64,000 nucleotides of DNA from Azolla caroliniana (taxonomy: Eukaryota > Plantae > Polypodiophyta). A model generated the notes under the pieces. The model searched no databases and was not told the DNA's origin. It worked only from the letters and a program-made list of their open reading frames with translations. The first letter of the stretch is position 1, and every line of letters starts with the position of its first letter. The position numbers and the translations under genes were made by a program. Location of the stretch: positions 11,346,001 to 11,410,000 of the forward strand of contig JBHGNT010000003.1 in the NCBI GenBank assembly GCA_043228905.1. Reading direction: 5' to 3'. Positions 1-64,000 of this stretch are shown here, piece by piece.

Positions 1-504
1 GTTTACATATGTGTATGAGGTCAATACCTCATTTGACATATATTTGATATGTGATTCGTGCCTTATGCGTACGAGGTTAATACCTCAATTGCATATTACG
101 TTCACATACATATTTTACGTATGCGTATGAGGTCAATATCTTGATTTCTTTGTAAATGATATGCATATGGTCTCATATGCCTAAGAGGTCAATACCTCAA
201 TTGCGTATTACGATTAACCCTTATTTTTGGATGTTTCATATGCGTAGAGGCTATATGCCTTGATTACTTGACATTGTCTCGATTTCATCATATGTTGACT
301 ATTTGATGTTACGATTTTTCTTAATATACGCATATGTGGTCACATGTATACGTATTTGATAGTATATGTGTGATAAATATACAAACTGTTCTTTCTCTCT
401 TACTCACACTCTCACATACATACACACACATCACATAATCTTCCGCTACTTAATCACATTATTAGGTTCTAATTAACCTGTACTTAACTACCTAAGTCTT
501 AACA
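1..504 (+). mobile_element. 3' part of an LTR (cut by the window edge), related to chromovirus I
   Basis: Ends tacttaactacctaagtcttaaCA (504), resembling the LTR end of element I (tactttagtacctaatctctaata). Positions 1-375 align by eye with 36409-36780. Abuts a copia integrase fragment. Confidence 0.65.
5..262 (+). repeat. Array of 5 stem-loop units, core GAGGT-N4-ACCTC, 56-nt period
   Basis: Cores start at 17, 73, 129, 185 and 247 (spacing 56, 56, 56, 62). Confidence 0.9.
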
Positions 505-676
505 ATTTGGATGTATGGGGACCGGCAGAAAACGTTAGTCTTGGCGAGAGTCAATATTTTGTCTCCTTCATCGATGACTACAAGCAACCAACATGGACCT
601 ACCTGATAGAAAAGAAAAGCGAGGTTTTTGACTATTTTTGGAACTTACAAAATTTAGTCGAACGGGAAATGGATAG
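505..676 (+). pseudogene. Ty1/copia integrase core fragment
   Basis: DVWGPA...YFVSFIDDY...WTYLIEKKSEVF. Same family as elements A and M. Confidence 0.9.
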
Positions 677-1089
677 TGTAAAAGTTAATATGCGCAAGCT
701 TTGACAGAACCGGTTACACCGGATAGCAATAGAGAATAAACACAAGTTTAATGGAAGCTTAGAATAAATAGTTCACCAGAGAGACAAAGAGAGAGCGGAA
801 CAATAATCTCAATCCAAAATAACACTCTGTGCATACAATGTGCTAAGTGAGCACTTTTATACAAGTCTTTAAAGGACAGACATAAGTATTGACAAGTACT
901 TCAATGCTCATGCGAGCCACTGACACTAACTCTTAAAAATATGCCTACGTACTAGGCTAGATTATTAGGCCTCTAACGGCCTAGCAGTTACAATCCGATC
1001 AGGCTTTTGGTTCCAGCTACCATCCGGACACCGATCCGACTCTGGCTTGTTTAGAAGATCTAGATCCGGTTGAGCTTGTCCGCTCAATA
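677..1089 (-). repeat. 3' LTR of copia A
   Basis: Both termini are homologous to the LTR at 62262-62514 (tgtaaaagttaat / gacaagctcaacc). Follows the PPT. Confidence 0.8.
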
Positions 1090-2943
1090 CTCCCCATTAA
1101 GGTCAACTTAAGGTCGTATCGTCAGTGTCTGCGGTAGCCAGTCCTCTCCTCCAGCTCTTCTTGGTGCCCTCCCGCCTGGCTCGCGCTCCTCGACCAGTCC
1201 ATTCCTACTTTCCTCGACCCGTCCGGTTCCGCACTCCTCGACCTTCTCGGTTGGCTTGTCTGCTCACAAGACCCTTCTCAGCTCCTTCGCTATTGTGACA
1301 TCGGTGCTCCTTGACCCATCGGTCCCTTCGTATCGGTGTCAACTTCCGCTGCCTCCTCGTCTGTTTGGCCTTGAGTTGATCCATCTCATCTGAATCAACC
1401 ACCTCTTCCGAATCGAGTGCATCCGATTCCTTCCAGCTCTTGTCCAAATTGGTTGTCTCCAATTCTTCGTCAGTCTTCAGGCCCTTTCCCACATCAGACC
1501 ATGTCGGGGTCTTGGCCTTCTACTTCCGGTCAGCTCTATCCTTCTTGACTCTATTGTCGTTTCCGCTTCTTCCAACTTTACCAAATGTACCGACTTCATC
1601 AAGCGACTTGGTCTCCTTTTTCTTCTTCTCTCCCCCTGTTTTTCCGGTTTCCGTTCCGGTTCCGGTTCTCCCCGTATCAGTACCGGTTCTCCCCCTCAAG
1701 TGCGGCATGTCAAGATGTTGAAGACCAAGCGTCTCCGGAAAATGTTGCATCTAGTAGCACACCAATGTGCGTCCCTTGCCGCTTCTGCATATCTCTCCGG
1801 CTCACGCACCTCTGCCACTTTCGTCATGTACGCATAGTGATGCGCCATGTACTTATTATATCCGTACCTTTTTACAAGGTTCTTCTGGCGGGTGGATCGG
1901 TGTAACTTCTCATTAGCCGATTTCAAGGCCCTCTTGGCCGGCTCGGACTTCGTCTCTAAAGGTCCATCTTCGTTCTTTTCGGAGTTGGATTTGCTCTGAT
2001 CTGACTCATCTCTGCCGGGGTCGTATTCCATCATCTTCTTCTGCCCCTTCTCTTTGCACGGGAATCGTCTCCTCGCTTTGTTGCGTGGGGAGAGCATGGC
2101 CGAGTCTCCACTAATCGTCGGCTCTTCATATGACTAGTCATCCCGACTCAGTCGCTAAGTCGACCCACTTCCCCAGAATCAGATCGGACTCTCATCAAGA
2201 GTATTGAATCCTTCTTCGTCTTCTGCCCAGATCATTTCGGGCTCACTGGCCTCATCCTCCAGAATCGGGTCGGACTCAAAGTGGGTAGAGAATGACATTA
2301 TGCCGATTCATCAAATTTGACATCTCGGCTCACTCGAACTTGTTTTGTTTGGGGGTTATAACACTTATAACCCTTTTGCTCATGTGAGTAGCCGGCGAGG
2401 ATGCACTTCTCTGACTTCGGGTCCAACTTTCTCCACTTCTCGTCTGGCACATGCACATAGGCTATGCAACCGAATATCCTAAGGTGCCTTAAATTCAGCG
2501 TCTGCGCGAAATACACCTCGTGTGCTGACACCTTATCATTAATCCAGTTTTGGATGTAGATCGCCGTCCGGACTGCTTCAGCCTACTAGAACTTGCTCTT
2601 CTATTCCAACATTGCTCGTGCCGCCTCCACAATTGACCGGTTTTTCTTTTCGGCCACACCATGTGTATCGGCAGCTGAATTCCCTCCGAATTCCTTTCTA
2701 CTGCAAATACCCTTTGAATTGACCGGAAAAATATTCTTTTCCTCCATCCAACCGTAGGCACTTGATCTTCCTCTCTGTTTCCCGTTCTACAAGACTTTCC
2801 AGGTTCCGGAAACAGTCGAAAACTTTGCTTTTCCTTTCAATTAGGTAGATCTATGTGTGTCGCCTATAGTCGTCGATGAAGGAGAAGAAATAAGAAATAT
2901 CGGCTCCCGCCAAAACTAAAGTTCTATGTCAGTCCCCATACAT
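677..2943 (-). mobile_element. Copia A: 5'-truncated, RT/RNase H deleted, 3' LTR retained
   Basis: Integrase (LRIFGCIAYVHVPDEKWRKLDPKSEKC) at 2298-2943. The post-integrase linker is joined near 1752 directly to the RNase H tail (LGLQHLDMPHL). PPT near 1090-1097. Confidence 0.85.
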
Positions 2944-3652
2944 GTCAGAGGCGAGGACTGCAAGATGACAAGAGACTCCGGGTTTTGGCCACTAGTGTTG
3001 GAAGGCCTTTCCGGGGTAAAGCTGTGGAAGGAAGAGGTGGGTCCCAGAGGGCACCGGATGGGACGATCCGGTAGAGGAAAAAACCGGCTTCGTGGAAGCC
3101 ACGTGCCAGAACTACGAGGTTCTGGTGGAAGATAAACGGATCGGATAGGCAAGAGTGGTCGGCCCCTTGAACCGGTACGAGACCCGGAAGGCTACAGAGG
3201 CCCGGTAGGCCCATGAAAGAAGATGAAGATGCCGGGATTCCGGTTGAGCTCGGAAATAGAGAGAGCAATAGACTTGCGGAAGGTCCTGGAGGAACGAATC
3301 CTCGATAGCCAGATAGAGCTCACCCTGAGGGAAGTACTATGCATTGCAAAGAAAGAATTCCATGACTTAATCATGGATCTGGTGAAGTGAAAGGGGCTCT
3401 CGATAGAGCTAGAACTAGTGAAACCCGTGGAGGTGACGGTGGCGCACATCGAGGAGGTGGCGATGAAGAAATTTTTTTGGAAAGCCACTACATTGGGCAA
3501 GAGCGACAACGGAAACCCTGGTCCGGATCGGGGATGTGAAAGAGCTGGTGGTGGCTTTCATTGACCATGGATCCGAAATCAACCTAATGTCCATGGACTT
3601 CTACAAAAGGGGGAACTGGCCGATCAACAGCAAGCACGGGTGGAAAATACGT

Positions 3653-4696
3653 TGTCGTGAAGATTTTCGGCAATAGTGTGAAAATCCCATAAAACGTACA
3701 AAATCGAGTATGAATCACATAATACAATAATTGTGAAGATAACATTTTAAATAAATATCTAAGTACAAAATGATGGAGGTTTCGAATGCACTTTATTACA
3801 CGAGAAACAGACAACTAAATGTCAAGATATGAGGGTATAAAGTTTGTGAAAGGAAAAGAGAAAATTGTGAAATATCCCACATAGGCACGACAAATACGGC
3901 TCTCATCATATATAAGGTAGAGCAAAAGCTATTATCTTTGTGTCTATATGTGGAGCATAGAGAGTTCAAGGTAACTTGAACTAAGAGTGGAGGTGGGCTA
4001 GCTACTCGTAAAGGGTTTTGGCCAACCAAAACCGGACCGGCGATGGAGCCGGTGATCCGGCGCCAGTGAGACACCAGCATCCGACGGCAACCGGCGGCAT
4101 CCGGCGAACCGGCGTCCGGTGACTAGATAAATAAATATATAAATATATATACATATACAAGGAGGGCAAGTATGGATTCGAACCTTGCACCTCCGAGTTA
4201 GGAGTCAATTGGCTACCATTAAGTCATGCCATTTAGTTGAATGTATATTTCTATTATTGTACTTTTACATGTAAATTCTCATACATGAGAGCTAAAATGA
4301 GTGACATGGTTATCATGCACCACATGTAATACATGAGCGCCAAAAGGCAAACATGCATTTTATGCATGTCTTGTACCCTCACATACATCATATGCATGAG
4401 AGCATCTATAAAAGAAGGAAGGGGGAGGAGAAAAAACACGTTTTTTTGAGGTTATGAAATTAAGAAGAAGAAATTCGTTATCAAATTGATCGTGTAACTT
4501 GTTTCTTAAATCCAAAGATAAAAGTTCAATCAATCTCTCTCAATCGTTTAATCTCAACTTCTCTCTTTCCCAATATATCTTAAGTACTTTCTCACCAAAT
4601 CTTGTGCCAAAGCTTGTACCGACTTTGAATCCTTCCGGTCCAAAACCCCGGCGGTTCCGCCTCACGATCCGCGCGTAGTGACGGATCTTCACGACA
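3653..4696 (+). repeat. 5' LTR of B (1044 bp)
   Basis: Direct repeat of 8091-9188, roughly 98% identical by eye, 54 bp shorter in a GC-rich repeat patch. Confidence 0.95.
4165..4230 (-). promoter_or_regulatory. tRNA-like Pol III A/B-box cassette in the B 5' LTR
   Basis: Minus strand reads GGCA TGACTTAATGG TAGCCAATTGACTCCTAACTCGGAGGTGCAA GGTTCGAATCC ATACTTGCC. Confidence 0.7.
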
Positions 4697-4704
4697 TAAT
4701 TAAG

Positions 4705-4722
4705 TGGCGAACCCGACGTGAA
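4705..4722 (+). promoter_or_regulatory. Primer-binding site, tRNA-Trp
   Basis: TGGCGAACCCGACGTGAA, one mismatch to the complement of the plant tRNA-Trp 3' end (TTCACGTCGGGTTCACCA). Confidence 0.85.
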
Positions 4723-4757
4723 AGAGGCGGTAGGAAGGATCAAGTCGAGATTAATAC

Positions 4758-7700
4758 TTGGAGATGGCGTTCTCAAGCAACCAAGCGGGAGAGCTCGAAA
4801 GGATGATGCTAATCGTTGACCAAATGATGAGATCTTGGGACAACGACGCGAGCATGGAGAAGGCTGTCAATCGTGTCATAGAGCTCGAGGGCCAATTCGA
4901 TGCAAGGAACGTTACGAAGTTCCTTGATGCATATAGAAGGAAGATGAATCAGAGGGACGTGTCCGAGGCACGTCAAATCGCAAGCTTCAAGAGAGTTGTC
5001 ACCAACAACATCCAAAGACGCGTCATCGAGCTTCAAGAAGGTAACACAACATGGTCCGAGTTCAAGAAAACGATACTAGCGGAGTGCGTGACTGAAGACT
5101 CAACGAGGATGACTCGACATGCCCTGATGAAGTGGATAGAGAAGAAGAATAAGAAGATGAGCCCACGAGAAATCGGATGCGCCGACCCAAAGGTTATAGA
5201 GCCGATGGTGATCTTCACGGTGCCTCATGTGCCTTGGAATTTGAAATCGATACCGGTTCCGAGAGCACACCTTCCGAAGCTGATCGAGCTCTTAAAAGAG
5301 AAGGTGAGTATGGGAATTCTAGAACCGTCGAATGCTCCTTATTATAATAGGTGGTTCATGGTGCCGAAGAAGAATGGATCATTGCGATTCATCCAAGATC
5401 TTCAACCCGTCAGCAAGGTGACAATTCGAAATGCCGGAATCAGTTCGAGCGTGGACGAATTTGCCGAAGCGTTTCCGGGCCGGTCCATCTACTCCATTGG
5501 CGATCTCTACTCTGGATATGACCAATTCCAATTGGCGATTGACAATCGGGACATTACAACCATGAGGACTCTGATCGAGCTTGTGCGGATGTGTACCTTA
5601 CCCCAAGGCGCAACGAACTCGGTGGCTCATATGGTGAATGCCATGAATAAAGTCTTGAAGGATTGCATCCCGGACATCACGATGTCATTCTTGGATGATA
5701 TTCCGATAAAAGGATGTTCGGATGAGGAGAAAGATGAATCGAAAGATAAGGAAGGTTGTAGAAAGTTCGTTGCGGATCATATGAAAGATTGCGAGAAGGT
5801 GCTTCAAAGGCTCGAAGATGCGAATTTGACATTTTCGGGAGAAAAATCCGCATTCGGGCAACCGGAGATCTTGGTGGTAGGTCACTTGTGTGGAGCATAC
5901 GGCCGGAAGCCCTCGCCATCCAAAGTGAATGCAATCCAAGACATGAAAGAAGAATGTGAAAACCAAACGGAGGTTCAAAGGTTCCTTGGAGCGTGCGTGT
6001 TTTATCATATATGGATTCCTCACTACGCTCATGTCGCCGAACCGTTATATGGACTACTAAAGAAAAGAATGAAGTTCGAATGGCGAGAAGAGCACACAAA
6101 TGCGATTCGAAGATTAAAGAAACTGCTTCTTGAAGCTCCGGCACTAAGGAAGGCCAACTATGCCGAAGGGAAACCAATTTACGTGACCATAGATACAAGC
6201 CCAACCGGAATCGGGTGGGTCATCAATCAAGAAGGTGAAGATAATGCACGATATGCCGTCTGGTTCGGAGCAAAGGTTCTCAGTGAATGGCAACAAAGAT
6301 ATGCCCAAGTCAAGCGGGAACTTTGGGGTATTGTGTCGGCAGTGAAGACGAACAAAAATTACCTAATCGGGTCAGAAGTGATAATAGAGACAGATTGTCT
6401 CCCAATTCTCGGAATGGTCTCGGGATGTGCGACCCCAGATCTTGCTATGCTAAGGTGGATCGCCTACATCAAGTCTTTAAACCCAGAGATCCGTCACATT
6501 GCAGGGAAGAAGAACGCCATGGCTGACATGTTGTCGAGGGCAAGATTTTCAAATGGAAGTAACATGGTTTTGGAAGATGAAGATGTCGCCCTCGACTTCT
6601 TCAAGATGTCTCGATTGTCGGCGGAAGACCAGGACATGCAAACCCTCTATGCCTTCAACGAGAACGAGTACGAAGGAGAGTGGTTACTCATCGGTAGATT
6701 CCTAAGAACATTGACGATAGATGCTTCGTTGACAAAGGAGGAGGCCCAACGAATCCGAAAGAAAGCTTACCGATACTTCTTGAAGGGAGGATTCCTTTGG
6801 CGACATCCAAAAAGAAGGACAGGAATACCACGTAGAGTGGTGGTAAAGAAAGAAGAGCAAGAGACGCTGATGACCGAATTCCACGAGAGTGCTTGGGCAG
6901 GTCATAGAGGAACATGGGCGACGTTCGAAAAGTTGAGGAAGAAGTACTGGTGGCCAAGCATGTACAAAGATGTACTCCATTTCGTGTCCACATGCGAAAC
7001 TTGCCAAATATATTCAAATATACGTCATCGTGATAAGTTACAGCCGACATACCCACTCACCATACACTTCAAATGGATGGTGGATCTGGTCTCGATGCCA
7101 ATGGGAGTGGGACAAATGAAGTACTTAGCGCTGGCAAGGGAAGACTTGACAAATCAAGTGGAAGGACGAGCCTTGACAAATAAGACGACTTCAGCCGTTT
7201 GTAAATTTCTGCTTGAAGAGGTTGCTTGCCGATATGGATGTGTAGGAAAGATAGTAGCTGACCGAGGGGAGTTGGACGCGCGCGAAGCGACGGAGCTCTT
7301 CGAAAGACTAGGCGTGAAGCTCTCCCTCACAACTGCCTACAATCCGGAAGTGAATGGGAAGATCGAGCGAGGGCATGGACCTATCGTTAAAGCCATCGTA
7401 CGGGCATGCAACAGTCGAGTTGGGAATTGGCCACGACTATTACCCTATGCCTTGTGGGCCGATAGAACGACACATAGCTCGGTGACAGGGTATATGCCGA
7501 CGGAGCTTATGTATGGACAAAAGCCGATTATGCCCATCGAAAGGACGATCGCCTCATGGGTAATGATACCGTGGGAGAACGAGATGAGCCGAGAAGAGTT
7601 ATTAGCGGCGTGGATAAGGCAACTTAAAAGAAGACCTGAAGATTTAGAAAAAGCGCGAAAGATGATGGAGGCAGCCCGAGTAAAGAACAAAGTTCGGTTC

Positions 7701-8018
7701 GACAACACGCATCGACTTCGTCCCAAGAAGATTGAAGAAGGGGATTGGGTTTTGGTTTACGAGAGCACCCTTCACAATCAACACAGTACAACAAGGAAGT
7801 TTGCAAGAAGATGGTTCGGGCCGTATGTCGTGACAAGTGCCAACGATAATGCCACATACCACCTTGCGGAACTAGACGGATCAAGGTTGGCCGTACCCAT
7901 TGCGGGAAAAAGAGTAAGGATTTTCAAGAAAAGACAAGACAAGGATCCTGACCTCGATCACCTCGACGATGACCATAATAGGGCGGATGTAAATGAAGAC
8001 ATGGAGGAATCTAATTGA
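4758..8018 (+). CDS. Gag N-terminus fused in frame to RT-RNase H-integrase (no protease), 1086 aa
   Basis: Uninterrupted ORF with DLYSGY, LPQG, FLDD, IDTS, HHCC (HESAWAGH..CETC) and D,D,E residues. Junction near 5160 (KKMS|PREIGC). Confidence 0.9.
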   Translation: MEMAFSSNQAGELERMMLIVDQMMRSWDNDASMEKAVNRVIELEGQFDARNVTKFLDAYRRKMNQRDVSEARQIASFKRVVTNNIQRRVIELQEGNTTWSEFKKTILAECVTEDSTRMTRHALMKWIEKKNKKMSPREIGCADPKVIEPMVIFTVPHVPWNLKSIPVPRAHLPKLIELLKEKVSMGILEPSNAPYYNRWFMVPKKNGSLRFIQDLQPVSKVTIRNAGISSSVDEFAEAFPGRSIYSIGDLYSGYDQFQLAIDNRDITTMRTLIELVRMCTLPQGATNSVAHMVNAMNKVLKDCIPDITMSFLDDIPIKGCSDEEKDESKDKEGCRKFVADHMKDCEKVLQRLEDANLTFSGEKSAFGQPEILVVGHLCGAYGRKPSPSKVNAIQDMKEECENQTEVQRFLGACVFYHIWIPHYAHVAEPLYGLLKKRMKFEWREEHTNAIRRLKKLLLEAPALRKANYAEGKPIYVTIDTSPTGIGWVINQEGEDNARYAVWFGAKVLSEWQQRYAQVKRELWGIVSAVKTNKNYLIGSEVIIETDCLPILGMVSGCATPDLAMLRWIAYIKSLNPEIRHIAGKKNAMADMLSRARFSNGSNMVLEDEDVALDFFKMSRLSAEDQDMQTLYAFNENEYEGEWLLIGRFLRTLTIDASLTKEEAQRIRKKAYRYFLKGGFLWRHPKRRTGIPRRVVVKKEEQETLMTEFHESAWAGHRGTWATFEKLRKKYWWPSMYKDVLHFVSTCETCQIYSNIRHRDKLQPTYPLTIHFKWMVDLVSMPMGVGQMKYLALAREDLTNQVEGRALTNKTTSAVCKFLLEEVACRYGCVGKIVADRGELDAREATELFERLGVKLSLTTAYNPEVNGKIERGHGPIVKAIVRACNSRVGNWPRLLPYALWADRTTHSSVTGYMPTELMYGQKPIMPIERTIASWVMIPWENEMSREELLAAWIRQLKRRPEDLEKARKMMEAARVKNKVRFDNTHRLRPKKIEEGDWVLVYESTLHNQHSTTRKFARRWFGPYVVTSANDNATYHLAELDGSRLAVPIAGKRVRIFKKRQDKDPDLDHLDDDHNRADVNEDMEESN

Positions 8019-8090
8019 TCACCATAGCCGAAATCTCACTTTCTCTCTTCTTGGCACGTACCGGAGGACGTGCGGTTCGGTGGGGGTGGA

Positions 8091-9188
8091 TGTCGTGAAG
8101 ATTTTCGGCAATAGTGTGAAAATCCCATAAAACGTACAAAATCGAGTATGAATCACATAATACAATAATTGTGAAGATAACATTTTAAATAAATATCTAA
8201 GTATAAAATGATGGAGGTTTCGAATGCACTTTATTACACGAGAAACGGACAACTAAATGTCCAGATATGAGGGTATAATGTTTGTGAAAGGAAAAGAGAA
8301 AATTGTGAAATATCCCACATAGCCACGACAAATACGGCTCTCATCATATATAAGGTAGAGCAAAAGCTATTATCTTTGTGTCTATGTGTGGAGCATAGAG
8401 AGTTCAAGGTAACTTGAACTAAGAGTGGAGGTGGGCTAGCTACTCGTAAAGGGTTTTGGCCAACCAAAACCAGACCGGCGATGGAGCCGGTGATCCGGCG
8501 CCAGTGAGACACCGGCATCCGACGGCAACTGGTTTAGCAACCGGCGATGACGAGGTGACGGCATCCGGCGAGGCACCGGTAACCGACGGCATCCGGTGAA
8601 CCGGCGTCCGGTGACTAGATAAATAAATATATAAATATATATACATATACAAGGAGGGCAAGTATGGATTCGAACCTTGCACCTCCGAGTTAGGAGTCAA
8701 TTGGCTACCATTAAGTCATGCCATTTAGTTGAATTTATATTTCTATTATTGTACTTTTACATGTAAATTCTCATACATGAGAGCTAAAATGAGTGACATG
8801 GTTATCATGCACCACATGTAATACATGAGCGCCAAAAGGCAAACATGCATTTTATGCATGTCTTGTACCCTCACATGCATCATATGCATGAGAGCATCTA
8901 TAAAAGAAGGAAGGGGGAGGAGAAAAAACACATTTTTTTGAGGTTATGAAATTAAGAAGAAGAAATTCGTTATCAAATTGATCGTGTAACTTGTTTCTTA
9001 AATCCAAAGATAAAAGTTCAATCAATCTCTCTCAATCGTTTAATCTCAACTTCTCTCTTTCCCAATCTATCTTAAGTACTTTCTTGCCAAAGCTTGCGCC
9101 AAAGCTTGTACCGACTTTGAATCCTTCCGGTCCAAAACCCCGGCGGTTCCGCCTCACGATCCGCGCGTAGTGACGGATCTTCACGACA
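8091..9188 (+). repeat. 3' LTR of B (1098 bp)
   Basis: TG...CA termini, follows the PPT, followed by TSD ACGC. Confidence 0.95.
8657..8722 (-). promoter_or_regulatory. tRNA-like Pol III A/B-box cassette in the B 3' LTR
   Basis: Identical to 4165-4230. Confidence 0.7.
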
Positions 9189-9464
9189 ACGCGCGACGAC
9201 ATGCACCACTGAGGAGCTACACGGGGCATGCCTGAATGTTTGAGTAAGGGTCGGGGACATCGAGATAGACCAAGAAACCTCCTCGTGTCCGGTGATCTTC
9301 GGCAAACCCTACATCACGGCGGCCCGAATGGAGACAAAGGTGTTGGACAACCGGTCGGCGTACGCAAGGGTGAAGAGCCAGAACAAACAACACTCCGTCC
9401 AATTTCTGACAGTGCGACCAAACCACGAACAAAATCGTGAGTCTCTCGGCAATGCCGCCTGAGA

Positions 9465-9530
9465 GGATTTTTAGAAGGGGCTATCAAGCCGTGGGGCTGT
9501 GATAATCCGGACAACCTAGAGAATCCCCAC
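9465..9530 (+). promoter_or_regulatory. Candidate -1 ribosomal frameshift signal of C (protease/RT junction)
   Basis: GGATTTT then TAG, followed by ggctatc..gataatc stem and gtgggg/ccccac pairing. Homologous to 22323-22387. Confidence 0.6.
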
Positions 9531-11705
9531 ACCTGTACCATAGGTAGGAAATTTTGGCCCTTCGCTAATGGAGGATGTACCATAACCGGCATTCATGGCC
9601 GCGAGAAGAAGCGGGTTGAAGGATGATTGAAGGCGTGCAGCACCTTGGGCTCTGATGACGAGATCAGTGGCGCCATGGAGGCAGTCTCATTCGACGACAC
9701 TCTCGGGGAGATCAAGAGGTTGGCCAATGAGGACCTAAGTGAAGACCAGATAATTCCAGTTGGTTCATTAGAAATGTACGAAGTCATCGCGGACTTCGGA
9801 ACGATGGTTGGGTCAAATCGAATAGCCGTAGTAAGCATGAGGTATAAGACTGTGAACCGGAAGGTGAGGCCAACCGCAGCTCCCTTGCCGAAGGACAGTT
9901 GGCAACAGATGAAAGGGGTCGCGGCGGACCCGAGTTTATGAAATCTTGCCGGCATAGGGCACTGGTTCACCGATGAGATGATACAGGAGCTGATGATTGA
10001 TGCGGGTGGCTTTCTACTGCCGGCGGAGGAGGACCGGTTTCGGAATATGCTCGGAAGGCACGGGAAGGCCTTCGCATACTCGTCGGGGGAGATCGGGTGC
10101 ATCGATCCGACGATTGGAGAGCTAATGGTGATCTTCACAATACCAAATGTACCATGGAATCTCAAACCGATTCCAGTACCGAGAACTCACATCCCAAAGC
10201 TGATGGAGTTGTTGAACCGGAAGGTCGAGATGGGTATCCTCGAACCGTCGAGCGCCCCCCTATTCGAATCGGTGGTTTATGGTAACGAAGAAGAATGACA
10301 CGTTACGCTTCATACAGGACCTACAGTCGATCAATAAGGTGACCATTCGGAACGCCGGAATCGGGCCGAAGGTGATTTATACTCGGGACACGACCAGTTC
10401 TAGCTAGTTTTAGAGAGTAGGGATATCACGACGATGCCGACCCCTCTCGGCTTACTTCGAATGTGTACATTGCCGCAAGGAGGGACCAACTCGGTGGCGC
10501 ACATGGTGAATGCAATGAACAAGGTCGTTGAGGGACTGCATCCTAGACATCACCATGCCATTCTTGGATGACATCCCGATCAAGGAATGTCCAGAGGAAG
10601 TGAAGGATGGATCAGTCGGACTGGACGGATGTCGGAGGTTTGTCGTGAACCACATCTCCGACTGCGAGAAGATACTGTAGAGGCTTGAGGGAGTTCAGTC
10701 GGCTTTCGGACAACCCAAAATCTTAGAAATGGGGCACTTATGCGGGTCGTATAGCCGGAAACAATCTCCGACAAAGGTAGAGCCCATCTAGGCTATGAAG
10801 GGGGAATATAGGTCGGTCACGGAGGTCTGGAGATTCCTAGGTGCGTGCGCCTTCTACCACATTTTGATTCTGCACTACGTGCACATCGCGGAGCTGCTCT
10901 GTGGGTTGATAAAGAAAGGCATGTAGGTTCGCATGGAAAGAAAAGCAAACGGAATCGGTTCGGAGACTGAAGGAAGCGTTAGCCACGGCACCGGCTCTCC
11001 AGAAGGGAGTCTATGAGAGAGACGCTCCAATTTACGTGATGGTGGACATGAGTCCGATCGGAATTGGATGGTTGGTCAATCAGGACGGTGAGGACGGCAT
11101 GAGGTTAACCATCCGATTCGGTGCGAAAGTGTTAAGTGAGTGACAACGAGGATACGCCCAAATTAACTCCGAGGTATCGTTTTGGCGGTCAAGGCCAATA
11201 AAGACTACTTGATCGGGACAGAGGTAATAATCAAGATGGAATGCCTACCGATTCTCGGTATGGTCTCTGGAAGCGCGATTCCAGAGCTGGCTATGCTTAG
11301 GTGGATTGCGTACATCAAGTCGCTGAATCCAGAGATTTGGCACATCTCCAGGAAGGACAATGCCATGGCCGATATGCTCTCGAGAGCACAGTTTGACGAC
11401 GAGGACGGCATGGTGTCGGAAGATGAAGAAGTTGCCATGCACTTCTTCGAGTCAGCTCGAATGTCGGTGGAAAGGTGGAGCACTCCAACCCTAAACGAAT
11501 TCAACGAGAGTGAGTACCATGGGAAATGGTTCCAGATCGGTATGTTTCTGAGTGCCGGACACGGCATGGATGAGAGATGAAGTGAACCGGATCCGGAAGA
11601 AGGCCTACAGGTTCCTCCTACAGGGTGGTAGGATATGGAGGCATCCCAAGAAATGAATCGGGGCACCGCTCCGGGTGGTGAGAGGGGAGAAGGAACAAAC
11701 GACGT

Positions 11706-12385
11706 TGTCGTAGAGAAAACCGTCCCTAGGCGGAATCGGAGAATGATGTGCGCGAACCGGCCCTTACACACGGGCAAAAGTTTTGTTGTAATGTACATAT
11801 TCGGGTACAAGTCAGCCAATGTGAATATCCTAGGTCGCACGGATTTGATAGGTAGGAAAACGAGGCATATCTTTGTCCAAAAGGACAGAGAATAAAGATG
11901 ATATAACAAGCTGTAATGGCCTCGCTCCTTGGGCTATAAAAGAGAGGGAGAGGAATCGTAAAGGGGATCGCTTTTGTCGAGGACGACGTGCTGTCAAACT
12001 GGAACCAGAGCTCTTCTAATCCGCCTTTCTCTGTTTTTGCATTGTGCAGGTTTTCGAGAGGCTGGCTCTGCTCAGCGGAACGCCCGAGTGCTTCCGGCAC
12101 AGTCTCCATCTCGCTCTTTTGTGTGCGTGTGCGTAGGCGTAGGAGATCTATCGCTCACCGGGCTGCCGGTTGTAACCCCCTTTTTCATCAGAATATACAT
12201 ATACATATATGCATTCGTCTCGTTTCCGTTGTTTCGTTCGGTTGTGGTTTCTTTGTATCGGTGTGTGTGTGTGTGTGGAAGCATGGCCGTTATCTTTCTT
12301 GCTCCTACTCCTGATCGGTCATTCCTTGGTCAAAGACCCCCATGGTCCCGCCTCGTTCTATTCGCACGCGCGTAACAACGCGAAA
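11706..12385 (+). repeat. 5' LTR of D
   Basis: Repeat of 25850-26518, clearly more diverged than the B LTR pair. Confidence 0.92.
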
Positions 12386-12389
12386 AATT

Positions 12390-12407
12390 TGGTGAACCCG
12401 ACGTGAA
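12390..12407 (+). promoter_or_regulatory. Primer-binding site, tRNA-Trp
   Basis: TGGTGAACCCGACGTGAA. Confidence 0.9.
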
Positions 12408-12430
12408 CAAGCGGTAGAGGAATAGAAAAA

Positions 12431-13182
12431 ATGAGGGGAATGGAGCTTGCAGAAGCCATGGCTTCAACTGTAGATCGATTAGTGAGTGCGCATGAAGTCA
12501 CATGCGCCCTCGATAGGGCTATTGAAGCAATCGTCAGCACGATAGGCCGGTTCGGTGGAAAGGACACCACGAGCTACTTGGAGGCCTACCGAGCTGAAAT
12601 GGTGATGAGGGACATTCCGGAAGACAGGCGACTGGCCGAAGTCCCTCGAGTGGCGATGTCGGGCATCCATGCGGAGGTGCTCGAGGTACGGGCTGAGAGC
12701 CGGACCTGGGAAGAGTTTGATGGTCGGCTTCTTGAGAAATACGGGCTTCATGACGCACTTCGGCTATCGAAGCGGGGCTTCATGGAATGTGTGGAGACCC
12801 CGAAAAGGGGAGAAACGCGTCGGTTCTCCTTCGGGAGTTTGAAGAACGATTCGCACGTCTTTCGGCGCTAGACCAAACCATACTGGACACAAGTCATATC
12901 CTATTATTTGTTAAATCGGTGGACGTGAGGGACCGGGAGCAAGTGGGCCTCCTGCTGGAGACCGATGACGGGCTAACGGCCAACTGGGTGTGAGTGGGTC
13001 GATAAAGGCTCGTCGGGGGCGGGCACTGTTGCGGCAAGGATGTTCGAGGTACCCCCACCGGCGCGAAGGGAGGAGACCCGAGACTAGCTGGAGACCGGCT
13101 CGACTTCGACCAGTGTGGTCAAAGGCTCGTCCAAAGGAGCAGCTCTAGAGGAGCTGACTCAGATGGTGAGGGACCTCCAGAT
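12431..13182 (+). pseudogene. gag 5' part of D (frameshifted)
   Basis: GRFGGKDTTSYLEAY is homologous to GQFDARNVTKFLDAY in B. Confidence 0.8.
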
Positions 13183-13235
13183 TGTTAGACGGGAATACCC
13201 GCTTCGTAAGCGCAACGCTCGGCCACAACCGAGTC

Positions 13236-13513
13236 TAGGATCAAACACAGAAAACGGATACTGAACGCACGACAGAAAGGAGAGAAGAGTACACATGATG
13301 TTTAATGTGGAAAACCCTGAGAGGGAAAAACCACGGGAGTCCACGGACTCCAACTATCACTATATCACAATGATTAGGATCAAACACAGAAAACGGATAC
13401 TGAACGCACGATAGAAAGGAGAGAAGAGTACACATGATGTTTAATGTGGAAAACCCTGAGAGGGAAAAACCACAGGAGTCCACGGACTCCAACTATCACT
13501 ATATCACAATGAT
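13236..13513. repeat. 139-bp tandem duplication in the E LTR
   Basis: taggatcaaacacag starts at 13236 and 13375; the copies are nearly identical. Confidence 0.95.
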
Positions 13514-14135
13514 TACAACAGTGAGCTCACGGAGGCAACGACCTCGTGCTCACGATCTCTTCCTCTCTCTTCTAATCTTAATCTCTCTCTGCGTTGCGTT
13601 GCTCTAACGGCTCTCTCTGCCGTTGCGTTGTTGTCGCTGTCGTCGCCGTCGCCGTCACCGTCGTCATCGTCTGCAGCCGTTGTCTGCAGCCGCTGCAACT
13701 GTCGCCGTGTGCTCTCTCTCTCTCTCTCTCGCTTCCTCGTCTCTCTCTGCGGTTGCTGTCGCCAGCTAGTGTCGTCGTCGTCGCCGTCTGCCACCGTCTG
13801 CAGCCGTCTCCTACAGTTTGCAGTCGTCTGCCATCTGTTGCCGCCGTCTGCCGTCTGCTGCCGCCGTCGGCCGTCTACTGCCGTCGTCTGCCGTTTGCTA
13901 TCGTTGTCTACCGTCGTTTGACGACTGCCACCGTCACCGTCGCCGTCACGGGGTGTTTTCTTCTCCGTTCTCTCTTGATGTGGTGAAGTGCCTTTTTCTT
14001 GATGAGTTCGTGGGTGGGTTCTTTTGGTGTGCTCGTCGCGTGCTACAAAATGCCGATGTGATTGCGACACACACACAAACTCGGCTAAGTCTCGAACCCA
14101 TTTATTTTACCTTTTTTTTTCTTATTGACACCACA

Positions 14136-14948
14136 ATGACGTCTAGACGGACTAAGGAACATAAGGATATACAAGACGAGGCTATAAGTAAGGAGGACTT
14201 TTTAGATATGTTTAATCGTTTAACAAAAATAGAGATGGATATGAAAAAATGGGTGAAAGAAACCGAAACCCACAAGAAAAAAGATAGAGAGGAAAAAGAC
14301 GCCCTCAAGGCCGAAATAGAACAACTTAAAGTCGAAAACATCGACCTTAAAAAACAACTTAAGGACATCGAGGTATCTCGAGAAGACGGTGAAATATCCT
14401 CTATAGAGGATATAAAGGACGAAATTAAAAAAGTTAAAGAGGAAGTTAATAATAACATAGAGTTAGCTAAAACGGGTTGGGTAGATGTGGTTAAAAGAAA
14501 CATTAAAAAAGAAATAAAAGATGAGAATATTGTTAATACCACCCTTGAAGAAGAGAAAATGCGTCAGGCCCGACGCTTAAATGTACGTGTCACTGGGCTC
14601 AAGGAAGGTGCATCCCCAAATGAGGACGCACAAACACTTGGGAAAATGTTAGGGTACACCGAGGCCCTACCTATCACCAAAGCATGGAGGGCCGGGCGTG
14701 ACACAACTAGGAAGAGAGCCTTAGTCCTTCAATTTAAAGACTTAGACTCTAGAATCACTTTCTTTAAGAAGAGACCAATCCTTCGAGGAATGGATGGGGA
14801 CCCCATCTATCTCGACGAAGACCTCACTAAGATGCAAATTGAGCATCGCAAGAGTTGTATGCCACGAGTTATGCAAGCTCGTAAAGAAGGCCATCACGCC
14901 TTTTACCGAGACGGGCGAGTGATCATAAATGATTGCACTACTAAATGA
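14136..14948 (+). CDS. LINE ORF1 protein (coiled coil + RRM-like + CTD)
   Basis: Heptad-rich LKAEIEQLKVENIDLKKQL, RRLNVRVTGLKE, IYLDEDLT. ATG at 14136. Confidence 0.85.
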   Translation: MTSRRTKEHKDIQDEAISKEDFLDMFNRLTKIEMDMKKWVKETETHKKKDREEKDALKAEIEQLKVENIDLKKQLKDIEVSREDGEISSIEDIKDEIKKVKEEVNNNIELAKTGWVDVVKRNIKKEIKDENIVNTTLEEEKMRQARRLNVRVTGLKEGASPNEDAQTLGKMLGYTEALPITKAWRAGRDTTRKRALVLQFKDLDSRITFFKKRPILRGMDGDPIYLDEDLTKMQIEHRKSCMPRVMQARKEGHHAFYRDGRVIINDCTTK

Positions 14949-17900
14949 CGGCGTGTGGCCCATGTGACAGAAAATGCACTTAGGATGACCCTATGGAATT
15001 GTAATGGCGCACTTTGGGCACACCCCGGCCACCTAGAGGAGATACTAAAGGTATCTAATATACTTTTCTTGGTGGAAACACATCAGAGCCCAAATAGAGG
15101 ACTCCCACGGGTCGAAGGATTCCGTTGGGAGTCCGCTTTTAGACAAACCTCACGTTGACACACTACTAGGGGATCTGGGGGTGTCGCGATACTATTTCGT
15201 AGAGAGCTACATAATAGGATAGAAATAATGAAGATAGACCCAGAAGCTCATTTTATGTGGGTGAAAGTCTCCACAAGCAAAGACCATGCAGTATTTTTCG
15301 CCATTTGTTACTTTCCCCCAAAAGGATCCCGTTATAATATTAGTGGCTTGACGAGATTAGTCGATGAAGGAATGCCACATGGGCCTTCTCCATACGAACC
15401 CCTATCGGATGACATAATCCGATATTCTTCCCAAGGAGAAGTATTTCTTGTAGGAGACTTCAATGCGAGAACCCAATCCCGACAATGCATAGTATTTCAG
15501 ATGAATAGAAACCTAGAAATGGTAAATGTTGATCCTTTAGACATAGGCACCACACGTAGATCAAAGGATCAAGGTGCGGACGCCACGAGCTTTGGCCATC
15601 ATCTGCTCGAACTTGGTAGTCGGCACCAGATGGTCATATATAATGGTTTAGCTAAGTGGCTGGGCTCGGAAGAGCTCACATGTTTCCCACATGGAGGAGG
15701 GGAAAGCACATTTGACTATCTAATAGGCCGCCCTGAAGCTACCCACATGATTAACTCCTTCTGAGTGGCCCCATGCCCTATTGGCGCAGACCATAGTTTC
15801 TTATACTTCGAGCTAAAATGTGATATCTCTAAGGTCACCAAGTCTAGTCAACCATGCCATCACACCACAATACATTTCACACATGAGCTCTCTGACATAT
15901 ACTCTCAACATGTTCAGGCCCATCTCCCCTCCATTGATCCCTCCCTACCGTTAGAAAGCCTTAGTACAAAACTCACACACATCCTTCACTCCGCAGCAGC
16001 TAGTAGTTTCCCATATACAAAACACTCAAATCAAGGTAGACCAGGATCAATGCCACAAAATAAATGGTATGACGAGGATTGTAGGGACCTACATAGACAA
16101 CTTACAGTATCGCAACTCAATGGTAGTATTACCTCCATACAAGCTCGCAAAGAAATGCGTAAGATGACACGTCGTAAGAGACGAGCGTGGGAGGCATCCC
16201 AATACTGGGAACTCTACCATATGCTCATGAGTAGCGATTGTGCCACAGCATGGAAGAGACTACGGGAGCCAAGACCACAAACACCCATCGAAGATCCCAA
16301 AACTTGGCACACATATACAGAGAGACTTTACCAAATCCCAAACCAACCACCCTTCCCAATGCCTTCCACACCCCGGCCTACCATGGGGACACTTTTCACG
16401 ACCTCTAGGGTCATGAAGGTCATAAAGAAATTACAACATAGGAAGTCCATGGACCACACAGGATTGCGAGCAGAACACATTATATATGCGAGAGAGTGCC
16501 TAGCTCCCTTGCTAACTCTAATCTTCAATTGTGCCCTTGCGGAGGGTTTTCCACCACAGTGGACTATGAATACAGTGGCCCCCATACATAAAGGGGGGGA
16601 CCCCATGGACCCAAATACATATAGGACCATTATGATAGGCCATACCCTTGCTAAGTTATATGGTGCAGTAATGGAAGCAGAGCTTAGTGACTACATGGAG
16701 ACCCTAAACCTTCGTGCACCTGAACAAGCTGGCTTTAGACGAGCCTTCTCCACTATTGATCATATCTTCATACTTAGATGCCTAATTGACCAAACTAAGG
16801 CTCGCAAGAAGAAATTATATTGCTGTTTTGTGGACTTCCGCAAAGCCTTTGACACAGTCCCTAGAGAGCGGTTGTTTGATAGACTTAAAAGCTTGAGGAT
16901 ACCAGATGATATGGTATGGGCCATCTACGCACTATATGAACAAGTGTCCGGGTGTGTCCGATGCCCAGGTGGCCTATCCAATCGTTTCACTAGCACTATG
17001 GTTGTAAAACAAGGTTGCCCCCTATCACCAACGCTTTTTGGGATCTACATTGATGAGATCACAGATTTTATTGCTCGTGAGGGAGGCACCGGAGTGGTCC
17101 TTGGGGATACGCAGGTTCGTATCTTGCTCTATGCGGATGACATAGTTTTGCTCTCTGAATCTGAACACGACCTACAGAGGCACCTTAATGCCTTAGATGA
17201 CTTTTGTGTACAACGAGGTTTGGTAGTGAATCTAGGGAAAACGAAAGTCCTTATCTTCCACACATCGGCCCAAGTTAGAGCTAAGTGTCACCTAACTATC
17301 TCCCATAGCCCAGTCGAGGTGGTTGGATCGTACGTCTATCTCGGAGTCACTTTTAGTGCCCGCTCAGGTAAATTTTCGATGACACAGGCAGCGAAGGATA
17401 GACTCACGAGAGGACATGCATCCCTCTCACTCCTAGAGAGACAATGCCACCAAGCACACTTTCAAGAGCCACGGACTAAAGGGTGGCTCTTTGACTCATT
17501 AGTGACCCCCTCCCTCATGTATGCATCAGCGGTTTGGGCTCCAGGATTACCATCCTTCATGTGGATGCAATTAGAGAGACCATTGGTGATGATGCTATCA
17601 CGCCAACTCCGAAGCAAATCGACTGTACCACATAACATTATTAGGGCCGAGTTCACGTTACCCCTAATGCTAGTAGAGGCACTTTTTCAACTTGTAGTCT
17701 TCATTGATAGGATACATAGCCAACCACATGATAGAATATCTCATCAAGCCTTTAAGGCCTCTCGATCATTGTATGAGTCTGGCTATACTAGCTCATGGTA
17801 TGGCATGATGGTGAGTTGGCTTCTTGCGAATGGTCTAGACATTAATAACCTACCTCCCCTTAGGTACAACCACACGAGTGATAACACCTTAATCTCTCAT

Positions 17901-18686
17901 GAGAACCGCAATAAAGTAATACGCCAAGAAATATGGCAAATTTACACTCGGTGTAAATGGATCACCCCACTAGAGCCACTCCCATCTAAAATGTCGTACT
18001 ATAAGAAACACTTCATGCACTTCTCTGAGTTAGGTTTTATCACGCGGCCAAAATATCTAGATGTATTCTTACGACATGCACTAAGGGTTGCCATTGGACA
18101 ACTTCGAATATCATCTCACCAACTTGAGATTGAAAATGGCCGTACTAGTGGAGTCCCTAGGGAGGAAAGGATATGTAGGTTATGCCACATAGAGATAGAG
18201 GATGAGTACCACTTTACGTGCAAGTGTCCAACCTATGCCGAGATAAGGGCAAAATACCAAGACATACTTGGTTCGTCTCCCACCCTCCCCAAACTATTAG
18301 ATACTCTAGATATAAAGAAATTAGGCAAATACATTCTAGAGCTAAAACAACACAGAGAGAATAAATTACAAAATGTTGACAATAATGTTGCTAATGATCA
18401 CGAACATGTAACAAATGCAGTTTTTCAGGAACCTGAGGAGACAACGAATGCCAACACACTTGCACCACTCGGCCTTTCCATTGATGAGGCAGAAAACCAA
18501 AGAAGAACCAGACATCCTCGGGTGCCGGGTTTCAAAGCAACTCGACGTGATGTGGAAGCAATATTGAAAATAAGGGAACGTGAGCTACACCGCCTAGAAG
18601 CCATGGCGAGGGCACTCTCTACATTGGAACCCACATCAAGACCCTTTGACCCCCCACTTCTTTTCGAGAGGCTTGGGTGGAAATAA
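14949..18686 (+). pseudogene. LINE ORF2: AP endonuclease, RT and C-terminal CCHC, with two in-frame TGA stops (15156, 15762)
   Basis: LWNCNG, LVETH, GDFNA, ADH; KQGCPLSPTLF, YADD; ICRLC..EDEYHFTCKC. All segments are in one frame. Confidence 0.92.
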
Positions 18687-19103
18687 AATTAGGCTTAGTG
18701 TATAGTCACTTTCGAGTATACTACATATTGTACACTACTAGAACTCTTTTAGTTTAAGTTCTATTTTTTTACTTAATTTTATTTTAGTTATGATGACTGG
18801 ATAAATACTCTATTGTTGTAAACCAATTATCTGATGGGCCAAATTTGGCCTTAGAAGACGTTAATACATCTTTCTTTCTCTCTCTCTCTCTCTCTCTCTC
18901 TGTACACTGTTACGCGCTCTCTAATCTTGCGCCAACAAGAATGACAACGACCACCACTAAGTTTGCCCTAAGTCATATTTATACTAATACGACTATTCGG
19001 CTATTTACAAATATAGCCCCGATGGACTCTGAGGAAACATATTTACGAATATGTCCATTCATCCGGTGAGCACTTCTCACTGGGCCTTCACTATCCGGCT
19101 CTT

Positions 19104-19231
19104 GCCGGGTACTCCTCATCCGGTTCTCACCGGGTCTTCCGTAGCCGGGTACTCCTCATCCGGTTCTCACTGGGTCTTCCGTAGCCGGGTATTCCTCATC
19201 CGGTTCTCACCGGGTCTTCCGTTGCCGGGTA
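19104..19231. repeat. 39-bp tandem repeat (about 3.3 copies) in U3 of the E LTR
   Basis: gccgggtactcctcatccggttctcaccgggtcttccgt repeated. Confidence 0.9.
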
Positions 19232-19318
19232 CCCCTATCGGCCTCGGCCGAGTTTCTCATCAACATTGTTCTTTTCACTTCCCATCCAGAGGGACCTGTT
19301 TCCTAACAAACTCCCCAT

Positions 19319-21861
19319 TCACTCCAGCATGGGATGTCTTACTAGTCCGATCCGCTTGCGGCATGCATCCACCTTGTTGGGTATCAGTACTTTGGTTAGC
19401 ATATCTGACCCGTTCTCGGCCGTGTGGATCTTCGTCAGCGCGAACTCTTGGTCATCTACTCTTTCCCGGATCCAATGATACCTTTGCTGGATATGCTTCG
19501 TCCGGGAATGGTAGGCCGCATTCTTAGCACGGTGGATGGCACTTTGACTGTCGCAATAGAGCCGGTATTCATCTTGCCGGATACCGAGCTCTCCGATGAA
19601 GCCCTTCATCCATAGTATTTCCTTGCCGGCTTCCACAGCCGCCATGTACTCCGCTTCCGTTGTTGACAACGCAATCGTCTTCTGCAGCCTTGACTGCCAC
19701 GAAATAGCTCCCCCTGCATATGTCATTACATACCCGGATGTAGACCGGCTGGTATCCACATCAGCCGACATGTCCAAATTGGTAAAATCGTCAAGTTGAG
19801 GTTTACCGGAGCCAAATCGGAGACACATGTTCGAAGTGCCCTTCAAGTACCGGAGTATCCATTTGACCGTGTTCTAGTGCTCCTTGCCGGGATTGCTCAT
19901 AAACCGGCTCACCACTCCGACTGCGTATCCTATATCCGGTCGGGTACACACCATTGCGTACATTAAGCTCCCGACGGCAGAGGCATATGGAACCTTCATC
20001 ATATTAGCCTTCTCTGCTTTCGTCTTCGGGCTTTGCTGACCGGATAATCTGCAGTTTGTCGGGAGTGTCGATCCGACTAGTTTCGCTTCTAACATCTTGA
20101 ACCGCTGAAGCACCTTTGTCACGTACTTCTCCTGTGACAACCACAATTGCTTCGTTGTCCAGTTCCGGATGATATGCATCCCCAGCATCTGTCTTGCCAG
20201 ACCCAAGTCTTTCATTGCGAAGGTTCGCTTTAGAGCCTTCTTCAGCATCCGTATTCTGGCTTGGTCCCGTCTGACGATTAGCATGTCATCCACATACAGA
20301 AGGAGTATCAAGAGGTCGCCTCCTTCGAATTTCTTCACAAACACGCAGTGATCTGCCTACATCTTGTGGTACCCTTGATCGGTCATGAAGGAGTCGAACT
20401 TCCAGTACCATTGTCGGGGAGCCTGCTTCAGTCCGTACAGGCTCTTCTTCAACCGGCATACCAAGTGGTCCTTCCCTTTCTCCACGAATCCTTCCAGTTG
20501 TTGCATGTAGATCTCCTCTTCGAGGTCACCGTGAAGGAATGCCGTCTTCACGTCTAGCTGCTCTACCGCGAGGTCCATGCTTGCCGCTATACTCAGCACC
20601 GTCCGGATGGAGGTCATCTTTACTATCGGGGCAAATATCTCGTCGAAGTCCATGCCCTTCTTCTGCTGGAACCCCTTCACCACAATCCTGGCATTGTATC
20701 TCGGGGGGTTGCCGGCATCTCCCGGTTTCAACTTGTACACCCACTTATTTCGGAGTCTTGCTTTCCTTTCGGCAACTCCACCAATTCATACGTATGGTTC
20801 TCATGTAGGGAATCCATCTCATCCTACATGGCACTTAACCATTTGTGGTTGTGGGTGTCATCCTTCGCTTCTTCGAAGCTTTCCGGCTCTCCCTCATCGG
20901 TCAGCAACATATGCTCTGAATCCGGAAATCTTCGGGGGGCCCTTCTCTCTCTGAGAGGATATCTCCGTCTTTGGCCTTCGGCAACCGGCTCCACTATTTG
21001 ATCTTCATCCGAATCCGATTCAGGGTCTTGGCCGATTTTGGTTTTAGCTTCCTCTACTTCTTCTTCTGCCGGTTCGGTATCCTCACCATAACCGGCTGGT
21101 TCCTCAAGTGCTAACCGGTCTCTTGCCGGTTGGGACTGCTCATCGTAGAATTGATCCTTACCGGTCGACTCGGAGTTCATTATCTTCTTCTCCGACTCCC
21201 AGTCGGCGAGTGTCTTGTCCTCCATGAAGATAATATCTCGACTCCGGAATACCTTCTTGTCGACCAGGTCCCACACTTGGTAGCCGAACTCATCGTCGCC
21301 GTAACCGAGGAATATGCATGGCCAGGTCTTTGGATCCAACTTTCCTCTCCGGTCCTTAGCTACATGCACGTACGCGAGACACCCGAATACCTTCAGATGC
21401 CGGTAGGACACTTCCTTACCGGTCCAGACTCTCTGTGGCGTGTCTCCGTCCAAGGGTACTGAGGGTGATCTGTTTATCACATATGTTGCCGTTAATAGTG
21501 CCTCAGCCCAAAACTTCTTGGGCAGTTTTGCATGTGCCAGCATACTCCAGACCCTCTCCATTATGGTCCGGTTCATCCTCTTGGCCAGCCCATTTAGTTC
21601 TGGCGTCTTCGGCACGGTAAATTCGAGCCGGATTCCCTTCGAGTGACAGTACTCCTCGAACTACCCCCGGTATTCACCTCCGTTATCTACTCGAACCGCC
21701 TTCAGCTTCCGGCCGGTTTCTCTTTTCACTCTCGCGTAGAGCTCTTTGAAGACAGATAGCACATGATCCTTCATCTTCAATGGTGTGGCCCACAGCTTCT
21801 GGCTGTGGTCATCTATGAACGTCACAAAGTACTGCGATCCTGCATGTGACTTTGTGTCCAC
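19319..21861 (-). pseudogene. Copia E pol (integrase, RT, RNase H)
   Basis: YFVTFIDD, LDVKTAFLHG, LYVDDML, ALSTTEAEY; interrupted by stops and frameshifts. Confidence 0.92.
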
Positions 21862-24800
21862 TACTCGATGCTACATTGGGCTAGGGCCATTACGGAAACC
21901 CCTGTTCAGATCGGGGACGTCTAGGAGCCGGCGGTGGCATTGGTAGACCACGGTTCGGAGATCAACTTGATGTCCATCGACTTCTACAAGAAGGGAAAAT
22001 GGTTGATCAACACCAAGCACGGGTGGAAGATACAGGCAGCAACACGTGCCACAGAGGATCTACACGGAGCTTGCTCGAATGTACGAATGAAAATCGGCGA
22101 TATCGAGATCGATCAACAATTCTTTGTGCAGGAGACGTCCTCGCATCCGGTGATACTCAGAGAACCGTACATCACGGTGGCGCACATGGAGACTAAGGTG
22201 ATGGACAACGGTTTGGCATATACCCGAATCAAAAGCCAGGATGGGCGTCACTCTGTTCAGTTCCTGACGGTACGACCAAACCACGAGCGTAACTACGAGA
22301 CCCTCGGCGTCAAAAGCCGAGGGGATTTTTAGAGAGGGCTATCAAGGCATGGGGACGCGATAGTCTGGACACTCCAGAGAAACCCCACACATGTGCAGTA
22401 GGCAAAAGAACCTGTAACATAGATAGGAAGTTTTGGTTCTCCGACAGTGGAGGTTATACAATAGCTGGCGTCGTTGGCCGGGAGAAGAAGCGGGCAGAAG
22501 AGCGACTCAGGGCATGCAGAGTCCTCGCCCCCGAAGAGGATATCAACGGAGTCGTGGAGGCGGTCTCTCTTGACGACACCTTGGGGAAGTTATGGAAGAT
22601 GTTCGGAGAGGGCCTTAGTGAAGACCGGACGATTCTGGTATGTTCAGAAAAGATGTACGAAGTCACTACCGACTTCGGTAGAGGACTCAAGTCGGATCGG
22701 ACGGCCCAAGTGGATACGAAGTACAAGACTATGGACCGGAAGGAGAGGCCAGTCGCGACACCCTTGCCGGAGGGTAGTGAGTTACGGATGAAGGGGGTCG
22801 CGTCAGACCCAAGTTTACGAGATTGGGCTGGCATAGGACACCGATTCACTGACATAACGCTACGAGAGCTCAAGGTCGGTGGGGGTGGCTTTCTACTGCC
22901 GGCGGAGGAGGACCGGTTTTGGAGAATGCTCGGGAGGCACAGAAAGGCCTTCGCGTTCTCGCCGAAGGAGATCGGGTGCGTAGACGCGACGATTGTGGAA
23001 TCGATGATGATTTTCACGATACCACATGTACCGTGGAATCTCAAACCGATTCCAGGGCCCAGAACTCACATCCCGAAGCTCATGGAGTTGCTGAAATAGA
23101 AGGTGGATATGGGCATCCTCGAACCATCGAGTGCCCCGTATTCTAATCGGTGGTTTACCGTGCCCAAGAAGAACGGCACATTGCACTTCATTCAAGACCT
23201 GCAACCGGTCAACAAGGTGACCATTCGGAACGCAAGAATCGGACCGACCATACACGAGTTCGCGGAGGCCTTCGCCGGAAGGTCAATTTACTCGGTCGGT
23301 GATCTGTACTCGAGATACGATCTGTTCCAGCTAGCCATGGAGAGCAGGGACATTACGACGATGCGGACTCCTCTCGGCCTAGTACGGATGTGTACCCTTC
23401 CGCAAGGAGGGACGAACTCGGTAGCCCACATGGTGAACACAATGAACAAAGTGCTAAGGGATTGTATCCCGGACATCACCATGCCATTCTTAGAAAACAT
23501 CCCGATCAAAGGATGCTTGGTGGAGGATAAGGGCGAGACAATCGGACCGGACGGATGCCGGAAATTCATGGCAGACCACGTCGATGACTGCGAGAAGGTG
23601 CTGCAAAGACTAGAAAGCGCGAGACTCACCTTCTCCGGGGAAAAATCCGTCTTCGGGCAATCGGAGATCATGGTCGTCAGACCCCTATGCGGGCCATTCG
23701 GTCGGAAACCGTCGCCAACCAAGGTAGAGGTCATCTCCGCGATGAAGCGCGACTGCAATTCGGTCACGGAAGTCCGGAGATTCTTGGGAGCATGCGCGTT
23801 CTACCATATCTGGATCTCGCATTACGCCCACGTCGCGGAGCCGCTCTATGGATTGCTGAAGAAAGGGCATAAATTCGAGTGGAGAGAGGAGCATACGGAC
23901 TCGGTCTGGAAAATGAAAGAAGCACTTGCTGCGGCGCCGGCACTCCGGAAAGCGGTGTACGGTAAAGACATTTTGATTTACGTGACCGTAGACACGAGTC
24001 CGACCGGAATCGGATGGGTGACCAACCAGGAGGATGAGAATGGCACGAGGTTCCCCATCCGATTCGGCGCGAAAGTCATCAATGAACGACAGCGAGGGTA
24101 CGCCCAGGTTAAACGCGACCTCTGGGGTATCGTTTCGGCAAGGCCGACAAAGACTGCCTACCGATTCTCAGTATGGTTTCTGGGTGCGCGACGGCGGACC
24201 TAGAAATGCTCAGGTGAATAGCGTACATCAAGTCCCTGAATCCGGAAATACGACACATTTCCGGAAAGGACAACGCTATGGCCGACATGCTTTCGAGGGC
24301 GAGATTCGATGATGAAGACGGCATGATTTCAGAGGACGAAGAAGTTGGTGTGGACTTCTTCGAGACGGCTTACTTAACAACAAGGAAGGGGAGCACTCCG
24401 GCGCTTAACGAGTTCGAGGAGAGCAAGTACGACAGGGAGTGGCTCCAGATCAGCGGGTTCCTAAAGACAATGACACCAAACGTGGCGTGGACGAAGGAAG
24501 AAACCAACCGGATTCAGAAGAAAGCGTATCGATTCGTCCTACGGGATGGGTGCATATGGAAGCACCTGAAGAAGAGAAATGGCATCCCGCCCCGGGTTGT
24601 GGCGAAGAAAGAGGAACAGGTGGAACTACAGACGACGTACCACAAGAGTCCCTGGGTCGGACACCGCGGGACGTGGGCCACATTCGAGAAGCTGAAGGGG
24701 AAGTACTGGTGGTCGAGACTATACCGGGACGTGCATCGGTTCGTGACGGCTTGCGAAAGCTGTCAGATGCACTCCATAGTCCGACATCGGGATGAGCTCC

Positions 24801-25776
24801 ACCCGAGCTACGCTCTGACCGTTCACTTCAAGTGGATGGTGGATCTGGTGACGATGCCGATGGGGGTAGGGCAGATGCGATATCTGGTGCTGGCTCGAGA
24901 GGACCTAATGAACCAGGTGGAGGGCCGACCATTGCCAAACAAAACGACCACGGCCGTGTGCCGATTTCTGATCGAAGAAGTGGTATGTCGGTACGGGTGC
25001 ATAGGAAAGATCGTAGCCGACCGCGGAGAACTGGACGCACAAGAGGTTGAAGAGTTGTTTGACCAGTTAGGGGTTAAACTCTCGCTCACCATGGCGTACA
25101 ATCCAGAGGGGAACGGGAAGGTGGAACGCAGACACGGGCTGATCGTCAAAGAGTTAGTGTGGGCATGTGGAGGCCAAGTCGGAAATTGGCCGCGGCTCTT
25201 ACCCTATGCATTGTGGGCCGACCGAACTACGCATAGTTCAGTAACCAGGTTCATGCCGGCGGAGCTGATGTACGGGCAAAAGCCGGTTATGCCAATGGAG
25301 CGAATGATCTCCTCATGGGCCACGATGGACTGGAGAGACGAGATGAGCCGGGAGGAGCTGTTAGCGGCACGGATCCGACAGCTCGAGCGAAGACCGGAGG
25401 ACGTGGAACAAGCCGCGGAAAAGTTGCGGGCCGCGAGGGTAAAGAACAAGGGACGATTCCACCGGACTCACCGACTAAGGCCAAAGAAAATTGAGGAAGG
25501 CAACTGGGTTCTGGTATATGACAGCAGCCTCGACAACCACCACAAGGGATGCGGAAGTTCGCAAGGAGGTGGTTCGGCCCTTACGTGGTGACAATCGCCA
25601 ACGACAACGGGACCTACCATCTCGCGGAGCTTGACGAGGCGAGGATGGCAGTACCGGTGGCCGGGAAAAAGATCAAAGCATTTAAAAAGCAGCACGAGGA
25701 TGAACCAGACCCGGACGACTTAGATAGCGAGGACGACCAGTTCGGAGCGAATGGCGATCCGGAGGATGAAGGGTAA
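21862..25776 (+). pseudogene. D protease and pol
   Basis: LVDHGSEINLMS; RT, RNase H and integrase homologous to the B ORF; several stops and frameshifts. Confidence 0.92.
22323..22387 (+). promoter_or_regulatory. Candidate -1 frameshift signal of D: G_GAU_UUU with stem/pseudoknot
   Basis: The protease ORF ends GGG GAT TTT TAG. The -1 frame is open into ORF 22554. A 7-nt spacer precedes the ggctatc/gatagtc stem. Confidence 0.7.
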
Positions 25777-25849
25777 GCGCGGGCCAGTCTACTACGGCAA
25801 GAGTCTATTTTGGCACATACTGGTGGATGCGCGGTTAGGTGGTGGGGGA

Positions 25850-26518
25850 TGTCGTGGAGAAAACTGTCCCTAGCCGGAATCAGAGAATGATGTGTGCGAA
25901 CCAGCCTTACACGCGAGCACAAGTTTTGTTGTAATGTACATATTTGGGTACAAGTCGGCCAATGTGAATATCCTAGGTCACACGTATTTGATAGGTAGGA
26001 AAACGAGGCATATCTTTGTCCGAAATGATAGAGAATAAAGATGATGTAACAAGTTGTAACGGCCTCCTTGGGCTATAAAAGAGAGGGAGAGGAATCGTAA
26101 ACGGGATTGCTTTTGTCGAGGACGAAGTGTTGTCGAACTGGAACTAGAGCTCTTCTCCTCTGCCTTTCTCTGTTTTTGCGCTCTGTAGGTTTTCGGGAGG
26201 CTGACTCTGCTCCACGAAATGCCCGAGTGCTTCCGGTAGAGTCTCCATCTCTCTCTTCTGTGTGCGTGTGCGTAGGCATAGGAGATCTGTCGCTCACCGG
26301 CCTGCCGGTTGTAACCCCCTTTTTCATCAGAATATACATATACGCATTCGTCTCGTTTCCGTTGTTTCGTTCAGATGCGGTTTTTGTGTATCGGTGTGTG
26401 TGTGTGTGTGGAAGCACGGCGGTTGTCTTTCTTGCTCCTACTCCTGATCGGTCATTCCTCGGTCCAAGTCCCCCGTGATCCCGCCTCGTTCTATATGCAC
26501 GCGCGTAAGAACGTGACA
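25850..26518 (+). repeat. 3' LTR of D
   Basis: Follows PPT ggtggtggggga; ends GTGACA then ACGT. Confidence 0.92.
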
Positions 26519-27758
26519 ACGTTGCTGACGGAATATCACGAGAGCCCTTGGTCTAGACATTGGGGAACATGGGCCACCTTCGAGAAGCTAAAGTACAAGT
26601 ATTGGTGGCCAAGAATGTATGGTTACGTGCACCACTTCGTGACAACGTGCGAGAACTGTCATATGCATTCCGGAGTTCATCACCGCGACGAGCTACACCA
26701 GCCAAGCATACACTTCAAGTGGATGGTGGACTTACTGACGATGTCGATGGGGGTAGGACAAAAGAGATACTTGTTGCTTTCACGGGAGGATTTGACAAAC
26801 CAAGTGGAAGGTCGGGCATTGCAAAACAAGATGAGTGTGGTCGTGTGTCGGTTCCTAATCGAAGAGGTGGTTTGCCGATCCGGGTGTGTGGGAAAGATTG
26901 TGGCCGACCGAGGGGAACTAGATGCTCGAGAGGCCGAGGAGTTGTTCGACCGGTTAGGGGTTAAGCTCTCCCTCACTATGGCATATAAGCCAGAAGTGAA
27001 CAAGAAGGTGGAGCGTGGACACGGGCCAATTGTGAACGCACTGGTATAGGCGTGTGAGGGGCAGGTTGGGAATTGGCCACGGCTTCTGCCTTGTGCTTTA
27101 TGGGCGGACTGGACTACGCACAATTCGTTAACCGGATATATGTCGGCTAAACTCATGTACGGGGAAAAATTGATTATGTCAGTGGAGCAGATGATCCCTT
27201 CGTGGACTGTGGTCGATTGGGCGGGAGAAATGAGCAGGGAGGAGTTTCTAGCAGCGCGGGTACGTCAACTTGAGTGGAGGCCGGAGGACATAGAATGGGC
27301 AAAGGAAAATTTGTACACGGCGCGGGAGAGAACAAGGGCCAATTTGACTGGATGCACCGGTTGCAACCGAACAAGATCAAAGAAGGCGACTGGATGATGG
27401 TCTACGTCAGCATCCTCGACAACCAACACAGGGCAACGCGGAAGTTTGCGCGGAGATGGTTCGAGCCTTCTGTGGTGACAAGCACGAATGAGAACGCCAC
27501 GTACCACCTTGCGGAGCTCGACGGGATGAGGATAACGATACCGGTTGCAGGTAAGCGGATTAAGGACTTCAAGAAGCGGCACAAAGCGGCACAAAGCGGC
27601 ACCAGACCCGGAGATCGGGAGCGAGGCTGGCGAACCGGAGGCACCAAACCATGATCGAGAGGCCGACAAATCGGAGGAAGAAGAATAACTGAACAACCGG
27701 AATTCCCATCTCTCTCTCTTAGCACATACCAGTGGATGTGCGGTTTGGTGGGGGTGGA

Positions 27759-28260
27759 TGTCGTGGGAAGTTCCGGCTACATAGTGAAACAAAGCCGGAC
27801 GCGCTGGAACGGGTGAAGACCAACATTAGATCTCTAAGTATGAATGCATGTAAATAACATAGGACTAGAAAATAGGAGTTAATGGGTACTTTAGGGTCCC
27901 ACACGAATAGAGAGGAAGGGAGTGAGTCTGACGTGGGGAGATCGAGGAGGTCTTTGTCCGAAGCCACCGACTTAACTACCTAATGTGACAACCCTCTCTC
28001 TCCTTGGTCTATAAAAGAAGGGAGAGAGGACTAAAAGGGGATGGGCTTTTTGGGAGGACAAAGTGTTGCCGGTTTAAATGTCGAGCTCTCTCTCTCTCTC
28101 ACTCCTCTACCTGGTTCTAGAAGGAAAACTTTTGCTCCTACAGGAAGCCCGTGAGCTGTGGGATAGTGCTTAGCACGTCGGACCCACTTCCACCCTTTAT
28201 TCATTGTCAAAAATATCAAGGATATTGGGTTCTAGGCAATTACTCACGTCGGTCGCGACA
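27759..28260 (+). repeat. 3' LTR of C
   Basis: TGTCGTG...CGCGACA after PPT ggtgggggtgga. No partner LTR in the window. Confidence 0.8.
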
Positions 28261-30058
28261 GGAGTTGTCGCAGCGTTGCTTGGCTCGATCACGTCGGACT
28301 CTGGCCATGAACTTGGTTCCATGGGGGCAGGCCCTGAAAGATGTTCCGGTTCCCCGGAGTATGATGGCCCCGGAGTGTTATGTTCCCCGGAGTCATTGTC
28401 TAGGAGTATGATGCCCGCTGCTCTTTTCGTCTCCTCTGCTTTCTGTTATTAGGTTTCAATAACTTGGAGTTGGAGCGAGGTATGAAGTTGGCTACCACCG
28501 AAGTTCTCCATTAGCTACGTTATCTCCTCGGAGTGGTCTGCCAAGGTTGGGTAGTCTTGTGTAAGGTCCTCTCAGACCGTGACAATGCTTTCCTCACTCA
28601 GCTTGTAGAAGCCTTTTCCTTCCTTCTGGCGGTTCTCTTTACCGGCCATTTAGATGTGGAGCTCATCTGCTTGCGCCGCCGCCCATCCGGCCCAACCTTT
28701 GTTTAGGGCCATTTGCAATTGGGTCATGAAGCGTTCTCGCTTTGTTTGGAGGAGAATGCGAATGCACTCAGTTCTCATCTGCGTGAGAATGGGCCATATT
28801 TGTGACTCCCTTTAATGGAGTTCCTCCAATTGGCCCATTTCCTTATTCAAGCGGGTTTTGACATCTCGAGTGAAGTTCGTTTTCGAGCTATTCATCATAC
28901 CACCCCTGCTTCTTCTGCAGCACCTCGCGAAGCGATGTGACGATCTTGTCTTTCTGGGCTACGTTCGTCTTTTGTTTGTTGAGTTCGGCGATTGTTTGTT
29001 TGTGTGCAGCGAACTCAGCATCCGGTTTTTCTTGAATTGCTTTTACGGCCTTGCATCCTTTTCCCTGAATATCGGCCTCTCTATCCGAGGATTAAAGGAG
29101 TTCAGACCGGAGCCATTCGATTTCCATCTCAGGCCGCTTTGTGGTGCATTTTTCTTTGTCCATGATTGCCTTTTGTGCCTCGACTTCCTCCCATAGCGTT
29201 TGTATCTCTGGTGTAAGCAAGGTTAGGGTAGGAGCTGGCTCCATCCGTGCTTATGTATCGCTCTCTACCTTCGCGATTTTGTGTTGTGCCTTCTCCAGTT
29301 GCTACTACGTTAGTTTTATCATTTTCCATTGATTTTTATTTTTCTCTGCCATATCTTTGGCGCCGATGGAAACCGACGCTGACTCCATGTGTACTTCCAC
29401 CAATGTCGTATTTAGGGGTGGTAGCTCGATGCCGATTCTTTGGACGCTTGTGTTTCGCTTCCAACTGACCCTAGCCAGAGGGCCTTTGTCTTCACTTTTT
29501 GTTGTATGTGTCAGCACCTGTTCAATCATCTAGCATTCAGCATGCTCCTCCGCCATGCCTGCGACACCTTCATTTGTTGGGTATCCAGGAACTCCATGAG
29601 TTCGAAGGTGGTGTAGAACTGTAGCAAAGCACTGAATTCGTGGGCTATGTCCAGAATGTCGGGGTAGGACAACACTTCCATCTCGAATGTTAGCACGCCC
29701 TTGCCTTGTTGCGTTGTTCGGTCAAGATTGGGCGTGGTTGTGGAATTAATTCCAATCTCATCTCGGTTCCTGGAGCCGTGTCTTTGACAAGCCCGCGGCC
29801 ATCCTTTCTTTCCAGCCTTCTGCGTTTGGCCTTCGGGCTTCCATGAGCCAGCTCCTATTCGACCTGTGTATCTGCAGTAGGCCGTGGTTCGACTCGCAAG
29901 GTGGGGTCCGGTTGTTGTTCTACTTGCGGAGCTATGGGTTCAATCCCCACAAACTTTCTTCATCCTCCCGCTCGATCATGGTGAGTTCGGCGAGCTTGCA
30001 TTTTGATGGTCGTGGCATGACTACAAGGCGGGCCGTTTCAAGGATGGGGGGGGGGAGG

Positions 30059-30360
30059 TGTTGAGGACAAGGTCGTCAGTGCGGAAGAACAAACAACATC
30101 TATGATGTTGAAGGACCTGTGTATGAGAATGAACAAGATACACACAGAGAGAGAGAGAGAGATAGGCACAAAGAAACGTTTTATTTCTTCATAGCAACAG
30201 TTACAAATGACAACCAACTTTTTCACTAAAGGTTACAAAGTCATTTTATATAATGACTATCCTAGGGCAACTGCCCTTTATGCTATTTATAGAAATAGCC
30301 CAATCTTGGGTTGTCCAAAGGGATAGTGTGAATATGGCCATTATACACTCGTATTCGACA
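30059..30360 (-). repeat. 3' LTR of G
   Basis: Direct repeat of 52960-53263. Confidence 0.92.
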
Positions 30361-30564
30361 CTCCCCCATAATGGGCGTATACATGGGTTATTTGAAATTA
30401 CAAGTATATACAAGGTTTATTGGACAGATCGGTTTTGCTCGAGTCGGCAAGATTTGAAGACAGAAGACCAAACCAATCGGGTCAAAATAGTTGAAGCCGA
30501 TCCTCAAAGAACCGAAGTCGGTTGTCCGAAACCATCCTGTGATGTGTGTCCGACTTTAACAGGA

Positions 30565-33563
30565 TCAATTTTTCGTTACGCCCATCTGGTGCCGAAGGGA
30601 CCGGAAACGATCCGCGGAAAGACACTTGGTCATTCCATCTGCGACATTATCGGTTGTGGATATCTTCTTGAGACCGATTTTCCCTGAAATAACACAGTCC
30701 CAAACAAAATGATATCGAACATCGATATGCTTGGAGGCATTGTGGTGAACCGGATTTTTTGACAAAGCAATAGCACCGTAATTGTCATTGTAGACAACTG
30801 GAGCTAAGTCGAAGTCAACTTGTCGAAACGTGTGTGCTAGCCGACCGAGCCATAAAGCTTCTTTTGTCGTGTCACACACAACTACATATTCCGCTTCGGT
30901 TGTTGAGGTGGTTGTGCACTCCTGAAGTTTCGACTTCCACGAGATTGCTCCATTGCCGAATTTGAAACAATATCCGGTTGTTGATTTCCGACTGTCCACG
31001 CAGTCAGCGAAATCCGAGTCAGTGTAACCGACTACGCCTGAGGTTGAGTTCGGGCCAAAAAGAATGCCATGGTCTTTTGAGCCAGCTAGATATCTGAACA
31101 CATGCTTGACTGCGTTCCAGTGCGATCGGCCTGGGTTGTGCATGAATTTGCTGACGACTCCTACGGTGTGAGAAATATCAGGCTGTGTCGTGACCATCGC
31201 GTACATAAGGGAGCCGAGTGCCGGTGCATACGGTATCGACTTCATATCTTCCCCCTCCGGACTAGATGTTGGGCAGTCTCGCTGAGACAGTCGAAGGTTA
31301 ATGGGCAGTGGGGTCGAAGCAGACTTGGCCGACTGCATGTTGAAGCGTTCCAAGACATGTCCAATGTAGTCGGTTTAAGACAAGAAGAGTTGTCGTTTAT
31401 CCCGATGCCGACTAATCTTCATACCAAGTATGTGTCTTGCCGGACCAAGGTCCTTCATGGCAAACATCAACCGCAGTTTCCGAACGAGTTCGGTGAACTC
31501 TCCAACATGTCGTACGGAGAGTAGCATGTCGTCCATGTAAATGATGAGGAAGACAGGAGACTTGACTTGAGCTGTTTTGGTGAAGAGACAATGATCCTCG
31601 TCGCTCTTGGAGAAGCCGACCGACTGGATGAAATCGTCGAACTTCTTGTATCACTGTCGGGGTGCCTGTTTCAGGCCATATAAACTCTTCCTAAGTCAAC
31701 AGACTAGATGTTCCTGGCCGGATGCCACAAAGCCTTTCGGCTGCTCCATATAGATTTCCTCCTGTAGGTCACCATGGAGGAATGACATTTTTACATCTAG
31801 CTGAATCAGCTCCAAGTTGTCGGAGGCCACGACGCCGAGCATGAAACAAAGGGTTGTCATTTTCACCACTGGTGAAAAGATTTCATCGAAGTCGACGCCA
31901 TGTTCTTGTCAAAATCCCTTCGTAACTAATTTGGCCTTGTACTTTGGGTTGGTTGAATTGGACGTCTCTTTTAGTTGATAGACCCACTTACACAAAAGAG
32001 CACGTCGATTCTTCGGTAATTCGACCAAGTCCCAAGTCTTGTTTGCGCGAATGAAGTGCATTTCCGACTCCATCGCCAGATGCTAGGTGGCTCAGTCGGC
32101 AAATGCCGATGCTTCTTCATAAGACATCGGTTCGCCGGCGTCAGTAAAGGAAATTCTGGGAGAGTACCTTTCCGGAGGTTGCGACGGTCTCTCGGATCTT
32201 CGAGGTATGATTGGACTGGTCTCACCGGCTATAGGTGTCGGATGGTCGGAAGCCGAGCCACTCGGCTATGCTGAATCGGTGGATTCGGGATGGGAGGTGT
32301 TGGTTACCCGTGAAACCGATGTCATGTTGTGGGTTGGGCCTTCATGAAGGGTTGGCACTCCGGAAAATATTACCCTTCGGACTTCAATAGGCCTTTCGGC
32401 CGTTTTCTGCATAGCTGACTCGTTGAACACGACGTCCGAAATTCGGACGATTTGTCTGTGCTCGGGGTTCGATAGTCAGTATCCGATCTCGCCGTCGGGT
32501 TCATATCCAAGGAAAATGCATTTCCTTGACCTTGGTTCAAGTTTCCGACGGTCGTCTTTCGGTATGAGGGCATACGCCTCGCAGCCGAAGATCCTCAACT
32601 TGTCATAATTCGGCTTACTTTGTGAGACGTCATTGGATAGAACAACGAAACAATCTTTTCATGAAAATCCAATATGATATAGAAAACCTTAGATACTCTT
32701 CATTCAGTCTAGGTCTCTAGCAATGTAGGAGTATCCAAAGGTCGAATCAGTAAGAGGAAGATCTATCTCTTCTTTTTACTGATAGAACAACATTATGATC
32801 TAAAATGATTGAAAATTTTAGATCATTCCCTATATAAGTCTTTCCGTTATACAAAACGAGTATAAAGAATAAGAAAATTGTTAATTTATTCATTCTGTAG
32901 TGGGTGTGGCAAGCGACCCATCCCACAGGGAAGTTTTGGGTATGCTACTCAGACCCGGGGAATTCTTGATGTAGATATTCCATGTTTCCTGAGGTATTTT
33001 AAGTCCTAGAGGTCTACTTGGCGACATATTGATTATGTGTACTGCCGTAAGTAGAGCCTCAACCCAGAAGCCATCTGACAGTCCGGAGTGTTGGAGCATG
33101 GATACTATGCGTTCTTGAACCGTTCGATTCATGCGTTCAGCAATTCCGTTCTACTCTGGACTATAGGGTGTTGTATATTCACGTCGAATGCCTCGTTCCC
33201 GGCAAAATTTGACGAATTCGTCAGACTTGAATTCTCCTCCATTATCGGTTCGGAGACATTTTAGTTTCCGACCGGTCTGGTTTTCGACCATTGCAAGCCA
33301 TTCGGAGAAGATCGAGAACACCCGATATTTGGTTCTAATGGGGTAAGCCCACACCTTCTGAGTCGAGTTGTCAATAAGACTGACGAAGTACGAAGCACCG
33401 CCGAGAGACTGATGTTGCATCGCGCCACAGACGTTCGAGTGGACCAAATCGAGGGGACTCGATTCTCTTTGTGCTAATGTCAGGTGTGATGCGGCCACCT
33501 ATTTGCCGTACTGGCAAAGCTCGCAGAATTGGTGATCCGAGAAGGAGATCTTGGGGATGTAAC
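30565..33563 (-). pseudogene. G integrase, RT and RNase H
   Basis: LRTDNGGEF, GYTDSDFA, STTEAEY; multiple stops. Confidence 0.9.
32621..32976. mobile_element. AT-rich insertion in the G integrase, probably a solo or partial LTR
   Basis: Interrupts IPQETW|SKPNYDKLRIFGC, starts TGT and contains a TATA-like element. No clean TSD. Confidence 0.5.
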
Positions 33564-33568
33564 TGTCA

Positions 33569-33638
33569 TGATATGGCAAGACTCGAACCCATGACCTTAG
33601 GTTATATGGGTCGAGCTCTTGACCATTAGATCATCTAT
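33569..33638 (-). promoter_or_regulatory. tRNA-like A/B-box cassette at the U3 tip of the H LTR (second copy 35500-35569)
   Basis: Minus strand reads TGATCTAATGGTCAAGAGC...AGGTCATGGGTTCGAGTC. Confidence 0.6.
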
Positions 33639-33999
33639 TGTAATACGTAGAATATTATTTTCATTTACATTTTATTATAGGAAATTAGTGTATATTCCAG
33701 ATTTCTCTAGAACATTCTAGAAGCTTCAGGATTACTCCTGAAAACACTATAAAAGAGGGCACTAGGCATTATGTTGAACCAAATTGGTTCAACGCCAGTC
33801 TTAAGCCTTTTAGCCACCATTATATATTCTCTTCATATAATACATATCTTTCTTATCATCACTCTCTCTCTCTCAATTTCTCTCTTTCTCTCTGTCTCGC
33901 TCACTTCTTCCTTCTCTCGAAGAAGTTCCACACCTCTCATAGTACTAATCCTTCGTTTAGTACTAATTCCTTCTCTGTCTCAGTACTGTTCATGACAGT

Positions 34000-34011
34000 T
34001 TGAACCAATTT
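34000..34011 (+). promoter_or_regulatory. Self-priming PBS of H
   Basis: TTGAACCAATTT is the exact complement of AAATTGGTTCAA (33781-33792), which lies 33 nt after TATAAAA (33748). No tRNA-type PBS is present. Confidence 0.8.
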
Positions 34012-34071
34012 TCCCTACCTTCTGTCTCTCTCATTTCCTACTAATCTTTTATTCCTCTTTTCTTTCATCCC

Positions 34072-35223
34072 ATGGCCACTGTTAGCGCTGAAGAATATCA
34101 ATCTGTTTTCTCGGAATTTCAATGCTTGAAGGAGAAGTTCCATGCTTTGGAACAAGAAAACCAACGGTTGCTGGGGGATCTTCAGCAAATCTCCTTAGAA
34201 AAGTAGCAAACGCAACAACAACATGGGGAACTTGCGTTACGCGTGCAACAACTCGAAGCAACCATCGTAGCGATGCAACAACAAGGGCCCGGAACACAAG
34301 GGATTCATAAAGAACCCAAGATTGGACTTCCCATGAAGTTCAATGGAACACGATCGCAGTTTAGAGGGTTCCTTAACCAGGTACAATTAGTTATTCAAAT
34401 GCATCCTTCCCGATATCCCACCAATGCATCACGAGTGGGTTTAGTAGGCACTTTGTTAAGTGGCTCAGCATTGTCATGGTTCGCTCCACTATTAGAAAAG
34501 GAATCTCCGTTACTCAACAATTTTGAAGAGTTTCTAGGTGAGTTTAAAGCATGTTTCGTAGATACTGACAGCATCAGGACCGCAATCAACAAAATCCGGC
34601 GATTACGCCAAGGTGACCGTCCAGCCTCCGCATACGTTGCAGATTTTCGCCTCCTCGCCGTCGATATCCCTTGGGATGATCAAGCATTGATGGAGCAATT
34701 CCATTATGGTTTACGCAACAACGTCAAGGATTTACTATTGACCTTCCCCGAAGAGCCAAAGTCCTTAACAGAAGCAATCAGTCGCGCGGTGAGATGTGAC
34801 AACCGCCTCTTTGAGCGACGTTTGGAACGACAGCTACAGATACCGAGGGCAAGGTCAGAGCCCACCTACACCTCAGTGGTGGCAGGACCTTTTCCGAGGG
34901 AGTCATATAATGCGCCTCCAGCGAATACTCCGACTCCTATGGAGATTGACACTACACGTCGTCAAGGGCCATTATCCGAAGAAGAAAAGCAGCGACGTCG
35001 TACAAATCGACTATGTCTTTACTGCGGTGGACCAGGACATATCGCAATAAATTGCCTCCATAGGCCAAGAAGACAGGTAAACCAAATAGTCGCTAGTTCT
35101 AATTGTACTAAATCTGAGCCTATTTCAGTAGGGATATCTGATAGTCCTAATAGTACTAATATCCCAGATCTAGCAAACAAATTTGATGTCCTTAGTCAGT
35201 TAGAAGAAGAGTTAAACGACTAA
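34072..35223 (+). pseudogene. H gag with CCHC knuckle (two early TAG stops)
   Basis: KFNGTRSQFRGF, LRQGDRPASAY, PTPMEID, CLYCGGPGHIAINC. Confidence 0.9.
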
Positions 35224-35255
35224 GTCCAGCCAAAATAGGAGCCGTTTGGTTGGAC
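35211..35255 (+). promoter_or_regulatory. Candidate -1 gag-pol frameshift: G_UUA_AAC with 11-bp stem
   Basis: 6-nt spacer, then gtccagccaaa/tttggttggac. Conserved in J (49668-49712, minus). Confidence 0.75.
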
Positions 35256-35361
35256 AGCCCTAGATCTGTGCAGCCCATTAGTGGTTCCATTCCCTCTAAG
35301 TAAGTTAGTGATGTGTTCGTAGCCCAAGTAATAGTTAGTACTAAAAGTACCCCTCCAGTAC

Positions 35362-35494
35362 ACGTTCGAGTGGACCAAATCGAGGGGACTCGATTCTCTT
35401 TGTGCTGATGTCAGGTGTGATGCGGCCACCTATTTGCCGTACTGGCAAAGCTCGCAGAATTGGTGATCCGAGAAGGAGATCTTGGGGATGTAAC
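35362..35494. repeat. 133-bp copy of the left flank of H (33431-33563, copia G integrase)
   Basis: Near-identical sequence at offset 1931, including the TSD. Confidence 0.95.
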
Positions 35495-36412
35495 TGTCAT
35501 GATATGGCAAGACTCGAACCCATGACCTTAGGTTATATGGGTCGAGCTCTTGACCATTAGATCATCTATTGTAATACGTAGAATATTATTTTCATTTACA
35601 TTTTATTATAGGAAATTAGTGTATATTCCAGATTTCTCTGGAACGTTCTAGAAGCTTCAAGATTACTCTTGAAAACACTATAAAAGAGGGCACTAGGTGT
35701 TACGGGCATGACCATATAATATCCCGTGGTGAGAATTGTCGTAGTATTCTATACACGTGGATAAGTGTGAGGGTTAAACAAAGAGTCTAAAGAAGGGGAG
35801 GATTACTTTTAATCCTCGGGATTGAGACAACCCATGAGGCCAAGTGTGAACATGGCTGGGGGCCTTGAGAATTACTATAAATAAGAGGCCTAGCTACCCT
35901 CATTGGGGGCATGCATTGACTACGTCGAGACTCTGTCCGTGAGTGGAACGACTCTTGTAGCAAGCGCGCTATCGTCCAGGTACGACTCGACGCCAAGGCG
36001 GTGGTATGGGACGCCGATCGAGGCTCGAGTCCGTCTCGATCCCTTCGCTCGGGGGTGGTCGGGTGGATCGGCACCCTTCTTTCTCTCTTTTCTCTCTATT
36101 CTTTCTAGATCTATCATTGATATATCCTTATTTTATGCTTACTTTAGTACCTAATCTCTAATATTTGGTATCAGAGCCTATGTACTAACGTTTCTTTTGG
36201 TTTTCTTTTTGTCTTCGCGTGGGATGGCGATTGATCGTTGTGCGGTCGCCTTCATGCAGACAAGGATTAGCGAAAGAACTTCGGTAAATTTTCCTTAATT
36301 TTTTATCTAATTTTTCTTCTCCCTTCTATACATGTGTATACTTAATATGTAGTTTTTTTTTCATATATTCAATGATGTTGACGTGGTATTTAATTGGTTA
36401 TCTTAAACGTTT

Positions 36413-36670
36413 ACATATGTCCACGAGGTCAATACCTCGTTTGACATATAAATCATATGTGATGAGTGTCGTATGCGTACGAGGTTACAACCTCAATTGC
36501 GTATTACGTTCACGAACATATGTTACGTTCGCGTACGAGGTCAATACCTCGATTCGTTCGAAATGATATGCGTTGGATTTACTATGCGTAAGAGGTCAAT
36601 ACCTCAATTGCGAATTACGCTTAACCTTATTTTCGGATGTTTCGTGTGCGTAGAGGTATATGCCTCGATT
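36413..36670 (+). repeat. Array of 5 stem-loop units (GAGGT-N4-ACCTC) in the leader of I
   Basis: Cores start at 36425, 36481, 36537, 36592 and 36653. Confidence 0.9.
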
Positions 36671-37863
36671 ACGTATCCCGAATACATCATTGTTGGCTAT
36701 ATAAAAAAAAAACGATTCATTTAGTATACGCATATGTGGTCACTTATATACGTCTCTGATCGTATATATGTGATATATTGACATATGTGTATATTTTAGA
36801 TTACGTGATTCATATCAAATGTTTTCCTAATTGGGGAGAGGATTTTGGTGGCCGTCCTCACATTTTTGTGAGAAAGGCGTTGTCACCATCCCTTTTATCA
36901 ACAATTTTTATTGTTGAAATTCCCGTTGGTCACTTTGATCTTTCGTTACGTAACGAACCTCGTATAGCCAAAATGATGTTGAATACGTCGGGCTTGATCC
37001 ACATCAAGTAGGGTCGCTCTAATGACACACGTATCCAACATCTCCCCTCGTTACATGGATACGATGCCACCATGAGCTCGTTCTTACGAGCGCCATTCGT
37101 AATGACGTGACCATGTGATGGGCCACATGAGCCTACGAAGACACAAGGGCTCATTCGGCTTGACCATTAGGTTACACTTTGGCATATGCCATTGTACTTA
37201 CGAGGCTTGAGGGTAGGTAGCGTACAACCATAGTGGGTAATAAATGAGGGAGAAATAAGGCCACTTGACCTATATGTTTCTTTTAAAAAAAACATATAGG
37301 GGCAAATGCCTCGCATATCTCGAATACGCCTCAAACATTAAACATTCAAGACGCGCAATCTACTTGGTTGGCTAAAGTGTTTAATGTATTTGTCCTCGAG
37401 GTCTGGAGTTCAAATATGACCAACACCATACAACATCGTTGATACATATGACTATAATACATGTTTAGACTTTAGGTCTAAGTGCACTTCGGGGTCCTCG
37501 TAATAGGACTTAAAGAGCCGAAACCACATATGTGGGCACAGAAACATAGTTATTGTTAACATTTTTTTCGTGTATAAACTATTCATGACGCGAACATACA
37601 TGGTTGAGCCTCGGGGAGCCGCCATGAAAAAAATCGATATAGAGATAAGGGAAAGGCATTCATTTGTCACCCCCATGGTTTTTAAAACACCTCTGTGTTA
37701 CCATAGTAACCTGATCTTGAACCTCATCTCATACGTCTAGAGGGGTATTGACGTGAGATCATGATATCGATTAATGTTTGCCCATGATATGTTTACACCA
37801 CGACAAGATGTTATGACTATTTGTCTGACCTTATCTTATTTCTTTGCCAGAAATAATCATTCA

Positions 37864-40800
37864 ATGGCTCAGAATAACGACCCGATGCCCTCCGCTCAAG
37901 CGGAAAGACCTCAAGGAAATCCTCCTGGGACAATGTCCATTGAGGCGTATATTTTACAAGTACAACATTTCCTTAGTTCAACCGCGCAGCAGTTGACCGA
38001 ATTTCGGCAATCTCAAAGTGCTCTCGAGGCACGAGTCATTAGTCTCCAAAATGAGATTAATAGACCTGATGAGCGTCAGGGTGAACCATCATTTGTCGTA
38101 AAGCCATTTACGGGAGATAAAAAGGAAAGAACCGAAGAAGCAATCTGCACGTGGCTGGGCCGATGGGAGTCTCATTTTGAGCTCTATCCCACGCCAGATA
38201 GTACGAAGATTGCATATGTCGGCCGAGAACTAGGGGGTAAGGCCGCCGCTTGGTGGCGTGGGCTCCGAACTTTGGGGAGATTGCCCGAGACCTAGACAGA
38301 CTTTGTCACAGTTTTCAAGGGTCAATTTCTACAACCTCCCTCTCGAACCGAGGCAGCACAAGCTTTAATGAACCTCTCTAGCAGGAAGTTTTCCTCGCTA
38401 GAAGACTATGTCCACCATGCTAGAACCCAAATCCAAAAATCGGGTCTAGAAGGGGACAATTGGTTAATAGCTTGTTTTGTCAATGGCATCCCCAATTCGG
38501 ACTATCACTGGATAGTGCACGATAAGGATCCAAAATCCTTCGAAGAGGCCGTTGAGATAGTTCTTCGCTATCAACGCACTTCGAAGAAGGACCATAACAA
38601 ACCCAACGAAGCGCCCGGGACTAAGCAGTCGCAATTCGTTGGGAAACGCAAGACACCCAACGAATTCATGGATCGCGATTATAAGCGACAACATCCTTTT
38701 TGCGTATTCTGCAAAAAGAAGGGTCATACAAAAGAGCAATGTCGTAAGCTCCAACGAAAAGAGCACGACGCCAAACCTAAAGCTACAGATCATAAAGGTC
38801 AGATTCCTAATGTCCTTCAGGTCTATACACATCATTTGAGTAATTGTCAATGTTCTTTCCCTCATTATGTATTGGGTCCCAATGATTTACTACGTGCAAA
38901 CGGGTATATCAATGGATCTCCCGTACAATTTTTATTTGATTCGGGAAGCTCACACAATTTTGTGAATGATCGTTTGGTACAGATATGGGGAATCCAACCC
39001 ACCGTAAGTGATCACACCTACACGGTGCACTTGGCTGATGGAAGAGTACAACACATCAACGGGGCGATTCATTCTTTAGGAATTTCTATTGATACCTATA
39101 TAGAGGAAGTAGACTTCCATGTAATGAATCTTAGTACCACCGATGTAATACTGGGTTATCCCTGGTTTTATAATAAAAGCTCTTCTTTATTTATTGATTG
39201 GGTTCGCCATTCCATTTTTTTTGTACTCAACGATTGTACGCATTTTATTCAATGTGTAACAAAACAATCCCTCTCGATTGTTTCCTCGTGTCCATCAATA
39301 TCTGAGTTGTCTTGTTCTACGTTATTTTATTGTGTACTTGATCCGGACATTCACGTTTACAATATCGATAATGTCTCGGGTCAATTAACATATTTTGAAC
39401 AAAAACAACTTGATGAAATCGTAAACGATTTTCGTGATTTTTTTCCGAGTGAACTACCCGATGGTTTACCTCCTAAACGTAATATAGACCATCGTATAGA
39501 TATTGTACCTGGCATTGCACCCATTAGTATACCTCCGTATCGCCTAAGTCGATCTGAAGAGGATGAGGTAGCTAAGCAACTTAAGGACTATTTACGAATG
39601 GGTTATATACGTTATAGTAAATCTCCATGGGGTGCACCAGTTCTCTTGGTTAAAAAGAAAGAGGGCACATGACGTATGTGTATTAATTACCGACGCTTGA
39701 ATCAAGTGACGATCAAGAATTCGTACCCATTGCCCCGGGCTGACGATCTAATTGACCGTCTCCAGGGAGCTCGGTATTTTACGAAACTTGATCTCCGTAC
39801 TGGCTACCATCAAATACGAATAAGTGAGGACGATGTTCCTAAAACAACATTTCGTACGCGCTACGGCCATTATGAGTTTTTGGTTATGCCTTTTGGTTTG
39901 ACCAATGCTCCGGCTACATTTCAACAAGAAATGAATGACATTTTCCGAGAACAACTTGGAAAATTTGTCGTTATCTTCTTAGATGATATTTTAGTTTATA
40001 GCCGTACATTACAAGAACATGCTAGACATGTCCGCTTTGTTTTACAAATATTGCGTGACAAACAATTTTACGCGAAGATCTCAAAATGTGAGTTCTTCAA
40101 GAAATCAATTACTTATCTTGGACATCTCATAACCGAACGAGGAGTTGAAATTGATCCTTCTCGCATTGAGAAAATCAAGCTTTGGCCCACTCTTCGGAAT
40201 ATTCGAGAAGTTCGATCATTCCTTGGTTTTGTTGGATTTTTGCGAAAATCTCTTCGTAGTTACTCACAATTGACGACGCCGTTTACTGATCTTCTAAAAG
40301 GTCAAACACGTAAGTCTACAAAACCTATTGTGTGGAATGCTACACTAGACCTCGCCTTTAAGGAACTCAAGGACTTGGTATGCAAGGCTCCTTCACTTCT
40401 TTTACCCGATCCTTCAAAACCTTTTGAGGTTGAAACCGACGCAAGCGATTATGCTATAGGTGCTGTCTTGTATCAAGATGGTAAACCAATAGCATTCGAG
40501 AGTAAGAAACTTGATTCTGCTCAATGTCGGTATACCGTTCAAGAAAAGGAATTATTTGCGGTTATACATGCGCTCAAAACATGGCGCCATTATCTTTATG
40601 GAAATCGCTTTGTGGTAACTACGGACCACGAGTCCTTGAAATATTTTTGTGACCAACAAGACCTGAAAGGTCGTAAGGCACGATGGGCTGATCTCATCCA
40701 GGACTTTGATTTTTCCATACGATATCGTAAAGGTTCCATGAATATTGTCGCTGATGCACTAAGTCGCATCCGTGAAGTTAACATGCTTAGCTTCACTGAA

Positions 40801-42525
40801 ATAACATCAGATCTTTATGATCACCTTCGAGGAAAGTATCCTGATGACAATTATTTTGCAAAATACTGGGCAAGAGTCGAGTCTGGAACAGACACCACCA
40901 CACCCTCGAAGGAATACTTCCACATTGCTAACGATCTGCTCTACCGTAATGGGAAGGTTTGTGTTCCAGATTTACCTGAGGTCAAAAAGAGAATTCTTTT
41001 TGAATGCCATGATGCACCCTCAGCAGGGCACCCTGGAATACATCGTACACTCGTTCTCATCTCCACTCAATTTTATTGGCCTAAGATGCGTCCTGACATA
41101 CATAGCTATGTGACTAAATGTCACCAATGTCAGGTTAACAAAGCCGAGCGACTTAAAGCCGCAGGACTTTTACATCCCTTGGACATTCCCAATAATAAGT
41201 GGGAAAGTATATCCATGGATTTTATTGTTAGCCTTCCTCGCACCCAAAAAGGTCATGATGCCATATGGGTTGTGGTTGACAGACTAACTAAAATGGCCAG
41301 ATTTATTGCTACTAAAACCACGGTAACAGCTCCTGAATTGGCTTACCAATTCGTTGATGAGTTATTTCGTTTTTATGGGTTACCGATGGATATCGTGAGT
41401 GACTGAGATCCGAAGTTTACTAGTGACTTCTGGACGCAAGTCTTTAAGAAGTTAGAAACTACGTTGAGCATGAGCTCCACGGATCATCCTCAATCCGATG
41501 GACAGACAGAACGAGTAAATCAAATTATTGAGGACATGCTTCGAGCATACGTTGGTGCAAAACCAACAAAATGGGAACGTTACCTCCCAATTTTGGAGTT
41601 TGCTTATAACAGCTCCAAGCATACGTCGACGGGATATAGTCCTTTTATGTTGATGTATGGATTTCAGCCACGAGTCCCGATTGATGTTAATATACATCAT
41701 GATGAGTTGCGAAGTACGCAAAACTTTCTTCGGGATATGCAAGATATGTTGCATATTGCACGGGATAATATAAAAACAGCTCAAGATAGAGCGTGTTTTT
41801 ATGCCGATCATCACAGGCAACCTCGTGTATTCAGCCCTGGACAGAAGGTATTTTTACGTGTACCTCACAATTCTAAGACATTGTCTACGGGTAAGTGCGC
41901 TAAGTTAGCCCCACGGTTTTGTGGACCTTTTACAGTCCTCAAACGCATTGGATCATCAGCCTATCGTCTCGCTCTTCCCGATGGTGTTGGAATCCATCCA
42001 GTCTTTCATGTAAGTCGTCTAAAAGAACTTCTAGGTTCTGGCGACAATACAGTTACAACTGAAACTCTGGTTACTTCTGAAGATTTATCTTCTAAACCAC
42101 ATGTACCAGAAAGAATTCTCGATGTTAAAACAAAAAAATTACGTGCTAAGGAAATCCGAGAATTTAAAATAAAATGGATGGATAAATCAATCAAAGATGC
42201 CACATGGGAACGCGAAACGACTCTAAGAACTAACTTCCCTAACTTTCCATTGCAAGAGTGCAATGTTTTAAAGAGGGGGGCATGCATTGACTACGTCGAG
42301 ACTCTGTCCGTGAGTGGAACAACTCTTGTAGCAAGCGCGCTATCGTCCAGGTACGACTCGACGCCAAGGCGGTGGTATGGGACGCCGATCGAGGCTCGAG
42401 TCCGTCTCGATCCCTTCGCTCGGGGGTGGTCGGGTGGATCGGCACCCTTCTTTCTCTCTTTTCTCTCTATTCTTTCTAGATCTATCATTGATATATCCTT
42501 ATTTTATGCTTACTTTAGTACCTAA
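37864..42525 (+). pseudogene. I gag-pol in a single frame: gag, CCHC, protease, RT, RNase H, integrase, chromodomain; three in-frame stops (38293, 39670, 41404)
   Basis: [42 protein letters not shown] motif, PERILD..IKWMDKSIKDATWE. Confidence 0.93.
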
Positions 42526-43461
42526 TCTCTAATACTAGGCATTATGTTGAACCAAATTGGTTCAACGCCAGTCTTAAGCCTTTTAGCCACCATTGTATAT
42601 TCTCTTCATATAATACATATCTTTCTTATCATCACTCTCTCTCTCTCAATCTCTCTCTTTCTCTCTGTCTCGCTCACTTCTTCCTTCTCTCGAAGAAGTT
42701 CCACACCTCTCATAGTACTAATCCTTCGTTTAGTACTAATTCCTTCTCTGTCTCAGTACTGTTCATGACAGTAACCGGCTTTGGATAGGTGCGTTATGCC
42801 GGCCTTGCTGAGGTGTCCAAGTCATCCATGCCATAACGATGACACGGGGATATCAACCAAAAATAAGTCACCCTATTTGAGTGTGACATATAAAGGGTAC
42901 AAAGAGTGTACCTTTCGTCCTCAAGCAAGCAGGAGGTTCCCTTTGTGGAGTGTCCACCCTCCTAATGAGAACCCGTCACGGATGCCGGCATCATCAAGTT
43001 GTCCGACTGAGATCATGGGACTTGAAAGCTCAGGAATGTGTCGGACGTTGTGTAGTATGAGTGTAGAGCCACCCGGAAGGTTGAGCTCTACGGTGTTTCA
43101 GGAATAGTACTAAGCAAAGAGAGAATTAGTACTAAAGAAGAGAAGTACTATTAGTACTAAGAGGACGGGACTGCATAAGATTCCCGAGAGAGAAAGAGAG
43201 AAGAGGAGAGAGAGATAGCGAGGATGAGAGAGAGAGGGATGATGATAATAGCTAATATATTATGTGAAGGATAAGTACAAAGTGGCTAAGAAGCTTAAGA
43301 CTGGCGTTGAACCAATTTGGTTCAAAACAATGCCTTGTGCTTCCTTTTATAGTGCTCTCAGGAGTAGTCCTGAAGCTTCTAGAATGTTCCAGAGAAATCT
43401 AGAATATACATTAATTTCTTATAATAAAACATAAATGAAAATAATATCCTACAAATTACAA

Positions 43462-43530
43462 TAGATGGTGTGATGGTTAAGAGCTCGACCCATATACTAT
43501 AAGGTCATGGGTTCGAGTCTTGCCATATCA
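43462..43530 (+). promoter_or_regulatory. tRNA-like A/B-box cassette in the J LTR (second copy 51161-51229)
   Basis: TGGTGTGATGG (43466-43476) ... GGTTCGAGTC (43510-43519). Confidence 0.6.
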
Positions 43531-46217
43531 TGACACTATCCCCCCTTTATGACGACAAGTGGAACGAGTCGACGCTGATTGAGGACGGGGTTTGTCGGGA
43601 TACTATCGGTGAAAATCAGCAAGAATATCCTGAGCATTGGCGATGGGCTCCCAAGTAACTTTGCTCAGACTATAGCCGAGCCAATCGACCAAATAAGAAA
43701 GTTTGTTGCGAACAAATTTGGAGTCGAGGATGGCAGCAACTTCATACTCCGGACCGGCGTCTAACTCAAGCGGGGGCGGCGGTGGTGTAACACGATCGGG
43801 AATAGTGTTTGCTTTATAAGGTTCAAGAAGAGAACTATGGAAGACTGGATGTATCAAGGCAAAACGTGACATCATTAACCTTACCAGTAATACGGAAAGG
43901 ACCGAGTCATCGATAATCCAACTTGTCGCACGGTCGAGTAGTCTTGATGTGATGACGTAAAAGCCATATTCGATCTTCGATGGCAAAAGAGGAGGGAAGC
44001 CGATGACGATCTGCGTAAGTCTTCCGTGTTTGTTGAGCATGAAGAAGATGAGTAGAGAGATCCATCTGGATCTTGCGTAGTCTCTCCAAATGATCCTCGG
44101 CACGAGGATTGGTACGTAGCTCCGGGGTGTCGATCACCGACCAATGAGGATAAGAACCGGTATAAGTGTAGAATGGGGAGACTCGAGTCGAGGAGTGAAC
44201 AACATTATTATACGCAAACTCCGCAAAGTGGAGAATCTCGGCCCAATAGTCTTGTTGATAACTCAGGAAACACCGAAGATATTGCTCTAGTGTTTGGTTT
44301 GTTCATTCCACCTACCCATCGGTCTGAGGATGGTAGCCAGAGGAGAGGTTGCAAGAGACCTTGAGCATCTTGAAGAGATGCTGCCAAAATTTGGAGACGA
44401 ATTGCGGTCCTCGGTCACTGATGATACTGTCTGGGAGGCCATGATGTCAAAATACCTCACGCATGACAATGGCGGCGGTTTCCTCGCTAGTGATGGCCTT
44501 AGTACACGACACAAAATGTGTCATCTTCGTATATCGATCGACGACGGTTCAGATAGCATCGAACCCCTTCGAGACCGGCAAATCTGTGATAAAGTCAAGA
44601 CAAATAGACTGTCACGGCTTACTTGGAATCGGTAAGGGTTCCAACAAGCCATATGGAAGGTGTCGTGGCATCTTTGCTCGGCAGCAAGCATCACAGGTCC
44701 GAACGTAGTCGTCGACAAAACGTCGCATATGGGGCCACCAAAAGGATCGTTGAACTAGATCCAACGTCTTAGTGCTACCGAAATGTCCCGCCATATGGGT
44801 GTCGTGACAACTTTGGACGATTTGAAGGCGACAGGAGCAATCGAGGACATATACAAGCTTTTTAAAGAATAACAAACCATCATGATATTTGAATTGTCGG
44901 TAGTCCATACCTTGTTGTTGAGACTGAGAACAGGATGCCCGAGAGGTATCAATGTGCACCAGAATGTCTTGAGCAAAATTGTCCGTCTTCAAGTTCACAC
45001 ATATGGTGTCAGTAATCTGGGAATCCATTGGGGTGTGAAAAATCCGCGTTGTGTGCAATCGTATTGGTCCCAAGATTACTTGCTTTTGATTATCGAACGT
45101 TGGGTCACCAGGACGAGGTGCAAGATATGAATGCCGTGATAGTGCATCTGCCTTTCCTTGCTGCTTCCCCGGTCGATATGCGATTTTGAAATCAAAACGT
45201 GTGAGGAATTGAGTCCACCTAGCTTGCCGTCGATTTAGCACACAAGCGTTCTGGAAATAAGAAAGATCCTTGTGAACACTAAAGACGATGACCTGATGTG
45301 GAGAGCCGTCCAAAAAATGCCGCCATTGCACAATAGAATCCATGATGGCTAATAACTCCTTGTCATGTATTTCGTAGTTGATTTCCGCAGCATCAAATTT
45401 GCGCGAATGGAAAGCCACATGATGTAACTCTTCTTTATCTCCTTGTTGAGAAAGGATACTACCGAGGGCGAAATCTGATGCGTCGGCCTCCATGATGAAT
45501 GGTTTGCTTGTATCCACATGAGCTAGAATAGGTGCTGATTTAAAGGCTTTCTTAAGATGCCGAAAAGCCATGTCCGCTTCATTGGACCAAAGAAATGTGT
45601 GTCCCTTCTTCGTAAGTTGTGTGAGAGGTAAAATAATCTTCGAGTAATCTTGTATAAACTTGCGGTAGAAGTTAGCAAAACCTAGAAAACATTGTACATC
45701 TCGTACTAACCGTGGAATTTGCCACCCTAGCACAGTTTGGACTTTAGCTGGATCCATGGAGATGCCCTTTGAGGAGATAACGTAGCCTAGAAATTCCACT
45801 TGCTTGCAGTCAAAGCTACATTTTTCTAGCTTGGCATAAAGACCATTCTCGCGGAGTCTATTTAGTACTAATAGTACATGAGAATCGTGCTCTTCCTGGG
45901 TCTTCAAATAAATCAATAGATCATCCAGATAGATGATCAAACAGATATCCAAGAGGTCTCTGAATATATCATTTGCCATGTGTTGGAAGACTACAAGTGC
46001 ATTGGTTAGACCGAACTGCATAACAGTATATTCGAAATGCCCATACCGCGTGCGAAAGGCAGTCTTCCATTCATCTCCTGGTCGGATTCGCACGAGGTTA
46101 TACGCTCCTCGTAGATCGATTTTTGTAAAAAACTTGGCACCATTAACTCGCTCTAAAAGACTTGATATAAGAGGAAGTGCATACCTATTCCGGATGGTGA
46201 CCTTATTTAAGCCGCGG

Positions 46218-48830
46218 TGTCATGAAAATACAACGAGGATACGTGAACTTGAGGCAGGACCCCGGGGCCTCCGACCGGAAGATATCAGATTCGTATGTTT
46301 ATATTAAACAATTAATGGGAAATGAGAAAGATTGACAAATTTCATTAACAGATAGAAAAGAAAAATTACAATCAATCCCAAGATTGGGATTACAAAAGTT
46401 TTATCTTAAGGAGATTACTAGAATAATAGATTAGAGGAAATAAGTGATTATGATTCTTGAGTGATATGGCTTTGATAAGGAATTTTGGATTTTGAGAGAT
46501 ATGGCTTCTCTAGGGAAATTTTAGGGTTTATGGCTTTCGTAAGGAAATTTGGATTTTTGAGTGTTATGGCTTCCGTAGGGAAGATTAGCGTTTTTGAGTG
46601 TTATGGCTTCCGTAGGGAATTTAGGGTTTATGAGAGTTATGGCTTCCCTAAGATAAGGGAGCTGAGAAGGAAAAGAAAACAAATAATGGAGAGAGAGTAT
46701 CAGTATAGGAAAAAAAATGGAATATATATGGAGTTCCCCATTGATCATATGCAAGTCCACTTTTTGTTGCACGGCCTCTACTTTTAGTTCCATCTATTTG
46801 TTGCATGGCTTTTTCTTTTAGTTGCATGGCTTTTTCTTTTAGTTGCATCTATTTTTAGTTGCATGGCTTTTTCTTTTAGTTGCATCTATTTTTAGTTGCA
46901 TGGCTTTTTCTTTTAGTTGCATGCGACCGTCCACATGACCTTTTACTTTAGTTTTCTTCACTTCACTTTAATTAGCCACATGATCCTATCATCCGTTCGG
47001 TTTGCGTCCAGCCTTGTCGGGTCGCTAATTCCGTTTGGTCGCCGATTGTCGCCGCCGGTTCCGGTTTGCTTACCGGCCGGTTTCTAGTTCTGCTTACCGG
47101 CCCGGGCCCGGTTTCCAGTTTTGCTTACCGGCCCTGTTCCGGATTGCTTATCGACCTATTCCGGATTGCTTACCGGCCGGTTTACGGTTTTGCTTATTGG
47201 CCCGGTTCCGGTTTTGCTTACCGGCCAGTTTCCGGTTTTGCTTACCAGGCCTTCCGGATTGCTTATCGGCCGGTTCCGATTTGCTTCCTAGCCGGTTTCC
47301 GGTTTTGCTTACCGGCCAGTTTCCAGTTTTTGGGAACTTGGCCACCATCATCCATCAAGACAAAGTAGTCAAAGTGCTCTTAGCACAAATGAAAAATAAG
47401 GGTCTCAAGGTGCTTATATAGCTAGGGCCTTAAGTTTCCTATCTATGTAGGATAAATAATAGTTGAATTTTCCCTATCTTCTCAAACATCCATCTTCTAT
47501 AACATGCCATTAAGTTAATATAAAGTACTTATTTTATTATTTATTTTTTTACATAGTGTGTGAAGATTCACACGACATTCGCCCCCACCAAACCTGCACA
47601 TCCACGGGTATGTGCCAATTGTGATGAGGCTCCATTTTTGTTTACTTTAATTTTTCGTTGATGTACCCGAACCGCCATTGCCATTTGATCCACCATATTC
47701 TTCGTTTACTCTTTGCATTTCCATGACCGGTTGTCATGGCTCTCTTTGCTCCTCTTGAGCATAACGCTTCACTCCTTATGCATGTGCCACCTTCATCTCG
47801 GCCATCTCCTTGGTCATCTAATTTTCTTTTATCATTCTTTCTTGTTCCATGCATGTCTTTCAAAAGCCTTATCGAAATACTATGGTTGAGTACTCTTAGC
47901 GATTCATTATTTAAGTGACCACATTGCATGCTTCCCACTTTGTCTACTTTCTTGGTATACTCTTGTGTTGGAATTGTTCATGACTTCTATGCTAGTATTA
48001 TCCTTGTTAGATTTTGTGATCACATCTTTCGTATCCACTTGGCCCACATCTTTGCTTTTTGAGGTTTGCTTGGTCTCTTTGTCGCACAGATTTTCTTTTG
48101 TCTTCATGCTTTGCTTAACCTCTTTGTCGCACACATGGACTTTCGTCATTTTGCTTTGCTTTACTTCCTTGTTGCACACATTGGCTTTAACCCTTGCTTC
48201 CTCGCCGCCATCGTCCATCTCTTGGGTCTTACATCGGTTAATGCCCAAGTCTCTCAAACGAGTGTGGAGGAATTTTGTAATTTGGCGTTGCCTTTGTCGT
48301 GCTATTCTTTGCCACTTCCACCTTATGGTTGTTCGTATTAGCTTTGACCTTTGTTTCTTCGCCGCCACCTTCTGTCTCTTGGGTCTCACGTTTGCTTTCC
48401 GACACATCTGCCCAAGTCTCTAAAACAAATGTGGAGAAAGTCATGACACGGCCATCCGTCATTGACTGGTCCTTAGCCACATTTGACTCGATGTCGTTTT
48501 TCATGGCTATCTCCTCAATCATGTCGGCCTCACATTTGCTTCCCGGCCGATTCCGGTTTTGCTTACCGGCCGATTTCCGGTTTTTGGGAACTTGGCCACC
48601 ATCATCCATCAACACAAAGTGGCCAAAGTGCTCTTAGCACAAATGAAAATGAGGGTCTCAAGGTGCTTATATAGCTAGGGCCTTAAGTTTCCTATCTATG
48701 TGAGATAAATAATAGTTCTATTTTCCCTATCTTCTCAAACATGCATCTTCTATAACATGCCATTAAGCTAATATAAAGTACTTATTTTATTATTTATTTT
48801 TTTACATAGTGTGTGAAGATTCACACGACT
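46218..48830 (-). mobile_element. Gypsy K (B/C/D lineage): full 3' LTR 46218-47577, remnant internal region, partial 5' LTR 48534-48830
   Basis: 4-bp TSD GCGG whose removal restores DYRGLN of the J RT. Same hairpin + PPT motif as B, C and D at 47578-47618. Confidence 0.85.
46460..47330. repeat. Three minisatellite blocks in the K LTR
   Basis: ttatggcttccgtagggaa (about 46460-46650), ttgcatggctttttcttttag (46801-46921), ccggttttgcttaccggcc (47056-47330). Confidence 0.85.
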
Positions 48831-51239
48831 GCGGTAATCAATGACGAGACGAAGTGAGCCATCTTTATTCTTGACAAAGAAGATGCGTACTCCGGCCGGA
48901 GATTTCGAATGACGAATAAACCCGGTTGCCAAGTTCTCCTCTATGTAGGCTTGAAGGACTTCTAACTCGGTGGGTGACAAGTTGTAGATTGGTCCCCATG
49001 GTGGCTCTGCTCCTGGTTGTAAATCGATGGGACAATCATAGGGACGATGATGAGGAAGAGTATCGGCTTTTACCTTGTCAAATACGTCGGCATAAGGATG
49101 ATATTTCGCCGGAAGTTGCACTCAGGATTCATCCTTAATATTGCTGGAAGGATGTACTGATATGGCAAATAGGAACATTGCCTCCTTGTGTCCTTCTTCG
49201 CGTACTTGACGTAGTGAAATGGTCGAAACTCAATGACTAGATTCTTGGGGTTGTCGATATCAGACTTCTCTTGTTCTCCAATCTATGTCTGGATTATGTA
49301 GTTCAAACCAAGGTAATCCCAGGACAATGGGATGCTCTGGACTACTAACTATATTAAATGATACTACACACACAAAACTACCTAGGACAACCTGAATGGG
49401 TTCTAACTCTTCTACAATATTCCCGGAAGCAATGGGACAACCATCAATGACTACTACAAATGCGGGGCAAGGAAGTTTTCTTAAGGATATCTGAGAAGCG
49501 TGGGCAAAATTTCGATCCATGAAATAGGAATTGGCTCCGAAATCTAAAAGTGCTAGAACTTGTATTGGGGGAGTACTTTTAGTACTAACCATGACTTGGG
49601 CTAGGAACACATTGCTAACTTGCTTGGAGGGAATGGAACCACTAATGGGTTGTACAGATCTAGGGTTGTCCAACCAAACGGCTCCTATTTTGGCTGGACT
49701 CGATCGTTTAACTCATCATTTAATTGACTAAGGATTTCAAATTTGTTTGAGATACTTGGGCTATTAGTACTATTAATACTATCAGACACTCCTAAGGGAA
49801 GAATTGACTCGGTTTTAGTACAAGCTACGATTTGATTTACGTGTCTTCTTGGCCTATGGGGACAATTGATTGTGATATGCCCTGGTCCACCGCAATAAAG
49901 ACATAATCGATTTGCATGGCGTCGTTGCTTTTCTTCTTCCGATAACGGGCCACGTCGACGCATGGTGCCAATCTCCATCGGTGTCGGAGTATTTGCTTGG
50001 GGTATGTCGCGTGCGAACGCTTTAGCTGCGCCTGAGGCGTAAGAGATTTTGGTTCTTCGGGGAAGGTTTAAAGTAAATCTTTTACATCATTTTGCAGGCC
50101 GTATCGAAACTGCTCCATTAGTGCCTAATCATCCCAGGGGATATCAGAGGTGAGTAGATGAAAATCCGCCGCGTAGGTAGAGGCTGGACAATCGCCTTGA
50201 CGCAATCGTCGGATCTTGTTGATAACCGTCCTGATGTTGTCGATGTCTCCAAAGCGGGCTTTAAACTCACTAATAAAATCTTCAAAGTTATTAAGCAAGG
50301 GTGATTGTTTTTCTAGAAGTGGAGCGAACCATGCTAAGGTTGAGCCGCTAAGCAACGTGCCTATTAGGCCGACTCAGGATGCATCAGTGGGGTATCGGGA
50401 AGGATGCATTTGGATAACTAATCGTACCTGATTAAGGAATCCCCTGAATTGCGATCGCGTTCCATCAAATTTCACAAGAAGTCCAATCTTCGGCTCTTTA
50501 TGAAATCCTTGGGGACTTGATCCTTGTTGTTGCAATATTGCTTCGAGTTGTTGTACCCGTAACTCTAACTCCCCATGTTGTTGCTGTGTTTGTTGTTTTT
50601 GTAGAGTGATTTGTTGTAGATCCCCTATCAGCCGTTGGTTTTCCTATTCCAAGGCAACAATTTTTTCTTTTAGGCACTGTAGCCTGGAGAAAACGGATTG
50701 ATATTCTTGGGCACTAACAGTAGCCATAGCATAGGGAAAAGGGTAGGAGGATGAGGGAGAACGACAAGTAGGCTTGAGAAAAAATTGGGTCAAACAGTCA
50801 GGAATGTACTAAGCAGAGAGAGAATTAGTACTAAAGAAGAGAAGTACTATTAGTACTATGAGGACGGGACTGCATAAGATTCCCGAGAGAGAAAGAGAGA
50901 AGAGGAGAGAGAGATAGCGAGGATGAGAGAGAGAGGGATGATGATAACAACTAATATATTATGTGAAGGATAAGTACAAAGTGGCTAAGAAGCTTAAGAC
51001 TGGCGTTGAACCAATTTGGTTCAAAACAATGCCTTGTGCCTCCTTTTATAGTGCTCTCAGGAGTAGTCTTGAAGCTTCTAGAATGTTCTAGAGAAATCTG
51101 GAATATACATTAATTTTTTATAATAAAGGATAAATGAAAATAATATCCTACAAATTACAATAGATGGTGTGATGGTTAAGAGCTCGACCCATATACCATA
51201 AGGTCATGGGTTCGAGTCTTGCCATATCATGACACGGTG

Positions 51240-52291
51240 TCAATTTCGATTATGGCATAGTGTTGCGAGTTCCCGAGTCGAACTGAGTCGAAGTGCCAGT
51301 CCGAGTATTGCCGAAACTTAGATCGGTGAGGTGTCACATGATACGATGCGCCCGAGTCTAGGAGCCATGTCCTCGATTCCTTAGTCGTAAGTAGAACTTC
51401 TGATTCAACTAGGTTCTCTATGGACAATATGTTCGGGTCGGTCGTCAAAATTTCGGCTGAAGAGCCGATGTAGTTGACCTCCTCATGCCGGCTACTCTTC
51501 TGATCCGCTCTCTGAGCTTCATCGGTGTTTGCTTTGAGTGCCCGACAGTCGGCTTTGATGTGTCCCAATTTCTTGCAATAGTTGCAAATTCGGTTGTCCC
51601 GGGACTTGCTCCGGCTTCGCTGATTGTTCGGCGGTCGGGAAGAACTTCTTCCCCGGTTGTTCGATCGGTCGATCGAACCTTGTACTGCGTAAGCTTCATC
51701 TTCCGAGTCTTTGACGAAAGACTTTCTCCGAGCTGCTTCAGTCAAGATTGCGCTCGTGATTTTGGAGTACTTAATGGCAATTGTTGAAGCATTGCACACG
51801 GTTGTGACGAAAGTTTCCCAAGAAGAGGGGAGACTACTCATGAGTATCATTGCTCTGAGTTCATCCTCTATTGCCGTCCCTTGAGAAGATATTTGGGAGC
51901 TTAGTCTTTTGTACTCGTTGAGGTGTGCCTGAACCGAATCAGATTCTTTCATCCGCAAGTTGTAGAGGCACCGGATCAGATACATCTTCGTTGCGGCAAC
52001 CTTCTTTTCATAAGTTTCCGACAGTGTTTTCCAAAGTTCAAAAGTTTTCGTGCATGATTGCACTGTGAAGTACACTGACTCCAACAAGTGCATCCGAATC
52101 GTGGCGCGGACGATTCTGTCCAGCTTTAGCCACTCGTTTGCCTTGTATGCTTCTGGAGGATTTTCATTCTCAATCGGGTCTATCTGACCCTTGACTATGA
52201 GATAGTCCTGCATTTGTTCCTTCCAGAAGTTGAAGTTCGAACCGTCGAACCTCCTTAGACTCATCTCCGATGAGCCAGATGTTGATGCCAT
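51240..52291 (-). CDS. Copia G gag-protease (open until the J insertion)
   Basis: FDGSNFNFWK, CNYCKKLGHIKADC, WLLDSGASYH. Confidence 0.88.
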
Positions 52292-52945
52292 CTTATTCGG
52301 TTTCGGTTGGTAAGACTCTGTTCGGAGTTGACTAGGAACCTTAGTGGGGTGCAGTCGATCGGCTCACCCAATATCGTTCTACTCGGTCTTGAACCCGAGT
52401 CGGTTTGGTTTCGGATACTTGTTGCTGAACTTGCTCGGAGTGACTCCGGTAACTTGAGGGATAGAACCGGCTGGTCTTCCCGAATGTTGTCGAGTCAGAG
52501 TGAGCCCGGTTAGCTTCCGATTGTATGTCGAATACCGATTATGAGAAACCGATTGTTTGGGCCGATTCTGCTTCGGATGACTGCAGCGATGAGAGGGACG
52601 GATCCAACTGATCCTCCCGAATGAAGCAGGAATTTGGTTGTTTCCAGGAGACCAATCTGCAACGGGTGGTTACAACAAGCGGGTGAATAGTGTCCGGTGA
52701 CCTATTCAGATGTCATTTAACCGAATGAAGAACGATTGGGTCGTGTGTTGCACAAGGACCTCGTCTCAAGTGGTTACAATCACAAGAATAGAGTACAGCT
52801 AGCTAGCTTACTCCAATTAGTGATTTAACATAGTGAGATGCAAACTTCTTGTTTGTCTTTTCTCTTCTCTGTTCTTCAAGAAGTTACAAAAACAGAATGT
52901 TGTGGTGTACTGTGACAGCCGGCAGCGGGTTGAAGAACCTCCAAC

Positions 52946-52957
52946 GCTCTGATACCA
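52946..52957 (-). promoter_or_regulatory. PBS of G, tRNA-iMet
   Basis: TGGTATCAGAGC on the minus strand, 2 nt from the LTR. Confidence 0.92.
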
Positions 52958-52959
52958 AA

Positions 52960-53263
52960 TGTTGGGCACAAGGTCGTCAGTGGAAAAGAACAAACAACAT
53001 CTGTGATGTTGAAGGACTTGTGTATGAGAATGAACAAGATACACACACAGAAAGAGAGAGAGAGATAGGCACAAAGAAACATTTTATTTCTTAATAGCAA
53101 CAGTTACAAATGACAACCAACTTTTTCACTAAAGGTTACAAAGTCACTTTATATAGTGACTATCCTAGGGCAACTGCCCTTTATGCTATTTACAGAAATA
53201 GCCCAAACTTGGGTTGTCCAAAGGGACACTGTGAATACGGCCATTATACACTCATATTCGACA
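52960..53263 (-). repeat. 5' LTR of G
   Basis: Direct repeat of 30059-30360. Confidence 0.92.
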
Positions 53264-53831
53264 AGGGGGGGGGAGGGGCTGGGGAGGTGTTGGATGATGG
53301 GGCGAAGTTTCTTCCCGGCCTAAAACGTGTGATGACCTTCTCGTAGAGCCGGCCCTATTATGACTCCCCAATCTATGGCCTGTCCCTCGAACATCGCGAT
53401 GACGATGACCGCTTTTTGTTTTGGCATCCCGTACGCATTAGTGTGCCCACACCCCAGTTCTAGTAAAAACTTCGCAAGTTCATGAAAGAAAGAGTCAGGC
53501 GCATCCTTTGTCCTGTAAGCTTTGGCCGAGACACTGTAAGTTCCCCAAAGTAACGCTCAAGAGCCCCTGTTGGAGGGATCTCGAAGTAGCGTTCTCCATT
53601 TCTGGACAGGCCCAACTTCTTCCTGATGTTGGCGTTTGTGATGATGTCAATATTGAGCTTCCTCGCCATGTCCTGTGAGTTTGGCTGGAGCAACGCTTCT
53701 ACTACCCAGATGTAGCCTGCAAGACCCTTGTCGAGGAGCCACCTCCGTAGGGCTCGGGAGATATCAATCTTCATGTTGCTTACATCTTCGAGGACGAGCT
53801 GAGAGGATCGAGGGGAACGAGTGGAGGCCAA
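53264..53831 (-). pseudogene. N-terminal part of the extra 3' ORF of L
   Basis: ORF 53460-53831, then a shifted frame reading MPKQKAVIVIAMFEGQAIDWGVIIGPALREG...PSPSPP. Confidence 0.5.
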
Positions 53832-56800
53832 GGGTCAAGTGAACGAGCTTCGGTAATAGCGAGCTGAGGGAGGAGAGCGAGAAGATCAAGGAGAGCTGAG
53901 AGATCATGAAGGCTTTCTTTTATGTGTAGAGAAGTGGCTTGCTTCCTCTTTTTGTGAGAATGAAGAGTTAGAGTTCAATATTCGTCGAGTCATTGTGTGG
54001 ACGCGTGTACTTGCTTTCTTGAAAGTTGCTTTTGCATGTAACATCCTTAAATAGTCGTGAATGCCCCCCCTTTTTTTTCTTTTTTTTTCATTTCATACCT
54101 AGCGGTTATGGCTCTTAGTATAGTACATTAATGTTACATACTTACAAGTGGGGCCTCGTTCCATGCGTCAGTTACCCCCAATCGTCGTGGCAAGGAGTGG
54201 CCCGTTTTTCGTATCGATTCGATAATGGTTTGGCGGTGTGGGACCCCAATACGGCTTCACCGAAAACCATTGAACTTTTGTTGTAACACTTCCCCTGTGA
54301 GCGTGCTCAGCTCGAACGTCCTGTTCTTCGATGCCTACTATCCAATATGGCCCAGTCCATCTGAACCGTAATTTCCCTAGCATATGTCCCATGCGTGTTT
54401 GGAACACCATGACAGCTTTTCCAACTTTAAACAATTTATCATTGGTGCCGCGGTGCCGATCTACGAATGCCTTCGGTCGGCGTTGCTCATCGAGTTCGAG
54501 GAGTTGTTGTAAGCGGGTTTGAACAGACTGTCATTCGGAAAGTCTCTCTCGAACTTGTATCCATAAACTTGGAACCTGAAACTCCACATGCATTATGGCT
54601 TCTACTCTGAAAGCTAGCCGGAATTGGATACTGGTCTTAAAACTTGTACGGTACACCCATAGGGAGCTATGCAGTTTTGTGTCCTAGTCGGTGCGGTTTT
54701 CGTTGACGATTTTCTTTAGGATGTTCTGGAGCGTTTTATTCGTCGATTCCACGAGTCCATTTGCCTGTGGATAATACGGCGTGTTGTTCTTGTGAACTAC
54801 CGCGTAATGGTCGGTGAGATCATGGATTACCGCGGTGATGAAATGGCTTCCTTGATCGCTGATTAGATCTATAGGGCATCCAAAACGGCACCAATTGTGC
54901 TCGTATAAGAATCGTGTCGTGGATGTCGTCGTGTTATCTCATAAAACTTTTGCTTCGACCCATTTCGTACAATAGTCCATGCGCACGAGGATGTACCTAT
55001 TACCTATCCGTGATGCAGTTGGAGTAAATGGTTTGACAAAATCAAGACCCCATTTCTGGAATGGTTCTAGTGGTAACAATTCTAGGGGCATCAATGCTAA
55101 TTCTGTTGGTTGGCCCATTCACTGACACAAGTCGCATTCTTTACAGTACGTGTGGGCATCCTTCTATGTCGTCAGCCACCAAAGTCCTCCTTGCCATGTC
55201 TTATGTGCAGTTGCCTCCATTTTGTAGTGAACCCCTGTTATTCAGCAAGGAGCTTCTCGCAATACCATGCTCTTCTCATCCTGGCGTACACACCTTCGCC
55301 AGATACCGCCCCTTTCCTTATGGTACAGTATTCCCTCGAGCAGACAAAAGCTTCGGCTTCTGACAACCAGCCGCTTCTTTTCATCTATACATAGGCGTGG
55401 AGGTGGCAGCCCCGTACTTAAGAAATAGGTGATTTCCTCTAGCCATTTGTCCGGGGAGTGCGTGCCTTCCTCGACATCACTTGCCGAAATACGCAGGATT
55501 CCAGTATCCAGAAACTCATTGTCCCCTTCGACCATTTCTTATCCATTTCCGATCCGGCTGAGATAATCGGCCACTACATGTTGGGTCCCTTGCCGATGTT
55601 GGATCTCGAACTCGAACTCCTGTAACAGTAGCATCTATCGGATCAACTTCCCGGTCAACGACTGTTTTGAGACGAGATAGAGTAGCGTCATGTGATCAAC
55701 GTGAAAAGTGAACTTCTGGCCTAATAAGTAATGTCGAAGTTTCTTGACGCTATATATCATTCTTAATGCTTTTGTCTCTATCATGGAGTAGTTCCGTTCA
55801 ACGTCCGTTAATTTGTGGCTGGAGTAGTACACTAGCCAAGACTAGTTCGGCTCGGTTAGTTGCATGAATGCGCTATCGATGTCGCATGCGTCTACGAATA
55901 TGTGAAATGGCTTCGGCCAAATTGGAGGTTGTACGACTAGTGCCTGTGTCAGCATTACTTTTAAGGCTAAGTACGCCTTGTCTTCTGACTCGGTCCACTT
56001 GAAAAGAGTGTGATGCACCGCTGCGTGTAGTGACATGGCGAAATCCGCTAGATAGAGAAGCGTGTGGTTGTGCCAACGAAGTTGCCCCAAGAAGTGACTA
56101 AGAGCTTTTTCGTTGCGTGGGGTTGGGGCTTCCACAATGGCTTTGATTTTTCCGAGATCTACCGCGATACCTTCTTTGCTCACTATGTGCCCAAGAAGGG
56201 ATCCACTCCTGACACTGAATGCGCATTTGGACGGATTGAGCTAAGTCGTGTTGAACGGCATCGCTCCAAGCATAGTCGTAAAGGACCTAAATGATCTGCT
56301 CCCGCTCCATAAACTGCAAAGTCATCGAGAAACACTTGCATGAATGCGGGGATGAACTCGCTGAAAATTTTGGCGATGATGCGTTGGAACGTTGCTGGGG
56401 CGGTCTTCAACCCGAACATCATGACTACAGCGACTAATACACCCCAATCTGTCATGAAGGCGGTTTTCTCCTAGCCGTCTGGGTGCATGCGTACCTGATT
56501 GTACCCGCTAAAACCATCCAGGAAGTTGTACATTACGTGGTTTGCAACAGCATCAAGTACGGTATCTGTAAACAACAAAGGAAAGGCGTTTGTGATCGTA
56601 ATTGCATTCAATTTGCAATAGTCGACACAAACACGGATTTTGCCATTTTTCTTCAATATGACCACGATCAGACTAAGCCATATGGCTTGTTTTATTGCCC
56701 TAATGAACCCGATTTCAAAAAGTTTAGTGATTTCTTCCTTTACACGTGTCACGTAATTCGGGTTCATACGGTAGCGTCGTTGCTGAACTGGCTTAGCGTC

Positions 56801-59720
56801 TGTTGCCAAATTGATTTGGTGTTGCTAAAACTTGGGGTCTAGTCCCTTCATGACTTCGTGTGACCACGCAAACACGTCTTTGTATTCCCGTAATAGGTCG
56901 ATCATCGCCTTTCTTTCGGGAGGTGTCATATCCTTTGCTATGGACAGAGGTTGTGGTGCCCTACATTAATCTCTTCCAACGTCGACGTTGTGACCCGTTG
57001 AGAGATTTCCATTTCTCGATCAACTGCATCACGCACCCTACTCAGTTCTAGTAATGATTCCGGGTACGGTTCATACTCTTCCCCCTCTGGTGTGGACGAC
57101 GCGACGTATCCGTTGGTTGTTTCGATGACGTCTATCTCGAACAATGGTATTACTCCGGGATTCTCGTCCAGGTACACCTCAAGTTCAGTCTCGTCAAGCC
57201 CTTTCAACATGTTGACCTCTTCCGCATATAGTGGCGTTATTGCTTTTATGGGTGATGTGGTCTCCTACGTCGGAACTCGGCCCTTGGCTCGGCCCTGGCG
57301 GAAGTTAATGTTGTTAAACTGCCAATTCTCCTTGATATTAGCGGAACGTAACCATGGGCGACCTAGCAAGATGGGGGTATGCACTAGGGGCGTTGAGAGC
57401 CAAAACAACGGCTGCAATTTCAAGGGCATGGCCACCTATCACGATTTTTAATTTTCGGACCAACCCCTATGGTCTGACGGAACATGTATCCGCCATACGG
57501 AGCCAGAATGGGCATACTTCCCACTCCATAATGCCAAGATGGTTACACGTGTCCTTACTAATAACATTTACCCCGGATCCTCCGTCGATGATACAGCCTA
57601 GGATTTCCTCACCCTGCAAAACCACCTTGATAGCCGGATTCTAATGGCCAATCACCGTTGGTCCCATACTAGACTCTACAAAATTGGTCGGAATCTCGAC
57701 TCTATCCTACAACTTGCCAGAATTGAGGAACTTGGTTCAATAACCTATCCATTATCAAAGTAATCTGACAATCCGCAACTGCTTGGCATATTGGGTCTTC
57801 CGTTGGTGTCGTATCCTGTATGTCGGACGATGAAGCTACGTTTGCTGAATCCTGGTGTATGTGGTTGGCATTGGCTTCATTCGCCCTTTCGACCCAAGCC
57901 ATAGCAGCTTCGTGGATCTCATCTTGCTCCGCCCATTCCGTGGACTTGGCCTTGCTGCGAGTCGTAACGTGTTGGACTTCCGTCGTGATGGTGTTCACGG
58001 TTGGCCCTTTTCCCTTATCGTGTCATGGACATTGAGTCACATAGTGTCATGGTTGTTGCCAATGGACACTAGACTTACCTTTTTCGATGATTAGGGGAGC
58101 TACCAGCTTGGTTGGCGGCACCTGCTCTTCTCAAGACCACTGGTAGTGTCTGTTATTACGGGGCTTCCGGTGATAATCGTGACGATTATCCTGGCGATGC
58201 TCATCCTTCGAACTCTCGTCGCGGATTCGCTGATTTCGTGGTTGTCGATTTCCGCCATATGAGCGCAATCTGGTCTTCCCCACCGCAATTGTTAGTGGAA
58301 CGCCCGTTGTCGAAGCGTCGTCCTCCCCACAAATTATAGCGGTCATTTCTTGGGTACTCCTCTTCCTCCGGATCCTCATCCTCTGAATATGGATCATTGT
58401 TGCGATGAGGGCAATTTGGATGGTCCGAACAATGGTTGCACTCCGAACCCCGGTAGCGCTCGTCTTGTCAGCTCTGGTTGCTTTCTCGATTAGTACATTG
58501 AGGCTCGATACGACGTACTGGTGCTACAAGGCGATTTAACATATTATATTCGCATTGGTCCACCGTATGTGCCCGTGATTGACAAATAGGATAGTGGACT
58601 CGCATGTTGCAGTCGACTGCTGAGTGTCCTGGGTTTAAACTGGTCGTGCACTGGATGGCCTGTCAGAACCAATACTCCTCGTCTCCTGGTAACGCTTGCC
58701 GTAATGATGCCATGGACAACCCGTCGTCCTCATCTTCTAATTCTAGTTGTAAGGCTCGTTCAATGACCGTGTCTGTCATTTGTCCCATGAAGTTTTGCAT
58801 TCCCAACGTTGTCCGCAAGGTTCGACGCAAGGCGGCCAAGAAGGTTCCTTTTGCCTCGTCTCCCATGGGAGCTCTTGTCCGCTAGCACCTTAGATTCTAG
58901 AACCGTAGGCTGAAATGGACGACGGACTCTTGCTGGAGTTGCCAAATAGAGTAGAACTGGCTGATAATTTTGCGTAGTGGAATGCTTCTGCGAAAGAAGC
59001 ATAGAAACATCGAGCGGTGTTGGTCGAAGGAGGCAAAAGTCATGATGTCGAGCTGGGAATGCTAACGGGCAGCATGTCCGTCGAGCGTCAGGCCAAACTC
59101 CGTGATTTTGGAAGCGTGGGCTTCGGCTCCCATAAGCCACTGTGACACATGGTCGGCGTTCCAAACAATTAGGAACAACCGATCGTGACTTTCGGCGTCA
59201 GTGTCTCCACTGAAATGAGGGTACGAGAAAGCCATCGCAGTATATTCTCCGAAGCTAGGGTAAATATTGCCGACACAGTATGGGGAGGTTTGTGTTGTGT
59301 TGTTGGCTTCATTATGGTGGTGAAGTGGGGATAGGACCTTCTACCAAGTCCCTCTTTGCTCAGTGAGTGTCGACTCGAGTGTATTCGACGAGACATCCAG
59401 AAAGAAATTGTTGAGGCGTGCTTTTTGCGTAGCACATTTTGCTGCCCTTCGGGTTTCGACCCGGGTTTGTTGTCGAACTTCACGAATTGGTTCCTTGCTG
59501 CGTTGGCTGCTAGATATCCATTCCCTGATGTTCAGGTGTGAAAATCGCACATCACGAGGCATGCCAAAAGTGTTATCAGGTAGGGTAAACATGGCCTACC
59601 CTCAGTCCTTCGGGGTATGGCTCAAGAAGATTATGGTGCAAGGAATGGAGAGCGTATATAGGCTATTCACAATGGTTGGGAGTGTAGTGCGTAGCGTGGC
59701 ATAAGCTTAGGGGAAAGAGA

Positions 59721-60072
59721 TGTACAAAGACGGCTACAATCGACTTCCTCGCACGATGCGTAAGTTTTACACAAAAACACTTACACGCTTAATCACGCAC
59801 AGAGTATATGCAACAGCTGAGAGACCCAGTGATTCGAAGCAACAAAACTATATTTCAGATATTACCAAAAGTATTACGCTATCTTTTACAAGTTTCCCAT
59901 GCCCTTTATATACAGGGTCATGGTCGGTTACGCTTGGAGCGTGAACCGTTACCGGCGTTCAAAAACGCTTCATTCTATACCTACGGCCTCATAATTATGC
60001 TACGATTGTTTCTATCCCTACGCCTTCCTTTTCTTCTACCTTTTCCAACTTGGCCGACTTAGGCGCCCAACA
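59721..60072 (-). repeat. Probable 5' LTR of L
   Basis: TGT...ACA termini, TATATAAA on the minus strand near 59865-59912 region, sharp border with copia M at 60073. No PBS recognised. Confidence 0.55.
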
Positions 60073-62514
60073 AGAATACGACACCGGTAGACACGAGTCG
60101 GATCAGAGCAAATCCTACTCCAGAAAGAACGAAGACGGACCTTCGGAGACGAAGCTCAAATCGGCAAAGAGGGCCCTTAAATCACCGATCTACCCACCAG
60201 GATAACCCCGTCAAACGGTATGGGTATAATGAGTACATGTCGCATCACTATGAGTACATGATAAAAGTGGTGGCAGTGCGTGAGCCAGAGAGCTACGTAG
60301 AAGCGGTGAAAGACACGAACTAGCGTGTTGCAATGGAGGAAGGAATGTGGACACTCGATGCCAACGACATTTGGGACCTGGTTGACCCTCCCCAACACTA
60401 CAAACTGATCGGCTTCAAGTGGGTATACAAGGTAAAGTATAATGCCAATGGTTCGGTCAACCGGTACAAGGCCCAATACAAGACCCACGGAATTGACTAC
60501 GACAAGAGCTTCGCTCCGGTAGCGAAGATGACAATGGTTCATGTGGTGCTAATTGTTGTTGCATCAAGGGGGTGGCATTTTCACAAAATGGACATGAAGA
60601 ATGTGTTTCTTCAAGGCGATCTTGAAGAACAAGTCTATATGATCCAGCCCCCCTAGCAATGTGCTGACTCAAGAAGTCGCTCTACGGCTTGAACCAAACC
60701 CCCCAATCTTTGAATTCGAAAATCACACACCGGTTGCATAAGATGGGTTTTTATGGCCTCCAAGTCTGACTCTTCGTTGTCCATCTGGAGAGGTCCAGTT
60801 TGCATCTTGCTATACGTGGATGATCTAGTCACCATCGAACCCGGACTCGCTTAAATCAGCCAAGTGAAGCCCCAGTTGTCGAACACATTCGAAATGAAGG
60901 ACCTGGGGGACCTTCATTACTTCAAAGTGATACACACCCCGACGACATATTGCTATCTCAGTGACACTATGTGTTGAATATGTTGTACAAGTTCGCTATG
61001 ACATATTGTCAACCGGTCTCCACACCCGTGGATCGAAACCTGAAACTTCGTCCGGACTGCAATGAGAAACAGTTCTAGCAAATCGTCAAAAGACTCATAT
61101 ATCTAACGATCACCCGACCCAACATCAGCTATCCGGTCAGAGCGATCAGTCAATTTATGCAGAAGCCAACCGTCGAGCACCTTCAGTGCACGCATCAACC
61201 ATTGTGATATGTGAGCAACACTAAGGATCGGGAACTATTGTACCAACACGGTATATACGAAATGTTAATCATTATATAGATGTCGGTTGGGCCGGTGATG
61301 CGTCGGATCGACGGTCAACATCCGGTTTTATGTTCTCTCTAGGTAGCGCAGATGTTGCGTGGAGCAACAAAAAGCAGCCGACAGTGGCTCTATCTAGCAC
61401 TAAGGTTGAGTATCGGAGCGCTATTGTTGCTACCTGTAAAGCCTTTTGTCTTTGGTGGCTGCCACAAGACCTCCAGATTGAAGAACCGACTCTAATCCCG
61501 CTCTATCGCGACAACATGAGTAGCATGTAGCTTTCCAAGAACTCCATTTTCCATGCTCGAACAAAGCACATAGGAATGCATTATCACTTTGTACGTAAGC
61601 AGGTCCTGAGCAGTGAAGTCGAACTCTGGTATGTTCGGATGGATCGGCAGGTTTCCAACATCTTCACCAAGCCACTCGGATCAGACAAGTTGCAGCATTT
61701 TTTGGAGATGCTTCGGCTACAGCATCTCGACATGCAGCACTTGAGGAGGAGAACCGGAACCGGAACCGGAAAGATAGGTAAAGGCATCAAAGAAATAGGA
61801 GGAAGGAGACAAGAAGAAAAAGGAACTCGACTCAACTAAAGAAGTGAGCACATCCAAAAAAGTCAGAACGAGCGGCGACGGTGGGAGAGTCAAGAAGAAC
61901 TGAGCCGACCGGAGCAATAATGTCAAGACCCGGACATGGTCTGATGTGTTAAAGGGCCTGAAGATTGAGGACGAATTGGAGACAACCAATTCGGAGAAGC
62001 CGAATCAACAAAAGGCCAAACAAACGAGAATTCGACGCCGACATGGAGGAACCGTCAGGTCGAGAAGCGCCGAAATGACAGCAGCGAAGGAGCTGAGATG
62101 GGCCTCTTGAGCAGACAAGACGACCAAAAAGGTCGAGGTGCGCAGAACTAGATGGATCGTGGGAAGCGGAAGCAGACAGATCGAGGAGCGTGAGCAAGGC
62201 CAAAAGACGCCGGGAAAAGCCGACTACAAGGATCGGCAAAGTCGTTGAGCTTGAGGGAGAATGTTGAGCAGACAAGCTCAACCTGATCCAGATTCGTTGA
62301 GTAAGCCAGAGCCGGCTTGTATAAAAAGTGCTCTCTGAGCACATTGTATGTACAGAGTGATTTTTGTATTTATGATTTAGGTTGTTCTACTCTCTCTATC
62401 TCTGTCGTGTAATGTGTGTGTGTAATTTAATCTTTCCATTAAACCTTAGTTTTGTTTGTTGTTTGCTATCCGGCTTAGCTGGTTTGTCTAAGCTTGCACG
62501 CATTAACTTTCACA
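60073..62514 (+). mobile_element. Copia M, 3' half (RT, RNase H, 3' UTR, LTR 62262-62514), same family as A
   Basis: KWVYKVKY, DMKNVFLQG, LYVDD, VALSSTKVEY; PPT gagggagaa. Confidence 0.88.
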
Positions 62515-63826
62515 TTCGGCTTTCTTCTGCTCGGTTTCTTGTCGTAGTCCCATCTTTGTCCTTAGTGCTCCGAAGCATTGATTTGGGAGTGGCTTCGTTA
62601 GGCAACCGATGATGTTAACCTCGGTGTCAATCTTCCGGACTTCAAACTTCTTCTCGGTTACTCGCTCTCAGATGTGATGATACCACACCTCAACATGCAT
62701 TGTCTCCGCATGATAGATTGTATTATTGATGGCTCTATGAGTCATAGTAGATGGTCGGTGATGGGTGGTCGCTTCAGCTCGTAGCCTAGAAGTTGGCAGT
62801 CAGTCGGTGTAGCCAAATCGCATCCTTTGCTACTTCGGATGGTGCTATGTACTCGGCCTCTATGGTAGATAGAGTCATGCACTCTTGAAGCTTCGACCTT
62901 CATGATATGGCACTATCACCGTAGGTGAAGATGTAGCCTGATGTTGACTTTTGATTATTCAGATTCCTAGCATAGTCGGAGTCGGTATAGCCTTCAACTT
63001 CGGTCGGGTTTGCCGATCCGAAAGTCAGTTGTACATCTGCGTCCCTCTTAGGTACCTGAAGATGTGCTTGATGGTCTCCCACGGCTTTAGTCATGGGTTT
63101 GACATGTACCGGCTGATGACCCCTATGACATATGTAAGGTTGGTTCGGGGTGCCACCATCGCGTACATGATACTTCCTACTGCTGATGCGTAGGGTATCT
63201 CTCCTTTGAGCTCTCTCTCCTTATCCGTTGAAGGAGAGTCTCTATCTGATAGTCGAATCGACGTCAAAAGCGGTGTTGGTGTTGGCTTCGCGTTCTCTAT
63301 GTTGAAGCGCTTCAGCACTTTGCGGATGTAGTCGGACTGGGAGAGTAGGAGAGTCCTTGTCTTCCGATTTTGCTCAATCCTCATGCCCAAAATGCGTTGG
63401 GCTTGTCTGAGTTCCTTCATTGCGAACTTGTCGTGAAGGCTTCGCTTTAGCTTTCTTATTTCAGCTTGATTGCCTCCTACAATCAGCATGTCGTCGACAT
63501 ATAGGATCAGATAGATCCAGGACTCCTCAGCCAGTTGCCGAGTATATAGACATGGGTCTGTGTCGGACCAGCTGTAGCCACGTTTTTGGATGTAGGAGTC
63601 GAACTTTTGGTACCACATCCTCGACGCTTGTTTTAAGCCATAAAGGCATTTCTTTAATCGACATACGAGGTGACCTTCCTCCCCCGTCGTCGTGAAGGTT
63701 GTCCGTTGAGACATATAGATGTTTTCTTCCAAATCTCCGTGTAGGAAAGTTGTCTTGATGTTTAGCTTCTCAAGCTCTCGGTCTTCAGTCACCATGACCC
63801 TGAGGAGGAGCCGAAGTGTGATCAGT
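62515..63826 (-). pseudogene. Copia N RT-RNase H fragment
   Basis: LYGLKQASRMWY, LYVDDML, GYTDSDYA. Confidence 0.88.
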
Positions 63827-64000
63827 ATGGCAAAAGAGACGACAGTGTTTTCACTGTTGGAGAAGTTACAGGTTGTATAAGAAAAAACTTTATTCAAAAT
63901 ACTCTATAGACTCTCTACATCGAATGTGCTTAGAGAGAAATTTTATACAAATCCTTAAAAGGACTGACAGAAGTATTGACAAGTACTTCAATTGTCATAA
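63827..64000 (-). repeat. LTR end of an A/M-related copia element, cut by the window edge
   Basis: aagtattgacaagtacttcaat is shared with the A LTR (884-905). Left boundary uncertain (63827-63855). Confidence 0.55.

Follow-up and report, generated by a model that had tools for sequence, protein, structure and literature searches.

Pol III promoters in LTRs have so far been described for miniature non-coding elements, which they drive. The closest such system is Helenus/TRIMp3, in which the LTR contains a tRNA-derived sequence with conserved boxes A and B that has lost the function of a tRNA (Kojima, 2024; PMC10886601). According to the relevant sections of that paper, these elements are 311-1263 bp long and non-coding, it is proposed that the promoter drives the element and that there were multiple origins via insertion of a SINE into an LTR, and one of the families comes from a plant, Selaginella; in the LTRs of its supplement, including Helenus-1_SMo (120 bp), the boxes lie in sense. 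The same sections state that 'not a few' LTRs in Repbase resemble part of a tRNA, describe an analysis of TRIMs under 1 kb only, and argue that the autonomous partners need Pol II (PMC10886601). Similar LTRs may thus be present in Repbase without having been analysed.

In the parts of the respective studies that deal with tRNA-type promoters and chromatin, the tDNA barrier of fission yeast requires an intact A box, its orientation being irrelevant (PMC2040200); at a promoter-proximal boundary formed by a B2 SINE, neighbouring expression is lowered (PMC8136502); and repression and roadblock effects of tDNAs are documented in yeast (PMC4228148). Within the open-access literature, largely its main texts, no description of Pol III promoters in the LTRs of full-length plant Gypsy elements was found. 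The sections of PMC6317226 and PMC2864245 on the Phygy and Tcn1 lineages mention no tRNA-like LTR sequence, and the words 'tRNA' and 'SINE' are absent from the main text of a study of transposon expression in Physcomitrium (PMC7466625).

A and B boxes in the LTRs of two Gypsy families

The window, that is, the whole stretch of 64,000 bases that was analysed, was scanned on both strands for a B box (GGTTCGANYC, without mismatches) combined with an A box (TRRYNNARYGG, at most one mismatch) at a gap of 28-45. The scan returned six matches, which are exactly the six sites that the initial annotation had proposed as tRNA-like Pol III cassettes, against a mean of 0.03 and a maximum of one match in 100 block-wise dinucleotide shuffles. 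With two mismatches allowed in all, the window still yields six matches and the shuffles now yield 1.18 on average and up to 6, which leaves the strict cut-off as the only one that discriminates. The six cassettes are:

4165..4230, minus strand: cassette in the 5' LTR of element B; A box 4216-4226, B box 4175-4184, gap 31
8657..8722, minus strand: cassette in the 3' LTR of element B; A box 8708-8718, B box 8667-8676
33569..33638, minus strand: cassette in the 5' LTR of element H; A box 33623-33633, B box 33580-33589, gap 33
35500..35569, minus strand: cassette in the second LTR of element H; A box 35554-35564, B box 35511-35520
43462..43530, plus strand: cassette in the 3' LTR of element J; A box 43466-43476 (one mismatch), B box 43510-43519
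51161..51229, plus strand: cassette in the 5' LTR of element J; A box 51165-51175, B box 51209-51218

All six are antisense to their own elements. The TATA boxes of the six LTRs lie at 4407, 8899, 33748, 35679, 43351 (minus strand) and 51050 (minus strand), at a distance from the near edge of the cassette of 177 bp in B and 110-111 bp in H and J; in the latter two elements the cassette occupies the extreme 5' end of the LTR. The box spacing of a tRNA, which had been claimed for both families, is found in the gaps of 31 (B) and 33 (H), and the antisense position some 110-180 bp upstream of TATA is borne out for the window by the measured 110-177 bp. The six sites belong to three elements and two families, and only the two families are independent because paired LTRs are copies of each other and the similarity between H and J is about 80%. 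As had been stated, the LTRs of B and H have no other sequence in common, blastn between them giving no match. The window elements E, A and I and the Copia element have no cassette in the scan.

The host elements B, H and J

The elements and the features that surround their cassettes are the following:

3653..9188, plus strand: element B, putative Phygy-type Gypsy, with LTRs at 3653-4696 and 8091-9188
4030..4125, no strand: CCGG-rich array beyond the B cassette as seen from TATA, of unequal length in the two LTRs
4253..4415, plus strand: CATG-rich module that includes TATA (4407) and separates the B cassette from the Pol II start
33564..42770, plus strand: element H, putatively Tcn1-type, with target duplication GTAAC; gag only, without pol
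33710..33727, plus strand: heat-shock-element-like motif GAAnnTTCnnGAAnnTTC between the H cassette and R; TATA at 33748, region 33710..33755
33781..34011, plus strand: self-priming pair in H, 33781-33792 (start of R) being complementary to 34000-34011 (primer site)
43098..51234, minus strand: element J, putatively Tcn1-type, with pol, LTRs at 50798-51234 and 43098-43535 and target duplication CACCG

Element B is likely to be of the Phygy type, as judged from its target duplication and the absence of a chromodomain. The 4-bp duplication (ACGT/ACGC) fits the NCGN target preference reported for Phygy (PMC6317226), and the Chromo domain has no match in the B ORF. The nearest named relatives of the B pol are proteins of Riccia (about 55-60%), which, with the target duplication, was read as pointing to a moss-like bryophyte as the probable host. 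The copy is a deletion derivative of 5.5 kb, in which the start of ORF1 (the first ~130 residues) is fused in frame to pol; the fusion forms one open frame of 1087 aa (4755-8018), most of gag and the protease being deleted. U3 in B is placed from TATA alone. The region next to the B cassette (4053-4152) contains 11 CG and 8 CHG sites, and the cassette separates this CG/CHG-rich array from the promoter.

Element H sits inside a Copia integrase gene, and its second LTR is split by element I (35698-42538). The primer site that follows its 5' LTR is complementary over 12 nt to the LTR at position 218, located 33 nt past TATA, and since this self-priming site marks the start of R, the U3 position of the H cassette is fixed independently. 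J possesses a mismatched version of the site, with no exact match; the C-terminal residues 876-987 of P0012, a protein that bears a chromodomain, match J at 43950-43621 in tblastn. Self-priming, a chromodomain and an LTR of about 440 bp are described for Tcn1 in the sections on this lineage in PMC6317226 and PMC2864245, and the self-priming site together with the match of J to the chromodomain-bearing C terminus indicates that H and J are probably Tcn1-type elements (H being without pol).

In addition, 134 bp of the left flank of H (Copia integrase, 33431-33563) are repeated with 98.5% identity before the second LTR (35362-35495), so that pol may have been lost through repair or conversion starting at the 5' end. 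Because of this repeated flank, H was judged to be a rearranged copy, and the idea that it stands for a family with gag only was discarded. Several further features accompany these elements: tandem repeats of ~112 bp in the internal leader of element I (36409-36778) recur, 80% alike, at positions 1-378; a small element with direct repeats of ~300 bp (94% alike) is inserted in J at 47279-48829; and the Copia integrase contains an AT-rich insertion (32618-32900) in which ARAGORN predicts a tRNA-Arg(TCT) at 32622-32717, without support from Rfam.

Each of the four H/J LTRs carries, ~20 bp before TATA, a heat-shock-like motif of four perfect units (33710-33727, 35641-35658, 43372-43389 and 51071-51088) that is found nowhere else in the window. 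The motif resembles the consensus of heat-shock elements, and the H/J family may be heat-inducible.

Presence within the families and among relatives

The H and B LTRs were aligned with public assembly contigs from three DNA runs, in which summed depth does not equal copy number. The H family is very abundant in these contigs, and the depth over its cassette is similar to that over the rest of U3 and above that over the internal region. For B, where 4070-4164 was skipped as a repeat, the B-box half is covered at up to 40-70% of the depth of the CATG region; the dip at 4210-4240 is due to differences of this particular copy, and the loose ends of the alignments continue into A-box sequence. Thus, the cassette is a family-wide component of both H and B and not a sporadic insertion. 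The lack of any excess of depth over the cassette in either family gives no sign of extra free copies. None of the 15 listed variants that reach 15% or more in the B contigs falls in the B box, and two variants in the A box (4219 and 4224) agree with the consensus.

An alignment of the B integrase region with 18 relatives led to the best 80 of 207 Phygy loci from metagenomes, with protein identities of 56-93%; R at position 57 was admitted to the B-box consensus once these relatives had first been inspected. Their 3' LTRs (50 segments, 37,539 bases) contain 16 cassettes with at most one mismatch, distributed over 14 loci, compared with none in 20 shuffles, and their pol regions (196,519 bases) contain none at this threshold and two at two mismatches. 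Spacings from 24 to 45 were tested, and only 32 (11 cassettes) and 33 (5 cassettes) occur. Across all 432,208 bases of the best 80 of 207 loci, each of the 22 matches (at most one mismatch) has a polypurine tract or primer site no farther away than the length of an LTR.

The antisense position upstream of TATA, which had been proposed as a rule, holds for all six cassettes of the window and fails among the relatives, where 10 of the 16 cassettes in 3' LTRs are antisense and 6 are sense. Sense cassettes are located in U3 in L013/14/16, L026 and L085/86 and, in three cases (L040, L045 and L058), downstream of TATA. In nine antisense cases, the distance from B box to TATA is 191-285 bp. Two to three cassettes per LTR are present in L026, L040, L045 and L058. 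L040 (3015-4052), L045 (6340-7380) and L058 each have three cassettes, of which one lies in sense after TATA and the other two are antisense within U3, and in L040 the B-box half is duplicated. The carriers are coding elements of 5-7 kb with a TATA box; in the ten whose internal region is covered, gag-pro and pol each form a long intact ORF, with ORF1 weakly supported by Pfam.

In an integrase tree built by a quick method, the cassette is present in 18 and absent in 30 of the 48 scorable rows, scattered over the tree, which amounts to 8 gains or losses, at least 7 of them forced by well-supported branches; the other 35 of the 83 rows are unscored for short LTR cover, among them L016, which does bear a cassette. 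Given its absence from 30 of 48 relatives and from the window elements E, A, I and Copia, the cassette is dispensable. Viral contigs contain no relatives of B and 10 distant relatives of J (36-45%), which lack the cassette at two mismatches, and in contigs of prokaryote genomes neither the H/J LTR end nor the integrase of element I finds a match. The breadth of sampling for Tcn1 is accordingly that of H, J and I and the assembly-contig alignments.

Conservation of the boxes

Among 21 non-redundant cassettes, the mean frequency of the commonest base is 0.74 in the A box and 0.86 in the B box, compared with 0.55 between the boxes and 0.46-0.50 in the flanks; the AGGT located four bases before the B box is conserved as well. 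In 10 pairs of related cassettes, differences affect 5 of 110 defining box bases, 27 of 100 free box bases and 64 of 190 positions of the 5' inter-box sequence, a comparison that is biased in that the cassettes were picked through their boxes. When sites were picked by the A box and RGGT only, the B box had no mismatch in 12 of 19, one in 6 and three in one (the rows of this set are partly dependent, and two off-register repeats of known sites were dropped). The notion that the boxes are kept better than the rest of U3 thus stands for the pairs of related cassettes (5/110 vs 64/190) and not for the A box of H and J, which differs between these elements at 3 of 11 bases, compared with 12 of 114 in the rest of U3. 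The terminal 26 bases of H and J, which include the B box, are identical. As far as these comparisons go, the evidence for selection on the boxes appears to be good in Phygy and weak in H/J.

These patterns also bear on the possibility that the cassettes are passive relics, namely, SINEs or tRNA pseudogenes that inserted in the U3 of a founder and were then copied along, the apparent conservation of the boxes stemming from selection before the capture and from discovery via the boxes. On such a scenario, which is unlikely, the boxes would not be expected to stay intact where the orthologous inter-box sequence has diverged by a third, nor the spacing to stay at 31-33, and B boxes outside the selection criterion are intact or one base off in 18 of 19 sites. 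Moreover, free copies outside elements are found neither in about 46 kb of flank nor in the rest of the window (a small sample), and the cassette depth does not exceed that of other U3 parts in H or B. What speaks for relics is the patchy presence, with its 8 gains or losses on the quick tree, the decay of the B box in L018 and its loss by deletion in the B-like LTR of L087, the T-rich tails that follow many cassettes (11 of 21 have a T4 no more than 50 nt from the B box) and the lack of extra A-box conservation between H and J.

Loss of the tRNA fold

ARAGORN calls none of the six window cassettes as a tRNA, and none in 15 related loci, and the Rfam tRNA model does not match the B or J cassette at E values up to 10. 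When the stems are placed in tRNA register, pairing in the cassettes is at the level of swapped partners for the T stem (0.52 vs 0.54), the anticodon stem (0.42 vs 0.43) and the D stem (0.49 vs 0.51), and only the acceptor stem shows a weak signal (0.42 vs 0.38; p 0.04, uncorrected). The initial annotation was therefore correct in describing a degenerate cloverleaf with retained boxes, whereas the CTCCTAA anticodon-like loop to which it drew attention is present in B and is not retained in the relatives of B. A common isotype or anticodon was rejected, the loops differing among cassettes. Retention of the boxes and their spacing, combined with loss of the stems across diverged families, is what would be expected of a promoter element under selection.

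The H/J cassette folds as one long hairpin, with z scores of -4.7 (H) and -3.6 (J) against shuffles. This hairpin of ~66 nt lies at the 5' end of the LTR (33569-33634 and the equivalent positions in J), immediately after the polypurine tract, with the B box in one arm; in H, the z scores on the two strands are -4.7 and -4.5. Of the 21 cassettes, about one in three has a stem around the B box that outperforms almost every swapped partner, and about half fold no better than the null. For the H/J cassette, an RNA role is accordingly conceivable.

More generally, the cassettes could give rise to a short structured RNA, or to an antisense RNA over the polypurine tract and integrase end, that tunes silencing or replication of the element. 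An RNA product of this kind, which we regard as distinctly unlikely, would account for the folding of H/J and for the B-box hairpins, as well as for an A box that is kept as well as the B box, as suits real initiation, and it would also fit the T4 that about half of the cassettes have at up to 50 nt from the B box. Orientation and folds nevertheless vary between families, the window copies are free of T4 for 143-1339 nt, and no inter-box RNA sequence is common to the cassettes; the plant CAA start motif is found in only 4 of 21. RNA read depth is 1-6 within the H LTR (reads from a related species) and 0 on B. A candidate antisense Pol III RNA beside the H cassette was rejected, as the opposite-strand reads lie on the host Copia integrase, whose sequence runs in that direction. 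The absence of an RNA fold common to all cassettes favours a role at the DNA level.

Origin and possible exchange between families

The H/J cassette has the bases after the B box (TTGCC) in common with several Phygy cassettes and is 41-48% identical to those of L050, L053, L062, L068 and L083, compared with 30-33% for that of B. Together with the U3 modules that cross families, this leaves convergent capture by the two families, as originally worded, unsupported. No common body or inter-box RNA sequence is found among the 21 cassettes, and the sequence downstream is AT/T-rich. Their origin may lie in one old SINE-like source that was passed between LTRs or in several separate captures.

CATG-rich, partly palindromic modules are also found just before TATA, in the window (4253-4400), in L012, L039 and L058, and in L040 and L070-L075. 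Because the owners of these modules are distant on the integrase tree, U3 modules seem to have been exchanged, although chimeric short-read assembly could mimic this pattern. The cassettes would derive from tRNA- or SINE-derived DNA and would have spread between families by the swapping of U3 modules.

Possible functions at the LTR promoter

Judging from sequence, the cassette probably has a function of some kind. Our tentative proposal is that the A and B boxes in the LTR form a barrier that shields the Pol II promoter from silencing in nested repeats. The boxes would serve as a putative landing site for TFIIIC, TFIIIB and Pol III, assembly of the full Pol III complex being suggested by the retention of both boxes at a fixed spacing. 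At a distance of about one nucleosome upstream of the Pol II promoter, this complex would maintain a boundary poor in nucleosomes; the boundary would shield the LTR promoter from silencing, and selection would act on the boxes. The occurrence of both orientations and of two to three cassettes per LTR suits a DNA-level role, and the free orientation, the tandem copies and the fairly constant distance to TATA suggest an action on neighbouring chromatin. With intact boxes in either orientation, the cassettes would agree with what is required of the fission yeast tDNA barrier. Against a barrier, one has to count the lowered expression beside the B2 SINE, the dispensability of the cassette, the box losses in L018 and L087, and the divergence of the A box between H and J; furthermore, a Pol III complex in the 3' U3 could be a roadblock to the genomic RNA, which has to cross this region.

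Roadblocks are central to a further possibility, to which we attach little probability, namely, that the Pol III complex is an attenuator that represses the LTR promoter or stops read-through from upstream; under stress, Pol III would shut down and the repression would be lifted, and in H/J the heat-shock-like element would drive a burst. The precedents of tDNA repression and roadblocks in yeast (PMC4228148, in the sections concerned) are matched by a head-to-head geometry at 110-177 bp from TATA and, in 4 of 4 H/J LTRs, by a heat-shock-like motif between cassette and TATA, but B has no such motif, and the conservation data fit a protective role equally well. Finally, transcription of the element from LTR to LTR by the Pol III promoter, as in Helenus, is hardly credible despite the sense cassettes of relatives in U3 and after TATA, since all six window copies are antisense and the carriers, as 5-7 kb coding elements with TATA, exceed the length that Kojima's text considers feasible for Pol III.

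If the barrier reading is correct, the cassette would be a cis-encoded anti-silencing device that borrows TFIIIC and TFIIIB to keep a Pol II promoter open inside heterochromatic nests. It is also conceivable, and is put forward with more reserve, that autonomous Gypsy elements of two distant lineages repeatedly took up, multiplied and exchanged Pol III promoters as a portable U3 barrier. A Pol III module that recurs beside the Pol II promoter in either orientation, at times in tandem, suggests a cis-acting strategy against silencing or else a stress switch, and because the H/J and B families are present in very high copy number, many potential TFIIIC sites would run through the repeat blocks. 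This bears on the question of a chromatin-barrier role for tRNA-type promoters in plants.

Comparison with known systems

The cassettes resemble Helenus in that A and B boxes are located inside the LTR. They differ in their carriers, which are 5-7 kb gag-pol Gypsy elements with a Pol II TATA box and not short non-coding elements, and in being mostly antisense in U3 and sometimes tandem, whereas the boxes of the Helenus LTRs given in the supplement are in sense. Cassandra TRIMs, as far as they are covered in PMC10886601, likewise have a Pol III promoter in a plant LTR, which is however derived from 5S (boxes A, IE and C), belongs to a non-autonomous element and starts the element's own transcript; being antisense and in U3, the window cassettes cannot start the genomic RNA in this way. 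With the cen1 tDNA barrier of fission yeast, as described in the relevant part of PMC2040200, the cassettes have in common the presence of both boxes, independence of orientation and the unimportance of RNA identity, but the former is a real tRNA gene in a host chromosome and the latter are non-folding cassettes carried by a mobile element. In the corresponding part of PMC8136502, the B2 SINE is likewise a tRNA-derived mobile sequence, located ~200 bp upstream of a Pol II start, at a methylation boundary; it is, however, a free SINE beside host genes that lowers their expression, whereas the cassettes described here are part of the LTR itself.
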